Origin: Stramenopiles sp. TOSAG23-3 | Lineage: Eukaryota | Assembly (NCBI GenBank): GCA_900128585.1 | Contig: LT642154.1 | Location: 1 to 62,211, forward strand | Direction of reading: 5' to 3' | Length of the DNA stretch: 62,211 bases | Shown here: piece after piece, positions 1 through 62,211 of the stretch | Numbering within the stretch: the stretch's first letter is position 1 | How the letters are laid out: each line of letters opens with the position of its first letter | Notes under the pieces: model-generated | Seen by the model: the letters and a program-made list of their open reading frames with translations, nothing else | Database searches by the model: none | Told to the model about the DNA's origin: nothing | Position numbers and translations under genes: made by a program

Positions 1-380
1 ATTCATCATTCAAACTATCATAAAATTGTTTGAGACAGTGGCTATTATTGTTTTGTTGAGGCCCGGCTCTATCCCAAAAATATGTTATGATACATATATT
101 AATCTTAAATTAGAAAGAGGAACAAAAAGAAAAATTAACTTGAATGGTTTAACATCAAATTAAAACCTTGAGTGGTTTAACATAAAATTGAAGCGTTTAC
201 TTATAATATCGATAAACTGAATTTGGTTTTTTTTTAAATATATATATCGTATATTTTTTTGGCACAGCACACCCAGCTTCTTCACCCTTTTCACCTTCGC
301 AACTCTAACACAGCAAGAGACACGCTGTACTTCGTAAGAATTTCTTATTTGAATAAAAAAAAACCTAAAATGCACATAAT

Positions 381-2012
381 TTATTGCGCGCTGGGTGCAT
401 TCACAAGCTTGGCTCGCTTCACTTGTAAAACTTGAGCACCGTCGCTTTGGGAACTATTTACTACTTTTCGTTTCTTTTTCGCCACCAACAAATTCGCCGG
501 CGGCATGTTGCTCGAAGTCATCGTTGGCGCACCGAATCCAATGGTAGTGATGCTTCCGTCCGGGCCAACTTCAGGAGCGCTAACCTCGGTGTTGCCGCTT
601 GCACTGTTCCCGAATCCGATCGTGGTAACTCCACCCTGAGTATTGGCTGGGGGGGCGAACCCGATGGTAGTGATTCCCCCCTTTGTGTCTGGGGTCATGG
701 CGTTGGAAGACGGGGTTGTAGAGGCAGAGTTGCCGAACCCGATCGTGGTCACCCCTTCGATAGGGTTAGCGTTCCCAAAGACGCTCTTGTCGAAACCGCT
801 ATTAGCGTAAACGTTCTGCTCTTCACCGACAATGCTTTCTGGTTGTTTTGCTACGGCGGCCGCCCCCGATGACGACACCGACTTGAATGCAGCAGCCATC
901 TTTTCTTCTTTCTCTTTCTTGGCGTCATTGTTCAGTTTCACGGTGTCCGCAATCTTCTCTTTCAGTTCAGAGAGAACGGAAACTAGCTCGGCCACATCGC
1001 CCTCCGCTTTCGTCAAAAACGCCGCGGGGTGCGCGCGGTTGCTTCGGATGCGTTTCTTGTTCGGCAACCGCGATGAATCCGGGACTGCACATGCTGGGTG
1101 CCACCCTTTCTTGATAGCGATGTTCCAGTCTACCGTTCCCGTGGCCTCGATCCTGGTCACCATCGTTTGTTGCGATGGCCGTGCCGAGTGCGATCCTTTC
1201 TTCCTCCGCTTAGAAGTCACGACGAGTTCTTGGGATGCCTGCACTGCAGTCTCCTTGAATGTCGGCAACGCAGACAAGGCGACAGGGGATCCCGTCTTGT
1301 CTGCCACTTGTTTCAACAAACTTTCAATCACGCGAGAGGCCAGGAGGTATTGTTCAATGGCATGTTGCCTTTGCCCCGCCGGGTCCTGGTGGCGAGCGGA
1401 GTTGTACAAGTACGCTATGGCAAGGCAAGTGTAGACATCCGCGAGCAGCCGGTCGTTTTCTTTCAAAAAAGTTTGCCGTTCCACCAAGCACGCTCTATAG
1501 TCCAAAATTGCTTGCTCGCAGTTGCCCTGGTCGAGGCAGAGGTCTGCTAGACGCAAGTAGACCCGGGCGAGCAAAAGGCGGGCATCTTTTGTGGAGTGCT
1601 GGAGCAGTGTGTTTTTTGCCACTTCCAAAACTTCCCAGGCGATTTCCAAGTCTTCCTCACTGTTGGAGGGTGCGCCCTCTCCTTTCATGGCATCCCCGAA
1701 CAAATCTGCAGCCGTCTCAGCTTTCAAGAGCAGGGCACTTCCGTACTCGAACAACACTGGGGCCGTTTCGATGTGCTGCCCTCCAAAGGATACTTCCAAA
1801 GCTTCCAAAAGCTCCCCAAACGCATCTATGGCAGCGTCAAACTGTTTCGCCTTCATCAGTGCTTTCCCTGCACATACCGAGGGTCCCTGTACGCAGCAAA
1901 CATTGTTGGTAACTAAACGTATATACTTGCTTGCAAAACGTGTGTGCGTGTATACATATATGAAAAGAAAATCGTTTTGTCCTGTTCCTGTCCGTCTATT
2001 CATCGTTCGCAT
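381..2012 (-). CDS. NASP: NASP/Sim3/Hif1-like SHNi-TPR histone chaperone (true start uncertain; first ~45 aa may be UTR/intron)
   Basis: TPR helices with 'FEYGSALL' and SHNi-TPR signature 'EDLEIAWEVLEVAK...RLADLCLDQGNCEQAILDYRACL...DRLLAD'; C-terminal basic NLS (KKKRK...KRAK). Confidence 0.8.
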   Translation of the reverse strand: MRTMNRRTGTGQNDFLFIYVYTHTRFASKYIRLVTNNVCCVQGPSVCAGKALMKAKQFDAAIDAFGELLEALEVSFGGQHIETAPVLFEYGSALLLKAETAADLFGDAMKGEGAPSNSEEDLEIAWEVLEVAKNTLLQHSTKDARLLLARVYLRLADLCLDQGNCEQAILDYRACLVERQTFLKENDRLLADVYTCLAIAYLYNSARHQDPAGQRQHAIEQYLLASRVIESLLKQVADKTGSPVALSALPTFKETAVQASQELVVTSKRRKKGSHSARPSQQTMVTRIEATGTVDWNIAIKKGWHPACAVPDSSRLPNKKRIRSNRAHPAAFLTKAEGDVAELVSVLSELKEKIADTVKLNNDAKKEKEEKMAAAFKSVSSSGAAAVAKQPESIVGEEQNVYANSGFDKSVFGNANPIEGVTTIGFGNSASTTPSSNAMTPDTKGGITTIGFAPPANTQGGVTTIGFGNSASGNTEVSAPEVGPDGSITTIGFGAPTMTSSNMPPANLLVAKKKRKVVNSSQSDGAQVLQVKRAKLVNAPSAQ

Positions 2013-2601
2013 TTAAACATAAAAAAATACTTGTTTATATAAATAAGTATATTATACCAAGGTATATTATTCAATTCAACTAATTATTGTCTTTTTTTTT
2101 TTTATAATAATTAATTATAATAATACTTGTACAGTAGAAGACGACGACTACTTATTTTATTTTAATAATAAAAATTATCTATCTCACAATAGAAGACTTA
2201 CTTGGTATTCATTATAATGGCACATTGTAAAAGATATTTTCAAAAAAATTTGGCGCGACAATTTCAACCCTCTTATTTATGAGATTAGTAGTGATATATT
2301 TAGGGTAAATAAATATTATAATAATCTTCTCATCATAATAATAATATAATCTGAAATCTGAAATCTCTAGGACTAATATAAACATCCCTTCTTCATTTAA
2401 AATTCAATATTGTGCAAGCTACACTTGTGAACGTAAAGTCATATCTCCTCCCAATACAATTGTTTCTTGTGCTAGTGCTCTGATCATAAAGTTCGATTCG
2501 TGAAGACAGTGCAATATTTGAAACGATAACTGTGGGGGCGAAAAGGGATAAATATGTGACACCGCTTTCGCAACGGCAGACGACACGAACAACGAACGAA
2601 T

Positions 2602-4032
2602 ATGCCAATACGCCATCTCCACGACGGCCCGGGCTACTCGTCAACGACGGTCCTGCACTTGGCAAAAGTCTTGCAGCATAACCCCGACGCAGTGCAAAAG
2701 AAGGACCAGTTTGGAATGCTGCCTGTGCATTACGCAACACTTTACGGGGCTAGTGTTGATGTTATCCAGCTGCTGGTAAAAAAGTACGACACCTGCCTCA
2801 GCGTCCCCTCCAACGACGGCTCCCTGCCCCTGCACTTTGCCGCGAAAGGGAACCATCACCACCTAATTCCATACTTCTTGGCGACATTCGGGAAAGCCGC
2901 AGATCATTTGAATGACGAGGAGGAGTCCCCCATCGATTTGGCAATGCAGGTAGAGAGCGATACAATAGCAAACAAACAGGAGTCCGAAGATTCTGTTCCC
3001 ACCGAACAGAAACGAAAATCGGGCAAAAAGAACGATAGGGCCGCGCAACTCCTCCGAGAACCTGAAAAGACCATACAAGCGTACAAAGAAGGGAAGTATT
3101 GGATGTACGAAACCAAGGGAATAAATTCTCTTCATGATAACAGTTTTGGATCGGAAGAAAAATGGCGAAACACTAGTGTGGACTTAATTAAATACTTAAT
3201 GCAGGAGCACCCAGGCCATGTGAAAGCAGAAGACCCAGAAAATGGGTACCTGCCGATACACTATGCGTGTTTTTACCGAACCGATTTGCGCGTAGTCAAA
3301 CTTCTCGCAGAGGAGTATATGGACGGCCTGGGGCACCAGAGCCACAACGGGTGGGTCCCTCTACATTTGTCAGCAATGATGGACCAGTCTTATATATTAG
3401 ATTACTTGCTGGGTGTGTACCCAAGTGCTTTGAAAGTCAAGGACGTCCATGGCAAAACCCCTTTGGAGTACGCTATTACCTACGACAGGAAGGGGTCGAT
3501 CACTAGATTGCTCGTGACCCCGGGATTAAATAGGTGCAACCGGTTTGACCATAGAGTTTTTACTGCAGAAGATTACAGGCTCTTGACAATGATTTATTCC
3601 TTGTACAGCATAAATAACCAGTTCTGGGCCAATACCAGCAATGACCATCTGCAGAAACTACTGGATAGGGACTCAGAGCATGTATATACACCCGACGAAC
3701 AACATAACAGACTGCCCATCCATATTGCCCTCGACCAGGGTGCACGAGACGAGTTGATCAAAATGCTTCTGGACAATTACCCAGAGGGACTCTTGCACCA
3801 GGACCGGTACGGCGCGACGCCGTTGCACTATTGTGCTACATGGAACCGGTACCATTTGATCCCTATGTTTCTGTCGTACCATCCACAGACTGCGTATATG
3901 AAAGATGCAAGGGGTGAAATTGCACTTGATCATGCGAACCAGTACAATCGATGCGAGTCGGTTGCCCTGCTTACCGACCCAGAGCTTACAATCAAACGAT
4001 ATCTTGACAGTCTGGAGACTGTGGGAAACTAA
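2602..4032 (+). CDS. Ankyrin-repeat protein
   Basis: Repeated GxLPxHxA / GxTPLHY motifs in three clusters. Confidence 0.85.
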   Translation: MPIRHLHDGPGYSSTTVLHLAKVLQHNPDAVQKKDQFGMLPVHYATLYGASVDVIQLLVKKYDTCLSVPSNDGSLPLHFAAKGNHHHLIPYFLATFGKAADHLNDEEESPIDLAMQVESDTIANKQESEDSVPTEQKRKSGKKNDRAAQLLREPEKTIQAYKEGKYWMYETKGINSLHDNSFGSEEKWRNTSVDLIKYLMQEHPGHVKAEDPENGYLPIHYACFYRTDLRVVKLLAEEYMDGLGHQSHNGWVPLHLSAMMDQSYILDYLLGVYPSALKVKDVHGKTPLEYAITYDRKGSITRLLVTPGLNRCNRFDHRVFTAEDYRLLTMIYSLYSINNQFWANTSNDHLQKLLDRDSEHVYTPDEQHNRLPIHIALDQGARDELIKMLLDNYPEGLLHQDRYGATPLHYCATWNRYHLIPMFLSYHPQTAYMKDARGEIALDHANQYNRCESVALLTDPELTIKRYLDSLETVGN

Positions 4033-4054
4033 GAGGGGAAGAAATTTAAAAAAA

Positions 4055-4370
4055 GAGGGCTCCCTTCCTCAATCCTTGGTGTAACGCGAGCAGCGCTGAG
4101 TCTGTGGCTGAGTTTATGACTACGAATGGTTGGCCACTGATGCCTTTACTGACACCAATGAAGACGAATTTCGGTTGGGAGAGTGAGGCAGTACGGCCTC
4201 AGCAAGAAGTGACATGGTTCACGGGTTATTTGATACTTTTGTTTGTAGGTTGGCAGGTTAGGACGCCCTGCCCTCACCCCTCTTTCCGACCGCCCCATCG
4301 TTAATGTGTGTACGGAGGAGAAAAGCGCACGAGTCTATAGTCTATCCGCGACTCAAAAATGAATTTTTTA
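4055..4370. ncRNA. Candidate structured RNA or structured 3'UTR (unassigned)
   Basis: GC-balanced ~300 nt with no credible ORF in a tail-to-tail gap; long-range stem 4173-4191/4268-4291 plus local hairpins; A7 run at 4048-4054. Confidence 0.3.
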
Positions 4371-4558
4371 GATGATTGAAGACACACAAAGACAAAGGCA
4401 AGATGATTGGATGATCCAAGATGTATCATAACATACAAATAAAGTTCATAAATCTAAAACGCTCTCAACTTTAAAAAACAATATGTGTTTTTAAATCTTA
4501 CTCTCGCACCTCCGAGAATTAAATTCTTGAATTCTCTCTTTCCCTCGCTTGCAAGACT

Positions 4559-6748
4559 TTACAGGAGGACTATTGCGGCCATTGGGCATACAATCGATAA
4601 CACTACAACCAAGGGAACACCAACCCGGAAGAATTCAATATTTTTTAAATCTTTTGCTGCCATCTGTACAAATAGATTCGTTTGGTACCCCACTGGGCTA
4701 AGGAATGCACTACTTGCCCCAATCATGAGGACAGCTGCCAACCGCAGAACTGAGAAGTTGTTCCCTTTCGCTACGGTGAAGAATATTTCCCAACACAAAA
4801 GAGCGGCCGCGGTGTTGCTGATCATGTTCGTAAGTATACAACAGCTAAGATAAGTCAACATGAGGAAAAAATACTCGCCACCGCCTGCCAATAAAAGCAA
4901 GTAACTAACGCTTCGGGCGATAGGCTTGTCCAAGTTGTGCTTCCTCATCATAGTAGCCATGGGAATGGAGAGGCACAGAGTTACCATGACGTCCACATTT
5001 ACAGCACTGTACGCTGTTTTCAGGTCTATCAAACCCATGGCACCAAATATGCTCAAGCCAGCACCCAGTGCAAAAAATATTGAGTAGTACTTCAGGGTTA
5101 TCAATACCAGGAGCAATACCAGGATAAATATTACCACAACTTTTTTCTTTCGATCGTTGCTTTTGCCCCTCTTTGGTGGCGCGGAGTCCATGATTTGTCT
5201 CACCAATTGAAAGTGGGACATGAATCCTTTTTTCCAATCCAATACAAAATTAACGTTTGCTTCTATGAGCACCAAGTCTCCATCTTGGATTGTGTGGCTG
5301 TCGCTCCACTCGCCCGGGTCTGCATTACCCGAGGAGACGGCCAAAACAAATATTTGGTATGTGAAGTCGAATATACCTGGGAATACACCAGCAGCAGAAA
5401 AGCGAGAGGATTGTGTTAACGACTGCCGACCGATCAATTTGCATTTGTTTGATGGTATAACTTCAAACAAACACCGCCTGCTTCGGCCTCCGGTCGTTAA
5501 GACGCGTTTAATACTCGCGCTGCTGTTGCTTTTATGCCGCTCGTATATTTCCAGGTACATTAGCCTTCGCAAACTTGCTGACCCCTCGGCTGTGCATTTT
5601 ACAGTTATAACGTCTCTCGGGTGAAGTTTTTCCGCCATAATTTCATTTCCAGCTGCAATAATTTGATTGATCTCCTCTCCGCCGTTACCACTTTTGCGCC
5701 TTGTCAGTTCAACCAATTTAGCCCCGTCATGGACGGCAGCTGTAAAGTTCAATTCCTCCAGCGAGTAAGCTTTCGAAGAAAATGTATAATGAAACATTAT
5801 TGTATACGGCAAACTTATGCCACGCTTTGCACTTTCTAGACTACTAAAAGGATCCCTAGCAAGAACGTTCGCAAACGATTCCGTCTGGCTTCCATTTTTT
5901 TTTCCCCAAGAGTTGACAAAAAAAATGTGGAACAAACTTGTTATTGTTCCGCTGATTAAGCAAACGAAAGCTAGTGGGGTTGTGGTAAACATTCCAATTT
6001 CAATCCCTACTTTTTCAGCTTCATGTTGGATCACTAAATTAGTACTCGTGCCTAACAGGGTAAGCATTCCACCGAGCTGAGAAAAATAGCTGAAGTATAC
6101 TAGAAGAACGTTCTCCGGTAACCCCAAACTTCTTGTCCAGTTCATGACGATTGGCATCGCTATCAGTACCAGCGCTGTGTTGGATAACATTGACGACATC
6201 AACGAAACTATAAAGGTCATTCGAAGAAAGCTGACGTACACAGAACGGTTTCTTCCTAGAACCCGGTTCAGAATGGATTCTATGAGTCCTAAGTCGTCGA
6301 CGACCCGGCAGAAAGGCTGGAAGAGCCCAACGGCAAGGATTGACGGGCTGCCGATACCACTTACTACCACCTCTTTCGTGCTAAGTTGAAATATCAGGGT
6401 GTACGCAGTAAGAGCGAGAAATGATTGGCAAACCGGGTACTCCAGGATCAGGGCCGAAAGCATCGACAGGATTCCAAACAGTGCAAGCCAAGACTGGTAT
6501 GAAAACTCCGGTGAATTTATTTTGAGTACAGCGCAAATTAGGCACAACAGAAAGAGTATCGTCAGACAAACCGCAAGCTTGGCGTTCTCTTTTATATTCA
6601 TGGCTATAGTTTTCTGTTTACGAAAATTTGTGACAGCGAGATTGCTCTCGAATTTGCGAAACCCCTTGTCTTTCTGTACTTCGGCGTTGCTTCCCCCACG
6701 TTCTTGTACCGTCAGGAGAGACGTCCGCAAAGCATCGTCCTGTATCAT
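4559..6748 (-). CDS. SLC13/CitMHS-type anion permease with central degenerate TrkA-C-like region (SLT/YfbS-like)
   Basis: Two membrane halves with 'SMLSNTA', 'GGMLTLLGTSTNL', 'TNMISNTAAA', 'FLSPVGYQTNL' motifs around a soluble central region. Confidence 0.8.
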   Translation of the reverse strand: MIQDDALRTSLLTVQERGGSNAEVQKDKGFRKFESNLAVTNFRKQKTIAMNIKENAKLAVCLTILFLLCLICAVLKINSPEFSYQSWLALFGILSMLSALILEYPVCQSFLALTAYTLIFQLSTKEVVVSGIGSPSILAVGLFQPFCRVVDDLGLIESILNRVLGRNRSVYVSFLRMTFIVSLMSSMLSNTALVLIAMPIVMNWTRSLGLPENVLLVYFSYFSQLGGMLTLLGTSTNLVIQHEAEKVGIEIGMFTTTPLAFVCLISGTITSLFHIFFVNSWGKKNGSQTESFANVLARDPFSSLESAKRGISLPYTIMFHYTFSSKAYSLEELNFTAAVHDGAKLVELTRRKSGNGGEEINQIIAAGNEIMAEKLHPRDVITVKCTAEGSASLRRLMYLEIYERHKSNSSASIKRVLTTGGRSRRCLFEVIPSNKCKLIGRQSLTQSSRFSAAGVFPGIFDFTYQIFVLAVSSGNADPGEWSDSHTIQDGDLVLIEANVNFVLDWKKGFMSHFQLVRQIMDSAPPKRGKSNDRKKKVVVIFILVLLLVLITLKYYSIFFALGAGLSIFGAMGLIDLKTAYSAVNVDVMVTLCLSIPMATMMRKHNLDKPIARSVSYLLLLAGGGEYFFLMLTYLSCCILTNMISNTAAALLCWEIFFTVAKGNNFSVLRLAAVLMIGASSAFLSPVGYQTNLFVQMAAKDLKNIEFFRVGVPLVVVLSIVCPMAAIVLL

Positions 6749-8121
6749 CGCGTGGCAGTAGCCGGGCCACGATAAAATGAATTATGAATATTTCGAGTAT
6801 GATCCCAGGTTTCAATTGATCAATACGGGGAAGCTAGCGTTCACAGCGCGGGCACCAGTATTTCCAGTGTTTCCCTTCGCGCTAATACGAGGCCTCCGGG
6901 CGGCAAGACATTCCAACCTTTTTAATAAAAAAAAAGTTTAATATAAAAAATACCAAAAAAAAGGAGGAGGTATAGTATTACACTTCTTCAACCAACCACG
7001 ACGTTAATAAATATAATAAGCAATAAAAATAAAATAGGAAGAAAAAATAATAATGTTGAACCAACTACGAGGACGGTAGACACTATTATTATATTAGATT
7101 ATTAGTCTAGATAATACGGCGGTGCATAGTATAATAAAATATCAAAAATAATACACACTTCTTGTGCTGTGTTAATGTATTATGTATAATAATTTACTTA
7201 AAATATTATCGTTTTTAAATCTTTTTTTTTGCTTTTTTTTTTGTTGCTTTTATAGCCTCTATGTAATAATAAATATTATAAACAACTCGACGGACTACGA
7301 GGAGTCTACAAAAATCATTAGTTCAATTTGAGTTCTCTGTTATTATTACATTATAATACTTGTTATTTCTTGGTAAATAGATTAATTTTAATTTAATTGT
7401 CACATTATTGTTTAGGGTTAGCTTATTACTTCCTCTCCTAGAGTAAAAAGAAAAGAAAAGAATCTTTCTATTCTTCTTTCTTCTCTGGAGGACTGGAGGA
7501 GTGCATTGAGCTGTTTGTTTGTTGTCAATCAATATTGACCACCAACTTGATCAATTGTTTATTTGACTTGTAATTTAGTTTTATTAAGTATTAAGGTATA
7601 CAAATTAATATACATACTATAGGGACATCATCCTGGAAGTTTCACTATTATTATACTAAATATATATATTATAATTATATTTTGTGTGAACATAATAATA
7701 TATTTGTTTTATTATAAAAATCCTTAATTAGTAGACGGACGGACTGACAGATGAGATTTCAGATTTTTTTATTTTATTATTTTTATTTATTAACCAATCG
7801 TCTTCTTCTCTATCTCTCTACCACAAGGACTCTTCTTCTCTCTTCTCTCTTTCCTCATCGTTGACAAAAAAAAAAGAAAGCAAAAACAAAAACAAAAAAA
7901 TGGTGGAAAGCTATGTGAATAAAGTGACTGCGTTTGTTCCATCCGTGCAACAAATTACATATTGAAGCGTTCTCGAGGACAGTCGTTTAAGGAAGAGTCT
8001 GACGAGTTGTACTTTTGCCACGGACGGTTTTTGTGAATTTTATCGTTCTATATATACATTATATAGTGAGTGCAAAAAGTAGGCGTCTCTTTCGGCGTGC
8101 ACAACACAGAAACAGCGAGGT

Positions 8122-11100
8122 ATGGTATTGTTTCCTCGCAGTTTTACAAAGTTGGCAATGGGCGGTTTCCGCCCTTCTACCGGTTTTGTCTTGGTGTTCA
8201 CTGCGCTCTTTGGCTGGTTTGCGCGCGTCGGGGCAGCAGTGGAAATATACGCAACGCCGCACAACGCCGCCGTAAGCTCGTACGAGGAGTACACCGCAGG
8301 GGTCACCCTGTTCAACCAGGGGAACGAGTTCCACAAGAATAACCAGCTAGACCAGGCAATGGTGTACTACAGGAAGTCGGTACTGCATTACCCGCTCCTT
8401 GGGGAAGCATACCTGAACATGGGAAATATTCTGAAAGGGGTAGAGGCTTACAGGATCTACGAAAAAGCGGTGGAAGTCAGCGGTCCCAACAGCCTGGCGC
8501 CCAACAAGCCGCTCTACGCAAACGCGTTGGCCAACATGGGGCACTACCTAGTGGAGCTGCAGTCGAAAGGGGCAGAGGCAGAGTTTAAAACTATTGAGAA
8601 AGCGATAGAAATGTACATCGAGGCTCTGCGGTGGCAGCCCGAGAATGACAACGTTTGGTACAATCTAGGGATTGCATACGAAAAGCAGGGGTTTCGCCAA
8701 GACGCGTTCGAAGCGTACAGAAAGACCTTGGCTTTAGAGCCCTTGCACGTTGGTGCCAATTTGAATATAGGCAACTTGATGATGTATGGCGGCTACCACA
8801 ACCTATCGTTGTTCTACCACGAAAGGGCGCTATCAAGCCCGGGGCTTACCGAATGGTACAAGATTGGGACAATGAACAACATGGGCGAAACTTACCGATT
8901 TTTGAACGACGTTAAGAGCTCGTTGGCAATGAACCGGAGGGCATTGGCCGTCTCTCCGAATGACGAGATGACGCTGTTCAATATTTACAAGGCCAAGAGA
9001 ACACTGTGCGACTGGGAAAACATACGGGAGGAGATAGATTTCTTAATCAAATTAACCAACGATCAGCTGAGTACCGGTCCAAACTGCACCATGCTTCCTT
9101 ACGACGCATCGCTACTCCCAATTTCGAAAAAATTTCTGTTGAAAGTTGCCACGGCGAATACCCATAGGTACAGAAAGCTTCAGTTTGTGCCGCGAGACAG
9201 CACTAACGACCATTTCGTCGGCAAAATTGTTCAATATCCGAACGGTGAAGAAGGCCGTTTCCGGCTGGTCGTTGGGTACACGGGTTACGATTTTAACAAT
9301 CATCCGATGGGTCACTTGACATGCGGGGTGTTAGAGTTGCACGACCGCAACCACATTGGCGTGAATTGTTACCCTTACGGCAACGACGACAAGACTCTCC
9401 AACGACTACGGATAATTAAGGCGTGCGATGTTTTCAAGAACACCACGATGCTTGCAGACTACAAAATTGCACATACGATGTCAGACGATGGGGTCCACAT
9501 TTCTGTTGACTTAATGGCGCACACTCGGGGGACCCGTTTAGGAGTAGCAGCGTATCACCCTGGTGCAATTTTGGTGAACTACTTGGGGTATCCTGGGACC
9601 ATTGGGACATACCGGTATGCCGATTACATCATCGTCGACCGCAACATCGTTGTGCCCGAAACGGCAAAAAACGAAGTCAGCGAAAAAGTTGTTTATTTAC
9701 CACATCACTACCAGGCGAATGATTTTCTTTTGCACGTAGATTTTTGCGGCGGCCCGTCAACGAAATTGCTTAACAGCGCCACCAACCAAAGGTTGCTAGA
9801 TCCTGCAGTGGAGAAAGATTGCGCAAAAGAAAACGTTGCTGCCAAGAGGGAGGAGGAAGGGATCCCTGGCGATGCCAGCGTGGTCATGTGCAACTTCAAT
9901 ACGATAGACAAGATGGAGCAGGACGTATTTGCCATATGGATGTCCATCTTGAGACGTGTACCGGGTGGCGTGCTCTGGCTGTTGGCCCCGAAAGGGAAAA
10001 CAGGGGACGAAGTAAGGCTTAACTTTTTCAAAGAAGCCACGCACTTTGGAGTGGATCCTAGGAGGTTGATCATTGCGCGAAGAGTTTCAAAGTTTGACCA
10101 CCTGGACCGATTCAGATATTGCGACTTATTTCTAGACACTTTTATTTATGGCGCTCATTCCACAGCGTCTGACGCGCTGTGGACATTCACCCCAATCGTT
10201 ACCTTCGAGGGTGAACTTTTTCAGAGTCGCGTGGCCGCAGATCTTATTTTTGCTATTGGATTGGACGAGCTGGTGACCCATTCGCGCCGGGACTTCGAAG
10301 ATGTATCCGTTGCACTTGCCAATAACCCGGCCAAACTGACAGCTTTACGGGACAAACTTATTGCAAATGCTTTGCCGTGGCCCCTGTTTGATACGTTTCG
10401 AATGACCGACAATTTGGAACGTTCTTACAAGGCAATGTGGGAAGTAAGGGAAACGTTCAAGATGGATCCAACCAATCTCGTAATAGCCCCTGCAAGCCCT
10501 TATAAAATGTCTCCTCTCCACGTCCTGGAGCAGCGCGACGCAGTTCAGGTAAAGGCAGCGATTAATTTGCAATCTTCAGGCAATCTCACCCAGGCGGGGA
10601 ATATCTACCGGAGACTACTCGCAGTAGACCCTGGCAGCTCGAATTACTGGCATTTGTTTGGCCTTACTCGTCATGCACAAGGATACCACCAGGCGGGGGT
10701 GAATTTTGTCAAGTATGCAGTTGCATTGGAGGGGGACAATTTTATCGCGATGTACCACCAAAATTTAGCGGAGTTGTGCAGAAGCATTGAAGATCTTCAG
10801 TGTGCAGTGAAACATCTGGAGCTGACATGGAAGAATCAAGAAGTGAGCCTCGAGACAACCCAAAATATATTTGATACCCTCATCCGTTTGAGGGAGTCGG
10901 CGACGGTCGTTCAATTTTTCGAAGCGTACGGGACGCCTTTAATGATAAAGGAGAATATTGGAAGAGGGAGCGAGCATATTGTAACTGAAATATTGACTTT
11001 GGTGGCGATAGCGTATGCTGAAAGTGTAAATTTAGAAGCCAACGGGGTGCCAGACATTTGTTTTGAACTCCTAGCCAAAGCTATTGAGATTAGCCCCAAT

Positions 11101-12480
11101 GTACCACGCCCAAGGCAGAAATTGGCAATATTTTTTGATCTCCGCAACCAATTTAACACTGCTTTTCGTATATACACCCACATGATGAAATTGCAAAACA
11201 AAATGGACTTGCTTAGTATGAACGCCGCACAAAGGAATGTGCAAGAACAGGTATACCTTGCTCGTAAAATGTCTCGAATGCAAGGAAAGAAAATTCTTAT
11301 TATCTATTGCAACGAATATGATCAAACGTGGTGGCCAAATTGGGGTCCAACTTCAATGGATACTGGGGGGGCGGGGGGATCGGAGGAGGCAGTAATTTTT
11401 CTCTCTAAAGAGATGCACAAGGTGTATGGATATCACGTTGAGGTATATGGCGATCCATTGCCTGAGTTTTGGGGGCAACGGAAGGATACGGGCGTGTGGT
11501 GGCTTCCTCTCAAAAGTTACGACGCTTATTTGCAAGATTCCTCTTTGGTGCCAGACATTTTCGTTTCTTGGCGGTACCATATCTCTACTGCATACGGCGA
11601 GAACGCAAAACAACAGTACATATGGCTCCAGGATATTTCTAAACGGTACAAAGTAGCGTTCACTGATGAATACATAGATAGCGTTTCTGGCGTATTCACC
11701 CTCAGCCAGTTTCACGGCAGAGAAGCTTTATCGGACTATGCTTTGAAAAAGACATTCGTCACACCCAATGCTCTTGACCCAAAATATTTTTACAATGGCC
11801 CTAATGAGAATAATCGTTTCATATACGCAAGCGCCCCAAACCGTGGACTTAGTATAGTGTTGGTAGGCTGGGCGCAGATAAAGAGAGCAATTCCAAGCGC
11901 TATATTGGAAGTTTATTATGGTTTTTCTGACGCTTTTCTGAAGTTTGGACAAACCAGCATTCCCAACTTCCCATCGTGGTTGCAAAAGATGAAGGAACTC
12001 TTGAAGCAAGATGGCATCATCTATCATGGAATGGCTGACCATCACACCCTTGGAAAAGGTTATGCCCGCTCCGGCTTTTATCTCTACCCTACGTCGTACC
12101 CCGAGACTGGATGCGTAGCGTTAATGAAAGCGCAGGCATTGGGCGCTATTCCAATAACAAGCCAACATGACGATTCCACCCTTCCGGAATTGACAAGCGA
12201 GTTTGATCTTGGCCCCCCGATGACCGAGGCACGAAAAGCACGGAGGATAGATGAAGTCGTCGAATGGCAGCAAGAATGGGTCGATTCGGTTGTTAAGGCT
12301 GCGACTATGGACGAAAGGAAAATTGCTGAACACCGTGCCCGAATGATCACCAAGTCCAGAAAACGGTTTCTTTGGTCAACAGTGGCAGGCCTATGGGACG
12401 ATGCGTTTTCCCGGGACGTAGACTACAAGAGTAAGAATTGGGAAGATGTTTTTCCAGCCGCAGTGAGTTTCACTCCATGA
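8122..12480 (+). CDS. Signal peptide + TPR + O-GlcNAc-transferase-like GT41 + TPR + GT4-like glycosyltransferase
   Basis: 'DFNNHPMGHL', 'YLGYPGT', 'NFNTIDK', 'DTFIYGAHSTASDALW' match the OGT catalytic lobes; C-terminal 'GGSEEAVIFLS', 'YASAPNRGL', 'YPTSYPETGCVALMKAQALG' indicate a second GT-B enzyme. Confidence 0.85.
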   Translation: MVLFPRSFTKLAMGGFRPSTGFVLVFTALFGWFARVGAAVEIYATPHNAAVSSYEEYTAGVTLFNQGNEFHKNNQLDQAMVYYRKSVLHYPLLGEAYLNMGNILKGVEAYRIYEKAVEVSGPNSLAPNKPLYANALANMGHYLVELQSKGAEAEFKTIEKAIEMYIEALRWQPENDNVWYNLGIAYEKQGFRQDAFEAYRKTLALEPLHVGANLNIGNLMMYGGYHNLSLFYHERALSSPGLTEWYKIGTMNNMGETYRFLNDVKSSLAMNRRALAVSPNDEMTLFNIYKAKRTLCDWENIREEIDFLIKLTNDQLSTGPNCTMLPYDASLLPISKKFLLKVATANTHRYRKLQFVPRDSTNDHFVGKIVQYPNGEEGRFRLVVGYTGYDFNNHPMGHLTCGVLELHDRNHIGVNCYPYGNDDKTLQRLRIIKACDVFKNTTMLADYKIAHTMSDDGVHISVDLMAHTRGTRLGVAAYHPGAILVNYLGYPGTIGTYRYADYIIVDRNIVVPETAKNEVSEKVVYLPHHYQANDFLLHVDFCGGPSTKLLNSATNQRLLDPAVEKDCAKENVAAKREEEGIPGDASVVMCNFNTIDKMEQDVFAIWMSILRRVPGGVLWLLAPKGKTGDEVRLNFFKEATHFGVDPRRLIIARRVSKFDHLDRFRYCDLFLDTFIYGAHSTASDALWTFTPIVTFEGELFQSRVAADLIFAIGLDELVTHSRRDFEDVSVALANNPAKLTALRDKLIANALPWPLFDTFRMTDNLERSYKAMWEVRETFKMDPTNLVIAPASPYKMSPLHVLEQRDAVQVKAAINLQSSGNLTQAGNIYRRLLAVDPGSSNYWHLFGLTRHAQGYHQAGVNFVKYAVALEGDNFIAMYHQNLAELCRSIEDLQCAVKHLELTWKNQEVSLETTQNIFDTLIRLRESATVVQFFEAYGTPLMIKENIGRGSEHIVTEILTLVAIAYAESVNLEANGVPDICFELLAKAIEISPNVPRPRQKLAIFFDLRNQFNTAFRIYTHMMKLQNKMDLLSMNAAQRNVQEQVYLARKMSRMQGKKILIIYCNEYDQTWWPNWGPTSMDTGGAGGSEEAVIFLSKEMHKVYGYHVEVYGDPLPEFWGQRKDTGVWWLPLKSYDAYLQDSSLVPDIFVSWRYHISTAYGENAKQQYIWLQDISKRYKVAFTDEYIDSVSGVFTLSQFHGREALSDYALKKTFVTPNALDPKYFYNGPNENNRFIYASAPNRGLSIVLVGWAQIKRAIPSAILEVYYGFSDAFLKFGQTSIPNFPSWLQKMKELLKQDGIIYHGMADHHTLGKGYARSGFYLYPTSYPETGCVALMKAQALGAIPITSQHDDSTLPELTSEFDLGPPMTEARKARRIDEVVEWQQEWVDSVVKAATMDERKIAEHRARMITKSRKRFLWSTVAGLWDDAFSRDVDYKSKNWEDVFPAAVSFTP

Positions 12481-12652
12481 ACAACTTTTTGAGAGAGATA
12501 AATTACTTCACAAAGTTTTTGTTTTTAAATTACTTACAAAGTAAATAACAAGTGCCATTATTTTTTTATTTTTAAAAAAACAAATTGTATATAATACGAA
12601 GTATACTCGTATCATAAGCTTATTCTCAGAATTAAAATGTAGTGCGCAAAAT

Positions 12653-15600
12653 TTAAAATTCGCCAAAAGCTGCGAACGGGTCCTCATCCCCACTGTTTTT
12701 ATCATCATCACCTGGGGCTGCGTTCGCTTCGAAAGCATCTACAGAGCCGAACCCTGCGTTAGCCGCGGCAAACGGATCTTCTCCCCCAGCACTGGCATCA
12801 CCTGCATCAAATTCATCATTGAAGCCACCACCCACCGTTGCAAATGGATCTACATCTTTGGGGGCATTGTCCGCCCCTCCTTTGGATTCTTCGGCTCCAA
12901 AAGCAGCAAACGCATCCCCCCCACCCATAGTGCCCCAGCCGCCCTCGTCACCAGCCCCAGTTTCTGCATTCACATTTGCACTGCTGTCTTTCTCTGGAAA
13001 CGCAGTGTCTCCAGTTGGAAAATTGGCATCTTCACTTCGAAAAGCAGCGTTGCCAGTTGGAAACGCAGCATCACCAGTTGGAAACGCAGGATCACCAGTT
13101 GGAAAAGCAGCGTCGCCGGTTGGAAAAGCGGCATCTTCACTTGGAAAAGCAGCATCCTCACTTGGAAAGGCAGCATCGCCACTTGGAAAAGCGGTATCTT
13201 CACTGGGGAAAGCGGTATCTTCACTGGGGAAAGCGGTATCTTCACTGGGGAAAGCTTCAGCATCCCCAGTTGGAAACGCGGTGTCTTCACTGGGAAACGC
13301 CATAGTAGACCCAAACGGATCAACAGTAGCAGCAGGCGCCTCCTCAACAGATGCTGGTCCGGAATCCGCCCCACTTCTAGGACTATCCGCGTCTTCAAAC
13401 GCTGAAAATGCGGGCTGAGGCTCGCTGGCTACTTCGGCAAACGGGTCACCCGCGGTCGTGTCGACCTCACTGTTCGTTTCTTCAGCTATGGAAACGCCTT
13501 CTGTCGGAGCGCCTCCTTTGAAAACCCTTCCCATTGTCATATTCATCAGATTTGTCCTACTATTGTCATACATCGTATCCTCCTCGTCCGAACTATTTGC
13601 AGAATTAACTGAAGATGGTGATACATTGCCAAATGGTATGCTCTCCTCTTCGTTTGACGAGTTGCTGTTGGGTCGCGGTGGACTATCGCTGCCGAAATTT
13701 GCCCCGAACGCGTCGGACGTGTCTCCAAATGCATTTGCCTGAAACAGCGGTGTCGCCTCAGAGCCACTGGATTCTGCAATGCGCTTCTTAAGGGCATGTT
13801 TCTCATCCAATTTGCTCTCGTGAATTGCTGCTGCAGCTTGAAGGTCGGTCTTGCTCTGGTGGTACTTTGCTTTGGCATCGCTGCGTTTGATCTCCGCTGC
13901 ACGCAGTGTCTCTTTTAAGGCCGCAATCTCTTTTTCGGCTGCTTGAATATTTTCGTTGTGTTTCCCTTGCAGTTGCATAAGAGTGTTTGAGCTGTCATCA
14001 AAGTCTTGTATTTCGCCAGTCACTTGGCGTATTTGATTCGCCAGCCTTGCCTTTGCTTGATCCAGCTCTTGGGTTTTTCCCTTTATAAGTAGGGCTTCCT
14101 CCTTTTTCCCCCAAAGTTCTTCCCGTCTTTGCTCCAAGGATTCCCTTAAAGAAAGAATTTCTTTTCTGAGCAAGTCTTCTCTAGAAGCGCTTTCTTTAAC
14201 CGTTTCTTCTGCTTTTACGAGATCATCAGTCATGTTATCCAGCGTTAAACTTAAAGAGTTCCTCTCAGTCTCCAATTGCTCTACCTGACGCTCCATATTT
14301 CCCACCAAAGCATGGAGATTGCTGGAAACAGCCGATGCAACGCTGCCTGCAGCAGACACGACATTTTTCTGGGCGTTAACTTCGTTGTCGATGCCAGAGG
14401 ACAGCACGTCCAATTTTGGGTGCTGCGGAATAAACGCCATCTGTGGGATCGCTGCAGGTTTTGTTTCTATTTGTGGCTCCTCCATAGAGATGGGGGATAA
14501 AGTGCCCGCCGCGGTTGCTCCATTGTTGGGTTTTGGGACATTGATTTGCATCACCGCAAAGGCGTCGTTGGGAGTGCTCCCAAAGCCGTCGTTGGGAGTG
14601 CTCCCAAAGGCGTCGTTGGTGCTCCCAAAGCCGTCATTGGTGCTCCCAAAGCCATCGTTTGTGCTACCAAATTCCTCGTTGTTCTTCCCGAACCCGTCGC
14701 TGCTGCTGCCAAAACTATCGCTCCTCGGGGCCGGCTCCATTTGTACCGGAGGCTGTAAGATTGTAGCACTTGGCGCTGGCGGCTGCAGCGCTGGCGGCTG
14801 TGGGGCCGCCTTTGTCTTGGGCTCTTCCGTCTTCAGGATAGACATGTCGATTCCCAATGCATTTGAAAGCGTGTTGGCGAGTTTCGTTCCGGGAGACGGC
14901 ATGGGTTCGGGCTGTGGCTCCCCTCCCCACCCGGCTTCTTCCCCCATCACTTCTTCTGGGTTGGCCATGTTTTCGGACTCGGTGCCAGGCTTTAACACCT
15001 CGGGGAGCTCATTTGGCAGCACGCGACCGCGGCGGCTCACTTGAACGATCAGGTGGAACGCTACGCAAAATTCTTCCAAAGTTAGCTTCCCGTCCTGGTC
15101 CATGTCCGACATGATCCATATCTTCCCAAGAATTTGCTGCGGCAAGTTTGATTTCATCATGAACTCCCGGGCCTGTGGCCCCGTAAGGTGCCCCTTTTTC
15201 TCCTTGTCCAGCATGAAGAAATGGTTCGAGTACTTGCCCCTGGTCTCGTCGTCAATCGCCCACGATGAGGACGCCGGCCCCGCCGTTCCCCCTGTGCTTT
15301 GCCCTTGTTGGGCAGGGACTGCGGGAACGGTGGGGTTTGGGATCCCTTCAAAAACTGGGAGCGATAGGTGCGTTGCAGACGTTTCCATAAGAGAGTTGCT
15401 GCTGAGTGAGATCCCGTTTTGGGCCATAGATATCAGGCGCATCGCAGCGTGGAAGTCCCCCCTTGTTAGAAACCCTTTCTGGTCGCTGTCAGCGATGTTC
15501 CAAAGCTCCTTTAATATAGCTGGGGCCACCTTGGACTTTAGAAAAAACGGAACGGCCAGCTGGCCAGTGATCTGATTCCCTTTTCCTGCCGTGACAAAGT

Positions 15601-15691
15601 GAAACAGTTGCTCAAAGTAAGGGAGCTCGATCTGTGTTGGGACGTACCGTGCAGTGTTGGGGGTTGCCCCGTTCCCGAAGTTGCCGTCCAT
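12653..15691 (-). CDS. Eps15/Ede1-like endocytic scaffold (2 EH domains, coiled coil, DPF/acidic tail)
   Basis: EH motifs 'LKELWNIADSDQKGFL' and 'LGKIWIMSDMDQDGKLTLEEFCVAFHLI', heptad region, several DPF motifs. Confidence 0.85.
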   Translation of the reverse strand: MDGNFGNGATPNTARYVPTQIELPYFEQLFHFVTAGKGNQITGQLAVPFFLKSKVAPAILKELWNIADSDQKGFLTRGDFHAAMRLISMAQNGISLSSNSLMETSATHLSLPVFEGIPNPTVPAVPAQQGQSTGGTAGPASSSWAIDDETRGKYSNHFFMLDKEKKGHLTGPQAREFMMKSNLPQQILGKIWIMSDMDQDGKLTLEEFCVAFHLIVQVSRRGRVLPNELPEVLKPGTESENMANPEEVMGEEAGWGGEPQPEPMPSPGTKLANTLSNALGIDMSILKTEEPKTKAAPQPPALQPPAPSATILQPPVQMEPAPRSDSFGSSSDGFGKNNEEFGSTNDGFGSTNDGFGSTNDAFGSTPNDGFGSTPNDAFAVMQINVPKPNNGATAAGTLSPISMEEPQIETKPAAIPQMAFIPQHPKLDVLSSGIDNEVNAQKNVVSAAGSVASAVSSNLHALVGNMERQVEQLETERNSLSLTLDNMTDDLVKAEETVKESASREDLLRKEILSLRESLEQRREELWGKKEEALLIKGKTQELDQAKARLANQIRQVTGEIQDFDDSSNTLMQLQGKHNENIQAAEKEIAALKETLRAAEIKRSDAKAKYHQSKTDLQAAAAIHESKLDEKHALKKRIAESSGSEATPLFQANAFGDTSDAFGANFGSDSPPRPNSNSSNEEESIPFGNVSPSSVNSANSSDEEDTMYDNSRTNLMNMTMGRVFKGGAPTEGVSIAEETNSEVDTTAGDPFAEVASEPQPAFSAFEDADSPRSGADSGPASVEEAPAATVDPFGSTMAFPSEDTAFPTGDAEAFPSEDTAFPSEDTAFPSEDTAFPSGDAAFPSEDAAFPSEDAAFPTGDAAFPTGDPAFPTGDAAFPTGNAAFRSEDANFPTGDTAFPEKDSSANVNAETGAGDEGGWGTMGGGDAFAAFGAEESKGGADNAPKDVDPFATVGGGFNDEFDAGDASAGGEDPFAAANAGFGSVDAFEANAAPGDDDKNSGDEDPFAAFGEF
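12993..13300 (-). repeat. Coding 21-nt tandem repeat (AFPSEDT/AFPTGDA), ~14 units
   Basis: Directly visible units such as gcggtatcttcactggggaaa. Confidence 0.9.
14560..14680 (-). repeat. Coding 21-24-nt tandem repeat (FGSTNDG/FGSTPND)
   Basis: Repeated gtgctcccaaagccgtcgttg units. Confidence 0.85.
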
Positions 15692-17023
15692 ATTCGGAGT
15701 ATTAGTGCTCTTTGGAGTGGTGCTACCAGTTTAGTCCCTTTACGAATTCGTCGCCCGAGTGCCCTTCGTTAGAAAATAACCTAAATGAAGTGGTTTCAAT
15801 GGTTGCGTGCAGATTATGTATAAAAAATTGTAGAAACAACCGTTGGCCAAAATGTCTTTTTAAATAGCAAATAAATGGTAAACATTCAACTCCCTATATT
15901 TATATACTCCTCTCATCCAATTATTTTATTACTATACATTTTTATTTTTTTATGTATTATTTTTATTTTAATAATAATAAATAAATAAAAAAATAAAAAA
16001 GAAGAAGATATTTTATATAAATATTATAATAAAAAATCCCGGAGGAAGAAGAAGAAGAGAGGTGGGTTCGGTGGATTCCTTCGCCTTCTTCTTCTTCGTT
16101 TTCTTTTTTTTTTGATATTTTTATTATAAATAATTCTATTGTTCGTACAATACGTACTATTCATGGTGTGATGTTGTAAAAAAATAATGAATAGCATAAA
16201 ATAAATTTCCTTCATTATTCTCTCCAGCTTTCCCTTCAAAATTATTAAATTTATTATTAATAAAGTGTCTACCGTATTCTCAGTTTAAACATCAAGGCCC
16301 TCTCCTCCCTCCCCTCCCTCCCTCCCTCCTTCCTCCTTCTTCTTTGTTGGATTTTTGAAAAAACTAATTATTAGAACCAACTACGGTATAATACCAGGTA
16401 GTACCAACTATAATACCAACTACGAGAGTAGGCAATAATAATTCCAATTATTATTAATTCCAAATAATAATTATTTTTTATTATTTCTTCTTCTTAATAA
16501 TTTAAAACTGAAAATCAGAATGACAGGGACACAGCATTATTAATTATTTTTTATTAAATGAAGAATAATCAATCATTTTTTTATTTTATTATTCAATAAA
16601 ATAATAAAAAATTAATATTTCTCCCTTCTTCTTTATATTTATTTAATTGTATTTCATTATTATTATTATTCTAATATGAATTATTGTAGTCCTATTATGT
16701 GCCTGTTGTTGGTTTTTTTTTTTAAATAATATAATTATTATTTGTTCAGCAAGGCTACTAATAATAATATAATATAAATAAAAGAACAGTAAGTAGAGGA
16801 GTAGAAACTTACTTTCTTCTTTCAAAAAAATGAAACGATATTTTTTAAATATCTGAGGGAAACGAAAACAAACGTTTCGGTTTTTTTGTGTTATTGCAGA
16901 ACATAGACGGATAATTTCAGGAACCATTTTGTTTTCTTGTGTTTTTCCCGTAAACGTTAAAGGTGTTGCGTGAGATAGAAAGAGAGAGTGGGCAATCCTG
17001 TTCTGGTTCTCTTTACTGTAGCT

Positions 17024-20000
17024 ATGTCGTCCTTGTCAAAGAGTTACGGGCCCCGCCCGCAACAGGCGCGCCAGAAACGAAAGCGGTCCAAGGGGGGCGA
17101 CAAGCATGAGGATGTTTTGAACGCGGAGGAGATTGCAAAGGTGAACAAGCATGCAGCGTTTATAGAGGGTGCCACGCAGACCGCCCAAAAAAGCTCTTCC
17201 ACGGCGGGGGACGCCATATTTCCTATTGGCAAGAAGAGTGGGGGAAGCCCCGCCGTTTCTGGGACTTCCGGGCCAACGTCGAGCGAAGTCTTGGGCGCGT
17301 TAGGCCATCTTAGAAGCTTCGCCGACGGCTCCACAAAAGCGGCCCGCTCGGCAATTGTCACGGCCACAAACGTGATGCCCAGCTTAGTGTCTTTCCTAGA
17401 AGCCTTGGACCAAGCGGACCGCCACCACCAACATGCCATAATGGTGGTGCGCGCCTTAGAAATTATAGAAGTACTGTTGAAAGAGAACTACAAGTGTATG
17501 GTCCACTTGGTTTCAAAGGTACCCAACTCGATCGATGTCTTCGTTCGAATTCTTGGAGGCGTCCGGGACTTCACCAAAAGCTGGGAAGGAATGCTGGTCT
17601 TGGATAGAATTTGCGTGGTGTTGCTCCACGTGGTGTCGGTGGGGGACGAGTCCCGTGATTTCTTTGTGAAAGCCAAGGGGGGGGCAGCGTTGCGCTTGGC
17701 AGTAGACATTTTGTGCTCGATGGCGAAGCGCCAGAGCCCTGAACCCATATACAGGCGCGGCTTCGATGTTAGCGCGGACTCGTGGGTCCAGCTCGCAAAG
17801 CGCGTATGCGCCCTCGTCGTAGAGACGGCCGCGTCCGAAAAAATGAGCAACAAATCGAACTTGCGTAGCCTGCACAAGGCTGGGGTCTTCGGCTCATTGT
17901 GCCGTCCTTGATCCGGGAGCTCTTTCGGTCGTGGGTGTACTCCTGGCTGGGGGCAACTATTCCAGAAGTAGACGAGGACGGCGAGGACAGCTACCTGTAC
18001 TTTGGCAGTCCCGAGGAAGCAAAACGGATCAGAACCGTCGCCACGGACGCGTACAGTAAGTACGCCGGGCTTCATCTTTTGCTCGCCGCGCTACAGTACG
18101 ACTTTACGGACGCCTCCCGGGCCGTCGAGAATTCGATGATGGACGCGGCCACATCGGGGCTTTTGGAGAAATGCGTCATCACCGCGGCCAAAGACGTTGG
18201 CGGTAGCGCGCTCGAATCGTACCAGTACGAGGTAGTGGAAGGGGTTGCGACATTCAAGAACGACAATACCAACTACAGCGAAGACGATGGCTTCATTTCT
18301 TCGCCGATGATAACCCCGAAAAAGAAAATGTCCGGGGCGGCGCCGTTGCAGAGAGGGAAGGACCTGCTGGACACCAGCAATATCAAGAAAGTTCCTGTGA
18401 AGATCACCCTGGCCAGCGGCGTAACATTGGAGGCCCCCATTAGTGCCGTCACAAAGTGCTCCAGGTGGTACGCGACGATAATGGACGAGTCGAGGGACCT
18501 GCACTTGTACCACTACGACGAAGAGGCGTGCGTGGAATCGCTAAACGTTTTGGAGAGAACCCTGCAGGAAGGCGCCGAAGTCCGGCACTTTTTTGTAAAT
18601 ATTCGTGGTGCAGTAGAGCTGCTGGTACAGAACGTGAACCAGATCGACGAAAATGTAATGCGCGCAGGGTGCGCCGCCGCCTACTCCTTTCTCTTGGGGA
18701 ATTCGGTGGCGCAGAAGGCATTTCTCCGGCGTGGCGGGGTGCGGGCGTTGGCAGACTGTTTGCACGACTACGACATCAAAGTCCGCCTTTTGGCATTGCA
18801 GAGCATTGCAATCCTTTGCTCAAAACAGGAACAGTGTCTTGATGAAGTCCGTAAAACCGGCATCCTCAAACATGTAATTTCTATCCTGAACGATTTCCCT
18901 GCAGACGATGTAAACGTTGACGTTGCCATTGCCGCTGCCGATGTCTTGGCCCATTGCGTCAACGACAACGTTGCAAACCAAGAATTGGTCCAAGGCAACC
19001 ACGGCTTGGCGACGCTGAGAAAAGTTTTTGAGTGGTGTGTGACCTGGAGAAGCACGCAAGTACCTGGTGCGGACGGGCAGACCAGTGCCGTTAAAGGTTT
19101 GCCGGCCTCGCCAAGGAAGAGAAAGAATGCGTGGGGGATTGCGTCCGTCTTAGAGAACGTGTGCTCGGCGCTGAGCAATTTAGCGTTCAGGAACCAGAGC
19201 AATCAAAACGAAATGCTCAAGAATGGGACGTTGGCTTTATGCATATCAACGCTGTGCAATCGTGCCGGGACTGAGTTCGGGGGCTTAGCGCTAGGCACGG
19301 GCGCAGGGCTGGATGCGGCGGCAGGCTTGCCGTGCAGGCCGCTGGAGCTCACTGTTGCTATATTGAACATTATAATAAATGGCGTAGATGCCAACCCCGA
19401 CAACCAAGTTGCAGTTGGCGTAGAAGATACAGTAGCCCTGCTCAGTACACTGATTGGCCCGACGGACGTGTCAAAGAACGGTGCCTGCGGCCCAGGCTTA
19501 CCTCTCTTTCGCAACGACGAGGGGTTGTTGTCACACATGTCGCCCGACAGGCTCTTGTGGCACATGCAGCGGGTTGCCGCAATGAGTTGTCTGCTTCTTT
19601 CTCACTTGGCGTGGGACAACCCTGCAACACAGGCGCACCTTGGGAACGACGAGCGCGTCATGCAGCTAGTTTTCCTCATAGATACGGGAAGCGAGTTTGG
19701 CAAAGCGTTGGTAGTTTACAATGGCGATGCCGTGACGTCGTCCGCATCGCAAGAGAAAGGTGCCGTCGAAGACAGCAACACGCTGTTGCGAAATGGCGCT
19801 GGCGGCATTTTCAGCGTAGACGAACAGTTCGCTGGGCGTGATGAAGTACGCCTGTATGCATTGATGGCGCTGATCAACCTTTGTTACCACAACTTGATAG
19901 TACAAAACATTGTCAACGGCTTGCGGCTAAAAGACGGCCGCACCACGTTTGACGTGATCCTCTCCATCGTGAGCAGCGAACTGTTCGATGTCAGAAAGGC

Positions 20001-21249
20001 GGCCGTGTTTTGTTTAGACAACCTTGTTACTTCGCACCGCGAAAATTCGAGGTTACTCGCCGAAGCTGGCGGTGTGCTCTCTCTTGTAGCCCTACTCAAT
20101 GACGACGATGAAGACGAAATCAGCAAAAAAGCATTTAGAACGTTGACTAGCATGTCTGACATTGCTCTCAGTGTGATTTTGAGCCACGTCGCTGCCCTCT
20201 GCTGCGGTATAGAGGGTGTCACGAATGCCATTGGCGCGGGCTTGGCTGCTCAAAAGGGGATGCCTGCCCTCTCGAAAGAAGCCTTGGAATCCATCTCCTC
20301 TATTGCAGCGAAAGAGAGAAACTATTATTTGAACATAGACAGCGGCGAAGAAGGCGTGAAAGTGTCGGAGTGGGAGGACGGGTTACCGTCGAATGATGCC
20401 GCTCAACCCGGGACTCAGTCTGGCGCAAGCGTTGTCCTTACCGAAAGTGGGATGGCCGCGGCAGAAGAGTTTGCAGCCCTGTCTCTCGACGGTGCGAACG
20501 CAACACAGTACGACGGTGAATTGGACGATGGCTCCATGCAACGGAGTTCCCCTCCGGTGACCCAGACAGAAATTGTATGGGGGATGCTTGGGAAACTCCT
20601 CCCAGTAGTGAATGGCATAGTTTACAACGATGTGTCAGCGCGCGAATTTCTTTGGCAGGAAGGGAACGGTTTGCCGATCCTTCTCTTTGTTGTAACACGA
20701 GTGCTGCCTTTAGAGTTGCGTGTAATTTGTACTTACATTCTTGCAAACATAACTCAAACGAACGAAAAGAGCCTGCAGATCTTAGCCTTCAAAATGGGTG
20801 CCTTCAGTGTGCTGAACTCCTTCCTCAAGGAAGTGGACAGGAACGACGACGACAGCGACGGAGAGGATGGGGGGAACAATGCGAAAGATACTATTTCTAT
20901 AATATTCACGGTGCTTCACAATTTGTTGCGGCAAAATTTTCAGAATGCCCAGCAACTGTCGGGCGAAGAGTACGGGTACTTGCTGAAGCTGGTCATCAAC
21001 TGTTGCGCCGACGGGACGGAACCCGAGCTTCGGAACGACGCTGCCAATGTCCTGTTGGCAATAGTAGAACTTGCCCTGGAGGAAGTTGGGCCGCTACAAA
21101 ACCGTTTGTTGGACGAAACTATCGACGCAGCGGGCGCCTTGCAGATAATTGGGGAAAGTTTCGATTCGTCTCTTGGCCATGCCATGAAAGCACGGGCTGA
21201 GCAGGCTGCACGTGGTCTTCGGACGTTGAGTGGGGAGCTGAAGAAATGA
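17024..21249 (+). CDS. Large armadillo-repeat protein; one gene split by a 1-nt frameshift near 17882-17885
   Basis: ARM motifs (GGVRALADCL, GGVLSLVALL, NQ...G.L..L); adding one G to the G4 run joins both ORFs as HKAGGLRLIVPSL. Confidence 0.75.
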
Positions 21250-21436
21250 TATAGCGAGAGGGCGGGGCGCGTACCGAAAAAAGAAGCCTCTAGTAAAACA
21301 ATGTGGTACATTTTGTAATATTTTCCCGTTAAGATTATTTAGGATGTTTTAGAGCATCAAATAGTATTTATTGCTGTTATTTTAATGCAAGAGTTGGCCG
21401 GCAGATTTTTTTTACTTTTTCTGTAAAGTTGACCTT

Positions 21437-22384
21437 TCAGTATTTTCGGTGTTTCTTTTTCTTCTTTTTCTTCTTCTTCTTCTTCTTTCCATCGTCACTG
21501 TCACTATCGCTGGCATGTTCAAGCATTATGTTTGATCCGAGGCTATCTCCACTCTGGGGGGCATTTGAGGTGCTCTCGAACTGTTCTGCGGCCTCCTCCT
21601 TCTTTCGTTTCCTCTTTTTTGAACCTTTTTCAGGGCAATCTTTCACCAAGTGCTGGTTAGATCCACAGACACGGCACCCACCACCGTTCGGGTAAATGCC
21701 GTTGGCATTTTTTGGGCACTGGCTTGAAAGATGCCCGACTGTGTTGCAAATGAAACACGTGGCAAAAGTAAACCCATTCCCAATCGTTGCCTTGCGGCAT
21801 TTCGCTGCCCTGTGGCTTGTATCCCCGCAATTGTAACATATCCTCTTGTTGGACTTTCGTGCTATTAGGGGGCAATCTTTCAAAACGTGGTCGTTGGAAC
21901 GGCAATTTAAACAACATTTTGATTTTTCTTTCTCTTCCTCTCGTTGCTTTTTTGCTGCCTCTCTATCTTCAACTTCTTTCGGCGTAAATATTACGTTCCT
22001 CTTCTTTTGCGGCACACCCCTTGCCATTGAACATCGAGTAGGGCGCGACATGATCTCCTTGCCGTCCATATCTAATGCGTTTTCTGCCCCAGCACTGGTG
22101 ATAAACTCTATGTGCGCAAAGTTGCGAAACTTTCTGGTTCGCCGGTCCGTTCCCCACCGCACCGCAGTCACTTTTCCATAGTTTTCGAAAGCAGCCAAAA
22201 GCTCGTCCTCACAGATATCGTTGTGCAGATTACCAACAAACACCTGCTTAATTTTTCCGTCGTCAACGTCGTGAATGAATTTACAGCTGGGCCCATTTTT
22301 GCATATGCCCGCACGATAGGCCAAGCAGACCCCGGCCACTGGCCGTTGAAAGTCCACGCGTTTCCCCCCTGCAGAGTACGGCAT
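21437..22384 (-). CDS. CCCH + RRM + four CCHC zinc-knuckle RNA-binding protein (ZCCHC9-like C-terminus)
   Basis: C-x7-C-x5-C-x3-H; RNP2 'VFVGNL', RNP1 'RNFAHIEF'; 4x CX2CX4HX4C with 'GIYPNGGGC'; Lys-rich tail; ATG at 22384. Confidence 0.85.
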   Translation of the reverse strand: MPYSAGGKRVDFQRPVAGVCLAYRAGICKNGPSCKFIHDVDDGKIKQVFVGNLHNDICEDELLAAFENYGKVTAVRWGTDRRTRKFRNFAHIEFITSAGAENALDMDGKEIMSRPTRCSMARGVPQKKRNVIFTPKEVEDREAAKKQREEEKEKSKCCLNCRSNDHVLKDCPLIARKSNKRICYNCGDTSHRAAKCRKATIGNGFTFATCFICNTVGHLSSQCPKNANGIYPNGGGCRVCGSNQHLVKDCPEKGSKKRKRKKEEAAEQFESTSNAPQSGDSLGSNIMLEHASDSDSDDGKKKKKKKKKKKKHRKY

Positions 22385-23789
22385 GTTTGTTGTGTATAAA
22401 AACGTGAAAAGTTCCTGTTCGGGCAAAAATATAACACCGCGGCAAATTTGCACTGATTCAACTGCTACTTGAGAATTGTACCATGCGTATACGTCTACTG
22501 TCGTTTGATGAATTTGTGCACCATTCATACACACATACATAAAATGTGGCGCGAGGCGGAATGTGCGAAGAAAAGAAAGAGAAGCAAGAAGATAGAAGAT
22601 GATGTAGGTAATATAAGAACAGGTACATACCATTGCAACCTGACTCACAGACTCCTCTCCTTTTTTGGCTTTATTGAAGTATTCGCTATTACTTGGTATT
22701 AGCTAAGCTAAAATAAAGCACCAGTTTAATTAGTCGTCTTCGTACCTTTTTAGTAGTAACTTTAAATAATTCTTCATTCAATATAATGTAATAATAAATA
22801 TTTTTTGTGGTCAACTTTCGTCATTATGATAGTGTTGAAACATAGGATTAAATAATAATTTGATCTATTTGATACACCTATTAGTCTCCTATTATTAATA
22901 AAATAATTTATAATAAATACCTTAATAAAAAATAAATAAATTATCGAATACAATGAATGGTGTATGGTGTTCTTTTCATTTATTACAAATTTATTGTATT
23001 CTAATAAACTGAATTACTATATAATTAATACGAATACATTATATATAATTTTATTCAATATATGAATATTTATCTATTATTCTTATTAAATATCTATATA
23101 ATTAATACAAACAATAAGTATAATATGTCCATAAACTTTGAAGAGAGGGAGGAGTTTTCAAAAAAAAAAACTAAAAATAGATTTAGAGATTAATTAAAAT
23201 TCGACCGACCTGCTCTGTTTATTATAATAGATTTATAATAGATTTAATAAATAGAAGAAGAAATTTCTATATTTTAAAACAAAAAACATCATCAAAGAGG
23301 TAGACGACTTATACACATAATAATAAGAGAAGGGAAGGTCGGAATAGAAGAAGAAGAAGAAGAAGAAGAAGAAGAAGAAGAAAATAGAACCTTATTATTA
23401 TGTATACTATTATTATACTGTAATACTACTATATTTAGTATAGTAGTGCCAATGATGGAAGATTATAATAATAATAATTTATTCACTTCTGGTAACTCTT
23501 TTTTAGAGAAAGTGTTTTCTTCATACTATTGTATAATTAAGACGACTGAATAGAAACGAAATTAATGTTAATTTAGAGAAAAGAAAAAGATGGGGTTTAA
23601 ATTAGTGCGTTTCAACGTAGTCTTTGTACGGTGGGAGAAGCATTATTTGATTGAACGTTTTTTTCACTACCGGCGACCGGCGCAACGCAGCCATCTTTCT
23701 GCTGTATAGAAAAATAACCCCTGTTGGTACCGGAGGCGCTGCCTTTTTCAGACGATAGACCGTAACCTTCCTTGCTCGCTCTGACAACC

Positions 23790-26700
23790 ATGCTGGGTTC
23801 TAGTGGTATAGGGGCCTTAGGGTCGACGAAAACGATGTCGAAAAGTGAGGAGGAAAAGTTAAAGAATGCGTTGCCGCAGTGGCTGGATGATATGCGAAGT
23901 GATTTGATGTCCAGCCCAGAGTGGCAAAACCTCACGACTGTAGTGTACCACTCTGTCCAAGACCGCCTGAAGCAAAACCACATTCAGTTCTTTTCTGACC
24001 TGAACGACATCGAGAAAACGCTGTTTATAGATGAAGTGGAGCGATCCCTGGCTAACGATAGCATATACAAGGGGTTCCAAGGCGTCCTGAGCCGTTCCCT
24101 GGACGAATCCCTGTCGAACAAAGTTGAGGAGGAGCTGTTGACGTCGGGGAGCAGCAGGGAGAACAAGGTCACCATGATATTGGACCGTGCTGCCGAGGGG
24201 GCGACGAAACTGCTGAGGCGACTGCCGAATGAGAAAAGCACTTTGCGCATCATGCTGAACCACGAACTGCCCGGACCCCTGAGGCGACAGGCGTGGGGCA
24301 TGTTCCTTGGCCACCCGGAAGCACGAAAAAAATTCGATCGGGACTTCCTCCAGTCCCGCATGTCCACCATTTCAGAGCAGGACGCAGACATTTCCAGCAA
24401 ATGCCAAGTTATGATAGACACGAAGTTTTGTGAGATCGACGGCCACCGGACGGGGACGCTGATATCACTCATGAAGACCACCCTGTCGTACTACGAAGTC
24501 CTGACGCAGAGGGATTTGGACGACACGTACTACTACCTCGCGATCCCATTGAGCTACGTGTGGTGCTCCACGTTTACCGAAAGCGCCGCCGTGATCGAAG
24601 CGTTCATTGCCCTGATGGAAATGCCTCGTCCAAAGTACATGAGTTCCGTCATGGACGTTCTTTCGGCCACGCTGAAGACCCACGACGGGGACCTGTACGA
24701 ACATATTGCACAGATCAACGCAACTTCCACGACATCGATCTCCGGAGTGACCACGGACACGTTCCTTGCGAATCTGTTGAAGAATGTTGTCCTTCGCATG
24801 TTTGTCGGGACGTTGTCCATGCCAGTGTGCTGCTACGTGTGGGACCAAGGCTTGCTTCTCGGGTCATTCGAGAAAGTTATACCCAACTTTGCCGTTACCT
24901 TGATGGTAGTGCTGCGCGAAAATTTGCTGGCCTCTCCGACCCCGGCGCAGCTGCAGCGCACAATTGATGTGCACTCTCAAACCGTGGAACTTCGCAACTT
25001 CCAAGGAGTCGCCGAGCGGCTGTTCATGGACAACGTGCGGACGAAGTTGGGCATCAAACGTGACTTTGCCGGGGACTTGTTCGAGGCCGTGGATTACGAA
25101 AATAGACAATTTGATAGAGGCGTTCCGGGGCTGGATGGTTCTATGGATTGGGACAGTTTCGCGCTTGCGTCGTCTGGATCTCCGCGCAGCCCCGTGCGGC
25201 GTCGAGCAAACAATATTCAGCTGTTGCCGCAGCCGCAATCCGTCAGCCCTTCGGCAAAGGGCCGAGGTACATCGTCCAACGCCTACAAAGTAGAGGACAA
25301 CTTGACGACGAAAAAACGGTTTGACGACCACATGAGCGCAAAGGCCAAACGACGGGAGGAGAAGGAAGCCGCCAAGATGAAGAAAAGGCGACAGCATGCG
25401 GTAGAGGATGCAGAAGAAGCGCTCGCGATCGCCGAAGAGGAAAGGGAACAAGAGCGTCACATGACCAATTTGGCGCAAAAGAAAGCCCTGCAGGCTAGGC
25501 GAGAACAGTTTGCGGCCCATCGTCGTGAGCGAGAAATGGAACTGAGAATGACGGAGGCAGCCGAGAGAAAATTAAAGGACGAGCTTCAGGGCAAAGCAAT
25601 AGAGGACGAGCGCAAGCGCATTAACGACGCATCTATGTACGACGAACATGCCGTTTCTGAGATGGAACGACAGAAGCAAGACTTAGAAGACAGGAAAGCG
25701 GAAGCGCGGGGGGATAATTTCGTGGTGCAGAAGAAGAAGTACTTGGGTGCACCCAATGCCCCGAACATGAAATTGAAATTGAAGCGGTCCGATGGCACAG
25801 AGCACAAAATATCTATCAAGGCCCTGGTGATGGGTGATACGGAGGAGGATGCGCGGTTCCGCGTTCAGCACGCTTTGGAGGAAGAGGGCATTGGAATCGA
25901 CAGAACGCCAAAAATTTTAAAGGCCCTGTACACGTTTTCAAAGCAAAAGACCAATTACAAGGCGGACTGGACGCCATCCAACCAGAGCTCTGCAAAATCT
26001 AGTCGAACCATGACACCGAACAGGTCGGGGCGAAACACACCCGTCAGGGATCCGAACAGTGTAGATACGCACGTGTACACTTTCACGTTCCACGCCGTCG
26101 ACCTAGGTTTAAAATTCCAAGAAGACCGAAGGAGCCCCGGGGCTATCGGCTGCCTCGTGAAGACCATAAAGCCCACGTCCGAGGGGATGAAGAATTTCAT
26201 GGTATGGCAAGGCGATAAAATCACGGGTGTGGGGGATTCGGATGTAAGCTCCTTTGACCTGGAAACGTTGACAACCACCCTCAAAGATGTAAAACGACCC
26301 GTCACCCTTAAGTTTACCAAGCACAAACCTTTTCTGGGGGCTGCCAACACGCCCTCGTTTCCCTTATCTCTGCGCGACGCCCACAAGAAGAAAGTAAAGA
26401 TTAATATAAAGGCTATGGTCGCCCCGGAGCATGATGGAGACGCACAACACCGTGCCGTGTGGGTTTCCTTGATCACTGGTGCTGGAGAAGGCAACATTCC
26501 GAAAGTATACCAAAGTATTGTCGATTTTACCAAAAAGAGGGGTTACAAGGTTCCTCCAGCCCCGGAACCCGAGCCAGAGGTAGAGGTGTATGTAGATCCA
26601 AAAATGAACTTTGGGGAGTACGACGTTATCTTTGAAGAACAGAAATTAGGGATGATTCTGGACCACGTCGAGGGCAGCAAAGACGTTGTGGTGAAGAAAA

Positions 26701-27291
26701 TAGCCCCTGGGAGTTTCGCAGCAAAATGTGGGGAAATAGAGATAGGAGATGTAATAGTAATGATCCACCGTTCGAATGTTTTGGGCCAGACGACCGCAGA
26801 TGTCAAAGATTTCTTGGTGAAGCAAGACCGCCCGATCAGGTTTAGGTTCCGAAAGCAGTTCAAATCACGGGAAGATGAAGAGAAGGCAAAGAAGAAAGCA
26901 GAAGAGGACGCAAAGAAGAAGGCCAATCTTGATGAAGCACGGAAGGTGGCAGAAGAAAAGGCCAAGGCTGCTGGCGAACAATATGAGCTACGGGCACACG
27001 CCGCTGGTGGCGGCTACCCTTGCTGTCATCGAAGGTTTGAACTTAATCGCTTTTGGAGAACAAGACGAGCAGGAGCTAATCCACGAACAGATAAAGGAGG
27101 AAGACGAAGGCATTAAAGCAGACTGGGATGTAGCTGTCAAGAAACACTGGGGGGCCCCACTGAGTGAAACGCAAATTGCGGGCTTTTCCGCTGCGCAGCA
27201 AACCAGATACAACAAGATGAAACCAAAAATGATGAAAACCGCAACTGCAAATTACAAGAAACGGATGAAGGCAATAAAGAAGAAACATTGA
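23790..27291 (+). CDS. Degenerate TBC/Rab-GAP-like domain + coiled coil + two PDZ-like domains; C-terminus joined by a +1 frameshift near 26960-26990
   Basis: 'LPGPLRRQAWGMFL' and 'RMFVGTL...YVWD' TBC-like motifs; PDZ 'LGLKF...GDKITGV...RPVTLKF' and 'LGMIL...IGDVIVMI...RPIRFRF'. Confidence 0.65.
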
Positions 27292-27798
27292 AGTGAAGTT
27301 TGTGCGAGTGTGACAAAACAAAAACTAAGAGTAGGTATCATATGTGAATTTCGACATCTTGTACACATGATAAATAATAAATATCTCATCATCGATGATC
27401 TACAGCACACAACAGCAATCATTTTTTTGAAACAATCAACTACGAGGTATATGAATTATTAATAATAGACGACTTTTTGTACTAAATATGAAGCTGGTCA
27501 TACCTGGTGCCTACCCGTACCTGGGTATTATTCCTGTTCCGTACCCGTACTAATAAAGTAATTTGAATTTATACGACAACAACAACAAAATTCATCAGCA
27601 GATCCAAAAAATCATCATACATTAATTTTAATGGTTGGTCGGGCTCTGTCGGGTCAAGGCATTTATTTATATTCAAGTGTACAAAGTCTTTCTTTCAACA
27701 ATATTTCAACGATAAGATTATAAAACCAATTCAAGATAGATCACGGAATTCTGTCCTACGCAGCTAGCTTGACTGATCCCTTGAGTAAATAAATTATT

Positions 27799-30700
27799 AT
27801 GGCGTCGCTCGCCGCGGAGAGCAAGCCGTGCGACGAGGCGTCCGAGGCCTGGGACGATGGGGATTTTGAGTTTGGTACGGAGGGTAGTGGTGACGACGAA
27901 GATAGTGCTTTTAAGGACGGTTTTTCTGACAGTGATAACGATGATGAGGACTGGGACATGCTATGCGAGCCAGACGAACTCGACCATGGCAGCGTTGCAT
28001 CCCCGCCAGCGTCGGAGACGCAGAGCGACACGTCGGAGTGTTCACCCTCCGCTGTTTCCAGTTCCTTGTCCCGGTTGCGGGACATATTCTCTTCCGAGGG
28101 GAATGATTCTGCGAAAGAAGAGAACCTGCCACTGCTGTCCGTCTTACAAGAGCGCGAAGATGAGTTTGTTTCTCAGAAAAAAAAGGTGTTAGAACCGGGG
28201 GAAATACCAGAGAATGACTTAACAGACAGGACGCAATTCTTAATGTTCCAACTGCAAGATTTAAGGAAGGGCCGGGGGGCTGCCGGCTCCACCTCGAGCA
28301 GCGAGGGTGCCCTCTGCCAGACGCTGAAGGAATTGGCACTCGTTAGCTACGAAGCCAGGGACTATAAGCGCTCGGTTTCTTATTTTATAGAGCTGTTGGG
28401 GAAATACACGCTTGAAAAAAATCGGAATGAGTTCATGTATATTGTAGAAGCTATCGCCAAAATTAGGAGCTACCAAGGAAACTTTTCTGCGGGAGAGGAA
28501 GAATTAAAAAAACTAATAAGTAAGTTGCGCCGAGTCCACCAAAAAGTCAAACGGAATGCAAATGACGATATTGACGACGTTTTAGAGTCTAGAAGTCTGA
28601 TGGAGTGTATTCAGACGCTAGAAATTACCAGAGCCAGGCTATGCATGGACGGGGGGCTTCCCGAGCATGCGGCACATATTTTGCTGTCTGTCGCCTGCAG
28701 CATAGACCTCGACAATGCCGCTGATACCGACAACGGCGATTTAAAGCTTGACATTGTTCTTTTGTGGCTTGCGAAAGCGTACCTTGAGGCAGAGGCACCA
28801 AGTCGCTGCATAAGTGTGTTGAATCGAATAAAGTTTGTTCGTGAAAAAGTTGGGAACATCAGCACCAGACGCCGTCGACGGCGCAGGGCCCTGACGGCCA
28901 TGCTGTTCCAATCCCTATTTGAACCGTGCGACCCTCCTGATTACTCCCTCCTTGTAGTTCGCTACCGAGTGCTCGTGAAGGATTTTCGAGGCGCGTTGTG
29001 CTGTTTTGCTGCTTTGAAACTTCTACGGAAAGAGTCGGCGAGACAAGAGATCGCCGAGCTACAAAATACAGAAGAGGAGACTAGCGTGGGATTTGACGTT
29101 CAGCAGGAAACACTGGCCGGTGGTTTTGAGCTTGAGGGAAACATTTTGGCCCAGACAACCCTGTACGGCACAGTTCACGCTAAATTCCCAATGGTGATTA
29201 AACCGGACCTTTCTGCGGTCCGTGTCGATACCAGGGCAGAGGGGGATGAGGGCATTGATCGCTCAGAGCGTGAGAAGCGGGAAGAACGTGCCATCAAGCA
29301 AGAAAGCTACACTGTAAAAAATTGTGCCGCCGCCGTAAGGATGTGCGTAGCAAATTACCAGCGTGCGTATGATACACACACGTCCCTTGGTGACCATAAG
29401 CGAGCAATGGACATGGCACTTGCGATCGCGCGGGTCCAAACAGCAGCGCTGTTCGACGCAGTGTTGCCTTGCATGGTGCAAAACTACGAGCAAAGGAAAC
29501 AAATGGATGGCAGTCCTGAATCTCCCATAGACATTCTAAACTCTATCGGGACTGTGACTAACAATTTTGATGATATTGAACACCCGGCCATCTTCGCATA
29601 CAACCGCTCGAGGCAAATGGGCCTTCCTCTGAAGAACATTGAATGTGCTCTGGTGCTGGCAGAGTACGAGTATTTACGAGGGAACGAAGGGGGCAAAAGC
29701 GAAGCATTTTGGAAAGAGGCGTACGAACTTTTCTCTTACTTGTTCATAGATGGGGCGACAGTCCCGATTCTGCTTCAGTCACCAAAGTCTCTGACTCAAA
29801 GAATCATGAGAGTTTTTTCTAGAATTATCATGCTGTTCTTTGCTCTACCTTTACCACTGGAAAACCCGTGCCTGTATTTGCTTGACGTGTACATCCACGC
29901 ACAGTACGATGTTAGACGCCGAACGGATTTCCAGGCCATTTCGGAGACGTTGCCGGTAGTGTTCCAATACCACAAACAGCGAAGTATCAAGTTTCGCGGT
30001 CGGAGTGCGTCGGGGGACAAGAATTCCGACAGAGCCTCTTACAACCGTTGGGATTCATTTGTAAAAAACGCTGACGGTGAGGCAGTGTCCTCGGAATTTT
30101 GCTACGGGTGTTTGTTGAAAATAGAACGAGCATCTTCGATCTTGAGCAAAACAAACGCCCCAAAGGAAATATACAATGCTACCAAATGGGATCGTATGGA
30201 GTGGGCTCACGCAATGGTCTGGAAGCGCAATAGAAGTGGGCAGCCTCAACGCGATGAGCTTGGGTATCAAGATGTACTAGCGAAGGCAGTGAACAAATCC
30301 ACTGGAAATAGAATCCTTGCAGAACGTCTCCTGAGACTTATCTATTTGCTGAAAGTAGATAATTTCGTCTTTTCGTACTCACCTCACACCGGGTTCAGAC
30401 AAATTCTGTTGAGCACAGGAAAAGGGTCGAGCATTTCGCTCAAGTCGGCAAGCTCCTTCGGGAGTACTGCGAGCCTGCCGCTTTCGAGCGATGCGACCGA
30501 GAATGGGGCATTGTCGTCTTCCGACGCCGCAATACCTTACGTTCATAAACTGTCGCTGAGGGGCGACGTTAGAAAATCTTTAATCCGCAGAATTATGGGA
30601 AGCGCAAGAAAACATAGACAATGGAAACGATCTAATAGTGTGACGGAATTGTCTGGTGCCCGTAGCGAGATCGTCAAGGACAGGGGTAGTACAGAGAATA

Positions 30701-32008
30701 GGGGGGGGCGGGGATTCTTCAAACGAGCATCCGAGTGAAGACCGTGAAATGCTGACGCCCATACAAATACTATGCAATTCTTTGAAAATTGCAGAGTTGG
30801 TTGGCGGCGTCGTTCACAGCGCGGAAGATTTTCAAAAACAGCATGATATCCATGTCAGGGGAACTGATGTTGCGGAGGCACCCTCGGAGCAGAAAAAGCT
30901 TGGGTTTTTCTCGTCTGTATTTTCAAGGCGGGTGAAAGTAAGCAATGAGATTAGATCTTTGAAACCCGCAAAAGCCCCGGTTACGTTTGTGGTTAGCCCA
31001 GCATTAAGCATTATCCCGTTCGAAGACGCTTTGATACACGTCGGTGAAGACTCATACCGGTCACCGTCGTTGCTGTTTAGTGCGATTGTCTCTTTGAGCG
31101 GCGTACAGACCAAAACGGGGAACAGCAGACCTTCGCGTACCGTGTCCACCCGGCTAAAGCGTTTGCCAAAAGTCCCAAGCTTCATCGCATTCTGCTACAA
31201 GACCCGCAGACCACTAAGAATGTTTGTTACGGAAGAAATCAGGAAACGAAAAATGCTGCGAAGAATGTTTTTTGAGTTGAACCATTTGGTCCAAAAGTCA
31301 AACCCAATGAACCCAGAGCCCACTGAAATCGATGGGCCTCCCATTCAAACGCGGAGAATTTTTGAGGAAAAGAGGGTTTTCTTTTCATTTCTAGGGAGGA
31401 AATCACGGCCATTAGAAGAATTTGCGCCGTTTCAATCGCCGCTAGTAACGCATGGCCATCCTCAAAAGCATATGAACAACTCGTTGCCTGGTTTATTTGA
31501 GTTCGTGAACGGTCCGAACAAATTGAAAGACGCGGCTGAAATAGTGTCTCTCTTGGACGGTCCCACGAGCGTTGAAGGAAGAGTACCCGTTCTTTTGTTG
31601 ACCTTTGCAGACCTTTTGGAAGCCGGAGAGCCGCTGCTGCATATCATGGGATTCCGCCCAGACGTACGTATTTTGTATGTTGCCCACCAACACTACGAAA
31701 AAGTGTCAAAATTCTTGATAAAGGTTTTTGTAACCGCAAAGAAGTGCACTGATCGTGACGAAATCGTTTTGAAGAAAGAGAAAGAAAAGCTCCAAAAGAA
31801 CGCGAAAAGTTCTGGGGAAAACAGGCCAAAGAAGGACGGGGACGGCGACGACGCGGAGAACCCTGCCGACGCCGATGGCATCATTCGCCAAAAGCTAAAC
31901 TTGCCGGAGGAATGGGCGTCCCTGGACGCAATCCTGCAATCATCGCGGCAAGTGCTGATGAAAAAATACAGCATATCGACAATTCTTCAAGGCCCATGGG
32001 AAGGGTAG
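27799..32008 (+). CDS. Large helical/TPR-like protein, acidic N-terminus, possible CHAT-like remnant; +1 frameshift at the G8 run near 30701-30708
   Basis: Overlapping 979 aa and 450 aa ORFs join if one G is removed; TPR-like helices; 'FVVSPALSIIPFE'. Confidence 0.6.
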
Positions 32009-32216
32009 TAATATTTTTTTAAAGTAAAAATTAAAATTCCAGAGGTAGATTTTATTAAGCACGGCATGTAAAAAAAAAACCGTAAAGAAATAATTAAATA
32101 TTATGATATCATACTCTAAAAATAACAGGGCCAACTTTTTGTTATTTTAAATAAGAAAAGTGTTAAAAAGAAATAAAATCACAACAGTAGATATCAGTTC
32201 GCAGTACACGCAGTGC

Positions 32217-32407
32217 TTAACCAGCCTTGAGGCAAACCACGGTATCTTCTAAGAAATTGGCTTCTTTGTTCTCCACATCCGTAATAACAACACATTAATA
32301 TCTATCCCGCATTGCGCCAAACACCCACCGCTCCAGTCTTTTATTAAATGATCAATATTGCTGGTCTCTAGTTTTTCGGTTTGCCTTTTCCAAGTTCTTC
32401 TGTTTGC
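32217..32407 (-). pseudogene. Possible decayed gene 3' fragment
   Basis: Higher-GC island; one frame reads SKQKNLEKANRKTRDQQY*SFNKRLERWVFGAMRDRY*CVVITDVENKEANFLEDTVVCLKAG*, followed by the recurring 3' motif in sense orientation. Confidence 0.25.
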
Positions 32408-32474
32408 TCTGATTATATTGTAAACTTAATAATATAGATACAGCATTAAACCAGTCGGTTAAAAAATGTTAAAA
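32406..32474 (+). repeat. Dispersed ~69-nt non-coding repeat, copy 1
   Basis: About 7 differences from 37133-37200. Confidence 0.85.
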
Positions 32475-32845
32475 AAATGAAATTTTATAGACAAGCACAA
32501 TGTAATAAATCCCATATTTTCGTGTATTAAAAGCGATTATTATGTATTAATATACGTTTTTAGCTTATTATTTTAAAACAGTAGGAATACGAGAGGAGAT
32601 ATAGAAGATAGATATAATAATAGTCGGTCTAATTACTACTACTCGAATTATTAAAAAATGAAGCAACTAATCCAAATACCAATAAATAAATAATCCATTT
32701 TTTTGTAATAAAATATATTGTTGATTAAAGCAACTGCGTGTTCTAAATTTTTAATCATCTTTAATCTCAACTGTATGGATTTTTAAGGCGGGAGACCGGG
32801 GACGAATATAAATTAGACTTTTGCCCGTTCGATTTCGTCGTTCTC

Positions 32846-35098
32846 ATGTTTACAGGTGCAGAAAGCAATGATTCCGATGCTGGTGCTGGTGTTTCCAATG
32901 GCGGAGAAGGTAGACAGTCGAGTCCGACGTCTCCTATAGACCCTACTGCTAAAATAAAACAATTAGAAAAGCAATTATTAGAATCTCAGAACAAGTTGCG
33001 CGACATCGTCTACACCGTTCTCCCCAAACTTGCGTTTTGCAATGTCCCACATTTTTACGAAAAGGCCAAAGTTTCTGGGAGCGCAGTCGTTAATGCTGTT
33101 AGCGGAGGAGGGATAGGGGCCATCTCGTACGTGCGAGAAATGACGAATCAACTGACGGGAATCTTTCATGTGTACGAAGTTGTTCCTGGGTCGGAATCTA
33201 GAAACGGGGCAATTGTGTACAGGGGGGCTCGAAAGGCGGAAGGGGGGGACCCCTGTCTGGTCAAAGAAATAGCGTTAGACAATTTGCTGGAACCTCTTTT
33301 CGTAGAGCAATTAAACATTGAGATAGGCCTTCTGAGGGGGATTACTAGACACGATTGCATTGCGAACATTCTTCACATTGAACGCTACCCCCGCATCATT
33401 CATATATTTTATGACATAAGTACGGACCTAATAAAATTAAAGGATGCGATCAAATCGGTGCCAAAGTTTCAAAATGATGTCATTGCATACGCTCGGACGT
33501 TTCGTAATGTAATGAGTGCCCTCATTTTTTGCCATGACAAAAAGTATGCTCACTTGAACTTGAGTCTGGATAACATCCTGGTCCGTCCCATGAACGGATC
33601 TGCTGTATTGACTGGGTTCGAACATTGTAGAGAGCTCAACGATGGTTACTTGGTAAAGCCCTATCGCAGCATATCAGACGAGGCACGGGAAAATGTAGCA
33701 GTGCGCCACAAAAGCGAGTTCGCATCCCCAGAAGTATACTGGGGCCTGGATTGTGCTGGCGCAAAATCGGATACTTTTAGTGCAGCCCTGGTGCTGTTAA
33801 ATATTGTGTACAAAAACGCTGACGGGTTTCCTTTTCCAGAAGATGATGATAAGCAGCTAGCGTCACGGCCGTTGAAGCGGTACCATTCACTTCCAGTTGA
33901 ATGGGCCTTCTCCGTTCAATCAAAGTTGAAGTACATGATTGACGGAATATCCGACATGGAGAATTCTCCGCTGGGGAGCGAATCGTTAAAAGATATGCTT
34001 TTGAGTATGACATCCATGAACTATCATGAACGGTACGAGTCCCGTGAAGTCATGAAAGACGGTTGGATACGGGGTATTATGACTGCAACATCAAACAAAC
34101 GGAACGGTACGATTAGTCCCTCCAGCAGCCCGCAGAGCAAAACCAGCGCCTCCAAGAAATTGCGCCACATGGCGAAAACAGATCGCCCCTGGAGCCACCT
34201 GCACCTGTCACCATTAGATCGTTTTGTGCAAGCCTCCAACTACGTGCATCAGAACCGAATGTTTTTTACTTCGGAGCAAGCGCTGATGTTTTACGGGCTG
34301 TGGATGCAAAGTACAGAGGGGCCAGCATCACGGTATGGCATTCCTTACAAAACCGATGCCCGTGAGCGCCGGAAGTGGGACGCGTGGCGAAAGCATAAAA
34401 TGAAGCCACAAATATCAGCAATGCTGGAGTACGTGACCATGCTAAATGGTATCCTGGACGCAAAGAACAACGATCAAATGGATGTTTTTCAACAGCACCC
34501 TAGTGTACATCTAAGTCACATGGGTTTAAGTGTTCAGCAGGCTCAAAAAGACCCTTCGCATCGCCCCTCTAGCAGCGGGTTTACCCCGGGCATACATGCT
34601 GTAGGCAAATATCGCAGTCCCATGCATCGCCCGCAAACGGCAGGAGCAGAAATTAAGCGCCGCAATCATTCGCGATACATTGCAAATTCTAGCCAATATG
34701 GGCTTCAGAAAGTGAAAACGGGGCTGTCGCAGTCTGCCTTTGCGCATCTTGGCAGGAAGGGGGTTCCTGCACAAAACGAACAGGTGCGTTCGGGGGAGAA
34801 AAATAAACAGGGGCGATTTTTGAGCTCTCTGGGCCCGTCTAGGTTGTATGACACGTCACCTAAGTTGAATCCCCGAACAAAATTCGTCATGGAAGAAGAC
34901 CTTTTCGGGCAGAAAGCGTCCAGGGGAGGGTCACAGAGCAAGCGGGCCGGATCTAGCAGAAATGCGCCTTCGAGCAGGATGTCGCCGATCAAATTATCAA
35001 GAAATAACAAGTCGAACAAAACCCCTGGGATTAGTTTCTCTGATGCTGCTGATTTTCGAGGGGATTTTACTTCAGGTGACGGGCTCTCTGGATGGTAA
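32846..35098 (+). CDS. Protein pseudokinase fused to an acyl-CoA-binding (ACBP) domain
   Basis: Kinase fold with 'LVKEI', 'HLNLSLDNIL', 'LTGF', 'FASPE', 'SDTFS'; ACBP 'LMFYGLWMQSTEGP...RRKWDAW...AMLEYV'. Confidence 0.8.
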   Translation: MFTGAESNDSDAGAGVSNGGEGRQSSPTSPIDPTAKIKQLEKQLLESQNKLRDIVYTVLPKLAFCNVPHFYEKAKVSGSAVVNAVSGGGIGAISYVREMTNQLTGIFHVYEVVPGSESRNGAIVYRGARKAEGGDPCLVKEIALDNLLEPLFVEQLNIEIGLLRGITRHDCIANILHIERYPRIIHIFYDISTDLIKLKDAIKSVPKFQNDVIAYARTFRNVMSALIFCHDKKYAHLNLSLDNILVRPMNGSAVLTGFEHCRELNDGYLVKPYRSISDEARENVAVRHKSEFASPEVYWGLDCAGAKSDTFSAALVLLNIVYKNADGFPFPEDDDKQLASRPLKRYHSLPVEWAFSVQSKLKYMIDGISDMENSPLGSESLKDMLLSMTSMNYHERYESREVMKDGWIRGIMTATSNKRNGTISPSSSPQSKTSASKKLRHMAKTDRPWSHLHLSPLDRFVQASNYVHQNRMFFTSEQALMFYGLWMQSTEGPASRYGIPYKTDARERRKWDAWRKHKMKPQISAMLEYVTMLNGILDAKNNDQMDVFQQHPSVHLSHMGLSVQQAQKDPSHRPSSSGFTPGIHAVGKYRSPMHRPQTAGAEIKRRNHSRYIANSSQYGLQKVKTGLSQSAFAHLGRKGVPAQNEQVRSGEKNKQGRFLSSLGPSRLYDTSPKLNPRTKFVMEEDLFGQKASRGGSQSKRAGSSRNAPSSRMSPIKLSRNNKSNKTPGISFSDAADFRGDFTSGDGLSGW

Positions 35099-35721
35099 AA
35101 TCATTTTTATCATCAATCAATAATTCCAATAATGCTATTTGATATAGTAATTAATTAATGAATGCCAGGCTTCGGGTTGTTGTCACTGTATAATACACTG
35201 TAAGGATCTTACAATATGCCAAGGATCGTTTGATTTTTTTTTTGGGTGAAATTTTTCAAATCACTCAATTATTATTGGAGGATCAATCCATTTATTTTTT
35301 TGCGTAGTAGTCTATATAGCTATATAATAATATTAAATTTACGGCAAGATAGATTTTATCTGTTTTTGTTGCCTTACTCCACTTACGCCCTTTTATTAAT
35401 TTTCATTTTTTTTTTTAAATTTCTACCGGTAGTACACGGTCTACTATTACAACACTTTTCTTGTTGCTACCAGTAGTTGCTCTTCTTTTCTTCTTATATA
35501 AAAAACAAATGTATTATTTGAACAGTTTGTTACAGTACAAGAAAATGTCACCATGGACATGAAGCGAAACCTTGTCTGTTTTACAGTACGCGCAATATTC
35601 CAAAGGAACATTCTTTTCCATGAAACAGAAGGGGAGTAGCAAAAAAATCTGTAACTTTTATTGGAGGCGAATAATTTTTTAAAAGTAACAAAGAACTGCT
35701 ATTTTATTCATTCGAACAAGC

Positions 35722-36966
35722 ATGGATGACGAAGGCAAGAAAAAATTAGGCGGCTGTGGCTGTTGCGTCGTGTTCATAACTGCAATCATTCTGTTCGCGT
35801 GTTCGTTCAAAACGGTGGAAGTGAATGAGACGTGCCTGCAATACGGATCACTGACTCGAGAAGTGGAAGAGGAGCCTACGAAAAACCAAGGGACTGTTTT
35901 CATTGGCATCGATCAGGACTTCCTGTGCTTTCCTAAAACTGTTTTGAAATTAGACTACACGGGCGGCAACCAATTAAAAGCGCGTACAAAAGAAGGACTA
36001 TTGATGGGCATTGACATCACCATTGAATATAAGCTTTTGGTGGGCTCAGTGAAAAAGTTGTTTGACTTAACCGCCTTGGAGTACGAAAATCTGTACGACG
36101 CAATCGCCCATTCAGCGATGCGAAACAGTGCATCCCACTTTAATGCGGCAGACATATTACGATCCTCTGGGCCCTTTACGCTTAAGATTCGGGAATTGCT
36201 AGAGCCACGCTTCAACAACTTCTTTGCGACCGTTTCGGAAGTACAAGTTCGTCAAATTCAATTACCGGAAGATGTGCAAGGAAAACTTCAAGCCGTGCTA
36301 AATATTGGTTTACAGAAGGATGAGGCGACCAAGAAACGAGATGGCGAAATTGCGAATTTCGAAAAGAGGGCCCAATTGTCGTACTTGCAAGTCCAGCAGA
36401 ATCGGGTGACACAATCCAACGCTGCAAACAGAAAGTTGGACGTTGCACTCGTAGAACGAAAGCGCGCTCTGACTCAGATCGCTACAGACTTTAAACAGAG
36501 GCAAATCCAGTACGAGCAGGACAGAAATGTTAGAGCAGAGCAAGCCAACGCGTCCGTCGGGTTTGCCAAAACTGGGCGCGATGGGAAGATACAACTGGAA
36601 CGGAACAAATTTGAGGCGGCAAAGGTTGAAGCACAGGACAAGATAGCCATTTCCACGTCCCAGGCGGCAATTAAACGTATCGAGGGACAAACCGACTACG
36701 ATACGCTTTTAATTATGTCTGCTGCGCACGCGGAAGAGATTGCGCTCACAATGGACGCAGAAAATACTAAATTTAAGAGCCTTAAAGATGGTGCGTCGTT
36801 CTCCTCCGATAACATTGTGCGCCATGCTTACTTGGACCAATTGAAAGACAATCATCAAGACGCCAAATTGTTCGTTGATTACAAGAAGGTCCCAATGTTT
36901 GTCGCGTCGGAGGGAAATGCGGAAGCCATAAAGAGCTTAAACTCTGATGTCATTCCCGGCGTGTGA
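35722..36966 (+). CDS. SPFH/Band-7 (prohibitin-like) membrane protein with long coiled coil
   Basis: N-terminal TM, 'ARTKEGLLMGIDITIEY', 'VQVRQIQLP', helical tail. Confidence 0.8.
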   Translation: MDDEGKKKLGGCGCCVVFITAIILFACSFKTVEVNETCLQYGSLTREVEEEPTKNQGTVFIGIDQDFLCFPKTVLKLDYTGGNQLKARTKEGLLMGIDITIEYKLLVGSVKKLFDLTALEYENLYDAIAHSAMRNSASHFNAADILRSSGPFTLKIRELLEPRFNNFFATVSEVQVRQIQLPEDVQGKLQAVLNIGLQKDEATKKRDGEIANFEKRAQLSYLQVQQNRVTQSNAANRKLDVALVERKRALTQIATDFKQRQIQYEQDRNVRAEQANASVGFAKTGRDGKIQLERNKFEAAKVEAQDKIAISTSQAAIKRIEGQTDYDTLLIMSAAHAEEIALTMDAENTKFKSLKDGASFSSDNIVRHAYLDQLKDNHQDAKLFVDYKKVPMFVASEGNAEAIKSLNSDVIPGV

Positions 36967-37082
36967 ATAAATTAATTGAAAAACCACTGCAGCTTGAGCT
37001 GCTGTAGTATTACTACTCTTGAGTTTAATTTTTAAATAAAATATCGGCCTCGTACTACTCTTTCAAATAAACAAAAAACAAG

Positions 37083-37099
37083 AAAATTGGCTGTTATTT
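37083..37099 (+). terminator. Recurring 3'-of-gene motif AAAATTGGCTGTTATTT (candidate 3'-end signal)
   Basis: Sense-oriented copies also at 38522, 40874(-), 56638(-); variants at 60965(-) and 32120(-). Confidence 0.45.
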
Positions 37100-37132
37100 A
37101 TATTATCCCTCATCCCTAACATTATATTGTAT

Positions 37133-37200
37133 GCTCTGATTATACTGTAAACTTAATAATATAAACACAGCATTAAACAAGTTGGTAAAAAATGTCAAAA
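37133..37200 (+). repeat. Dispersed ~69-nt non-coding repeat, copy 2
   Basis: Near-identical to 32406-32474. Confidence 0.85.
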
Positions 37201-37538
37201 ACCACCCCCTGACCACCTGACCCACTGTCAGCTAATCGTACAATAAGAGGTACAGGAGTAGTAGTCCCTATTATTATTTTAATTGTTCCATTCATTCCGC
37301 AGCTGTGGTGTGTGGTGTTATTCGTCTGTATCTGACAGCACCGCTTTTAAACGGATGAAGAGTTCGAACGATGTACTCTTTCGTTCTTCAAAAAATAAAA
37401 AATAAAGGAGAATACAATATAATGTTCAAATCCAATAACAATATCTAATATTGTGTAGTGAAACATGGCAAAGGAAGAACTCAATCCATAGATTTATTAT
37501 TCTTGGAACGTGTACACACAGTTTGATTACCACAGCAT

Positions 37539-38479
37539 ATGGGGCAAACGACGTCTTCGAAGAAGGATGAAAAGGCACTCAGTGTGCCTTGGGGTCCACA
37601 GCTGCCGGGGGGTTCGGGAAAACGGACGTGTTTGATTACTGGGGGGAACTCTGGCCTTGGGTTCGAAACCGCGAGGTCCCTTTTGGTGAAGGGATACAAA
37701 GTTATTATTGCGTGCCGGAACCCGGATAAGGCAACGGAGGCGGTGGCTAAGCTGCGGTCCCTCGCCTCGCTGGACGACACGGACGAGTCCATATCGTACG
37801 AGGTGTTGGACGTCTCGAGCCTTAGTTCGGTGGACGAGTTTGCGGATAAATTTTTATCCAACCCGAACAATCAGTGCCACGTTCTTTGCAGAGCGTAGAC
37901 GGGTTTGACTTGCAACTCGCTACGAACTACTTGGGGCACGTGTATCTAGTCAAACGAATGCAAGAACGTCTCGTGGAATGCGCGCCCGGAAGGATCATTC
38001 ATGTCTCTTCCATCGCGGCAAGGTTTGGGCATATCTACTGGAATGACATAAATTGCAGATCCGGGGATACTTATGATTCGTTGAAGATGTACCAGCAGTC
38101 AAAGCTGCTGCAAGTTGTCTTCTCCAGAGAGCTAGCAGAGCGATTGAAAGGGACGGGGGTCACCAGTAACAGTTTAGAACCAGGCATCGTAAAGACCGGG
38201 CTGAGTGCAAAAATTACAGATGACCCCGCGATGCGACGACGCCTGGAGAATGGGATCAGCGTCGAAGAGGGCAGCAAAACCCACGTCCATCTTGCGTCGT
38301 GTACAGATGCAAGTGTCGTCGGCATCTCCGGCGAGCACTGGGAGAAATGTGGTATCATATCACAAGGCTTCTCAAAATTGAAGTATATCCTTGCAGCACA
38401 CGATTTGAGGGAAAGCGTTGGTCCAAAGCTGTGGGATTTTACCGAGAAGTTAATCGAGGATGCGCGAAGAAAAAACTAA
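37539..38479 (+). pseudogene. Retinol-dehydrogenase/WWOX-like SDR with frameshifting internal deletion (pseudogene or assembly lesion)
   Basis: TGGNSGLG, 'DGFDLQLATNYLGH', YQQSK present; NNAG segment missing at the frame break near 37886-37890; N-terminal MGQTTS myristoylation-like motif. Confidence 0.65.
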
Positions 38480-38748
38480 GAATTCTTACGAAGAGTACTT
38501 TTTTTTAAAAAAAACAAGAAAAAAATTGGCTGTTACATACCCTAATCCTAACTTGATTCTGAAATTTTGTTTCGTTGTTGGTACTTTTTTTAATTGAAGG
38601 AGTCTTATTAATTGCACATATTTATCAAAAATGGTAACATTTACTCAATAATTTAGACAAACTGAATTAGATTCTTTTTTAAATTAATATAATGAGAGCG
38701 TCTTAAAACATTACTACATAATTTATTTTATCCACCTACTGATTCAGA

Positions 38749-40431
38749 TCATAAATGGAGTACATCTGAGAATGAACACCCCAAGCATTCAACGCTCACT
38801 GCAAGTTTGTTCAAGTCAACATGCTTGACGTTGGCTTGTGAGGGAAATGCTGGATCTGCAATCAGACTCCTTCCCCCACCCTTGCATGTCTCCCATATAA
38901 CGTTGGGAGAATCCAATTGTGCTTTACCAAACTTGTAGGCAAACGTTCTTCCATGCGGGATTTGAATTGGGCTCGATGTTACCCACACTGCTTCTTCCTC
39001 GCCTCTCTTGACCATTTCCCTCTCAAACTCCCACTCTGCCCCGCCGCTACCAGGAATGCTCCGCAGGGAAATAATGACTTTGAAACCCTCTGCTGTGTCG
39101 GTGACGTTTTCCAAAGAGACTTGGAATGACATGTTAATCTGTCTCCATGCCTTGACGTTTGTGTTCAAGCTGTCGACAATCGCTTGAACGCTTGGTTGGC
39201 CCTTATTGGCTGGCTGGTCTTGGTAGCTTCGCAGAATGGCCATAAAGTTGCTGGTAAATTCTACTCCCAAATGGCCGTACGGGGTATTCTTTGTGGCGTT
39301 TATCCACAGCGTGCTCTCATCGTTGATTGCGACGGGCAACCACCAAGAAGTCAAAGCGCCGCCTGTCCAATTGCACGTATCAGTAATGATGAGCGGCTTT
39401 GTAATGCCAAGCATTGCGTTTTTCGCGTGCATCGCAACGAACTCGGCGGCAGTATTGTTGCACAAGTATACGGGAATGCCGTGTTCCCGTAAGTGCCTGT
39501 TGAGCTGGTGAGTTGAGTTCTCTACCATGTTCAAATCCGTGGCCACAACGATACTGGCGCCCCTTTCTTTCGCAGCAATCAAACTGTCAAAGAGTGTCAC
39601 ATTGTTTTTTGCCCACAGATTTCTGAGGGTGAACACCCATATAAAAATCAGCTCATCTTCGCCACCGATCCATTTCATGATTTGGTTCACCGGCAGCGGC
39701 CCCTCCGGGTCCGGGGAGAAGAGCACGTTCACTTGGCTGTCGTCGTCCCATTCGTTGACAACCATTTTATTGGCCCGGACGGCATTGTACTTGTTTTGGT
39801 ATTTTTTAATGGTTTTTGGATCACGGATTTCAAGGAAAGTGTCGTTGTTCATAAAGCTGTATGCAGGGGCAGGGCCGATTTCGGGGTTGAAGCTCCCGGT
39901 CATCAACACAGTTCTAGGGGCTTTCGACTCCGGCTCCAGCCACTGGAAGAGCCTCGTTTTCAAGTGCATTAGGCCATTGCCGCGAAGTGAAGTATTTACC
40001 CCAATTAACTCTAAATTCTTCTGCTGCGACACTGTCAAATTTATCTGGGTTGGGCTGTACCGTAGCCCGGCTTTAATGAGCGTTTGAAGGCCTTTGTTCC
40101 ACGTTTCGAACGATTGAAGTTGCTTTGCGTCTACCAATAGCTGGACTTCGACATTGTGCGCCCTGGCGTTCAAAAATGCAGACACCAAGTCTTGCCACAT
40201 CGGCTCTGGTGCAAAATTGTACACTGCGTAGGACACACGGTATGGGTTGTCGTCCCTGCTAAAGTTAGCGCGCTTGTCCAGCATTCTAGCCATTGTAACA
40301 TTATTAATAGCCTCCACCTCCTTTCCCATTTGTTCTTTCGAGTAGTAAGGCATAAACACGACGGACACAGGGTCGGACGTCTGCTGTGCGTGCACACTGC
40401 ACAAAGCGAGCGCGAGCAACAAAAGACGCAT
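38749..40431 (-). CDS. Secreted phospholipase-D-superfamily enzyme (two HxK motifs) with C-terminal CBM20-like domain
   Basis: Signal peptide MRLLLLALALCSVHA; 'MHLK...TGSFN' and 'MHAK...DTCNW'; 'W...IPHGRTFAYKF...VIWE'. Confidence 0.75.
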   Translation of the reverse strand: MRLLLLALALCSVHAQQTSDPVSVVFMPYYSKEQMGKEVEAINNVTMARMLDKRANFSRDDNPYRVSYAVYNFAPEPMWQDLVSAFLNARAHNVEVQLLVDAKQLQSFETWNKGLQTLIKAGLRYSPTQINLTVSQQKNLELIGVNTSLRGNGLMHLKTRLFQWLEPESKAPRTVLMTGSFNPEIGPAPAYSFMNNDTFLEIRDPKTIKKYQNKYNAVRANKMVVNEWDDDSQVNVLFSPDPEGPLPVNQIMKWIGGEDELIFIWVFTLRNLWAKNNVTLFDSLIAAKERGASIVVATDLNMVENSTHQLNRHLREHGIPVYLCNNTAAEFVAMHAKNAMLGITKPLIITDTCNWTGGALTSWWLPVAINDESTLWINATKNTPYGHLGVEFTSNFMAILRSYQDQPANKGQPSVQAIVDSLNTNVKAWRQINMSFQVSLENVTDTAEGFKVIISLRSIPGSGGAEWEFEREMVKRGEEEAVWVTSSPIQIPHGRTFAYKFGKAQLDSPNVIWETCKGGGRSLIADPAFPSQANVKHVDLNKLAVSVECLGCSFSDVLHL

Positions 40432-41029
40432 TTTCTCTGTGGAAAAGTTACACACAATTGTCCGGCCGATTAAACATGCAATTATAACTCCTAATAATTA
40501 TCATTGTCGTTGTATGTAGCGATGCATTCATATTGTAGTCATCTACATAACTAAAATATACACTTCTTCTGGTATTATTTGTTTTTTAGTAGTTGAAGAT
40601 GGTACGACGGAGGGTGTGTCAAGAAACAACAAAAGAAGAAGAAGAAGAAGAAAAAAGGAGGAAGAAGAAGAAAAAAGGAGGAAGAAGAAGAAGAAGAGAA
40701 TAATCAAAAAAAAAAAAAAAACTTCATCATATTATTAGACGAGTAGACTATAAAGCTTATATTACTGTAGTACGGTTACCGCCCTAACGTACCTGGTATT
40801 AATATATTAAAACAGACTACATATAATAAGAGTTAGGATTAGGGTATGAGGAAGCTAAATTTAATAATTACTTAAATAACAGCCAATTTTCTTGTTTATA
40901 ATTTTATTATTTTATTTTTGTAACATAAGCATATTCTGTTGTTTTAGTGTATCCATTTGCTTATTGAAAGCGTTGCACAGGTTGCTCTTACTCGTCGTGC
41001 AGTTCAAAGCCCACCTGCCAAAAGTAAAA

Positions 41030-41788
41030 TCAAACGTGCAAATGAGTATTGTCATAAAATGCATCGGTAGAATGAACGCATACAAACTCCGCCTTCCGGT
41101 CAATCTTGGTCTCGCAACCTTCCTGCATCCCATGCCTTGTTGAGGTACTGTGCGTTCTCCCATACGAAATGTTTGATTTGTGTTTCTGTGGAGCGTAAAA
41201 CCTATCACGCTCGTTCCTTGGGTTAAACTCTGTGTTGGACGACCTTCCTATGTCATACAAATACTCCGATATGTTGTTATTCACCCGACGAGTATCTTCC
41301 TGTTCGATCCTTTCTGAGATACCTACTTTGTCCTCTATCTGTTGCACTTCTGCTTCAAGCGCGTCGATTTTAGACTGATACAAATTGTGCATCCGCGACG
41401 GGCACGGCGCAGCGCCTTTAAGCAAGCCTCTTTGGGCAACGGAAATTTCTTGGCTAATGACCTGTCGCACTTGGGTTGTTCGGACTGCATTTGAAAACTC
41501 ATCTCGTCGAGAGGCGTCGTGGCTGCCAAACCCAAGCTTGCGTTTATCCAGCGGCTGCTTGGATATGTACAGAGGCTCTGCTGTGTATTTACCGTGGGGG
41601 CCAAACTGGATTTTCTCAAAGCATACCTTCTTTGGGATGCTGCCTTTCTTTGGGAATACTGTCTGGAACTGCTTGCCTTGATATCTGGGATTCTTTTCCT
41701 TTTTGCTCAAGACGGCATCGTACGGATCACCAATGGTGATGTAAGAAGTGTCGTGCTTGTTCTTATGTATTGGTTTCGAGCAGTACAT
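41030..41788 (-). CDS. Probable flagellar-associated protein (CFAP96/C4orf47-like N-terminus)
   Basis: 'SYITIGDPY...GKQF' and 'KLGFGSHDASRRDEFSN'; recalled similarity only. Confidence 0.45.
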   Translation of the reverse strand: MYCSKPIHKNKHDTSYITIGDPYDAVLSKKEKNPRYQGKQFQTVFPKKGSIPKKVCFEKIQFGPHGKYTAEPLYISKQPLDKRKLGFGSHDASRRDEFSNAVRTTQVRQVISQEISVAQRGLLKGAAPCPSRMHNLYQSKIDALEAEVQQIEDKVGISERIEQEDTRRVNNNISEYLYDIGRSSNTEFNPRNERDRFYAPQKHKSNISYGRTHSTSTRHGMQEGCETKIDRKAEFVCVHSTDAFYDNTHLHV

Positions 41789-42850
41789 TCTGTATCGCTA
41801 CGTACGTATGTATGTAGGAGGTGGGGGTGTCCCTGAATGAATCTTCTAGCGCACTTTTCAATGCGGTGTATGGTGCGTTGTGTAATCTGCCAAAGGTTCG
41901 AATTCTAACATTCACCTTATTTTTAGTCGCAATTGATTCAACCGTAAATCATACACTGAACGCATATGAATGTCATGTTTTCGTTCGATTCCTTTCGTCT
42001 GTTTTCTCTTCTTTTTTTTTCGCGCATTCATTCTACTACTGGTACTAAAAAATAATAAATTGTGTCTCTCTTAGAGTCACTATTGACTATGCTGTGCCCT
42101 GTACGTAAACAACGAGAAGATGAGTTGAGGATCATAAATGAATCCTATCATATTATTATTATTAATATTATTATTAAATTATAAATATAAGTACGATCAA
42201 TATATAATTCTCTCCTACCTCCATTCTTTCGTGTAATAAATCTTCTTCTTTCTTCTTCTCTCTGAATTAAATATTAATTATATTCTGAAGAACGCGAAAC
42301 GCTTCTTCAACGCTTTATTTTCATCTTTTTTAAGCTTAAGCTTCGTAGACGACACTATTTAGCTTATCTACGAGGATCAGACGACTTTTTTGGAATGATG
42401 TTGTTGCTGTTGTTATATTAAAACTATAGTATTTTCATCGTATTCATTCAATTGTTGTTTTTTACTTCTTTTTTTGTTTGTGGAAGAAGAAGAAAAAGAG
42501 AAGAAGAATATAATTTATTAAAATAGAAAGAGGTTTCGTTACTCGTTACACAACTTATTTAATAAAATATTATATATTATTACACAGCACAGCATAAGAA
42601 TTTATTTATATATTTTGGTGAATAAGAAGAAATATTTAATAAATATAGAAGATCGTACAGAAGAAGAAGAAGAAGAAGAACATCGAACCTTTGAACCTCG
42701 TCATTAATTATGATACAGACACCTGAGTTTGCGTAGATGGGGATGACAAAGGGTTAGGATAGGGAAATTATCAAAGTTAAAGCAAGTACGTATCAAGCCA
42801 TACGCCCGAGAGAGAGAGAGAGAGAGAGAGTTTCTAATTAAGTATAACCA

Positions 42851-44110
42851 ATGAACTTTCGTGGGAGGCATTCACAGCATGATGATGCGGCGGCGTACAA
42901 TCTACCCCCGCGTTTGAAACCACCGTCTAGATCAGCCTATCCGACCACGTCGTTCTCTGCGCGGGGGGCAAGGCGGATGGAAGAGTGGCAACGTGTAAAG
43001 GAAATGGGGGGTGCCCCCGTAGGGCCGGACGGGAGTTGGATTGCAGTGCCCCTCCTGAAGAACCCTGTAAATGGACTGCACGGAGCGGGGGTAGGAGCCC
43101 GCGGTAAGGTTGAACTGAAGCGATTGCTACCAAAGCCCAGGTACAGCCGGGCCTCTAATCCAATTGTAGCGACGCAGGCTGAGCAAATGGACGCAATTCG
43201 CCAGAGTGTTGGGGGGTTTCGGAAAAAGCCAGAGTTAGTGTTTAACCCGACCACTATGGAAGTAGAGCAGAGGTCGTTTAATGATCAGATGAGAGACGGG
43301 CAGATGGACCCAAACGTGGCAAAGCAGGTCGCCCTCCGCTCACAACCTTGGTCTTTGTATGCAAACAACAGTTCCACCGGGGGGTCCACGAAAGGCTACG
43401 GGAAAGCTATGATCAGACGCCCCGGGGGAGGCCAGTGGCAAGGACCAGGGGGAGGCCCGAGTGGGCACCAACCTTTCTCAGTCCCCTGCCCACCCCCACC
43501 TAGAAATAGAATACCTCAAAACTCCCAGTCCACTGCCATGCAAATTGCTCTTGGAAAATTGCCCAATGAAAACATCGGAGCACGGACCGTGATGAACCGG
43601 GGCCAATGCTCTCCACGCGACCGCAACTCCGGCGGTGTCAACCCCATTACTGGGCGTGCCTACGATGCCAACATAGAGCTTCAGCACCAAAATGCAAGGT
43701 TGCAAGCGTTGGAAAGGTTTCACCAGCGCCACAACTACTCTCATAAACTTTCCACCGCTGCCAAGGATTTGCTCAGCCCAAGAGCAGAGAACGGGATGCC
43801 TTGGATCCCAGCCACCAAACGCACTGTTGGCCAGCCCAGGACTAGCCTGATCCCTGACATAGAGCGTTGCTCAGACTTGCCAAACACATCTAAAACCGTT
43901 TACAAACAGAATGGGGCAGCATCCGAGTACAAACCATGGCGCCCGAGCCGTAAAGTAAGCCATAGGCCTGCGGACAAAGCCGTCGCCGGACTTTTAGGCC
44001 GCGGTCGCCAAGTCTACCTGCCTCTAACTGGCCCGGACGATATTTGGAAACCAAAGAAAGACAAGCATACAAGCAACTACACCAATGGCCCGTCTGGTCC
44101 TCGGTTTTGA
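42851..44110 (+). CDS. Basic, low-complexity uncharacterised protein
   Basis: 419-aa ORF with coding-like GC; P/G/R-rich with NPxxG-like motifs. Confidence 0.65.
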   Translation: MNFRGRHSQHDDAAAYNLPPRLKPPSRSAYPTTSFSARGARRMEEWQRVKEMGGAPVGPDGSWIAVPLLKNPVNGLHGAGVGARGKVELKRLLPKPRYSRASNPIVATQAEQMDAIRQSVGGFRKKPELVFNPTTMEVEQRSFNDQMRDGQMDPNVAKQVALRSQPWSLYANNSSTGGSTKGYGKAMIRRPGGGQWQGPGGGPSGHQPFSVPCPPPPRNRIPQNSQSTAMQIALGKLPNENIGARTVMNRGQCSPRDRNSGGVNPITGRAYDANIELQHQNARLQALERFHQRHNYSHKLSTAAKDLLSPRAENGMPWIPATKRTVGQPRTSLIPDIERCSDLPNTSKTVYKQNGAASEYKPWRPSRKVSHRPADKAVAGLLGRGRQVYLPLTGPDDIWKPKKDKHTSNYTNGPSGPRF

Positions 44111-44245
44111 GTTGGGGAAGGATGGGGGAGATCATTGCAGCGTTTTGCGTCTTGTAAAATAGAGATTTTTCTGTCAGTTTAAATTTTTGTAATATTGATC
44201 AGTATTAAGCACGCATTTAACGCTCTCTCGCTGTACCCTACTACG

Positions 44246-45928
44246 TCACTCCTTCTTACCCACCATCTTTTCGACCTCATGCCGTTCCAACAGTTCATTG
44301 TAGACGTTCCATTTTACAGAATGGGATACTAGCATTTTTGTGCTGTTACAAAGCTGACACTTAACGAACCGATCGCCTTCCACCTTCTTCCCGATTAAAT
44401 TCCCTTCATTGCCGTGTTCAATGATGGCTTCAAATGCATCCCCGGAAGACAATATACCGTGTATTTCTACTGTCGAATACTCCCCAGTTGCTCCCTCTCC
44501 GCCACCAGGTGGGTGAATAAGAATTTCTGAGACAGCCGCCCCGCGGCGCGCATCGTGCCTACTTTTCCCATCGGTAACGACTGCTTTTGCCGATTTTTGA
44601 ATCTCTGCAAGTCTGGCCTTTATCTGCTGCTCGGCACCCATCTGGGCAGGCTCATCTGGTTTTGGTGCCACGGATTGGTTCAGCCAAACAGTGTCATTGC
44701 TGTACGAAGTATCCGCAGCTATGACATGAAAAGTGTTGGACTCATTTGCAACAACAAGAGGCGCGTCGCCATCAGGTTTGTGGCCCGTAATAATTCTATT
44801 TATCCCATGGTTTTGAAGATCTTTTACAATTGCACTAGATGGCAAGGCCGGAACAAGGTCCTGCGTGCCACGCCAATCGTTGTACACCACCGTTTGGTTC
44901 CTTTCACGCGTTGGAAGCCATCCCATCCCATACTGAAGTATGTTCCAACACGATGCTTCCCTGTACCCCCCTACCATAGCCCAGGCGTCCGCATCCTTCT
45001 TTATTTCCTCGGGCCCTTCCTCCAGGCATTTTTTTATTTCGCGGGCTGCAAAGGCGTTCAACTTCCCTGCCCACTCCACAATATCCTTTTCACGGTAGTC
45101 TGGCCTCTCCGGGTTCCAGCCTAAGGATCTCTCGTCGATTGCGCCATGAACAAATAAGGTGTCATTGAGCACCAGTGCCAAGGACCCACATTTGAGATAC
45201 TCTGCAAAAATCCCGTCCGGTTTTAAATTGTCTACGAAGCTATTGTAAACTTCTTCGTCTGTGGCAACGCCATTTTCCGCCTCTTTCAACTTGGTCAACT
45301 CCACTCGCCGCAGTTCAAACGCGTTGCCCGACCCCATGGTGCACGAAAGTATCCATTTAAGCCGCTCCACACGATCGTGGGGCGAAGGGTCCCCCTGAAT
45401 GCCCAGACGGGCGACCGTATCTTTCGGGGACTCCTTAAAAAATATTTTTGTCCAGAAAGTTCCGGGGTAGTCGTCCCACGGGTATTTCTCCATATGCGCT
45501 TCGGACAGTTCCTGGACCAGACGAAGTTTGTTCATGTCACGGTTTCCGAGAATGAAGTGAACACGATTGGGATACTTCCGCTTCAACTTTACAAGCTGCT
45601 CCACAACGTACAGGTCTCCATCGCATTGATCGTTTACGTCACCGCCGAACACAAAGTGGCACCCGTCCTTGAGAGAAATGTCAACCACATTGCCGTCGTC
45701 GGCTTCTCGTTCTACACTAAGTATTCTTGAAATTTTCAGGTAGTTGTCCCAAAAGTACCTATCCCCTTCAATGTCCGTAACATAACCAATGACAGTGGGC
45801 TTAGATGCCGCTTTCGCAGCAGCAGACACAGCACACGAAGTATTCATACCCCTTGCATGGAAATACGTTGACGCGACGAACGCACACAACGGGGTTTGGA
45901 AACGCCTAAACAACAAGCGGGTGTTCAT
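44246..45928 (-). CDS. Calcineurin-like metallophosphoesterase with probable mitochondrial transit peptide
   Basis: Ordered motifs DIEG, GGDVND, GNRD, FVHG, GHKP, DTS; R/F/L-rich acid-free N-terminus. Confidence 0.8.
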   Translation of the reverse strand: MNTRLLFRRFQTPLCAFVASTYFHARGMNTSCAVSAAAKAASKPTVIGYVTDIEGDRYFWDNYLKISRILSVEREADDGNVVDISLKDGCHFVFGGDVNDQCDGDLYVVEQLVKLKRKYPNRVHFILGNRDMNKLRLVQELSEAHMEKYPWDDYPGTFWTKIFFKESPKDTVARLGIQGDPSPHDRVERLKWILSCTMGSGNAFELRRVELTKLKEAENGVATDEEVYNSFVDNLKPDGIFAEYLKCGSLALVLNDTLFVHGAIDERSLGWNPERPDYREKDIVEWAGKLNAFAAREIKKCLEEGPEEIKKDADAWAMVGGYREASCWNILQYGMGWLPTRERNQTVVYNDWRGTQDLVPALPSSAIVKDLQNHGINRIITGHKPDGDAPLVVANESNTFHVIAADTSYSNDTVWLNQSVAPKPDEPAQMGAEQQIKARLAEIQKSAKAVVTDGKSRHDARRGAAVSEILIHPPGGGEGATGEYSTVEIHGILSSGDAFEAIIEHGNEGNLIGKKVEGDRFVKCQLCNSTKMLVSHSVKWNVYNELLERHEVEKMVGKKE

Positions 45929-46530
45929 GCCAACAGACAGAAAAATGGGGAAATGTATAATGAATACTTCAAATGTAACGTCCTTGTTCGGCCAGTCCCC
46001 TGCTCACCTTTGGACGAAGTCAAAGATCTTTCTCGTTTTAGTGGGAGGCGAACCGCAACAGACCAGAACACGTTGTACATTTATAAAACAACGGGCAGCA
46101 CACACAAAATAAAATAAGCCGATCGAAGAAAGAAGAAGAAGGGGAAGGAAGAAGAAGAAAATAATTTTTTTTAATAATAACCTCTAATAATAAATATACC
46201 GGTACGATACAAAATACTGATGATGAAAATAATACCAATGGTATTATGATGATGTCAGTCCATCCTCATATCTCCCTCCTCCTTCCTTCCTCATCCTCTC
46301 CTTCTTTTTTTTATGATGAAGAAGAATTATTAATAATGATGATGCTTCTTTTTTTTTTAATTACCTGGTATTTCATCAGTACGTACAGCTTCAAGTTAAA
46401 TGCCTCAACTATACTCGTATACATTATATTTGTTTACTTTTTACTTGATTTTTCACATCCTTTTTTCTCCAAGAGAGAGGTGAAAATATAGATATTTGTG
46501 TTACGCTTGTGGAAACCAAGAGAGGATTCT

Positions 46531-48687
46531 ATGTGCAGTATATTTATTTGCTGCGGTCCCAGTTGGGGGGCCGAAGCGGGCAATCAGTACGACAAGTTGG
46601 ACGAAAAGGCCTTGGTGCAATCGTTAGTCAAGACAATACTGCATCTACGCTCTGTCGGCCACGGCAATCGAAAGACGGGGAGGGGAAAATGGAATGGTTT
46701 GACCCTTGCCTTTCCAGACACTGTTGTGGAGGGTGCTTTTATAACCTACTTGTCGTCGCTGCGGCAAAACGCGACTCGCTCATCTTTGCTCATGTTGTCC
46801 TTTCAGTACATATTGTTTCAAATATTTTCCTGGCAGACCACGGACTACGTTGACCTTGCGCTCCGAGGGGGCTACGTCATTTTCCTTTTAACGCTGTTTT
46901 CTTGCTCGTTCACGGAGCTGTACAAGCAGAATGTCCAAAAGTGTTCGTTGGCAGTGGCGCTTATAACGTTCTTCGAAGCTATCGCAGAGGCAGCGCTGCT
47001 TGGAAACTTGATTTCACCGTACACGATACTGATCCTCGTCGTGCTGATGGCAATGTGGACCGTCTTCGTACGCTTTCGGTTTATTTACGCGGTAACGCTT
47101 TGTACATCAACCATTGTCGCGTACAATGCTGTCTGTTTTATTCTGCTGGGAACAGGCCATATTCATGTTTACGTGCCTGGTAAAGGCGGTTTGGGAACGC
47201 TTATGCTGTACTACGACTGCATTCTGATCATCACGGCGGTGACCATTGGTAAGATGTCGCATCGGTTCGAAGTTCAAACACGGTACAATTTCTTGTCGTA
47301 CTGTGCGAATGCACAGGAGTCCAACCCAGGAATGGTCTCCCCCAACATCGGTGGACCGCGGCAAAGCAGTGAGCGAGACCGTGTGAGCGTGCTAGAGACC
47401 GCAGAGGGCCTTCTCGGAGTCGGAAACAATTTTGCCCCAGCAAGCGTGGGAACCAGTCCGTCCCGAAGTTTAGGCTTTACGGCCCGCTCGTCGGTTTCGT
47501 CGTACGGTAAAGAAACGCGCCTGCCCCTCTTGGGAGAGGAGGACAGTTCGTCGGTGTACTCTACCTTTGCCCGCAACGGCGCCGGCGGCAGTGAGACTGT
47601 AAAGCAAGAGTACGAGGAGGACCTGACGTCCAGCTCCTTGCGGGCCTCGATGACGAGTGGAGACGACCATAATGAGGGGACCGTATCGGCGATCATGAGC
47701 GCGCTTGACCGAATAAAGGAAGCGCACCAGGTCAGAGGGTTTTCCGGCGGGTCTGGCCTTATCTCCAGGCGCCTGGACGACATAGTTCGTGATAGTGGGG
47801 CAACGTCCAACATTGATTATTTAAGGGACGCAGCAAGCCTATCGAAAGAGAGTAAAGTCTGCTCAAACATTGACTGTCCCCAATGGTACAGCCCGTACCC
47901 GTACATCTACTCTGGCTACCGCATATTTTACAGCGTTCCCATGTGCTGGAAAAGCATTTTTCAATGGCACAACGAGACGATGAACATTTGGACGGAGATT
48001 TTCCCCCTGGTGTTTTTTACGGCGTATTCGATTGATTTTATGACGAACAACGAGGCGGTCCAAGCTGCCCCCTTTGCTGACAAACTCATCATTGGGATTG
48101 GACTGTTCGGTTGTGTAATATTGCGACCGATCATCAGCGGAGCGGCCCACACGTTCAGCTGTGAAAGCTCTTACAAGTATGTCTTGTGGTGGGGTATGGA
48201 CTACTTTAGTATATGCGTAGCAATCGTCTCGTCTTCGCTTATTTACAGTCGCTTCACGTGGTACTGCGAGCCGCAGCAGTATATTTTTTACGTAATCTCC
48301 ACCGTCGGCTTGCTAATAAGCACGCTTGTTTCTGTGCTGTATGTAGCATCCGGTGGTGTGCGGCTGGGCTCGTTTATACTGCTGATCTGTCTCGCGAATG
48401 TCCTGCCGTTGGTGTGGCAAATTACGCTCCAGTACACCGCAGACGAGGGGGAGAAAGTGCCTCCCGAGTTCCTTTTTTTTTGGATATCTGGGGGTGGCCT
48501 GATGGTTTTGGGTTTGCTTATCAAATCTTCCATGATTCCAGAAATCTGTTGCCCCGGAAAATTTGACCTGTGCGCGTCGTCGCACAATTGGTGGCACTTG
48601 TGTATTAACGGCGGCTTTGTAGCGCTTTACCCCGCAATAGAGATTTATTTGAAATTTCGGAAGGGTAACATGTGCGTAGTGCCGTAG
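46531..48687 (+). CDS. 6TM adenylyl-cyclase-anchor-like domain fused to PAQR/HlyIII (adiponectin receptor-like) 7TM domain
   Basis: 'YIYSGYR...SIFQWHNETMNIWT', SxxxH (SGAAH), 'MDY', HxxxH (SHNWWH); six N-terminal hydrophobic segments. Confidence 0.8.
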   Translation: MCSIFICCGPSWGAEAGNQYDKLDEKALVQSLVKTILHLRSVGHGNRKTGRGKWNGLTLAFPDTVVEGAFITYLSSLRQNATRSSLLMLSFQYILFQIFSWQTTDYVDLALRGGYVIFLLTLFSCSFTELYKQNVQKCSLAVALITFFEAIAEAALLGNLISPYTILILVVLMAMWTVFVRFRFIYAVTLCTSTIVAYNAVCFILLGTGHIHVYVPGKGGLGTLMLYYDCILIITAVTIGKMSHRFEVQTRYNFLSYCANAQESNPGMVSPNIGGPRQSSERDRVSVLETAEGLLGVGNNFAPASVGTSPSRSLGFTARSSVSSYGKETRLPLLGEEDSSSVYSTFARNGAGGSETVKQEYEEDLTSSSLRASMTSGDDHNEGTVSAIMSALDRIKEAHQVRGFSGGSGLISRRLDDIVRDSGATSNIDYLRDAASLSKESKVCSNIDCPQWYSPYPYIYSGYRIFYSVPMCWKSIFQWHNETMNIWTEIFPLVFFTAYSIDFMTNNEAVQAAPFADKLIIGIGLFGCVILRPIISGAAHTFSCESSYKYVLWWGMDYFSICVAIVSSSLIYSRFTWYCEPQQYIFYVISTVGLLISTLVSVLYVASGGVRLGSFILLICLANVLPLVWQITLQYTADEGEKVPPEFLFFWISGGGLMVLGLLIKSSMIPEICCPGKFDLCASSHNWWHLCINGGFVALYPAIEIYLKFRKGNMCVVP

Positions 48688-48809
48688 AGAAATGTGAGTG
48701 CGTGCAACAAGAAAAACTCGTGGGGGAGATTGTAAAAGAAATCTTAATTCTTACGTATAAAAATTATATATTTATCGGTTAAGATATCGTATTGTAGGCT
48801 TTGGTACAT

Positions 48810-49829
48810 TTATATAAAGAGAGCAATCGACGACATCATTGCAAATCCCATCGCATAAGCAAGGAGCTTGGTCAGATGCAGGCGCTTTGAGCCCATTTTT
48901 TTTCCACTACTCATGAGAAGCTCCTTCGCGCCAATTTCAAGCACCGAGATGTACAAGAAGACCCCAGCAACGACCGCCTTAATAACAGGTGATATGTAAT
49001 TGCTCCATACCGAAGTTTCAGTCACTGACTCTGGGACGAACATGCCCACTATGATTCCCAAGGGAGCACTGGCTGCAAAAGCGATTGAAACTTTCAACAG
49101 CGGCTTCCAGTCTTGCGTTACATTTGCAGCAGCACCACCGAGAGAAAACCCCGCAAAAATTTTATGAGCCAGTACAGCAATGATAATCTCTGTTGATTCC
49201 AAGTTTGAACCCGTAACGCTGATGGAAAACCCAAGCAGAATGCTGTGAAAGATTAGCGCGAAGAAAAGAGAAAGAATAGACCGTAATGACACGTGCAAAT
49301 GCGACGTGATGTGGCCGATATCGTGGTGGTGCACCTCCTCCTCGGAGCAATTCACTGCAGTGCCGTACAGAAGGATAGGGTCGGTTAACTCAGGCAACAA
49401 CGTTTTCTTTGACTGCGGGTTCTTCTTCGAAAAATCAATGTAGATTTCACCCTGGGAATGGTCTGCGTCGCCCTTGGCTTCGATTGATGGGGTTTCCCCG
49501 TGTCCATGGCACCCATGACCATGACCATGTTCGTTCCCCACCCGGTCGCCGTGGCCAAGCTCTTCGAGTACTAGCATAATTAAAAAACTGCTCGCACAAA
49601 TAACGTTTGCCCAAGGCATGGCGCCAGAGTTTAAAGCGGAATCCTGCGCGTCGGCAAGTTGGTGCACAATTGCCGCCGACAGTAAAACACCCGCAGAAAA
49701 CATGTTTCCAATAGAAAATAGTCCACCGTCCTTTTGCTTTACAAACCTGGGCAACAGGCACGACCCAGCGCCAAAAGCAAACAAGACGAGGACAAATATG
49801 ATATCCTCCCACTCTGATTTCCTTGCCAT
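48810..49829 (-). CDS. ZIP (SLC39) zinc/iron importer
   Basis: 'FSAGVLLSAAIVHQL', His-rich loop, TM4 'FHSILLG', TM5 'AHKIF', 'AGVFLYIS'. Confidence 0.9.
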   Translation of the reverse strand: MARKSEWEDIIFVLVLFAFGAGSCLLPRFVKQKDGGLFSIGNMFSAGVLLSAAIVHQLADAQDSALNSGAMPWANVICASSFLIMLVLEELGHGDRVGNEHGHGHGCHGHGETPSIEAKGDADHSQGEIYIDFSKKNPQSKKTLLPELTDPILLYGTAVNCSEEEVHHHDIGHITSHLHVSLRSILSLFFALIFHSILLGFSISVTGSNLESTEIIIAVLAHKIFAGFSLGGAAANVTQDWKPLLKVSIAFAASAPLGIIVGMFVPESVTETSVWSNYISPVIKAVVAGVFLYISVLEIGAKELLMSSGKKMGSKRLHLTKLLAYAMGFAMMSSIALFI

Positions 49830-50099
49830 CTTCTTCCACAAATCAGACAACGTATGTATTATTCTGTTTGTCGTTTGTATCTGTTCGAATTGCGATGATG
49901 AAGAACTATTTATGTGTCTATTTCTTTAAACAGAGATTGATTTTATTTAAACTACAAATATTATGTGTTTGTTTCAAAATTGGTCAGCGTATATATATAA
50001 TCAAATAAAATTCTTCGTTCGACGATCATCGATGATGGGATATGGGATATGGGATGGAATGGATGATGATGAAGATATTTTTACTCTAGTTATTACGTG

Positions 50100-50109
50100 G
50101 TACCGGTAC
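50100..50109. promoter_or_regulatory. GTACCGGTAC palindrome in the ZIP/ZnT bidirectional spacer (TACC-N0-3-GGTA family)
   Basis: Perfect 10-bp palindrome; relatives occur in most upstream spacers. Confidence 0.35.
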
Positions 50110-50764
50110 GGAAGTCATGATGGTAATGCTATTTCTATACAAAAAATAACGACAAAAAAAAAAAGAAAGCAAACGACTGACAACGGAAAGACCTGTTTTT
50201 TTCTTTTTTTTAATCCTTCTCCTACTATCTCCTAATTAAAAAGCTCTACTACAACAAAACAACAAAAAATTCAATTTTCAAAAAAATCATAATATTTAAT
50301 ATAAATCCATTGACTACTGTAGCATAGACAGAACAACAAAGAGAAATAATCACCACATTTTTATTTATTATTAACAAAAAAACCAACAATTCTTCTTCTC
50401 CTTTTTTTATTTTTATTTTATCTTTTATTACATTATACCAGCTATTTAGTATGTGTATCATACAACAAAATAGAAGAGGAGTAGTATTATAGTAAAAATA
50501 ATACTAGTCGTCTATTATTACAATACTACGAACGAGGACAATGATGAGAGAATAAAATGAAAATGAGATTATGATGAAATAGTTAGTTGTCTGGTAAACA
50601 TTCCATTGGGAATTACTTATCAGAAAGAATTGAAAAATATAGATAAAAGGCAATGTTCTTGTTTCATTCCATATCGCGAAATTGTTTTGTGTTTTGAGGG
50701 TTGCAAGTGAACGTTTCGTCCAAAAGAAGAGTTTCCAAGCGACCGACAGAAGTGTTTCAGCGCC

Positions 50765-51964
50765 ATGGAAGACGAGCAAGAGGCGTACCAACACGCGCGG
50801 CGGCAGTTGCTCTGTGCAAGTTGCTGTTGTTTCCTCTTTATGGTCCTTGAGGCTGTTGGGGGTTGGTATGTTGGTTCCCTTGCGGTGATGAGCGATGCCG
50901 CGCACCTTCTGGTTGATTGCGCAGGGTTTGCAATGAATTTGGTCGGACTGTACGTTGCACAGAGGCCAAAAACGTTAAAGTACACGTACGGATACCAGCG
51001 AGCGGAGATAGTCGGGGCAATCATGAGCGTCTTACTGTTGTGGTTACTGACGGGAATTATACTGTACCAAGCTGTGCGCCGCCTTTTCCACCCTGAAGAC
51101 GTCAAAGGCATGGAAATGTTTGCTATTGCATCGTGTGGACTGGGCGTCAATGTGATAATGGGCGTGATTTTGGCCCAGTCGGGGCATGGGCATTCTCACG
51201 GTCTACCTGGACAAGAATGTTCTCACGGCGGCCACGACGCAGATGAAGAGGACCCGCAACCCTCCCATTCCCATACACATTCCCATTCGCATTCTCACGG
51301 CCATGGTCATTCCCCATTGCACGCGCAGAGTAGCCATGCTAATTACCATTCCTTGGATCAGGACCCAGACATGGGGCGCAAGGCCAAAGCTACAAAAAAA
51401 CAAAGCATGGCCGTTCGTTCCGCATTTTTGCATGTTCTTGGGGATGGAATCCAGTCCGTTGGGGTGATGATTGCGGCTGGGCTGATTTGGTACAAACCAG
51501 AATGGAAGATTGCCGACCCGATCTGCTCGTGTTTGTTTGCTCTGATAGTTCTAGCGACGACCCCTAAAATTCTGAAGCAAGGCTTGGGAATTTTGATGAA
51601 TGCAGCGCCCACCAACATGTCCAGACAAATGTATACCGAGCTTTATTCAGTGGAATGTATAAAGGATGTACACGATCTTCACCTTTGGCCCTTGACGTCG
51701 TCTGGAAAATTGGCGCTGACCGTCCACCTCGTTGCCACCGACAAGGTGAAGGCGTTGAAGATGGCGCAGATCATTGCGATGAAAATGGGTGTTCGACACA
51801 CTACGATCCAGGTTGAGTGCGGCGATGAAGTTTCAAATTGTGCAAAAGTGAATACCCACCAATGTGTGATGGACGAGGCGGAATCATTGCAAGCGCTTTC
51901 CGCGGCAAACTCAGAGGACGAAGACGCCGAGTGCGAACACCATCACCATCATCACGAGCATTAA
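50765..51964 (+). CDS. CDF/ZnT (SLC30A2-like) zinc exporter
   Basis: 'SDAAHLLVD', 'TYGYQRAEIVGA', His-rich loop, 'HVLGD', 'VHDLHLW', 'HTTIQVE'; C-terminal poly-His. Confidence 0.95.
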   Translation: MEDEQEAYQHARRQLLCASCCCFLFMVLEAVGGWYVGSLAVMSDAAHLLVDCAGFAMNLVGLYVAQRPKTLKYTYGYQRAEIVGAIMSVLLLWLLTGIILYQAVRRLFHPEDVKGMEMFAIASCGLGVNVIMGVILAQSGHGHSHGLPGQECSHGGHDADEEDPQPSHSHTHSHSHSHGHGHSPLHAQSSHANYHSLDQDPDMGRKAKATKKQSMAVRSAFLHVLGDGIQSVGVMIAAGLIWYKPEWKIADPICSCLFALIVLATTPKILKQGLGILMNAAPTNMSRQMYTELYSVECIKDVHDLHLWPLTSSGKLALTVHLVATDKVKALKMAQIIAMKMGVRHTTIQVECGDEVSNCAKVNTHQCVMDEAESLQALSAANSEDEDAECEHHHHHHEH

Positions 51965-53001
51965 TTTATTTTTGTCGGGAAAGGATTCGTGTTCAATAGT
52001 GCAAATCTGTCGGGAAATGAGTATAGATTTGTGTGTTTATATTTTGTATTTAAAGTATGGGTTGTTAAATAAATGTCTTTTTTGATTTCGAAAAAATTAA
52101 TTAAATCGTAAACTGAATTTACAGTAGTATCATTTGCGAACTACCAGTACTCCAACAAACTCCAAATCATTGAAGTTTTGGGGAATACGAGGAGTTAATA
52201 TATGATAGGTAAAAAAAAGTAGTATTTTTTGTATACTATAATATGATTTCAAAGGAGACGTTGGGACGAGAGCAAGGATGCAAGTATCTTTGGCGCGGAA
52301 TTGAAAAATGGTAAACAGCTTTGTGCTAACTATTTGAGGCAAAGAGATCTTCATGAATAAAGGATAATTTTCGCAAATTGAAAGTGTCAAATATGCTTTT
52401 TGATACACAAAATTATGCCCGTACAATTCGTTTCCCCAACATCAACGTTTGAACAAGTGTTTGGTCGTGTCGCGTTTGGTCTAAATCGCCCAATTCACAA
52501 AAAATTGTCCCTAGGAACCACAATTCCAAGTCATTTGAAGGCAAACAATTTATAAACGTTCGTTCGGGCACGGAATTCGTCACATGAACGATCACCTGAT
52601 CTAAACTTATGTCGTTAGGTGTCTCCCTTGCTTTTATTTGTCATTTTCTGGCCGAAAGCTTCCACACATTGAAAATCGAGTCGGATTTTTTTTCGCGCCA
52701 AGGACACTGCACACTTTGTTGAACAGGTGTCTATCAAAGCCTTTTACGAAAAAATTAACATAGAATAGCATTAGCCTTTATCTCGACAAAATTTACACTC
52801 GGAATAATTTACAACATATTGGAATTGCATTAACATTTTTTTAGAGGTTGAACATTTGTCCCCGGCCGAGCACGTCTTCTTATCCCTCTCTTTCTCTGCC
52901 AGAATGTGCAAGGACTGCTTCAACGTCATTCTCAAGAAGCTCTACCCAGATCTCTTTGGGAGTGCTCCCCGGATATGAAGCACTGCGCCATGTCCGGCAA
53001 C

Positions 53002-55779
53002 TTACCAGTTGAAATATCCTTCGTACTTTTTCCGCTTGTTCCTAATCCTGTTTTCCGTTTTTGGCAATTCTGTTCGCATAGCAGACGGTTTCTGCCTCCG
53101 GGGCTTCCCGCCACTTTTCCACTGAACTTTCCACATTCTGGTCGCGACCTCAATTTCTGGCCCAGGCTCTGCCCCAACAGCCACATCATCAGTTGTTTTG
53201 GTCGCTTGGGGTGTGGGTATGCTGGCAGATTTAGCCGGCGGGTGCAGTTTTCTACCAGGCAGTTGCCTGCGTTCCTTTGTCGGGCCTCTTTTGGTACCAG
53301 GTGGAATTGGGCGAAGTGCGTTGGGGTTAGGTGTCATCTCTTTCGACGCTGGCTCAGGGGCACGCGGGCTTACCTTTTGGAATGAACCAACCAAAGTCGG
53401 GTCACCACCTTCTCTCACACGGCTGTGAACCACCGCCATGGCATTGAGCGCCCTTAACTTTAGCATCTCTTCGTACGCACTTGGGATATTCATTTCTGCC
53501 TGCTCTCGCAAGTGATCCCTCGCTGTACTGCGCAAAATAGTTTTCGAGGACGGGCGATGGTAATTGTTCTCGATGCCATCGAGTATTTCCGTAACTATCG
53601 ACTTCAGCGCAGAAGTTTGGGACATGGTAGTAATAACATCCAGACGACGGCACATGGCGGCTTCGCTCGCCGCATTCGCCCTGAATCGCCGTTGTGCAAA
53701 AACGACGCTCTTGAAGGCATCCATCAGGTGGCCGGAAAAGTTGTTCACCATGAACTCCGGAATCACCAACGCCCTGACAATGGTTTTGGCGACAAAATTG
53801 TCCTCTTCCTTTTCGTAAAACAAAGGTGCGCCTAACGTGCTGTCTTTAAAACAGGATACCCCAAAGAAGCCACCTTTTCCTATTTCGCTCACATGCGAGC
53901 AGTATTCTGATATCAAGCTGTGCTCGTGGGGCAAGTTCCTGTTAATACCGACTGTCCCTTCTTCGATGATGTAAAGGGCATGAGCACGACTATCGTTTTG
54001 GAAAAATACGTGGTGGGCAGGAAAAACGTGGCTGACAATAGTTGAACAAATTTGAAAAAGCTCGTGTTCGCTGCAATATTGGTCGAACGGATCACTGCTG
54101 GAGCGCAGAAAATCTTTAAAATACGAAATTTCCGCTACTCTATTTTGATAATGGGCACGGTTGTTCCTGCACGCCATGTATGAGGTCCGATTGATGGATA
54201 TCATTTCAACTGCGGCCTTTCCAGTCGACGACGCGACGGCGCTGAAATGACGCTGCGCTGAAGTTGACAACGCCAGAGTTCCGAAAATTGACCCCGGGTT
54301 AAAGTGACGCACGACTTGGTTCGAGTCTCCGATCTCGTCGATAGAACCACTCAAAATTAAGTACGCATTCCCATCGTTGATTGGATCGCCACTTTTGTAC
54401 AGAAAATGGCCCCCTTCAAGTCTGCGATACACCAAGTGTTTGTACAGATCATCGAGCGATCCGCCTTCGTGCTTTATACCACTTGCCAACGGGGTTGCGA
54501 GGAACAGGATTTCCACAAGGCGAAGATCACTTAAAGAGCGTTCATGAGGCAGGCGTTTCAACGCTCTTTTCACATAGTGCCCAATCTGACGCACTGCCCT
54601 CTTCTCAGTCATCCACATGACGCGGTGGAACAAACCGACAAAGACCGGATTCTTGTGGACCAAAAAAAACAGAGCATGATAAAAATCTCTAAACTTGGGC
54701 AAAACAGCGTGCAACGCCTGTGAAGCTTCTGCCATCGTCTTTACGACAGGAATCTGTTTCAAGCACCAGGCATGGGCAATCTGGTCCTCAACACACTCTT
54801 TAGTCCATTCGTCTGTCTCTGAGGGGCTGGAATGCCCAGGCTCGTTCAGGCTGCGCATGTACCGCCTAAGCCGTTCTTGAAAATGACTGTAGTACCGCCC
54901 GTGTAAGTACGAGCGGAGGTCTTCTTGAGAAATGTACATGCAGACTGCGGAGGGAGACGTTACCTTAAGGTTGGCCTTCCAGTGGACAGGAACTTCGCTA
55001 TCCAAGCCTTCGATTGAGATAAGTTCCCCCGGTTTGTACAATCGGAACGTTCTAGAGTTAATAGCAGTGACGTTCCCTTCCACGACACACCACATCCAAG
55101 TTTTCAATTCCCCCGCTTTGGCAATAACTTCGTTGTGGCTGTACACTACTGGCCGCATTATTGCTCGCAGTTTTTGAAGGACAAGGGGGGACATACTGTT
55201 GAACACACTGCTCCCTTCGAGTATGCGTTGCGATTCCAAGTGTGCTCGACCGCGCAAAACAGCGTCTACCGGAAAGAGTGCTTCGAACTGCGACCTGTTG
55301 ATAATGTAACACTCTCCCGGCTCTACGGCAGTCACTGTGGCACTGCGCGGGGAGTTTGACAACAAAGCGTACTCGCCAAAGTATGACCCGTTTGCCAGCG
55401 TTCTCACAAGAGTGGGATCTTCTCCTTCTTTAGAGGCAACTGTAACGGCAAACGCACCCGACTTAATTATATACATTTGATTCCCTGCATGGCCTTGTTT
55501 TATCACAACGTCGTCTCGGCGGTAGCGCTTTTCTCCTATGCGTTCAATTATTTCAACGATACGACTTCTTGGTAACGCTCGCAGCTGGGGAATTTTTCTC
55601 AAAACACGAATTAATTCATCAAGCTTTTCTCGTAGTTCTATTTCTGGATCTTTCTTGCTGTAATGCGCGCCGCGGCGAAGTGATTTTGACCTGCTCAGTC
55701 TGATTAGAAACGACGGTGTCCTCGTCGGACTATTGTGCCGTTTGAGCCTTGGCGTCCCCTCGGTTGCTTCTTCGCTCAT
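53002..55779 (-). CDS. Protein with about four cyclic-nucleotide-binding domains and no evident catalytic domain (3' end uncertain)
   Basis: First CNB has intact 'FGEYALLSNSPRSATV'; three further degenerate CNB folds. Confidence 0.8.
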   Translation of the reverse strand: MSEEATEGTPRLKRHNSPTRTPSFLIRLSRSKSLRRGAHYSKKDPEIELREKLDELIRVLRKIPQLRALPRSRIVEIIERIGEKRYRRDDVVIKQGHAGNQMYIIKSGAFAVTVASKEGEDPTLVRTLANGSYFGEYALLSNSPRSATVTAVEPGECYIINRSQFEALFPVDAVLRGRAHLESQRILEGSSVFNSMSPLVLQKLRAIMRPVVYSHNEVIAKAGELKTWMWCVVEGNVTAINSRTFRLYKPGELISIEGLDSEVPVHWKANLKVTSPSAVCMYISQEDLRSYLHGRYYSHFQERLRRYMRSLNEPGHSSPSETDEWTKECVEDQIAHAWCLKQIPVVKTMAEASQALHAVLPKFRDFYHALFFLVHKNPVFVGLFHRVMWMTEKRAVRQIGHYVKRALKRLPHERSLSDLRLVEILFLATPLASGIKHEGGSLDDLYKHLVYRRLEGGHFLYKSGDPINDGNAYLILSGSIDEIGDSNQVVRHFNPGSIFGTLALSTSAQRHFSAVASSTGKAAVEMISINRTSYMACRNNRAHYQNRVAEISYFKDFLRSSSDPFDQYCSEHELFQICSTIVSHVFPAHHVFFQNDSRAHALYIIEEGTVGINRNLPHEHSLISEYCSHVSEIGKGGFFGVSCFKDSTLGAPLFYEKEEDNFVAKTIVRALVIPEFMVNNFSGHLMDAFKSVVFAQRRFRANAASEAAMCRRLDVITTMSQTSALKSIVTEILDGIENNYHRPSSKTILRSTARDHLREQAEMNIPSAYEEMLKLRALNAMAVVHSRVREGGDPTLVGSFQKVSPRAPEPASKEMTPNPNALRPIPPGTKRGPTKERRQLPGRKLHPPAKSASIPTPQATKTTDDVAVGAEPGPEIEVATRMWKVQWKSGGKPRRQKPSAMRTELPKTENRIRNKRKKYEGYFNW

Positions 55780-56203
55780 AGCGTTCGACTAGGAGGATTG
55801 GAAAAGCAAGATGCTGTCCGAATTGTTTTTGTAGAGATATATGGATGCACTCGCAGAGACAATATTAAGTAAACGAAGAACAAACCCCAGGATAAGGAAT
55901 TCCAGTGTCACTTTGTGAAATCGTTCACAGCATGCAGTTGCAATTACTGTCGTGCGGTCTTAATTCCTATTTTCTGTGTAATAATGTACTACTACGGCGT
56001 ACGTCCTTGGTATTAATATTAATATAATATAATCGACGACGACGACTAAAATATAATAATAAAATAATATTAGAACGACTATTACAGTACCGTACCATAT
56101 AATAATAAGAGGCAATAAAATAAAAAATAATAATAGAAAAAAATAACTGCTTCTCTCCGTCGTAAAAACCCACTTTATCAATATTTAATACTGTCGTCCA
56201 GCA

Positions 56204-56221
56204 GTACGTACCGGTACGTAC
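56204..56221. promoter_or_regulatory. Perfect 18-bp palindrome GTACGTACCGGTACGTAC upstream of the cNMP gene
   Basis: Self-reverse-complementary; function inferred only. Confidence 0.35.
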
Positions 56222-56788
56222 GATCGTAATGAAAGCAAACCCGGGAAGCCAACCAACCAGGGGTGTTCTTATCGATACGTACGTAGTCTACGAGGAGTGC
56301 CTGTAAAGTAATTTACAAAGTGACAATAATAAATATAGTCTATTATACAGCCAACCAGAAGAGGCGACTTTGGAAATGCGTAAAAAATTATAAATATATA
56401 AGGCAAAGGCACAAGCGCACCGAACGTGTTGTTACATCGCACAGTATCTAGAATACCTGGCATTAATTTAATATGATATAAATAAATTTTTTTAACTCGT
56501 AGTACGGATTAATTAATAAACTTTCGTAGATATGATATAATTTTTTAAATAATTCCATGAAGGAACGTAAACCTTTACTGGACAAAAGGAGCAGATTGAT
56601 TTTCGCGGTTCATGAGGAAGTTAAATTTTAATTACTTAAATAACAGCCAATTTTTTTTTGTCTTTGAAAATTATTCCAGAAAGACGGGAGTGTGTGGCGA
56701 TCTTACGAAAATATTTCTCTCGTATCACCTGCGACGAACCCCGTCAAGTCTCCATTGCTAGGTAACTATGAGATTTGACTAGGCTGGT

Positions 56789-57625
56789 TTAAGAGGTACC
56801 TTTGAACTCTTTGTCGAACCGGCCCGTGCTCAGCACGACGGCTTCCATGTAATGGATGCCATTGTACCCAATGAGTACAAAGCAAATCCACGGGATGACT
56901 TTCCCGGAAAGGGGCGTTTTCTCCCAGTTGCGCTGCCCTTCAAACATGCACAGCACGCACGCGGAAATGATTCCCGGCGCACGCAGCCAAACGTTGATCA
57001 TCGCTTGGAATCGCTTGTGCTGCCGTTTCTCCATCATAACTTTCGGGCGCTCAGGGATTTGCGGGGCTTTGTCTCCGTCCCCATGCTTTTTCATAATCGC
57101 ATCGCGTTCCTTTTCCCACTTCTTGATCTTGGTGGCACCATGCTTGGTTAGCCCAAGCAAAAAGTAGTCCAGGCCGCCAGGCAGTCCGCACGTGAAGAAG
57201 TTGAGCATGTTAATGATCGACCCCCATTGGAGGTTTGACCACCCCGACAAATGTGGCCAAAAGATAGCAATTTGGTTGAATGGTACAAATGTGAAATGGT
57301 GAAAAATATCCGCGCTGTCGATATCTTTCCAGTACGCAATTATGTGGTAGACGTGAAGTGCCCCAAGCATGATCGCGTTGCTGTAGTTGATAGGTTCCAT
57401 ATCCATCGGACGAAAAAGGGCCACTTCCGGCTCAATAAAGACATTGAAAACATCGCTTATCGTGTTCCAGGAAATGTAAGCATTCGCGAGGGCGTGGACG
57501 AAAAACCAATGGGCTTTAGAATCCTTCACGCCTGCGTACGCGATACCCTTTCCGCCAATAAACAAAATAACAAAACACACCAAGTAGTGCTTGAACATAA
57601 GTTCAAGAGTGTACAGTTGTGCCAT
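56789..57625 (-). CDS. TLC (TRAM/LAG1/CLN8)-like membrane protein
   Basis: 'WFFVHALAN', 'HVYH', 'DIFHH', 'GLPGGLDY', 'INVWLRAPG'; multiple TMs. Confidence 0.7.
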   Translation of the reverse strand: MAQLYTLELMFKHYLVCFVILFIGGKGIAYAGVKDSKAHWFFVHALANAYISWNTISDVFNVFIEPEVALFRPMDMEPINYSNAIMLGALHVYHIIAYWKDIDSADIFHHFTFVPFNQIAIFWPHLSGWSNLQWGSIINMLNFFTCGLPGGLDYFLLGLTKHGATKIKKWEKERDAIMKKHGDGDKAPQIPERPKVMMEKRQHKRFQAMINVWLRAPGIISACVLCMFEGQRNWEKTPLSGKVIPWICFVLIGYNGIHYMEAVVLSTGRFDKEFKGTS

Positions 57626-57929
57626 GGCTTGAAACGTTTCTTTCTTTTACTTTCTTTGTTTTTGCTGTTCCTCGTGAATAACAAAATTGATAGCCAAAGG
57701 CAGTGTTGGAAGAAAAAAACCCGATAAATAAATGTCTCGTTGTATGACTTCCTGGGTGATATTTTTTATTCGTTTAAAAACTTGAACCAGAGGCAGGCAC
57801 TTTTTTTTTGTAAAAATAATTATATTTCATAATAATAAAAAAATATATTTTTTATAATTATAAATAATAAAAAAAATAATCAAAAATAATCATCATATCA
57901 TCAAAAAAATATCTATCAACGCCGCCACC

Positions 57930-57930
<1 letters not shown>

Positions 57931-57960
<30 letters not shown>

Positions 57961-57980
57961 CTTCTTCTTCTTCTTCTTCT
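57931..57980. repeat. (CTT)n microsatellite; similar (GAA)n tracts near 23348, 40635 and 42660
   Basis: Directly visible. Confidence 0.95.
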
Positions 57981-58050
57981 TTTTATATATGTGAGATCTT
58001 CTTCTCTTGGCTCTATCCACTCTACCTCGTATTCATACGAGGGGTCCTCG

Positions 58051-58098
58051 TAGGCTCTATCCAAAATAGGCTCTATCCAAAATAGGCTCTATCCAATA
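58051..58098 (+). repeat. Three tandem 16-nt repeats TAGGCTCTATCCAAAA
   Basis: Directly visible; core GGCTCTATCC also at 58009 and 65. Confidence 0.9.
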
Positions 58099-58837
58099 TA
58101 TTTTGTGGTAGTGAATTAGCTGTATTATTTTAGTATTATTACTGTACAGTATTCTATTAATTAATTAGGTTTAAAACGAAGATTTTGATATTTTAATTTA
58201 AATTTTAATTTTAATCTTAATAGAGAGAGAGAGACTAGACTATATATTACGTAGTATTTATTATTCCTGTTATTTCCTATATTTACACATATTGTATTTG
58301 TAATTCGCTCGTAGTCTAATATTATAAATTTAGTCAAATAGGTAAGTACTACTTAATTAGAATAGTAGAATACTTATTTATTATTTAGGAAGGACAGACT
58401 TTTTTTTATTTAAAAAATTTCAAGCACTCCATACATACTCGTACAGCAGCAGCATCCCAAGTCCTCCAAGTTAGATCTTTCTTCTTCTTTCTTTTTTTCC
58501 ATCATCATAAAATAATAAAATACCATGTGATCATATTATCGCATCAATCATCAAAATCAGATTTAATTAATTTGGTAATATAAAAAATTGTATAATTATA
58601 TGTATCTTCGTAAGTACGAATAAACTACAATAATAGAACAAAAGCAAGTAAATGCAACACTTTAAGAAATAGAACAAACAAATTCAGCCGAATAAACAAA
58701 CAGTTCGTTCGTTTGTTTGTGTTTGATTGTAGTATAGGCTGTATAATCGCAAGAGACAAGAAAAAACTTTTCGTTCCCTGTTTCCATATTCAGAGTAAGG
58801 CGTTGCGTTTATCTATTCGGCCACAGCGTAGTTCATC

Positions 58838-60826
58838 ATGTCAAAGCGAAAGCACGATGAGGTGGAAGTCGTGGACGTGGAAAGTCCCGGGGAGAACCCC
58901 CTTCTAGCAAGATTGAAGGCTCCAGATTTTGTCCTTGACTTTGAAATGCCGGAGGTGTGTAAAGGGTACGTCGCAGCGAGGCTTGCGGATGGCGTTGAAC
59001 TTGATCAGGCGCAAAAGGAGATTATATCTGCCCTGAAGAATGGGTTTGAAGGCTCAACGAACGTCGCCAACGTAGTCAGCAGCCTGCACAGCTGGATCAA
59101 AGCGCGCACGCAGCAAAATGTCGGAGGCAGTCGGGATGAAAGCAAGGAGAAGCGGACAAAGCGGGTGAAAAAAATCTTGAAGAACGAGCAGCTGAAGACG
59201 GAGGGAAAGATCTGCATCAACCTGGAAAAATTAATAGAAGAGAAATTCGACTCGGAAACTATAGTGAAGAATTCCAGGCTGGATATGAAAGCGTTTAACG
59301 CGATGGTGGCCCAGATGTGCCACCATGTGTTCTGGAGAAAGACCATGATAAAGCTGCTCCGAAGCCATAAACGATCTCCGTTTTGTATTTATCTGGCCAA
59401 AAAGCTGACAGGCTGGGGCTACCACCACCAGATCGCCAAGGAGGCGGCGACGGTGGACTATTTTGAGCCGTACCAGAGGGTTCTAATCGAGGCCTTGCAC
59501 ACCGTGCCGACGGGGGACTGGAAACAGTGGGAAGGGGACCAGGGCCTGACTGCTACAGGGGAACTCGCGGCACTTGAAGCCTCTTCTTTCCTGTACGCAA
59601 ACGCGCTCCTCGAACAGTTGGCGAACCGGCACGAGGAGACAGGGGACAAAAGCAAGCAGGCGCGCTCGTATCGTTTTCGCTGCGTTCAGCAAGAATTTCG
59701 TCGCCTTTCCGCCCTGTCAAAGGGCGCGAATGCGGAGCAACGGAAGGACAGCCGGAACGGGACCCGCAGCATGTTTTTGGAGAATTTGCGGGTCAGGCAC
59801 GGCCTCTCTGCGGACTCTGAGTTTTTCGCCGACATTGAGTTGCTTCACAAGCGCTACGATGACGTGCGTGCCGAGCGGGAGCGAAGTGGTGCTGATAATC
59901 TTTCGACTCCGAATTTTTCGACTCCGGACTTGGCAGCAAATATCCTGACTGGTGTGAGTGAACTCCCCGCGCGCCTAAGGGTATTGCAGCAGCCGGAATT
60001 TTTCAAGATCCTTCTCCTGGACATCTATCATCCTTACCATCTGTGCAGGGACGATGCACACCGCAATAGCGTGTGCGACATTTTGGCAAGAATGTCGAGC
60101 AACGCGGAGGGCGATTGCGAAGGCGTTAAAATAAAATTGGTCCAGACATCAAAGGTCTGCAACAACCCAGACAACTTGCAGAAAATTTACCGCGTTCATG
60201 ACATGTACCATAACTTGGCAGGCATGGCGTTCGGAACTCCTGTGGTTTGCATGGGGGTTTTGCTGTGGGGAAGCAATGCCTTCCAGTCAAATAAATTTTG
60301 GGTCGACAAGAAAGAGAAAAAGGAGATCCAAGACCTTCTCAACCTCTTTGAAACTGTTGGACAGTACAACAATCTCCACATTCCCGAGCTTTTCCGGATT
60401 CTGCAGGACTCTTACCTTTTTGTTGAAAAGATGGAGACTACAAACGTCCGCCAGGTCAAGGTTTTGTTTTTAGAAAAGCTAGTAGACATGATGATGTACA
60501 GCGAACCGATTTCGATTCTTAAATTCTTTATGAAAATATGCCAGCCCCACGGAAATGATGGAAAAGCCAGGATTAAAATACCAGAAGTGCGCAAGGTTTT
60601 AAAGCGGCTTATGCGCAGCATTATGCCACCGTTTTCCGAAGAATTCTCTTTAACTTGCTGTGAATTTCTTACAACCAATTTTGTGCGCGATAGCTGTTAC
60701 AGAGAAGAGGACATGCAAACGGACCTGAAGAAATTTTTGATGAACATCCGGAAAAATATCAAAGTCGAGAACGAGGACAAAGTGGAGCGCTTGTTTCGGA
60801 GGTACAACACGCCTTGGAACAATTAA
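58838..60826 (+). CDS. NELFCD: Negative elongation factor C/D (TH1-like)
   Basis: 'APDFVLD', 'GYV', 'WRKTMIKL...KKLTGWGYHHQI' and 'PVVCMGVLLW' match recalled TH1 blocks in order. Confidence 0.75.
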   Translation: MSKRKHDEVEVVDVESPGENPLLARLKAPDFVLDFEMPEVCKGYVAARLADGVELDQAQKEIISALKNGFEGSTNVANVVSSLHSWIKARTQQNVGGSRDESKEKRTKRVKKILKNEQLKTEGKICINLEKLIEEKFDSETIVKNSRLDMKAFNAMVAQMCHHVFWRKTMIKLLRSHKRSPFCIYLAKKLTGWGYHHQIAKEAATVDYFEPYQRVLIEALHTVPTGDWKQWEGDQGLTATGELAALEASSFLYANALLEQLANRHEETGDKSKQARSYRFRCVQQEFRRLSALSKGANAEQRKDSRNGTRSMFLENLRVRHGLSADSEFFADIELLHKRYDDVRAERERSGADNLSTPNFSTPDLAANILTGVSELPARLRVLQQPEFFKILLLDIYHPYHLCRDDAHRNSVCDILARMSSNAEGDCEGVKIKLVQTSKVCNNPDNLQKIYRVHDMYHNLAGMAFGTPVVCMGVLLWGSNAFQSNKFWVDKKEKKEIQDLLNLFETVGQYNNLHIPELFRILQDSYLFVEKMETTNVRQVKVLFLEKLVDMMMYSEPISILKFFMKICQPHGNDGKARIKIPEVRKVLKRLMRSIMPPFSEEFSLTCCEFLTTNFVRDSCYREEDMQTDLKKFLMNIRKNIKVENEDKVERLFRRYNTPWNN

Positions 60827-61094
60827 AAGAGAGAGTGAATCTCCGATCGTATCATTCAGAGTATGTTAGATTGTGAGTTAAATTTTTAACAAAATAAATG
60901 TGTGAGTTATCACAAACAGTTGAGATCAGTTCGCAATAAGTTTTAATTTTAATTTACTTAAAAGAATAACAGAGCCAACTTTCTTGTTTTTAATCGCAGT
61001 GCGTATGTTTACGAATTAGGCGAACACATACGAGCGGTGTAAACTTTTTCGTTAATTTACGAAAACTTAAACTTCCCGTATTGGGAGAGTCGGT

Positions 61095-61973
61095 CTACAA
61101 TGTATTGTTGAAGAACGTCAAAAGATTTTCACGCCACCATTCCAAACTATAGCTAACGTGGTCGCCATCAAATTCTTTCATTATGTAGTCGCCGCGCTTA
61201 TCCAAAGTTTTTAACCCAAGCCAGTTGTTCCTGTATCCTTCCGTCTCATTCAGGGATGTGACTTCACTTCTATTGCCGTCGCCCCAATTCCAAAATTGGT
61301 GAAATGCCGAATAAGACGGTTGCACGATCGTGTCTTTGGTTGCACGAATGACGACGTACTGATTCAAAGATTCCATGTTCCTTATATACGACTGGTTGAT
61401 GGACCCGTAGTCCCCCTGCTCATTGTTTACTCGAGATAACCATTTAGAGTGCTTTTCATATTTGTTTCTGTTTCTATTGTCTTTCCAGTATCCACAAAAT
61501 GAACAAAACGGCCAATCGTATATTTGCAACAAAGTTGCTAGGTTGGCACAAATTTGTCTAAACTGGGGTTTCTCTATCTTTGGGCACTCGCCAACTCCTG
61601 CTTGGGGACCATTCAGTGCAATTAAATTGTGCACTGGGATGTCATTAAACTCTGACACATAAACACGGGCTTCCAGAGCGCCCTGTGACTCTCCGTAAAA
61701 ATTAAACCCATCTTTTAATTTCGGGTCTGACAAAATTGTTTCTCTGATGATTTGCATTTGCGTTTCCATGTTTGCAAACATTGATTTGTTCCCATTTAAT
61801 ATGTTCAAATCGTGCACGTATATGCCAGGGAATGAATCTTCTAACAAGTTTACTATGTTCCCGAATTCCTTTGCATTTCCATTTAGCCCGTGCATAATGA
61901 CGACAGGCCGCCATCCTGCTTTTACGCTGCCTGCACCAACAACAAAAAAAATAATAACTAGGTTCTTCAACAT
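61095..61973 (-). CDS. Lysosomal palmitoyl-protein thioesterase (PPT1/PPT2 family)
   Basis: Signal peptide, 'PVVIMHGL', nucleophile 'GESQG', 'GPQAG', 'DTIVQP', 'LGLKTLDKRG', 'GDH'. Confidence 0.9.
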   Translation of the reverse strand: MLKNLVIIFFVVGAGSVKAGWRPVVIMHGLNGNAKEFGNIVNLLEDSFPGIYVHDLNILNGNKSMFANMETQMQIIRETILSDPKLKDGFNFYGESQGALEARVYVSEFNDIPVHNLIALNGPQAGVGECPKIEKPQFRQICANLATLLQIYDWPFCSFCGYWKDNRNRNKYEKHSKWLSRVNNEQGDYGSINQSYIRNMESLNQYVVIRATKDTIVQPSYSAFHQFWNWGDGNRSEVTSLNETEGYRNNWLGLKTLDKRGDYIMKEFDGDHVSYSLEWWRENLLTFFNNTL

Positions 61974-62211
61974 TTTAAGTGTGTATAGAAACGGAGATGA
62001 CCGAAAAAAATACCTTTGTAAACATTCGAACGAAAGAATAATCCATGTTCATCGAAATTGATTTCTTTTACAACTCCATACAATTACAAAATAACAAATA
62101 CGAGATATAACATTTCATTCCAAGGGCAAATGTTCAAATAAACAAAACAATATGAAGAATGATATTTATATTTTTTGATATAATTTTATTACATAATTCT
62201 TCTCATTTATT

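What the first reader, a model, noticed from the sequence alone, without database searches (positions are those of the whole stretch)
8122..12480. Signal-peptide-bearing OGT fused to a second glycosyltransferase: possible one-protein, two-step glycosylation system
Seen: a hydrophobic N-terminus ending in a cleavage-like 'VGA-A', then TPRs and a full GT41 domain with OGT-type 'NHPMGHL' (not SPY-type HSV) and the catalytic Lys (NFNTIDK). A second TPR block follows, then a complete GT4-like domain from ~11287 with E-x7-K in place of E-x7-E. All are in one uninterrupted frame. Known: characterised GT41 enzymes (OGT/SEC/SPY) are nucleocytoplasmic and add a single sugar; luminal EOGT is GT61. Inference: a secretory-pathway enzyme that primes proteins with a sugar and extends it with its own second domain, each with its own TPR recogniser.
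Basis: partly seen in the sequence, partly recalled or inferred. Interest (0 to 1): 0.8.

Follow-up and report, generated by a model that had tools for sequence, protein, structure and literature searches.

The report
Secretory OGT fused to second glycosyltransferase
A marine protist gene encodes one long protein with an export signal, an O-GlcNAc-transferase-type enzyme and a second, unusual sugar-adding enzyme; the same design is conserved in water moulds and other stramenopiles but has never been studied, and it hints at an unknown way of decorating secreted proteins with sugars.

Summary
Window 8122..12480 (+) is one uninterrupted 1452-aa ORF. RNA contigs from four marine metatranscriptomes cover it collinearly, with no splice joints.

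Anatomy:
- N-terminal hydrophobic signal ending in VGA|A.
- A TPR array.
- A GT41 catalytic domain of OGT/SEC type, with all tested catalytic and UDP-binding residues kept and no metazoan Int-D.
- A second helical-repeat block of 14 helices.
- A confidently modelled GT-B domain nearest to retaining GT4/GT5 enzymes. It falls below Pfam's GT4 cut-off and has E-x7-K instead of E-x7-E.

The design is not a one-off. Full-length relatives occur in oomycetes, a labyrinthulomycete, bolidophytes and many unnamed marine sequences. The N-terminal hydrophobic segment is present in 29 of 43 fused relatives, against 1 of 64 GT41 proteins without the second domain. E-x7-K/R holds in 197 of 206 family domains.

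No paper describing the fusion turned up in six searches of the held library.

The secretory (luminal) location is well supported by sequence but unproven. "Prime, then extend" is a reasonable inference, not shown.

Verdict: a real, conserved, uncharacterised variant of GT41 enzymes, of moderate to high interest.

The parts
8005..8121 (+). 5' untranslated leader
   Evidence: An RNA contig of run X2 starts at 8005 and one of X8 at 8078. There is no ATG in 8005-8121. An in-frame stop lies at 8080-8082.
8122..8235 (+). Predicted signal peptide, or a short type-II signal anchor (aa 1-38). The n-region carries R6, K10 and R17, the h-region is aa 21-34, and the c-region is V36-G37-A38|A39. A second possible start, M13 at 8158, keeps the signal.
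   Evidence: Read directly from the sequence. A Kyte-Doolittle 11-residue window peaks at 2.25 at aa 21-31. The feature is conserved in relatives. SignalP was not run.
8284..8991 (+). First TPR array (about aa 55-290), with OGT-like Asn-x-Gly signatures at aa 97-101, 136-140, 179-183 and 251-255
   Evidence: Pfam TPR families match at E 1e-14 to 1e-10. The region aligns to the human OGT TPRs.
9019..10446 (+). GT41 catalytic domain (about aa 300-775). Key residues are H394 (NHPMGHL, nt 9298-9318), K597 (NFNTIDK, nt 9892-9912), H660, R663 and H679-S-T681-A-S-D684 (nt 10153-10173). It has no Int-D.
   Evidence: PF13844 at E 5.1e-74. Human OGT aligns over query 153-534 and 561-775; query 534-561 stands opposite human 707-817. 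The residues are invariant in 27-28 of 28 family members.
10513..11280 (+). Second helical-repeat (TPR-like) block, aa 798-1053, 14 helices
   Evidence: Consensus-TPR chains match at E 1.1e-12 and Pfam TPR_17/TPR_14 at E about 1e-4. NCBIfam MamA and LcrH TPR models match. AlphaFold model of aa 790-1452: pLDDT 92.4, pTM 0.87.
11284..12441 (+). Divergent GT4-like GT-B glycosyltransferase domain (about aa 1055-1440). Motifs: GGSEEAV (nt 11374-11394), YASAPNRGL (nt 11824-11850) and PETGCVALMKA with E1328-x7-K1336 (nt 12100-12132).
   Evidence: AlphaFold pLDDT 90.5, pTM 0.89. Foldseek hits to GT4/GT5 enzymes at E 4e-13 to 1e-10 with 11-18% identity. The family profile matches Pyrococcus glycogen synthase at E 3.1e-6. 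Pfam PF00534 gives only 15.8 bits against a cut-off of 26.4.
12481..12556 (+). 3' untranslated region
   Evidence: RNA contigs of X2 and X4, from two studies, end at 12555 and 12556. This is only a weak hint of the transcript end.

Best explanation
This is a single, intronless, expressed nuclear gene of a marine stramenopile-like protist. It encodes a two-module glycosyltransferase that enters the secretory pathway.

An N-terminal signal peptide, or a short type-II anchor, would place the whole catalytic part in the ER/Golgi lumen. Module 1 is a TPR array joined to an OGT/SEC-type GT41 domain that keeps the UDP-sugar binding and catalytic residues. By analogy with every characterised GT41 enzyme, it would transfer a single sugar from a UDP-sugar onto Ser/Thr of polypeptides held by the TPR array. 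Module 2 is a second TPR-like array joined to a divergent GT-B domain related to retaining GT4/GT5 enzymes. Its signature is GGSEE ... S-x-P-x-R-G ... E-x7-K/R.

The most likely working model is that the two modules act in succession on the same secretory or cell-surface proteins: GT41 primes and the GT4-like domain adds a further sugar.

Shown here: the gene structure, the domain identities, residue conservation, conservation of the fusion and of the N-terminal signal, and the presence of RNA.

Inferred: cleavage and luminal topology, the donor sugars, the acceptors and the order of action.
For: - ORF and start.
- RNA: contigs from 4 runs of 4 studies cover 8005-12556 collinearly with no joints. 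Contigs bridge the end of GT41 (X4, 9684-10551) and the start of the GT4-like domain (X4, 10848-11385; X2, 10713-11315). The flanks are uncovered in 3 of 4 runs.
- GT41 identity.
- GT41 catalytic residues: H394, K597, H660, R663, H679 and T681 are invariant in 28 of 28 sequences, and D684 in 27 of 28.
- GT-B fold of the C-terminal domain, with GT4/GT5 as nearest folds.
- Family-wide motifs: E in 206 of 206 domains; at +8, K in 178 and R in 19 of 206; GGSEE and S-x-P-x-R-G are nearly invariant.
- Conservation of the fusion: 28 of the 120 listed hits cover at least 92% of the query. They include Pythium, Phytophthora, Lagenidium, Saprolegnia, Aphanomyces, Hondaea and Triparma. Of 150 C-domain representatives, 42 carry GT41 upstream. 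One, from Rhodelphis, has the reverse order and also a hydrophobic N-terminus.
- Signal: a hydrophobic N-terminal segment occurs in 29 of 43 fused relatives that start with M, against 1 of 64 GT41 proteins without the C-domain. The h-regions are mostly 13-17 residues, and only about 15 residues separate the predicted cleavage site from the conserved YATPHN/TPR start.
- Module 2 as a whole: it models confidently as a helical array plus GT-B. Its best whole-chain Foldseek matches are SPY and OGT, at E 4e-15.
- General knowledge (recalled): fused glycosyltransferases such as LARGE1, PgtA and dGT1 usually catalyse successive steps on one glycan.
Against: - No signal-peptide predictor could be run. 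The call rests on hydrophobicity, the -3/-1 rule and conservation.
- 14 of the 43 fused relatives lack the segment within the first 60 residues. Several of these are fragments or have doubtful starts, and three look like bacterial-type fusions.
- There is no C-terminal KDEL/HDEL, and a soluble luminal glycosyltransferase without a retention signal is unusual.
- Only 4 N-x-S/T sequons occur in 1452 aa, so there is no enrichment.
- No single RNA contig spans both catalytic domains, and RNA libraries can contain DNA.
- The second Glu of E-x7-E is replaced. The domain falls below Pfam's GT4 cut-off, so its activity is not assured.
- The whole-module match to SPY/OGT has TM of only 0.35-0.38. It reflects like parts in like order, not the same rigid arrangement.
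- Nothing here shows that module 2 acts on the product of module 1.
Confidence: 0.45

Rival explanations
1. Two independent protein glycosyltransferases sit on one chain. Each TPR-plus-GT-B module recognises polypeptides on its own and adds its own first sugar to different sites or different proteins. There is no priming and extension.
For: Module 2 has its own 14-helix array directly before the GT-B domain. As a whole it is most like SPY and OGT, which are TPR-guided protein glycosyltransferases. The TPR-plus-C-domain unit also occurs without GT41: after a GT2 domain in proteins of about 800 aa, and in an 805-aa Phytophthora model.
Against: GT41 and GT4-like domains are fused repeatedly: 42 of 150 representatives, one in reversed order, plus bacterial-type fusions. 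By general experience (recalled), that pattern points to one pathway. The second array largely lacks the Asn-x-Gly ladder seen in the first.
Confidence: 0.2
2. The C-terminal GT-B domain is not an enzyme. It would be a nucleotide-sugar or acceptor-binding regulatory or chaperone module for the GT41 domain, in the manner of GtfB in the streptococcal GtfA/GtfB pair.
For: The second Glu of E-x7-E is replaced by Lys or Arg in 197 of 206 family domains. Pfam GT4 models fall below their cut-offs. GtfA/B chains are among the Foldseek hits (rank 22).
Against: Residues that line the nucleotide-sugar site in GT4/GT5 enzymes are conserved very strongly: GGSEE, S-x-P-x-R-G and the first Glu in 206 of 206. 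The same domain occurs alone and in up to three copies per protein. Both facts fit an enzyme better than an accessory domain.
Confidence: 0.12
3. The protein is not luminal. The N-terminal hydrophobic stretch would be a membrane tether that leaves both modules in the cytosol, or a targeting signal for another organelle. The enzyme would then modify cytosolic proteins or the cytosolic face of membranes, as canonical OGT does.
For: All characterised GT41 enzymes work in the cytosol, the nucleus or the bacterial cytoplasm (recalled, and the introduction of PMC11507795 seen). No predictor was run. There is no retention signal, and sequons are few.
Against: The h-regions are mostly 13-17 residues with small residues at -3/-1, and in the query the positive charges lie on the N-terminal side. 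Both point to N-in/C-out insertion or cleavage. The segment is hydrophobic rather than amphipathic. Relatives in plastid-less oomycetes and labyrinthulomycetes have it too, and there is no room for a transit peptide. An oomycete secretome study counted GT41 proteins among predicted secreted proteins (PMC4316629).
Confidence: 0.18
4. It is an artefact: two neighbouring genes or a mis-assembly read as one frame.
For: One public gene model (P0002, 1312 aa) differs from the plain ORF.
Against: There is no stop in 4356 nt. The RNA contigs are collinear, including across both domain borders. The same full-length architecture is found in many taxa. The stretch removed in P0002 (nt 11101-11484) holds the conserved GGSEE motif and is covered by unspliced RNA contigs.
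Confidence: 0.02

Closest known systems
Metazoan OGT / plant SEC (CAZy GT41, O-GlcNAc transferase)
   Same: A TPR array comes before a GT41 GT-B catalytic domain. The His of the NHP motif, the catalytic Lys, and the His/Arg and His-Thr-Thr-x-x-Asp type UDP-binding residues all align. Human OGT matches at E 4.4e-86.
   Different: The query has an N-terminal signal-like segment and fewer TPRs. It has no intervening domain: query 534-561 stands opposite human 707-817. Human HPHH is LPYD here. It carries about 650 extra C-terminal residues with a second glycosyltransferase module.
Bacterial TPR-GT41 proteins (Xanthomonas XcOGT, Thermobaculum terrenum OGT, and many uncharacterised ones)
   Same: They share the Int-D-less GT41 core. 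Bacterial TPR-GT41 proteins score 330-570 bits over about half of the query, more than human OGT at 292.6 bits. Some bacterial-type proteins also carry GT4 Pfam domains (P0083, P0105 and P0118).
   Different: Only 1 of 64 GT41 proteins without the C-domain has a hydrophobic N-terminus. Their function is mostly unknown.
SPINDLY (GT41 protein O-fucosyltransferase of plants, Toxoplasma, Dictyostelium)
   Same: TPR plus GT41. SPY chains are the best whole-chain structural matches to the query's second module.
   Different: The sequence match is weaker than to OGT: E 5.3e-42 against 4.4e-86. SPY is nucleocytoplasmic and uses GDP-fucose (recalled).
Retaining GT-B enzymes of GT4/GT5 (sucrose-phosphate synthase, GlgM, MshA, BshA, PimA, Pyrococcus glycogen synthase)
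   Same: Same fold, with Foldseek E 4e-13 to 1e-10 and TM 0.42-0.64. The Gly-rich loop aligns (GGSEEA with GGLAEA), and so does the first Glu of E-x7-E.
   Different: Identity is only 11-18%. Pfam PF00534 falls below its cut-off. The second Glu is replaced by Lys or Arg throughout the family. The domain is always preceded by helical repeats in the long forms.
EOGT (GT61, ER-luminal O-GlcNAc transferase for EGF repeats)
   Same: If the query is luminal, it would do a similar job in the same compartment.
   Different: It is unrelated in sequence: no GT61 Pfam family appeared in the scan of the whole protein. EOGT has no TPRs and a single catalytic domain (recalled).
Two-domain glycosyltransferases acting in succession (LARGE1, Skp1 PgtA, streptococcal dGT1); TMTC1-4 as luminal TPR-guided glycosyltransferases
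   Same: Two catalytic domains on one chain (recalled). TMTC proteins show that TPR arrays can guide protein O-glycosylation inside the ER (PMC7001481, listing and start of abstract only).
   Different: Different glycosyltransferase families. None of them combines GT41 with a GT4-like domain.

Membership tests
CAZy GT41 (Pfam PF13844) | Match to the family model above the curated cut-off | tested here: met
   249.9 bits against a cut-off of 25, E 5.1e-74.
CAZy GT41 (Pfam PF13844) | Catalytic Lys and UDP-binding His/Arg/His-Thr/Asp residues | tested here: met
   They align to human OGT. K597, H660, R663, H679 and T681 are invariant in 28 of 28 sequences, D684 in 27 of 28 and H394 in 28 of 28. 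Human residue numbers are recalled, not taken from a tool.
CAZy GT41 (Pfam PF13844) | TPR array N-terminal to the catalytic domain | tested here: met
Metazoan-type OGT | Intervening domain (Int-D) between the two catalytic lobes | tested here: not met
   Query 534-561 lies opposite human 707-817.
Canonical OGT/SEC/SPY | Nucleocytoplasmic protein without a signal sequence | tested here: not met
   Hydrophobic N-terminus with VGA|A, conserved in 29 of 43 fused relatives. This is a prediction from sequence, not a localisation.
Canonical OGT/SEC/SPY | Transfer of GlcNAc (or fucose) to Ser/Thr | not testable with these tools
   Needs an enzyme assay.
CAZy GT4 (Pfam Glycos_transf_1, PF00534) | Match above the curated cut-off | tested here: not met
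   15.8 bits against a cut-off of 26.4. Some relatives pass, for example P0160 at 31.9 bits.
CAZy GT4 (Pfam Glycos_transf_1, PF00534) | GT-B fold | tested here: met
   AlphaFold pLDDT 90.5, and Foldseek gives probability 1.00 to GT4/GT5 chains.
CAZy GT4 (Pfam Glycos_transf_1, PF00534) | E-x7-E motif | tested here: not met
   E1328-x7-K1336. Across the family the +8 position is K in 178, R in 19, Q in 6, E in 2 and D in 1 of 206.
CAZy GT4 (Pfam Glycos_transf_1, PF00534) | Gly-rich loop at the start of the N-terminal lobe, and a basic residue followed by Gly after the first strand of the C-terminal lobe | tested here: inconclusive
   GGSEEA aligns with GGLAEA of Pyrococcus glycogen synthase. R1241-G1242 is conserved in 199 and 175 of 206 domains, but its equivalence to the GT4 Lys-Gly is my inference, not an alignment.
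Sec-type signal peptide | n-, h- and c-regions with small residues at -3 and -1 | tested here: inconclusive
   The features are present by inspection and by hydropathy. No trained predictor was available, and a short type-II anchor cannot be excluded.
Bifunctional two-domain glycosyltransferases | Both domains catalytically competent and acting in succession | not testable with these tools
   Residue conservation in both domains is compatible with this. The order of action needs assays.
EOGT (GT61) | GT61 domain | tested here: not met
   No GT61 family appeared among the 18 Pfam families reported for the protein.

The most novel reading that the evidence does not exclude
Stramenopiles, and some other marine protists such as Rhodelphis, have an ancient protein O-glycosylation route inside the secretory pathway built on an OGT-type GT41 enzyme. 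This would be the first GT41 known to work in the ER/Golgi lumen. A TPR-guided GT41 module would prime secreted or cell-surface proteins. A fused, separately TPR-guided GT-B module of a distinct E-x7-K/R subfamily would extend the sugar, so that one polypeptide writes a defined disaccharide. It would be a third, independent solution alongside mucin-type and EOGT-type luminal O-glycosylation.
Probability: 0.3. Interest if true: 0.8.

Novelty: new variant of a known kind. Interest (0 to 1): 0.6.

Why it matters
By all published characterisation I know of, GT41 enzymes define cytosolic and nuclear O-GlcNAc and O-fucose signalling. A conserved GT41 that enters the secretory pathway and is welded to a second glycosyltransferase would extend the family to a new compartment and to building oligosaccharides. 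It would also point to an unknown glycan on secreted or wall proteins of oomycetes, thraustochytrids and marine flagellates, groups whose O-glycosylation is barely charted. Finally, the E-x7-K/R GT-B domain is a large family: 4275 representatives at E of 0.001 or better. Its chemistry is unknown, and this protein offers a tractable entry point.

Tried and rejected
- Whole-genome search for paralogues: no genome is held for this window.
The same scan with the GT2-TPR-C-domain protein P0146 found no relative. The origin of those proteins of about 800 aa therefore stays open.
- NCBIfam: only a far sub-threshold hit to IagA/BgsA, 19.1 bits against a cut-off of 460.
- ESM Atlas: the nearest clusters are generic GT4-type proteins of bacteria and phages. 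These are leads only.
- N-glycosylation sequon count (4 in 1452 aa) and C-terminal retention signal (none): uninformative for topology.
- Plastid targeting: rejected. Relatives occur in plastid-less lineages, and only about 15 residues lie between the predicted cleavage site and the conserved domain start.
- Gene neighbourhood: an EH-domain protein, a CitMHS transporter, an ankyrin protein and others. There is no glycosylation cluster.
- Literature: six full-text searches found no description of a signal-bearing GT41 fused to a GT4-like domain. One of them matched 'GT4' inside 'GT41', so its counts are inflated.
- Supplements are closed. The GT41 tree and models of the brown-alga paper (its Figs S15-S17) could not be seen and may include this clade.
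- Complex prediction was not used. No binding claim is made.

Full report
**The observation.**

Window 8122..12480 (+) is an uninterrupted ORF of 1452 codons. An in-frame stop lies 14 codons upstream, at 8080-8082. The 117 bases between the start of the longest 5' RNA contig (8005) and 8122 hold no ATG. So 8122 is the first possible start. A second Met, M13 at 8158, would keep the same N-terminal features.

- V36-G37-A38|A39 after a hydrophobic stretch at aa 21-34.
- NHPMGHL at aa 393-399.
- NFNTIDK at aa 591-597.
- PETGCVALMKA at aa 1327-1337, which gives E1328-x7-K1336.

**Is it one expressed gene?**

Contigs from four marine metatranscriptome runs of four studies lie on 8005-12556 at 99% or better, collinear with the genome. 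No joints were reported.
- Contigs bridge the end of the GT41 domain (X4, 9684-10551).
- Contigs bridge the start of the C-terminal domain (X4, 10848-11385; X2, 10713-11315).
- The flanks outside about 8005 and about 12556 are uncovered in three of the four runs.

Caveats: the contigs are short and none spans both catalytic domains. An RNA library can also carry DNA. Together with the open frame and the conservation described below, the two-gene or mis-assembly reading is very unlikely.

One public gene model (P0002, 1312 aa) removes nt 11101-11484 as a GT..AG intron. That stretch holds the family's conserved GGSEE motif and is covered by unspliced RNA contigs. I take the intron to be a prediction artefact.

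**Module 1.**

Pfam gives several TPR families between aa about 60 and 280, and PF13844 (GT41) at E 5.1e-74. Against solved structures the best matches are human OGT chains at E 4.4e-86. SPY reaches 5.3e-42 and Xanthomonas XcOGT 1.9e-44.

In the printed alignment:
- The query's NNHPMGHL lies on human GNHPTSHL.
- NFNTIDK lies on NFNQLYK, which holds the catalytic Lys.
- SKFDH..R and AHSTASD lie on PKEEH..R and GHTTGMD.
- Query 534-561 faces human 707-817, so the metazoan intervening domain is absent.
- Human HPHH is LPYD in the query.

In an alignment of the query with 27 full-length relatives, H394, K597, H660, R663, H679 and T681 are invariant and D684 is kept in 27 of 28. The GT41 module therefore looks catalytically competent and UDP-sugar dependent. 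Which sugar it uses cannot be read from sequence.

The bacterial TPR-GT41 proteins score 330-570 bits on about half of the query. That is more than human OGT at 292.6 bits. The GT41 half is thus of the Int-D-less, bacterial-like or SEC-like kind.

**Module 2.**

Residues about 800-1050 give weak Pfam TPR hits and match consensus-TPR chains at E 1.1e-12.

The last 402 residues give only a sub-threshold PF00534 hit: 15.8 bits against a cut-off of 26.4. An exhaustive phmmer search nevertheless found 4275 representatives at E of 0.001 or better, and 287 at 1e-30 or better.

With an alignment of 23 sequences, AlphaFold2 gives a GT-B fold at mean pLDDT 90.5 and pTM 0.89. Foldseek's best solved matches are all retaining GT4/GT5 enzymes at 11-18% identity:
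- sucrose-phosphate synthase
- GlgM
- MshA
- BshA
- PimA
- Pyrococcus glycogen synthase

GT41 chains follow close behind. The family profile finds Pyrococcus glycogen synthase at E 3.1e-6. There GGSEEA aligns with GGLAEA, and the E-x7-K with the enzyme's E-x7-E.

- The first Glu is E in 206 of 206.
- The +8 residue is K in 178, R in 19, Q in 6, E in 2 and D in 1.
- GGSEE and S-x-P-x-R-G are almost invariant.

It is the signature of a distinct, strongly constrained GT-B subfamily. That argues for a working nucleotide-sugar site with an altered contact, although a non-catalytic role cannot be excluded.

A second model, of aa 790-1452 with 30 sequences, reaches pLDDT 92.4 and pTM 0.87. It shows 14 helices (aa 798-1053) running into the GT-B domain. 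As a whole, its best solved matches are SPY and OGT at E 4e-15. The TM-score is only 0.35-0.38, meaning like parts in like order rather than the same rigid geometry.

**Conservation of the fusion.**

Of the 120 best hits listed for the whole protein, 28 cover at least 92% of it; one of these is the window's own protein. The search found 1270 proteins at E of 0.001 or better among 5320 candidates. Named members come from:
- Pythium oligandrum
- Phytophthora fragariae and P. boehmeriae
- Lagenidium giganteum
- Saprolegnia parasitica
- Aphanomyces invadans and A. stellatus
- Hondaea fermentalgiana
- Triparma

Their only names are 'hypothetical protein' or 'protein O-GlcNAc transferase'. The closest relatives (66%, 60%, 44% and 40% identity) are unnamed marine sequences.

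Among the 150 best 50%-identity representatives of the C-domain, 42 have a GT41 domain upstream. One, from Rhodelphis marinus, has it downstream. The other 107 show the C-domain without GT41; many of these are fragments. Other contexts of the C-domain are GT2-TPR-C-domain proteins of about 800 aa and a protein with three copies among many TPRs. The window's neighbours are unrelated eukaryotic genes.

**The signal.**

The query's N-terminus has:
- three basic residues in aa 1-20;
- a 14-residue hydrophobic core;
- small residues at -3 and -1;
- only about 15 residues before the conserved YATPHN and first TPR.

Relatives show the same kind of N-terminus, for example in Phytophthora, Aphanomyces and Hondaea. 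As a crude but controlled test, I asked for an 11-residue Kyte-Doolittle window of 2.0 or more within the first 60 residues of proteins that start with M. It is met by 29 of 43 hits that carry both GT41 and the C-domain. It is met by 1 of 64 hits that carry GT41 without it.

The 14 exceptions include fragments, one protein whose hydrophobic segment lies just beyond residue 60 behind a doubtful start (P0006), and three bacterial-type fusions. The hydrophobic cores are mostly 13-17 residues long. That fits a cleaved signal peptide or a short type-II anchor, and either would put both modules in the lumen. Plastid targeting is excluded by the plastid-less relatives and by the lack of room for a transit peptide.

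No trained predictor was available. No KDEL-type signal is present, and sequons are few. The topology therefore remains a well-founded prediction, at about 0.7.

**What it most likely does.**

Shown: a conserved, expressed, signal-bearing protein with two glycosyltransferase modules whose active-site residues are under constraint.

Inferred: module 1 adds a sugar from a UDP-sugar to Ser/Thr of secretory proteins held by its TPR array, as every characterised GT41 does for its own substrates. Module 2, a probable retaining GT-B enzyme, then adds a second sugar.

The repeated, independent joining of GT41 with GT4-type domains supports a shared pathway: forward order, reverse order, and bacterial-type versions. 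The general behaviour of fused glycosyltransferases (recalled) points the same way.

The rivals, each given with odds in its own section, are:
- two independent protein-directed modules;
- a non-catalytic C-domain;
- a cytosol-facing tethered enzyme.

**Comparison with what is known, and novelty.**

The protein is a member of GT41 by every sequence criterion tested, but not of the metazoan OGT type. Its second domain works like a GT4/GT5 enzyme by fold, but fails two GT4 membership criteria.

I found no paper that describes this architecture. The nearest mentions are two:
- A table of predicted oomycete secretomes lists GT41 counts of 3, 2, 0, 0, 0, 1, 1, 0, 0, 0, 0 across its 11 species columns, beginning with Saprolegnia parasitica (3) and Achlya hypogyna (2). 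The later species names were cut off in the passage (PMC4316629, passage only).
- Brown algae are said to hold about ten GT41 genes, with groups distant from characterised enzymes and donor sites favouring UDP-sugars (PMC11468063, passages only). Its supplementary tree could not be seen.

The introduction of PMC11507795 (one passage) restates that GT41 enzymes are nucleocytoplasmic.

I therefore rate this a new variant of a known kind. It is real, conserved and uncharacterised. Its interest for glycobiology is moderate to high, and it hinges on the luminal location being confirmed.

Noticed in passing
window 11101-11484: A public gene model of this locus (P0002, 1312 aa) splices out 384 nt (GT..AG, in frame). 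The stretch encodes the start of the GT-B domain, including the conserved GGSEE motif. RNA contigs run through it unspliced, so the intron looks like a prediction artefact.
   Followed up: yes
window 12653-15691 (-): The neighbouring gene encodes a 1012-aa protein with EH and EF-hand domains, Eps15-like. It has long low-complexity tails built of short repeats (DGFGSTN-type and FPSEDTA/FPTGDAA-type). Several mechanical ORFs on both strands overlap these repeats.
   Followed up: partly
proteins P0084, P0086, P0091 (N-termini): A second group of unnamed marine proteins of about 1550 aa combines a signal-like N-terminus, a Cys-rich stretch (C-x-C-P-A-D), GT41 and GT4-type Pfam domains. Signal-bearing GT41 fusions therefore seem to have more than one lineage.
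   Followed up: no
protein P0152 (Rhodelphis marinus): The order is reversed, with the E-x7-K-type GT-B domain at 399-770 and GT41 from about 1265. It again has a hydrophobic N-terminus, and it lies outside the stramenopiles.
   Followed up: partly
proteins P0138, P0146, P0163 and about 25 similar representatives: Proteins of about 800 aa with an N-terminal GT2 domain, TPRs and the same C-domain, and without a hydrophobic N-terminus. A scan of prokaryote species genomes with P0146 found no relative, so their source organisms are unknown. The ESM Atlas's nearest clusters for the C-domain are largely phage-labelled.
   Followed up: partly
protein P0124 (Phytophthora cactorum, 805 aa): It has the same signal-like start and first TPRs as the full-length Phytophthora protein, then goes straight to the second TPR block and the C-domain, with no GT41. 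This is either an isoform or paralogue, or a gene model that skips the GT41 exons.
   Followed up: no
window 1-62211: Compact eukaryotic gene layout: 25 ORFs of at least 220 aa, long frames with few or no introns, and AT-rich intergenic spacers. Ten ORFs were scanned against Pfam; they included ankyrin, CitMHS transporter, RRM/zinc-knuckle, PDZ, kinase-ACBP and SPFH proteins. No glycosylation gene turned up among them.
   Followed up: partly

Follow-up and report, generated by a model that had tools for sequence, protein, structure and literature searches.

Do three adjacent genes for a PAQR protein, a ZIP transporter and a CDF transporter in the genome of an uncultured marine protist make up a zinc-homeostasis locus, as an earlier note on this DNA had proposed, or are they simply neighbours? 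The genes are intronless and occupy coordinates 46531-51964 of the window, by which we mean the whole stretch of 62,211 nucleotides that was analysed. According to the ORF table and Pfam, the PAQR gene (46531..48687, plus strand) encodes 718 aa, the ZIP gene (48810..49829, minus strand) 339 aa, and the CDF gene (50765..51964, plus strand), which is of the ZnT2/3/4/8 - MTP1 type, 399 aa. The head-to-head geometry claimed for ZIP and CDF matched the ORF table, with an AT-rich spacer of 935 nt (30% GC) between the two starts (49830..50764). The ZIP 3' end, said to lie about 120 nt from PAQR, is separated from it by 122 nt between the convergent stops (48688..48809), and the family labels PAQR, ZIP and ZnT/CDF all scored above the Pfam cut-offs. 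On its other side, PAQR is indeed divergent, across 602 nt, from a neighbouring ORF (44246..45928, minus strand, 560 aa), but the label of metallophosphoesterase given to this ORF, whose identity is uncertain, was not confirmed: no Pfam match to such a family was found at E up to 10, and the hints from TIGR03729 (E 0.042, 13.3 bits versus a cut-off of 148) and from the PPP phosphatase BSU1 (E 0.43) were sub-threshold.

Assembly error does not account for this arrangement, because contigs of other origin carry the same junctions. The ends of PAQR and ZIP are both present, at 99.5-100% identity, on a metagenome contig of independent origin (L002), and in an independent run of a marine metagenome (X6) there are DNA contigs that span PAQR-ZIP as well as ZIP-spacer-CDF. 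The latter run also revealed small indels of the ZIP-CDF spacer in the population. In the species itself, one longest contig of 27,498 nt holds both ZIP and CDF. All three genes were found under RNA contigs in each of three metatranscriptome runs from three studies, evidence from which expression levels cannot be ranked. PAQR is covered by RNA contigs 46940-47372 and 47656-48702, without splice joints, whereas the whole ZIP coding sequence is spanned by a single contig (48789-49880) and the whole CDF coding sequence by another (50693-52058). Within the convergent spacer, the PAQR RNA contig ends at 48702 and the ZIP RNA contig begins at 48789.

The ZIP protein matched Pfam Zip (PF02535) over profile positions 6-323 of 323 (E 8.5e-41, 140.7 bits versus a cut-off of 35.1), and TIGR00820 with E 2.8e-27, under the cut-off of that model. 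A member of its cluster is named 'solute carrier family 39 (zinc transporter), member 1/2/3' by a JGI source. Residues H195/S196 and H222/K223 are invariant in 6/6 aligned sequences, the conserved His residues presumably belonging to the metal-site helices TM4 and TM5, and the protein has a His-rich loop. Judged by its family, this SLC39A1/2/3-like protein would be an importer that supplies the cytosol with zinc or with a similar divalent metal. Its metal specificity is uncertain, because Leu stands where, as we assume, an acidic residue usually follows the first metal-site His.

The CDF protein scored 151.8 bits with Pfam Cation_efflux (PF01545; E 2.6e-44, cut-off 26.6) and 268.9 bits with TIGR01297 (cut-off 82.35), and it matched ZnT8 (7y5g) with E 1.7e-65 and ZnT3 and ZnT4 with E of about 1e-56 to 1e-57. 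Its HD-HD zinc site, which had been proposed earlier, was borne out: H47/D51 and H223/D227 align column by column with the HxxxD motifs of ZnT8 in TM2 and TM5, and they are invariant in 8/8 aligned relatives. The site is identical to that of human ZnT8, ZnT3 and ZnT4 (SLC30A8/3/4) and of plant MTP1, even though the protein is at most 39-46% identical to named proteins. As in ZnT8, there is a His-rich cytosolic loop (residues about 139-190). The C-terminal part is a candidate for the cytosolic dimerisation domain: it aligns with ZnT8 through residue 352 but scores 22.5 bits with ZT_dimer, below the cut-off of 26.7. Unlike ZnT8/3/4 and MTP1, the protein carries an extra acidic and His tail at the C-terminus. 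As a member of this family, it is probably a zinc/proton antiporter that loads a vesicle or vacuole with zinc from the cytosol. As had been argued before, tandem duplication cannot account for the ZIP-CDF pair, since the two families are unrelated and one brings zinc into the cytosol while the other removes it.

The PAQR protein consists of three parts: a six-helix membrane module (residues ~55-264), a disordered linker (~265-440), and an AdipoR-like domain (477-698), which is where Pfam HlyIII (PF03006) matched (E 2.3e-26, 93.3 bits versus a cut-off of 26.2). It matched AdipoR2 (5lx9) with E 6.6e-22, and its predicted model superimposed on AdipoR1/2 with TM-scores of 0.73-0.78, normalised to the target. 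The claim that its zinc ligands are kept was correct: in the alignment with AdipoR2, S536, H540, D557, H685 and H689 fall on its S..H, D and HxxxH residues, which we take to be the zinc-binding ones. All five are invariant in 5/5 sequences, and in a set of 11 each is either invariant or conserved to at least 90%. Compared with human AdipoR1 and AdipoR2 (PAQR class I), the protein thus has the same seven-helix fold, as modelled, and a complete zinc site, but about 440 extra N-terminal residues, including the six-helix module. The full-length relatives (704 and 711 aa, 52-57% identity) are of similar size. Judged by its family, the protein would be a hydrolase or receptor of the membrane that resembles AdipoR and depends on zinc as a cofactor. 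The retention of the ligands is no sign of a role in zinc homeostasis, because they form a catalytic site common to PAQRs in general; across the long-PAQR family they are invariant or nearly so.

The N-terminal module (residues 1-270; 46531..47340, plus strand) was modelled as six TM helices and a long exit helix (pLDDT 79.7, pTM 0.76). In VIA-align, the model matched ImcA (8wcn; Z 17.6, 202 aligned, rmsd 2.7), AC9 (6r3q; Z 15.6, 190 aligned, rmsd 3.1) and AC5 (8sl3; Z 14.8, 206 aligned, rmsd 3.1), followed by the cyclase Rv1625c (Z 10.4) and by unrelated helical proteins at Z of about 10 and below; ImcA, AC9 and AC5 were the top Foldseek entries as well, but with E of 0.007 or weaker. The module is therefore predicted to fold like the membrane domains of adenylyl cyclases. 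The protein itself is not an adenylyl cyclase, as a class III catalytic domain is absent and HlyIII is the sole Pfam family in its 718 aa. Twenty-two representatives carry the module, and 6/7 of the long ones scanned end in HlyIII. Our literature search returned no description of a fusion of a cyclase-type membrane module with an AdipoR-like PAQR. The adenylyl-cyclase-type membrane module has been proposed to be a lipid receptor (PMC11606603, in the part available). As modelled, the long-form PAQR family with its cyclase-type module points to lipid or signal handling, not to metal handling, which speaks against PAQR as a member of a zinc locus.

With the gene identities, the geometry, the expression and the within-species stability of the arrangement established, the question is what brought the genes together. 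We consider it probable that they are three separately transcribed ordinary genes, which became neighbours by happenstance in a gene-dense genome with frequent strand change. A different explanation is that ZIP and CDF are a selected, co-induced pair, in which low zinc activates both through the shared spacer while PAQR is a bystander. Uptake capacity would then always be matched by vesicular sequestration, giving protection when zinc returns (the 'zinc shock' of yeast). The 935-nt upstream region that the two genes have in common and the RNA contigs over both fit this explanation. Moreover, chance adjacency is rare: a simulation in which gene and copy numbers were assumed, not measured (8,000-16,000 genes, 4-16 ZIPs, 4-10 CDFs), gave 0.2-3.9% per genome for ZIP-CDF adjacency in any orientation and 0.06-1.4% for a head-to-head pair.

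Known zinc systems lend the co-induced pair further support. Yeast Zap1 co-induces ZRT1, ZRC1 ('zinc shock resistance'), IZH1 and IZH2, that is, the same three families (ZIP, CDF and PAQR) under one zinc signal, and the joint induction of the importer and the vacuolar CDF, with ZRC1 guarding against zinc shock, explains zinc-shock resistance (PMC2535606, in part). Co-regulation would therefore be biologically sensible. However, in the available part of the same source, the yeast genes have separate ORF names, carry ZREs of their own and are controlled in trans; for PAQR, ZIP and CDF, neither a ZRE-like element nor a Zap1-type regulator was identified. Fungal zinc loci of the PRA1-ZRT1 and aspf2-zrfC type have a shared intergenic region, as do ZIP and CDF; the convergent PAQR and ZIP do not, and they have no promoter in common. 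In the fungal loci the transporter gene is paired with that of a secreted scavenger of zinc instead of a CDF, synteny extends from Ascomycota to Basidiomycota, and experiments have demonstrated that the two genes are co-regulated and work together (PMC3386192, in the portion available), whereas the ZIP-CDF pair is known from sequence and RNA contigs. In C. elegans, one HZA enhancer in the zinc-responsive shared upstream region of mtl-2/T08G5.1 serves two head-to-head zinc-induced genes; such HZA pairs do not combine a ZIP with a CDF, and both the enhancer and the transcription factor that act on them have been identified (PMC12239621, in part).

The layout of the window argues for the ordinary-neighbour reading. 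With 24 ORFs taken as genes, 16/23 junctions change strand and 8/23 are divergent, the divergent spacers measuring 589-1373 nt with 28-35% GC; in length and GC, the ZIP-CDF spacer is in line with the other seven. Head-to-head pairing is the default layout in the window and the ZIP-CDF 'bidirectional promoter' is ordinary for this genome, which speaks against a pair held together for co-induction.

The ends of the transcripts also count against co-induction. The RNA contigs in the divergent spacer end at 49880, 50693 and 50698, leaving 49881-50692 (about 810 nt) uncovered, and transcription of ZIP and of CDF apparently begins at points some 810 nt from each other, each close to its own TATA-like element. 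The element next to CDF, the 12-mer AAAATATAGATA (50634..50645, plus strand), lies 48 nt ahead of where the CDF RNA contigs begin. Its identical copy at 46483-46494, 37 nt ahead of the PAQR ATG, could suggest that the promoters of all three genes belong together, as could the ranking of the PAQR upstream spacer and the ZIP/CDF spacer as second of 78 promoter pairs for shared 9-mers. However, the 12-mer has two exact and three one-mismatch copies in the window, all intergenic and on the 5' side of a gene; the 9-mer score of the pair (73.5, versus 86.3, 71.5 and 63.2) falls inside a continuous distribution; and the words in common are mostly (ATG)n/(GAA)n-like. The palindrome GTACCGGTAC (50100..50109) is one copy of the motif TACC(N0-3)GGTA, which has 11 matches in the window versus 1.65 expected, 10/11 of them in intergenic 5' regions throughout the window, including three in the PAQR upstream spacer; it is a general promoter-region motif of the window. 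Thus, the motifs common to both promoter regions are general promoter elements or microsatellite-like words, and no zinc-type (ZRE-like) element was identified in these regions, which counts against co-induction.

In the nearest relative with DNA compared (contigs L001 and L003, ZIP 55-59% identical), the convergent neighbour of ZIP is not PAQR but an ion channel of 1983 aa that contains a cNMP domain. Within 10 kb on that side of ZIP there was no PAQR or CDF, and none of the other 23 window proteins matched these contigs; the microsynteny check thus showed the PAQR-ZIP linkage to be absent from this relative, which is the first of the outcomes that the earlier note had set against its own proposal. 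Across the 19 loci examined, CDF was matched in 0/19 and PAQR only in L002, from the same species, and a distant ZIP locus (26% identical) was flanked by CTLH and pyridine-nucleotide oxidoreductase genes. On the side of ZIP that faces CDF, contigs L001, L003 and L006 end upstream of or inside ZIP, relatives' contigs ending 233-255 nt upstream. The contigs of the CDF relatives (7305, 7596, 11353, 6556, 93782, 253058, 27509, 12127 and 5633 nt) match in size neither those of the ZIP relatives (21248, 16396, 8650, 61471 and 8792 nt) nor those of the PAQR relatives (68320 and 16345 nt), and the latter match no ZIP contig, in a comparison that takes the longest contig per relative and depends on gene calling and search sensitivity. 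These sizes argue indirectly against a conserved ZIP-CDF linkage.

Weighing this evidence, we hold the co-induced pair to be rather unlikely as an explanation of the neighbourhood, while ZIP-CDF co-regulation as such is possible. Very doubtful is a reciprocal switch, in which zinc limitation would turn ZIP on and CDF off and zinc excess the reverse. It would suit the opposite transport directions of the two proteins, and animals regulate ZIPs and ZnTs oppositely, excess zinc repressing zipt-2.3 and activating cdf-2 (PMC12239621, in part); yet ZIP and CDF have RNA contigs in the same three runs, though contigs cannot rank levels, and no cis-element speaks for it. Finally, a single zinc-homeostasis locus of all three genes is extremely improbable, with the PAQR-ZIP linkage missing in the nearest relative and the PAQR zinc site family-wide, despite the inclusion of IZH1 and IZH2, as Zap1 targets, under 'other zinc homeostasis genes' in yeast (PMC2535606, in part).

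The preferred reading thus remains that of chance neighbours, and the locus is best read as adjacent ordinary members of three well-known families, its zinc-homeostasis interpretation being weakly supported. We infer that the PAQR-ZIP-CDF neighbourhood is lineage-specific and that selection neither assembled it nor maintained it as a zinc unit. ZIP and CDF would each have their own core promoter, about 810 nt apart, and any co-variation of their expression would be a by-product of the one open intergenic region that they have in common.

With the trio broken up in the nearest relative compared, work on a doubtful 'locus' can be spared. The more unusual item here is PAQR, a member of a conserved family with its cyclase-type membrane module joined to an AdipoR-like hydrolase and no cyclase. 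For ZIP and CDF, it is conceivable, if unlikely, that in a lineage of bacteria-eating marine flagellates they form a selected head-to-head module with one zinc-sensing spacer. Uptake and vesicular sequestration would then rise together, for zinc-shock protection or for the loading of food vacuoles with zinc and its recovery; Dictyostelium poisons its prey with zinc (bioRxiv 10.1101/356949, in the part available). If selected, the pair would be the first described eukaryotic zinc importer-exporter pair with a common promoter region, a compact case of both transporters wired to one control region, and it would help in learning how uncultured grazers in the ocean deal with scarce, patchy zinc.

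With the ORFs of the window read in the standard code and families assigned by Pfam, the three gene families and their layout were recovered as the earlier note had given them, with exact coordinates. They comprise a PAQR gene (46531–48687, forward strand, 718 aa, HlyIII at residues 477–698, E 2.3e-26), a ZIP gene (48810–49829, reverse strand, 339 aa, Zip, E 8.5e-41), and a CDF gene of the ZnT type (50765–51964, forward strand, 399 aa, Cation_efflux, E 2.6e-44). PAQR and ZIP converge with a stop-to-stop gap of 122 nt, and ZIP and CDF diverge with a start-to-start gap of 935 nt; the ORFs of the window are long and intronless, and alternate in strand. Among solved structures, the nearest to CDF were ZnT8, ZnT3, and ZnT4 (E 1.7e-65 to about 1e-56). 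Residues H47/D51 and H223/D227 align to both HxxxD motifs and are unchanged in eight of eight CDF relatives (58–72% identity), which bears out the HD-HD zinc site claimed for this protein. Its best named relative was a EukProt entry with 'MAST' in its name, followed by oomycete CDFs, an order that suggests a stramenopile; plant MTP1 and animal ZnT2 and ZnT8 were also found. The phmmer search of ZIP against solved structures returned a His-run as the sole match, and a scan of viral contigs for ZIP and CDF relatives found none. The gene upstream of PAQR (44246–45928, reverse strand) had been labelled a metallophosphoesterase, which profile and similarity searches did not confirm. Segmental duplication, considered because two ORFs measure 560 aa each and two others 419 aa each, was rejected, as BLASTP gave no similarity and the DNA no repeat.

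The arrangement of the trio is real, as confirmed in independent DNA, and the three genes are expressed. All or part of the stretch is present in 20 public marine runs from 13 studies, one run being possibly the source of the window DNA, and contigs from four of them, the metagenome X6 and three metatranscriptome studies, were placed on the window. The X6 contigs span the PAQR–ZIP and ZIP–spacer–CDF junctions, with their small indels confined to spacers, and L002, an independent metagenome contig of the same species (1201 nt), carries the ends of PAQR and ZIP at 99.5–100% identity. All three genes are covered by RNA contigs without splice joints: the whole ZIP coding sequence lies inside one contig (48789–49880) and the whole CDF coding sequence inside another (50693–52058), while the contig of a second study begins at 50698. 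Thus, the apparent transcript ends of ZIP and CDF are about 810 nt apart. Between them (49881–50692), no RNA contig of the organism was found in the three runs, only low-complexity bits of unrelated contigs, such a gap in contig cover being no proof. Downstream of CDF, between convergent genes, the summed X6 contig depth at 52206–52400 was 870, as opposed to about 6–8 elsewhere, with many loose ends, which suggests a repeated or low-complexity element; a within-window repeat search revealed no second copy of it.

The head-to-head position of ZIP and CDF is not special in this window. Twenty-four of the 29 ORFs of at least 200 aa were counted as genes, five being excluded as nested in longer ones (832–1434, 1259–1912, 14391–15044, 20577–21200, and 24864–25520), and the resulting 23 junctions are divergent in 8 cases, convergent in 8, and tandem in 7. 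The divergent spacers measure 589, 1373, 1332, 1156, 1062, 602, 935, and 1212 nt, with a GC content of 28–35%, and the ZIP–CDF spacer (49830–50764) is typical among them. Elsewhere in the window, the ORFs 27799–30738 (979 aa) and 30749–32008 (419 aa), on the same strand, 10 nt apart, and both without a Pfam match, may be a single gene in which a stop, frameshift, or short intron intervenes. The region 8122–12480 encodes a 1452-aa protein with TPR and GT41 (O-GlcNAc transferase-like) domains; the usual enzyme of this kind is about 400 aa shorter. A 65-nt direct repeat (89% identical) occupies two intergenic regions 4.7 kb apart (32401–32465 and 37128–37192).

No zinc-specific element could be picked out in either promoter region of the trio, i.e., the spacer 5' of PAQR or the ZIP–CDF spacer. 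The GC-containing palindrome TACCGGTAC is common to both (46197 and 50100), but was rejected as specific to the trio, since the wider pattern TACC(N0-3)GGTA occurs in promoters across the window: there are 11 occurrences versus 1.65 expected, 10 of them intergenic and 5' of genes (2055, 16392, 27518, 35424, 40790, 46197, 46233, 46362, 50101, and 56209) and one inside a coding sequence (9610). It probably serves as a general promoter element in the organism. Repeats of GATGATGAAGA (9 matches versus 1.17 expected) have no intergenic copies outside the two trio promoters, but were judged to be microsatellite-like ATG/GAA runs and rejected as a regulatory element, the remaining matches lying in coding D/E-rich stretches. 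The PAQR promoter and the ZIP–CDF spacer ranked second among 78 promoter pairs in shared 9-mers, mostly ATG/GAA runs, with a score that was no outlier (73.5 versus 86.3, 71.5, and 63.2). Exact copies of the TATA-like 12-mer AAAATATAGATA lie 37 nt 5' of the PAQR ATG and 48 nt 5' of the start of the CDF RNA contig, and three further copies, each with one mismatch, occur in promoter-side spacers elsewhere in the window; it is read as a putative core-promoter element.

The PAQR protein is more than its PAQR domain. That domain aligns to AdipoR2 (E 6.6e-22), with S536, H540, D557, H685, and H689 at the zinc-site positions of AdipoR, so that the zinc ligands are retained, as had been noted; a model of it built from 11 sequences agrees with AdipoR1 and AdipoR2, the TM-scores being 0.73–0.78 when normalised to the target. 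Conservation extends to the whole protein, 100% of which can be aligned with relatives of 704 and 711 aa at 52–57% identity, and with one of 828 aa at 35%. With residues 1–270 (46531–47340) as the query, 22 protein cluster representatives were matched. In a Pfam run on 9 of the 22, HlyIII was found at the C-terminal end of six of seven long representatives (678–850 aa), and there was no match in the seventh (P0216, 742 aa) or in P0218 (390 aa); the remaining hit is an unrelated bacterial adhesin. Relatives of the long-form family are P0206, P0207, P0209, P0213, P0217, P0219, P0220, P0222, and P0229. The N-terminal model (pLDDT 79.7) shows six membrane helices plus a long exit helix, and among known structures it agreed best with the membrane portion of ImcA (8wcn; Z 17.6, 202 residues, rmsd 2.7), followed by adenylyl cyclases 9 (Z 15.6) and 5 (Z 14.8), all well above the following rows (about 10); the top entries of Foldseek were identical, but weak (E 0.007 or weaker). 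Thus, the predicted module resembles the six-helix membrane fold of adenylyl cyclases, with an AdipoR-like domain instead of the cyclase domain; Pfam detected no cyclase catalytic domain in the 718 aa, and a literature search found no account of this kind of module being fused to PAQR. The long-form PAQR is a conserved family and the unusual member of the trio.

The PAQR–ZIP linkage, for which microsynteny in relatives had been proposed as a check, is missing in the nearest relative recovered. Among 19 loci obtained by searching metagenome contigs with the ZIP alignment, two contigs of that relative (L001 and L003; ZIP 55–59% identical) extend 10 kb on the ZIP 3' side, where ZIP converges with the gene of a 1983-aa ion channel that carries a cyclic-nucleotide-binding domain; the ORFs beyond it lack an above-threshold family match. 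In L003, this channel (1450–7401, reverse strand) has an unusual architecture, in which that domain is accompanied by Ion_trans and Ion_trans_2 stretches, four of each. In tblastn, PAQR matched only the same-species L002 among the 19 loci, indicating that its linkage to ZIP is absent from L001 and L003. As no other window protein matches these two contigs either, the general gene order has decayed at that distance. CDF matched none of the 19 loci; on the ZIP 5' side, L001 and L003 stop 233–255 nt upstream of ZIP, and another locus, L006, begins inside it, so that all three contigs fall short of the ZIP–CDF junction. The neighbours of a distant ZIP (L010, 26% identical) are unrelated. As an indirect test, we compared the sizes of contigs carrying relatives of the three genes, a comparison that can work, since in the window's own species the longest contig is the same for ZIP and CDF (27,498 nt). 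The sizes were 7305, 7596, 11353, 6556, 93782, 253058, 27509, 12127, and 5633 nt for CDF, 21248, 16396, 8650, 61471, and 8792 nt for ZIP, and 68320 and 16345 nt for PAQR. No size among those compared was common to two of the genes, which argues against conserved linkage, short of proof. EukProt serial numbers (g4896.t1 for a ZIP relative; g14810.t1, g12897.t1, and g8183.t1 for CDF relatives) are not adjacent and were given no weight.

A zinc-homeostasis locus made of all three genes is unsupported, as PAQR is not linked to ZIP in L001 and L003 and itself points elsewhere. A narrower reading, in which ZIP and CDF alone form a zinc locus, is rather unlikely, but not negligible. In random gene orders simulated with assumed, not counted, numbers (8,000–16,000 genes, 4–16 ZIPs, and 4–10 CDFs), 0.2–3.9% of genomes had at least one adjacent ZIP–CDF pair and 0.06–1.4% a head-to-head one. 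Such adjacency is rare for a single genome, which counts against pure chance; however, the pair was chosen post hoc, and the scan behind it was very large, with many sorts of 'related' pairs that would have drawn notice. Passages of published work describe fungal PRA1–ZRT1 and aspf2–zrfC, co-regulated from a common upstream region and conserved across fungi (PMC3386192), and two head-to-head genes of C. elegans under a single zinc enhancer (PMC12239621). A passage on yeast Zap1, which induces ZRT1, ZRC1 (required for zinc shock survival), IZH1, and IZH2 (PMC2535606), offers a precedent for co-induction of the ZIP, CDF, and PAQR families, although it lists the loci separately and the control is in trans. 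A full-text literature search found no published description of a head-to-head ZIP–CDF pair in a eukaryote.

Most likely, three genes of known kinds lie next to each other here in an ordinary neighbourhood that is specific to the lineage. The membrane domains of adenylyl cyclases are proposed, in two papers, to be lipid receptors (PMC11606603, PMC4821796), and PAQR has no cyclase domain; its modelled module and AdipoR-like domain point to lipid or signal handling and not to metal handling.
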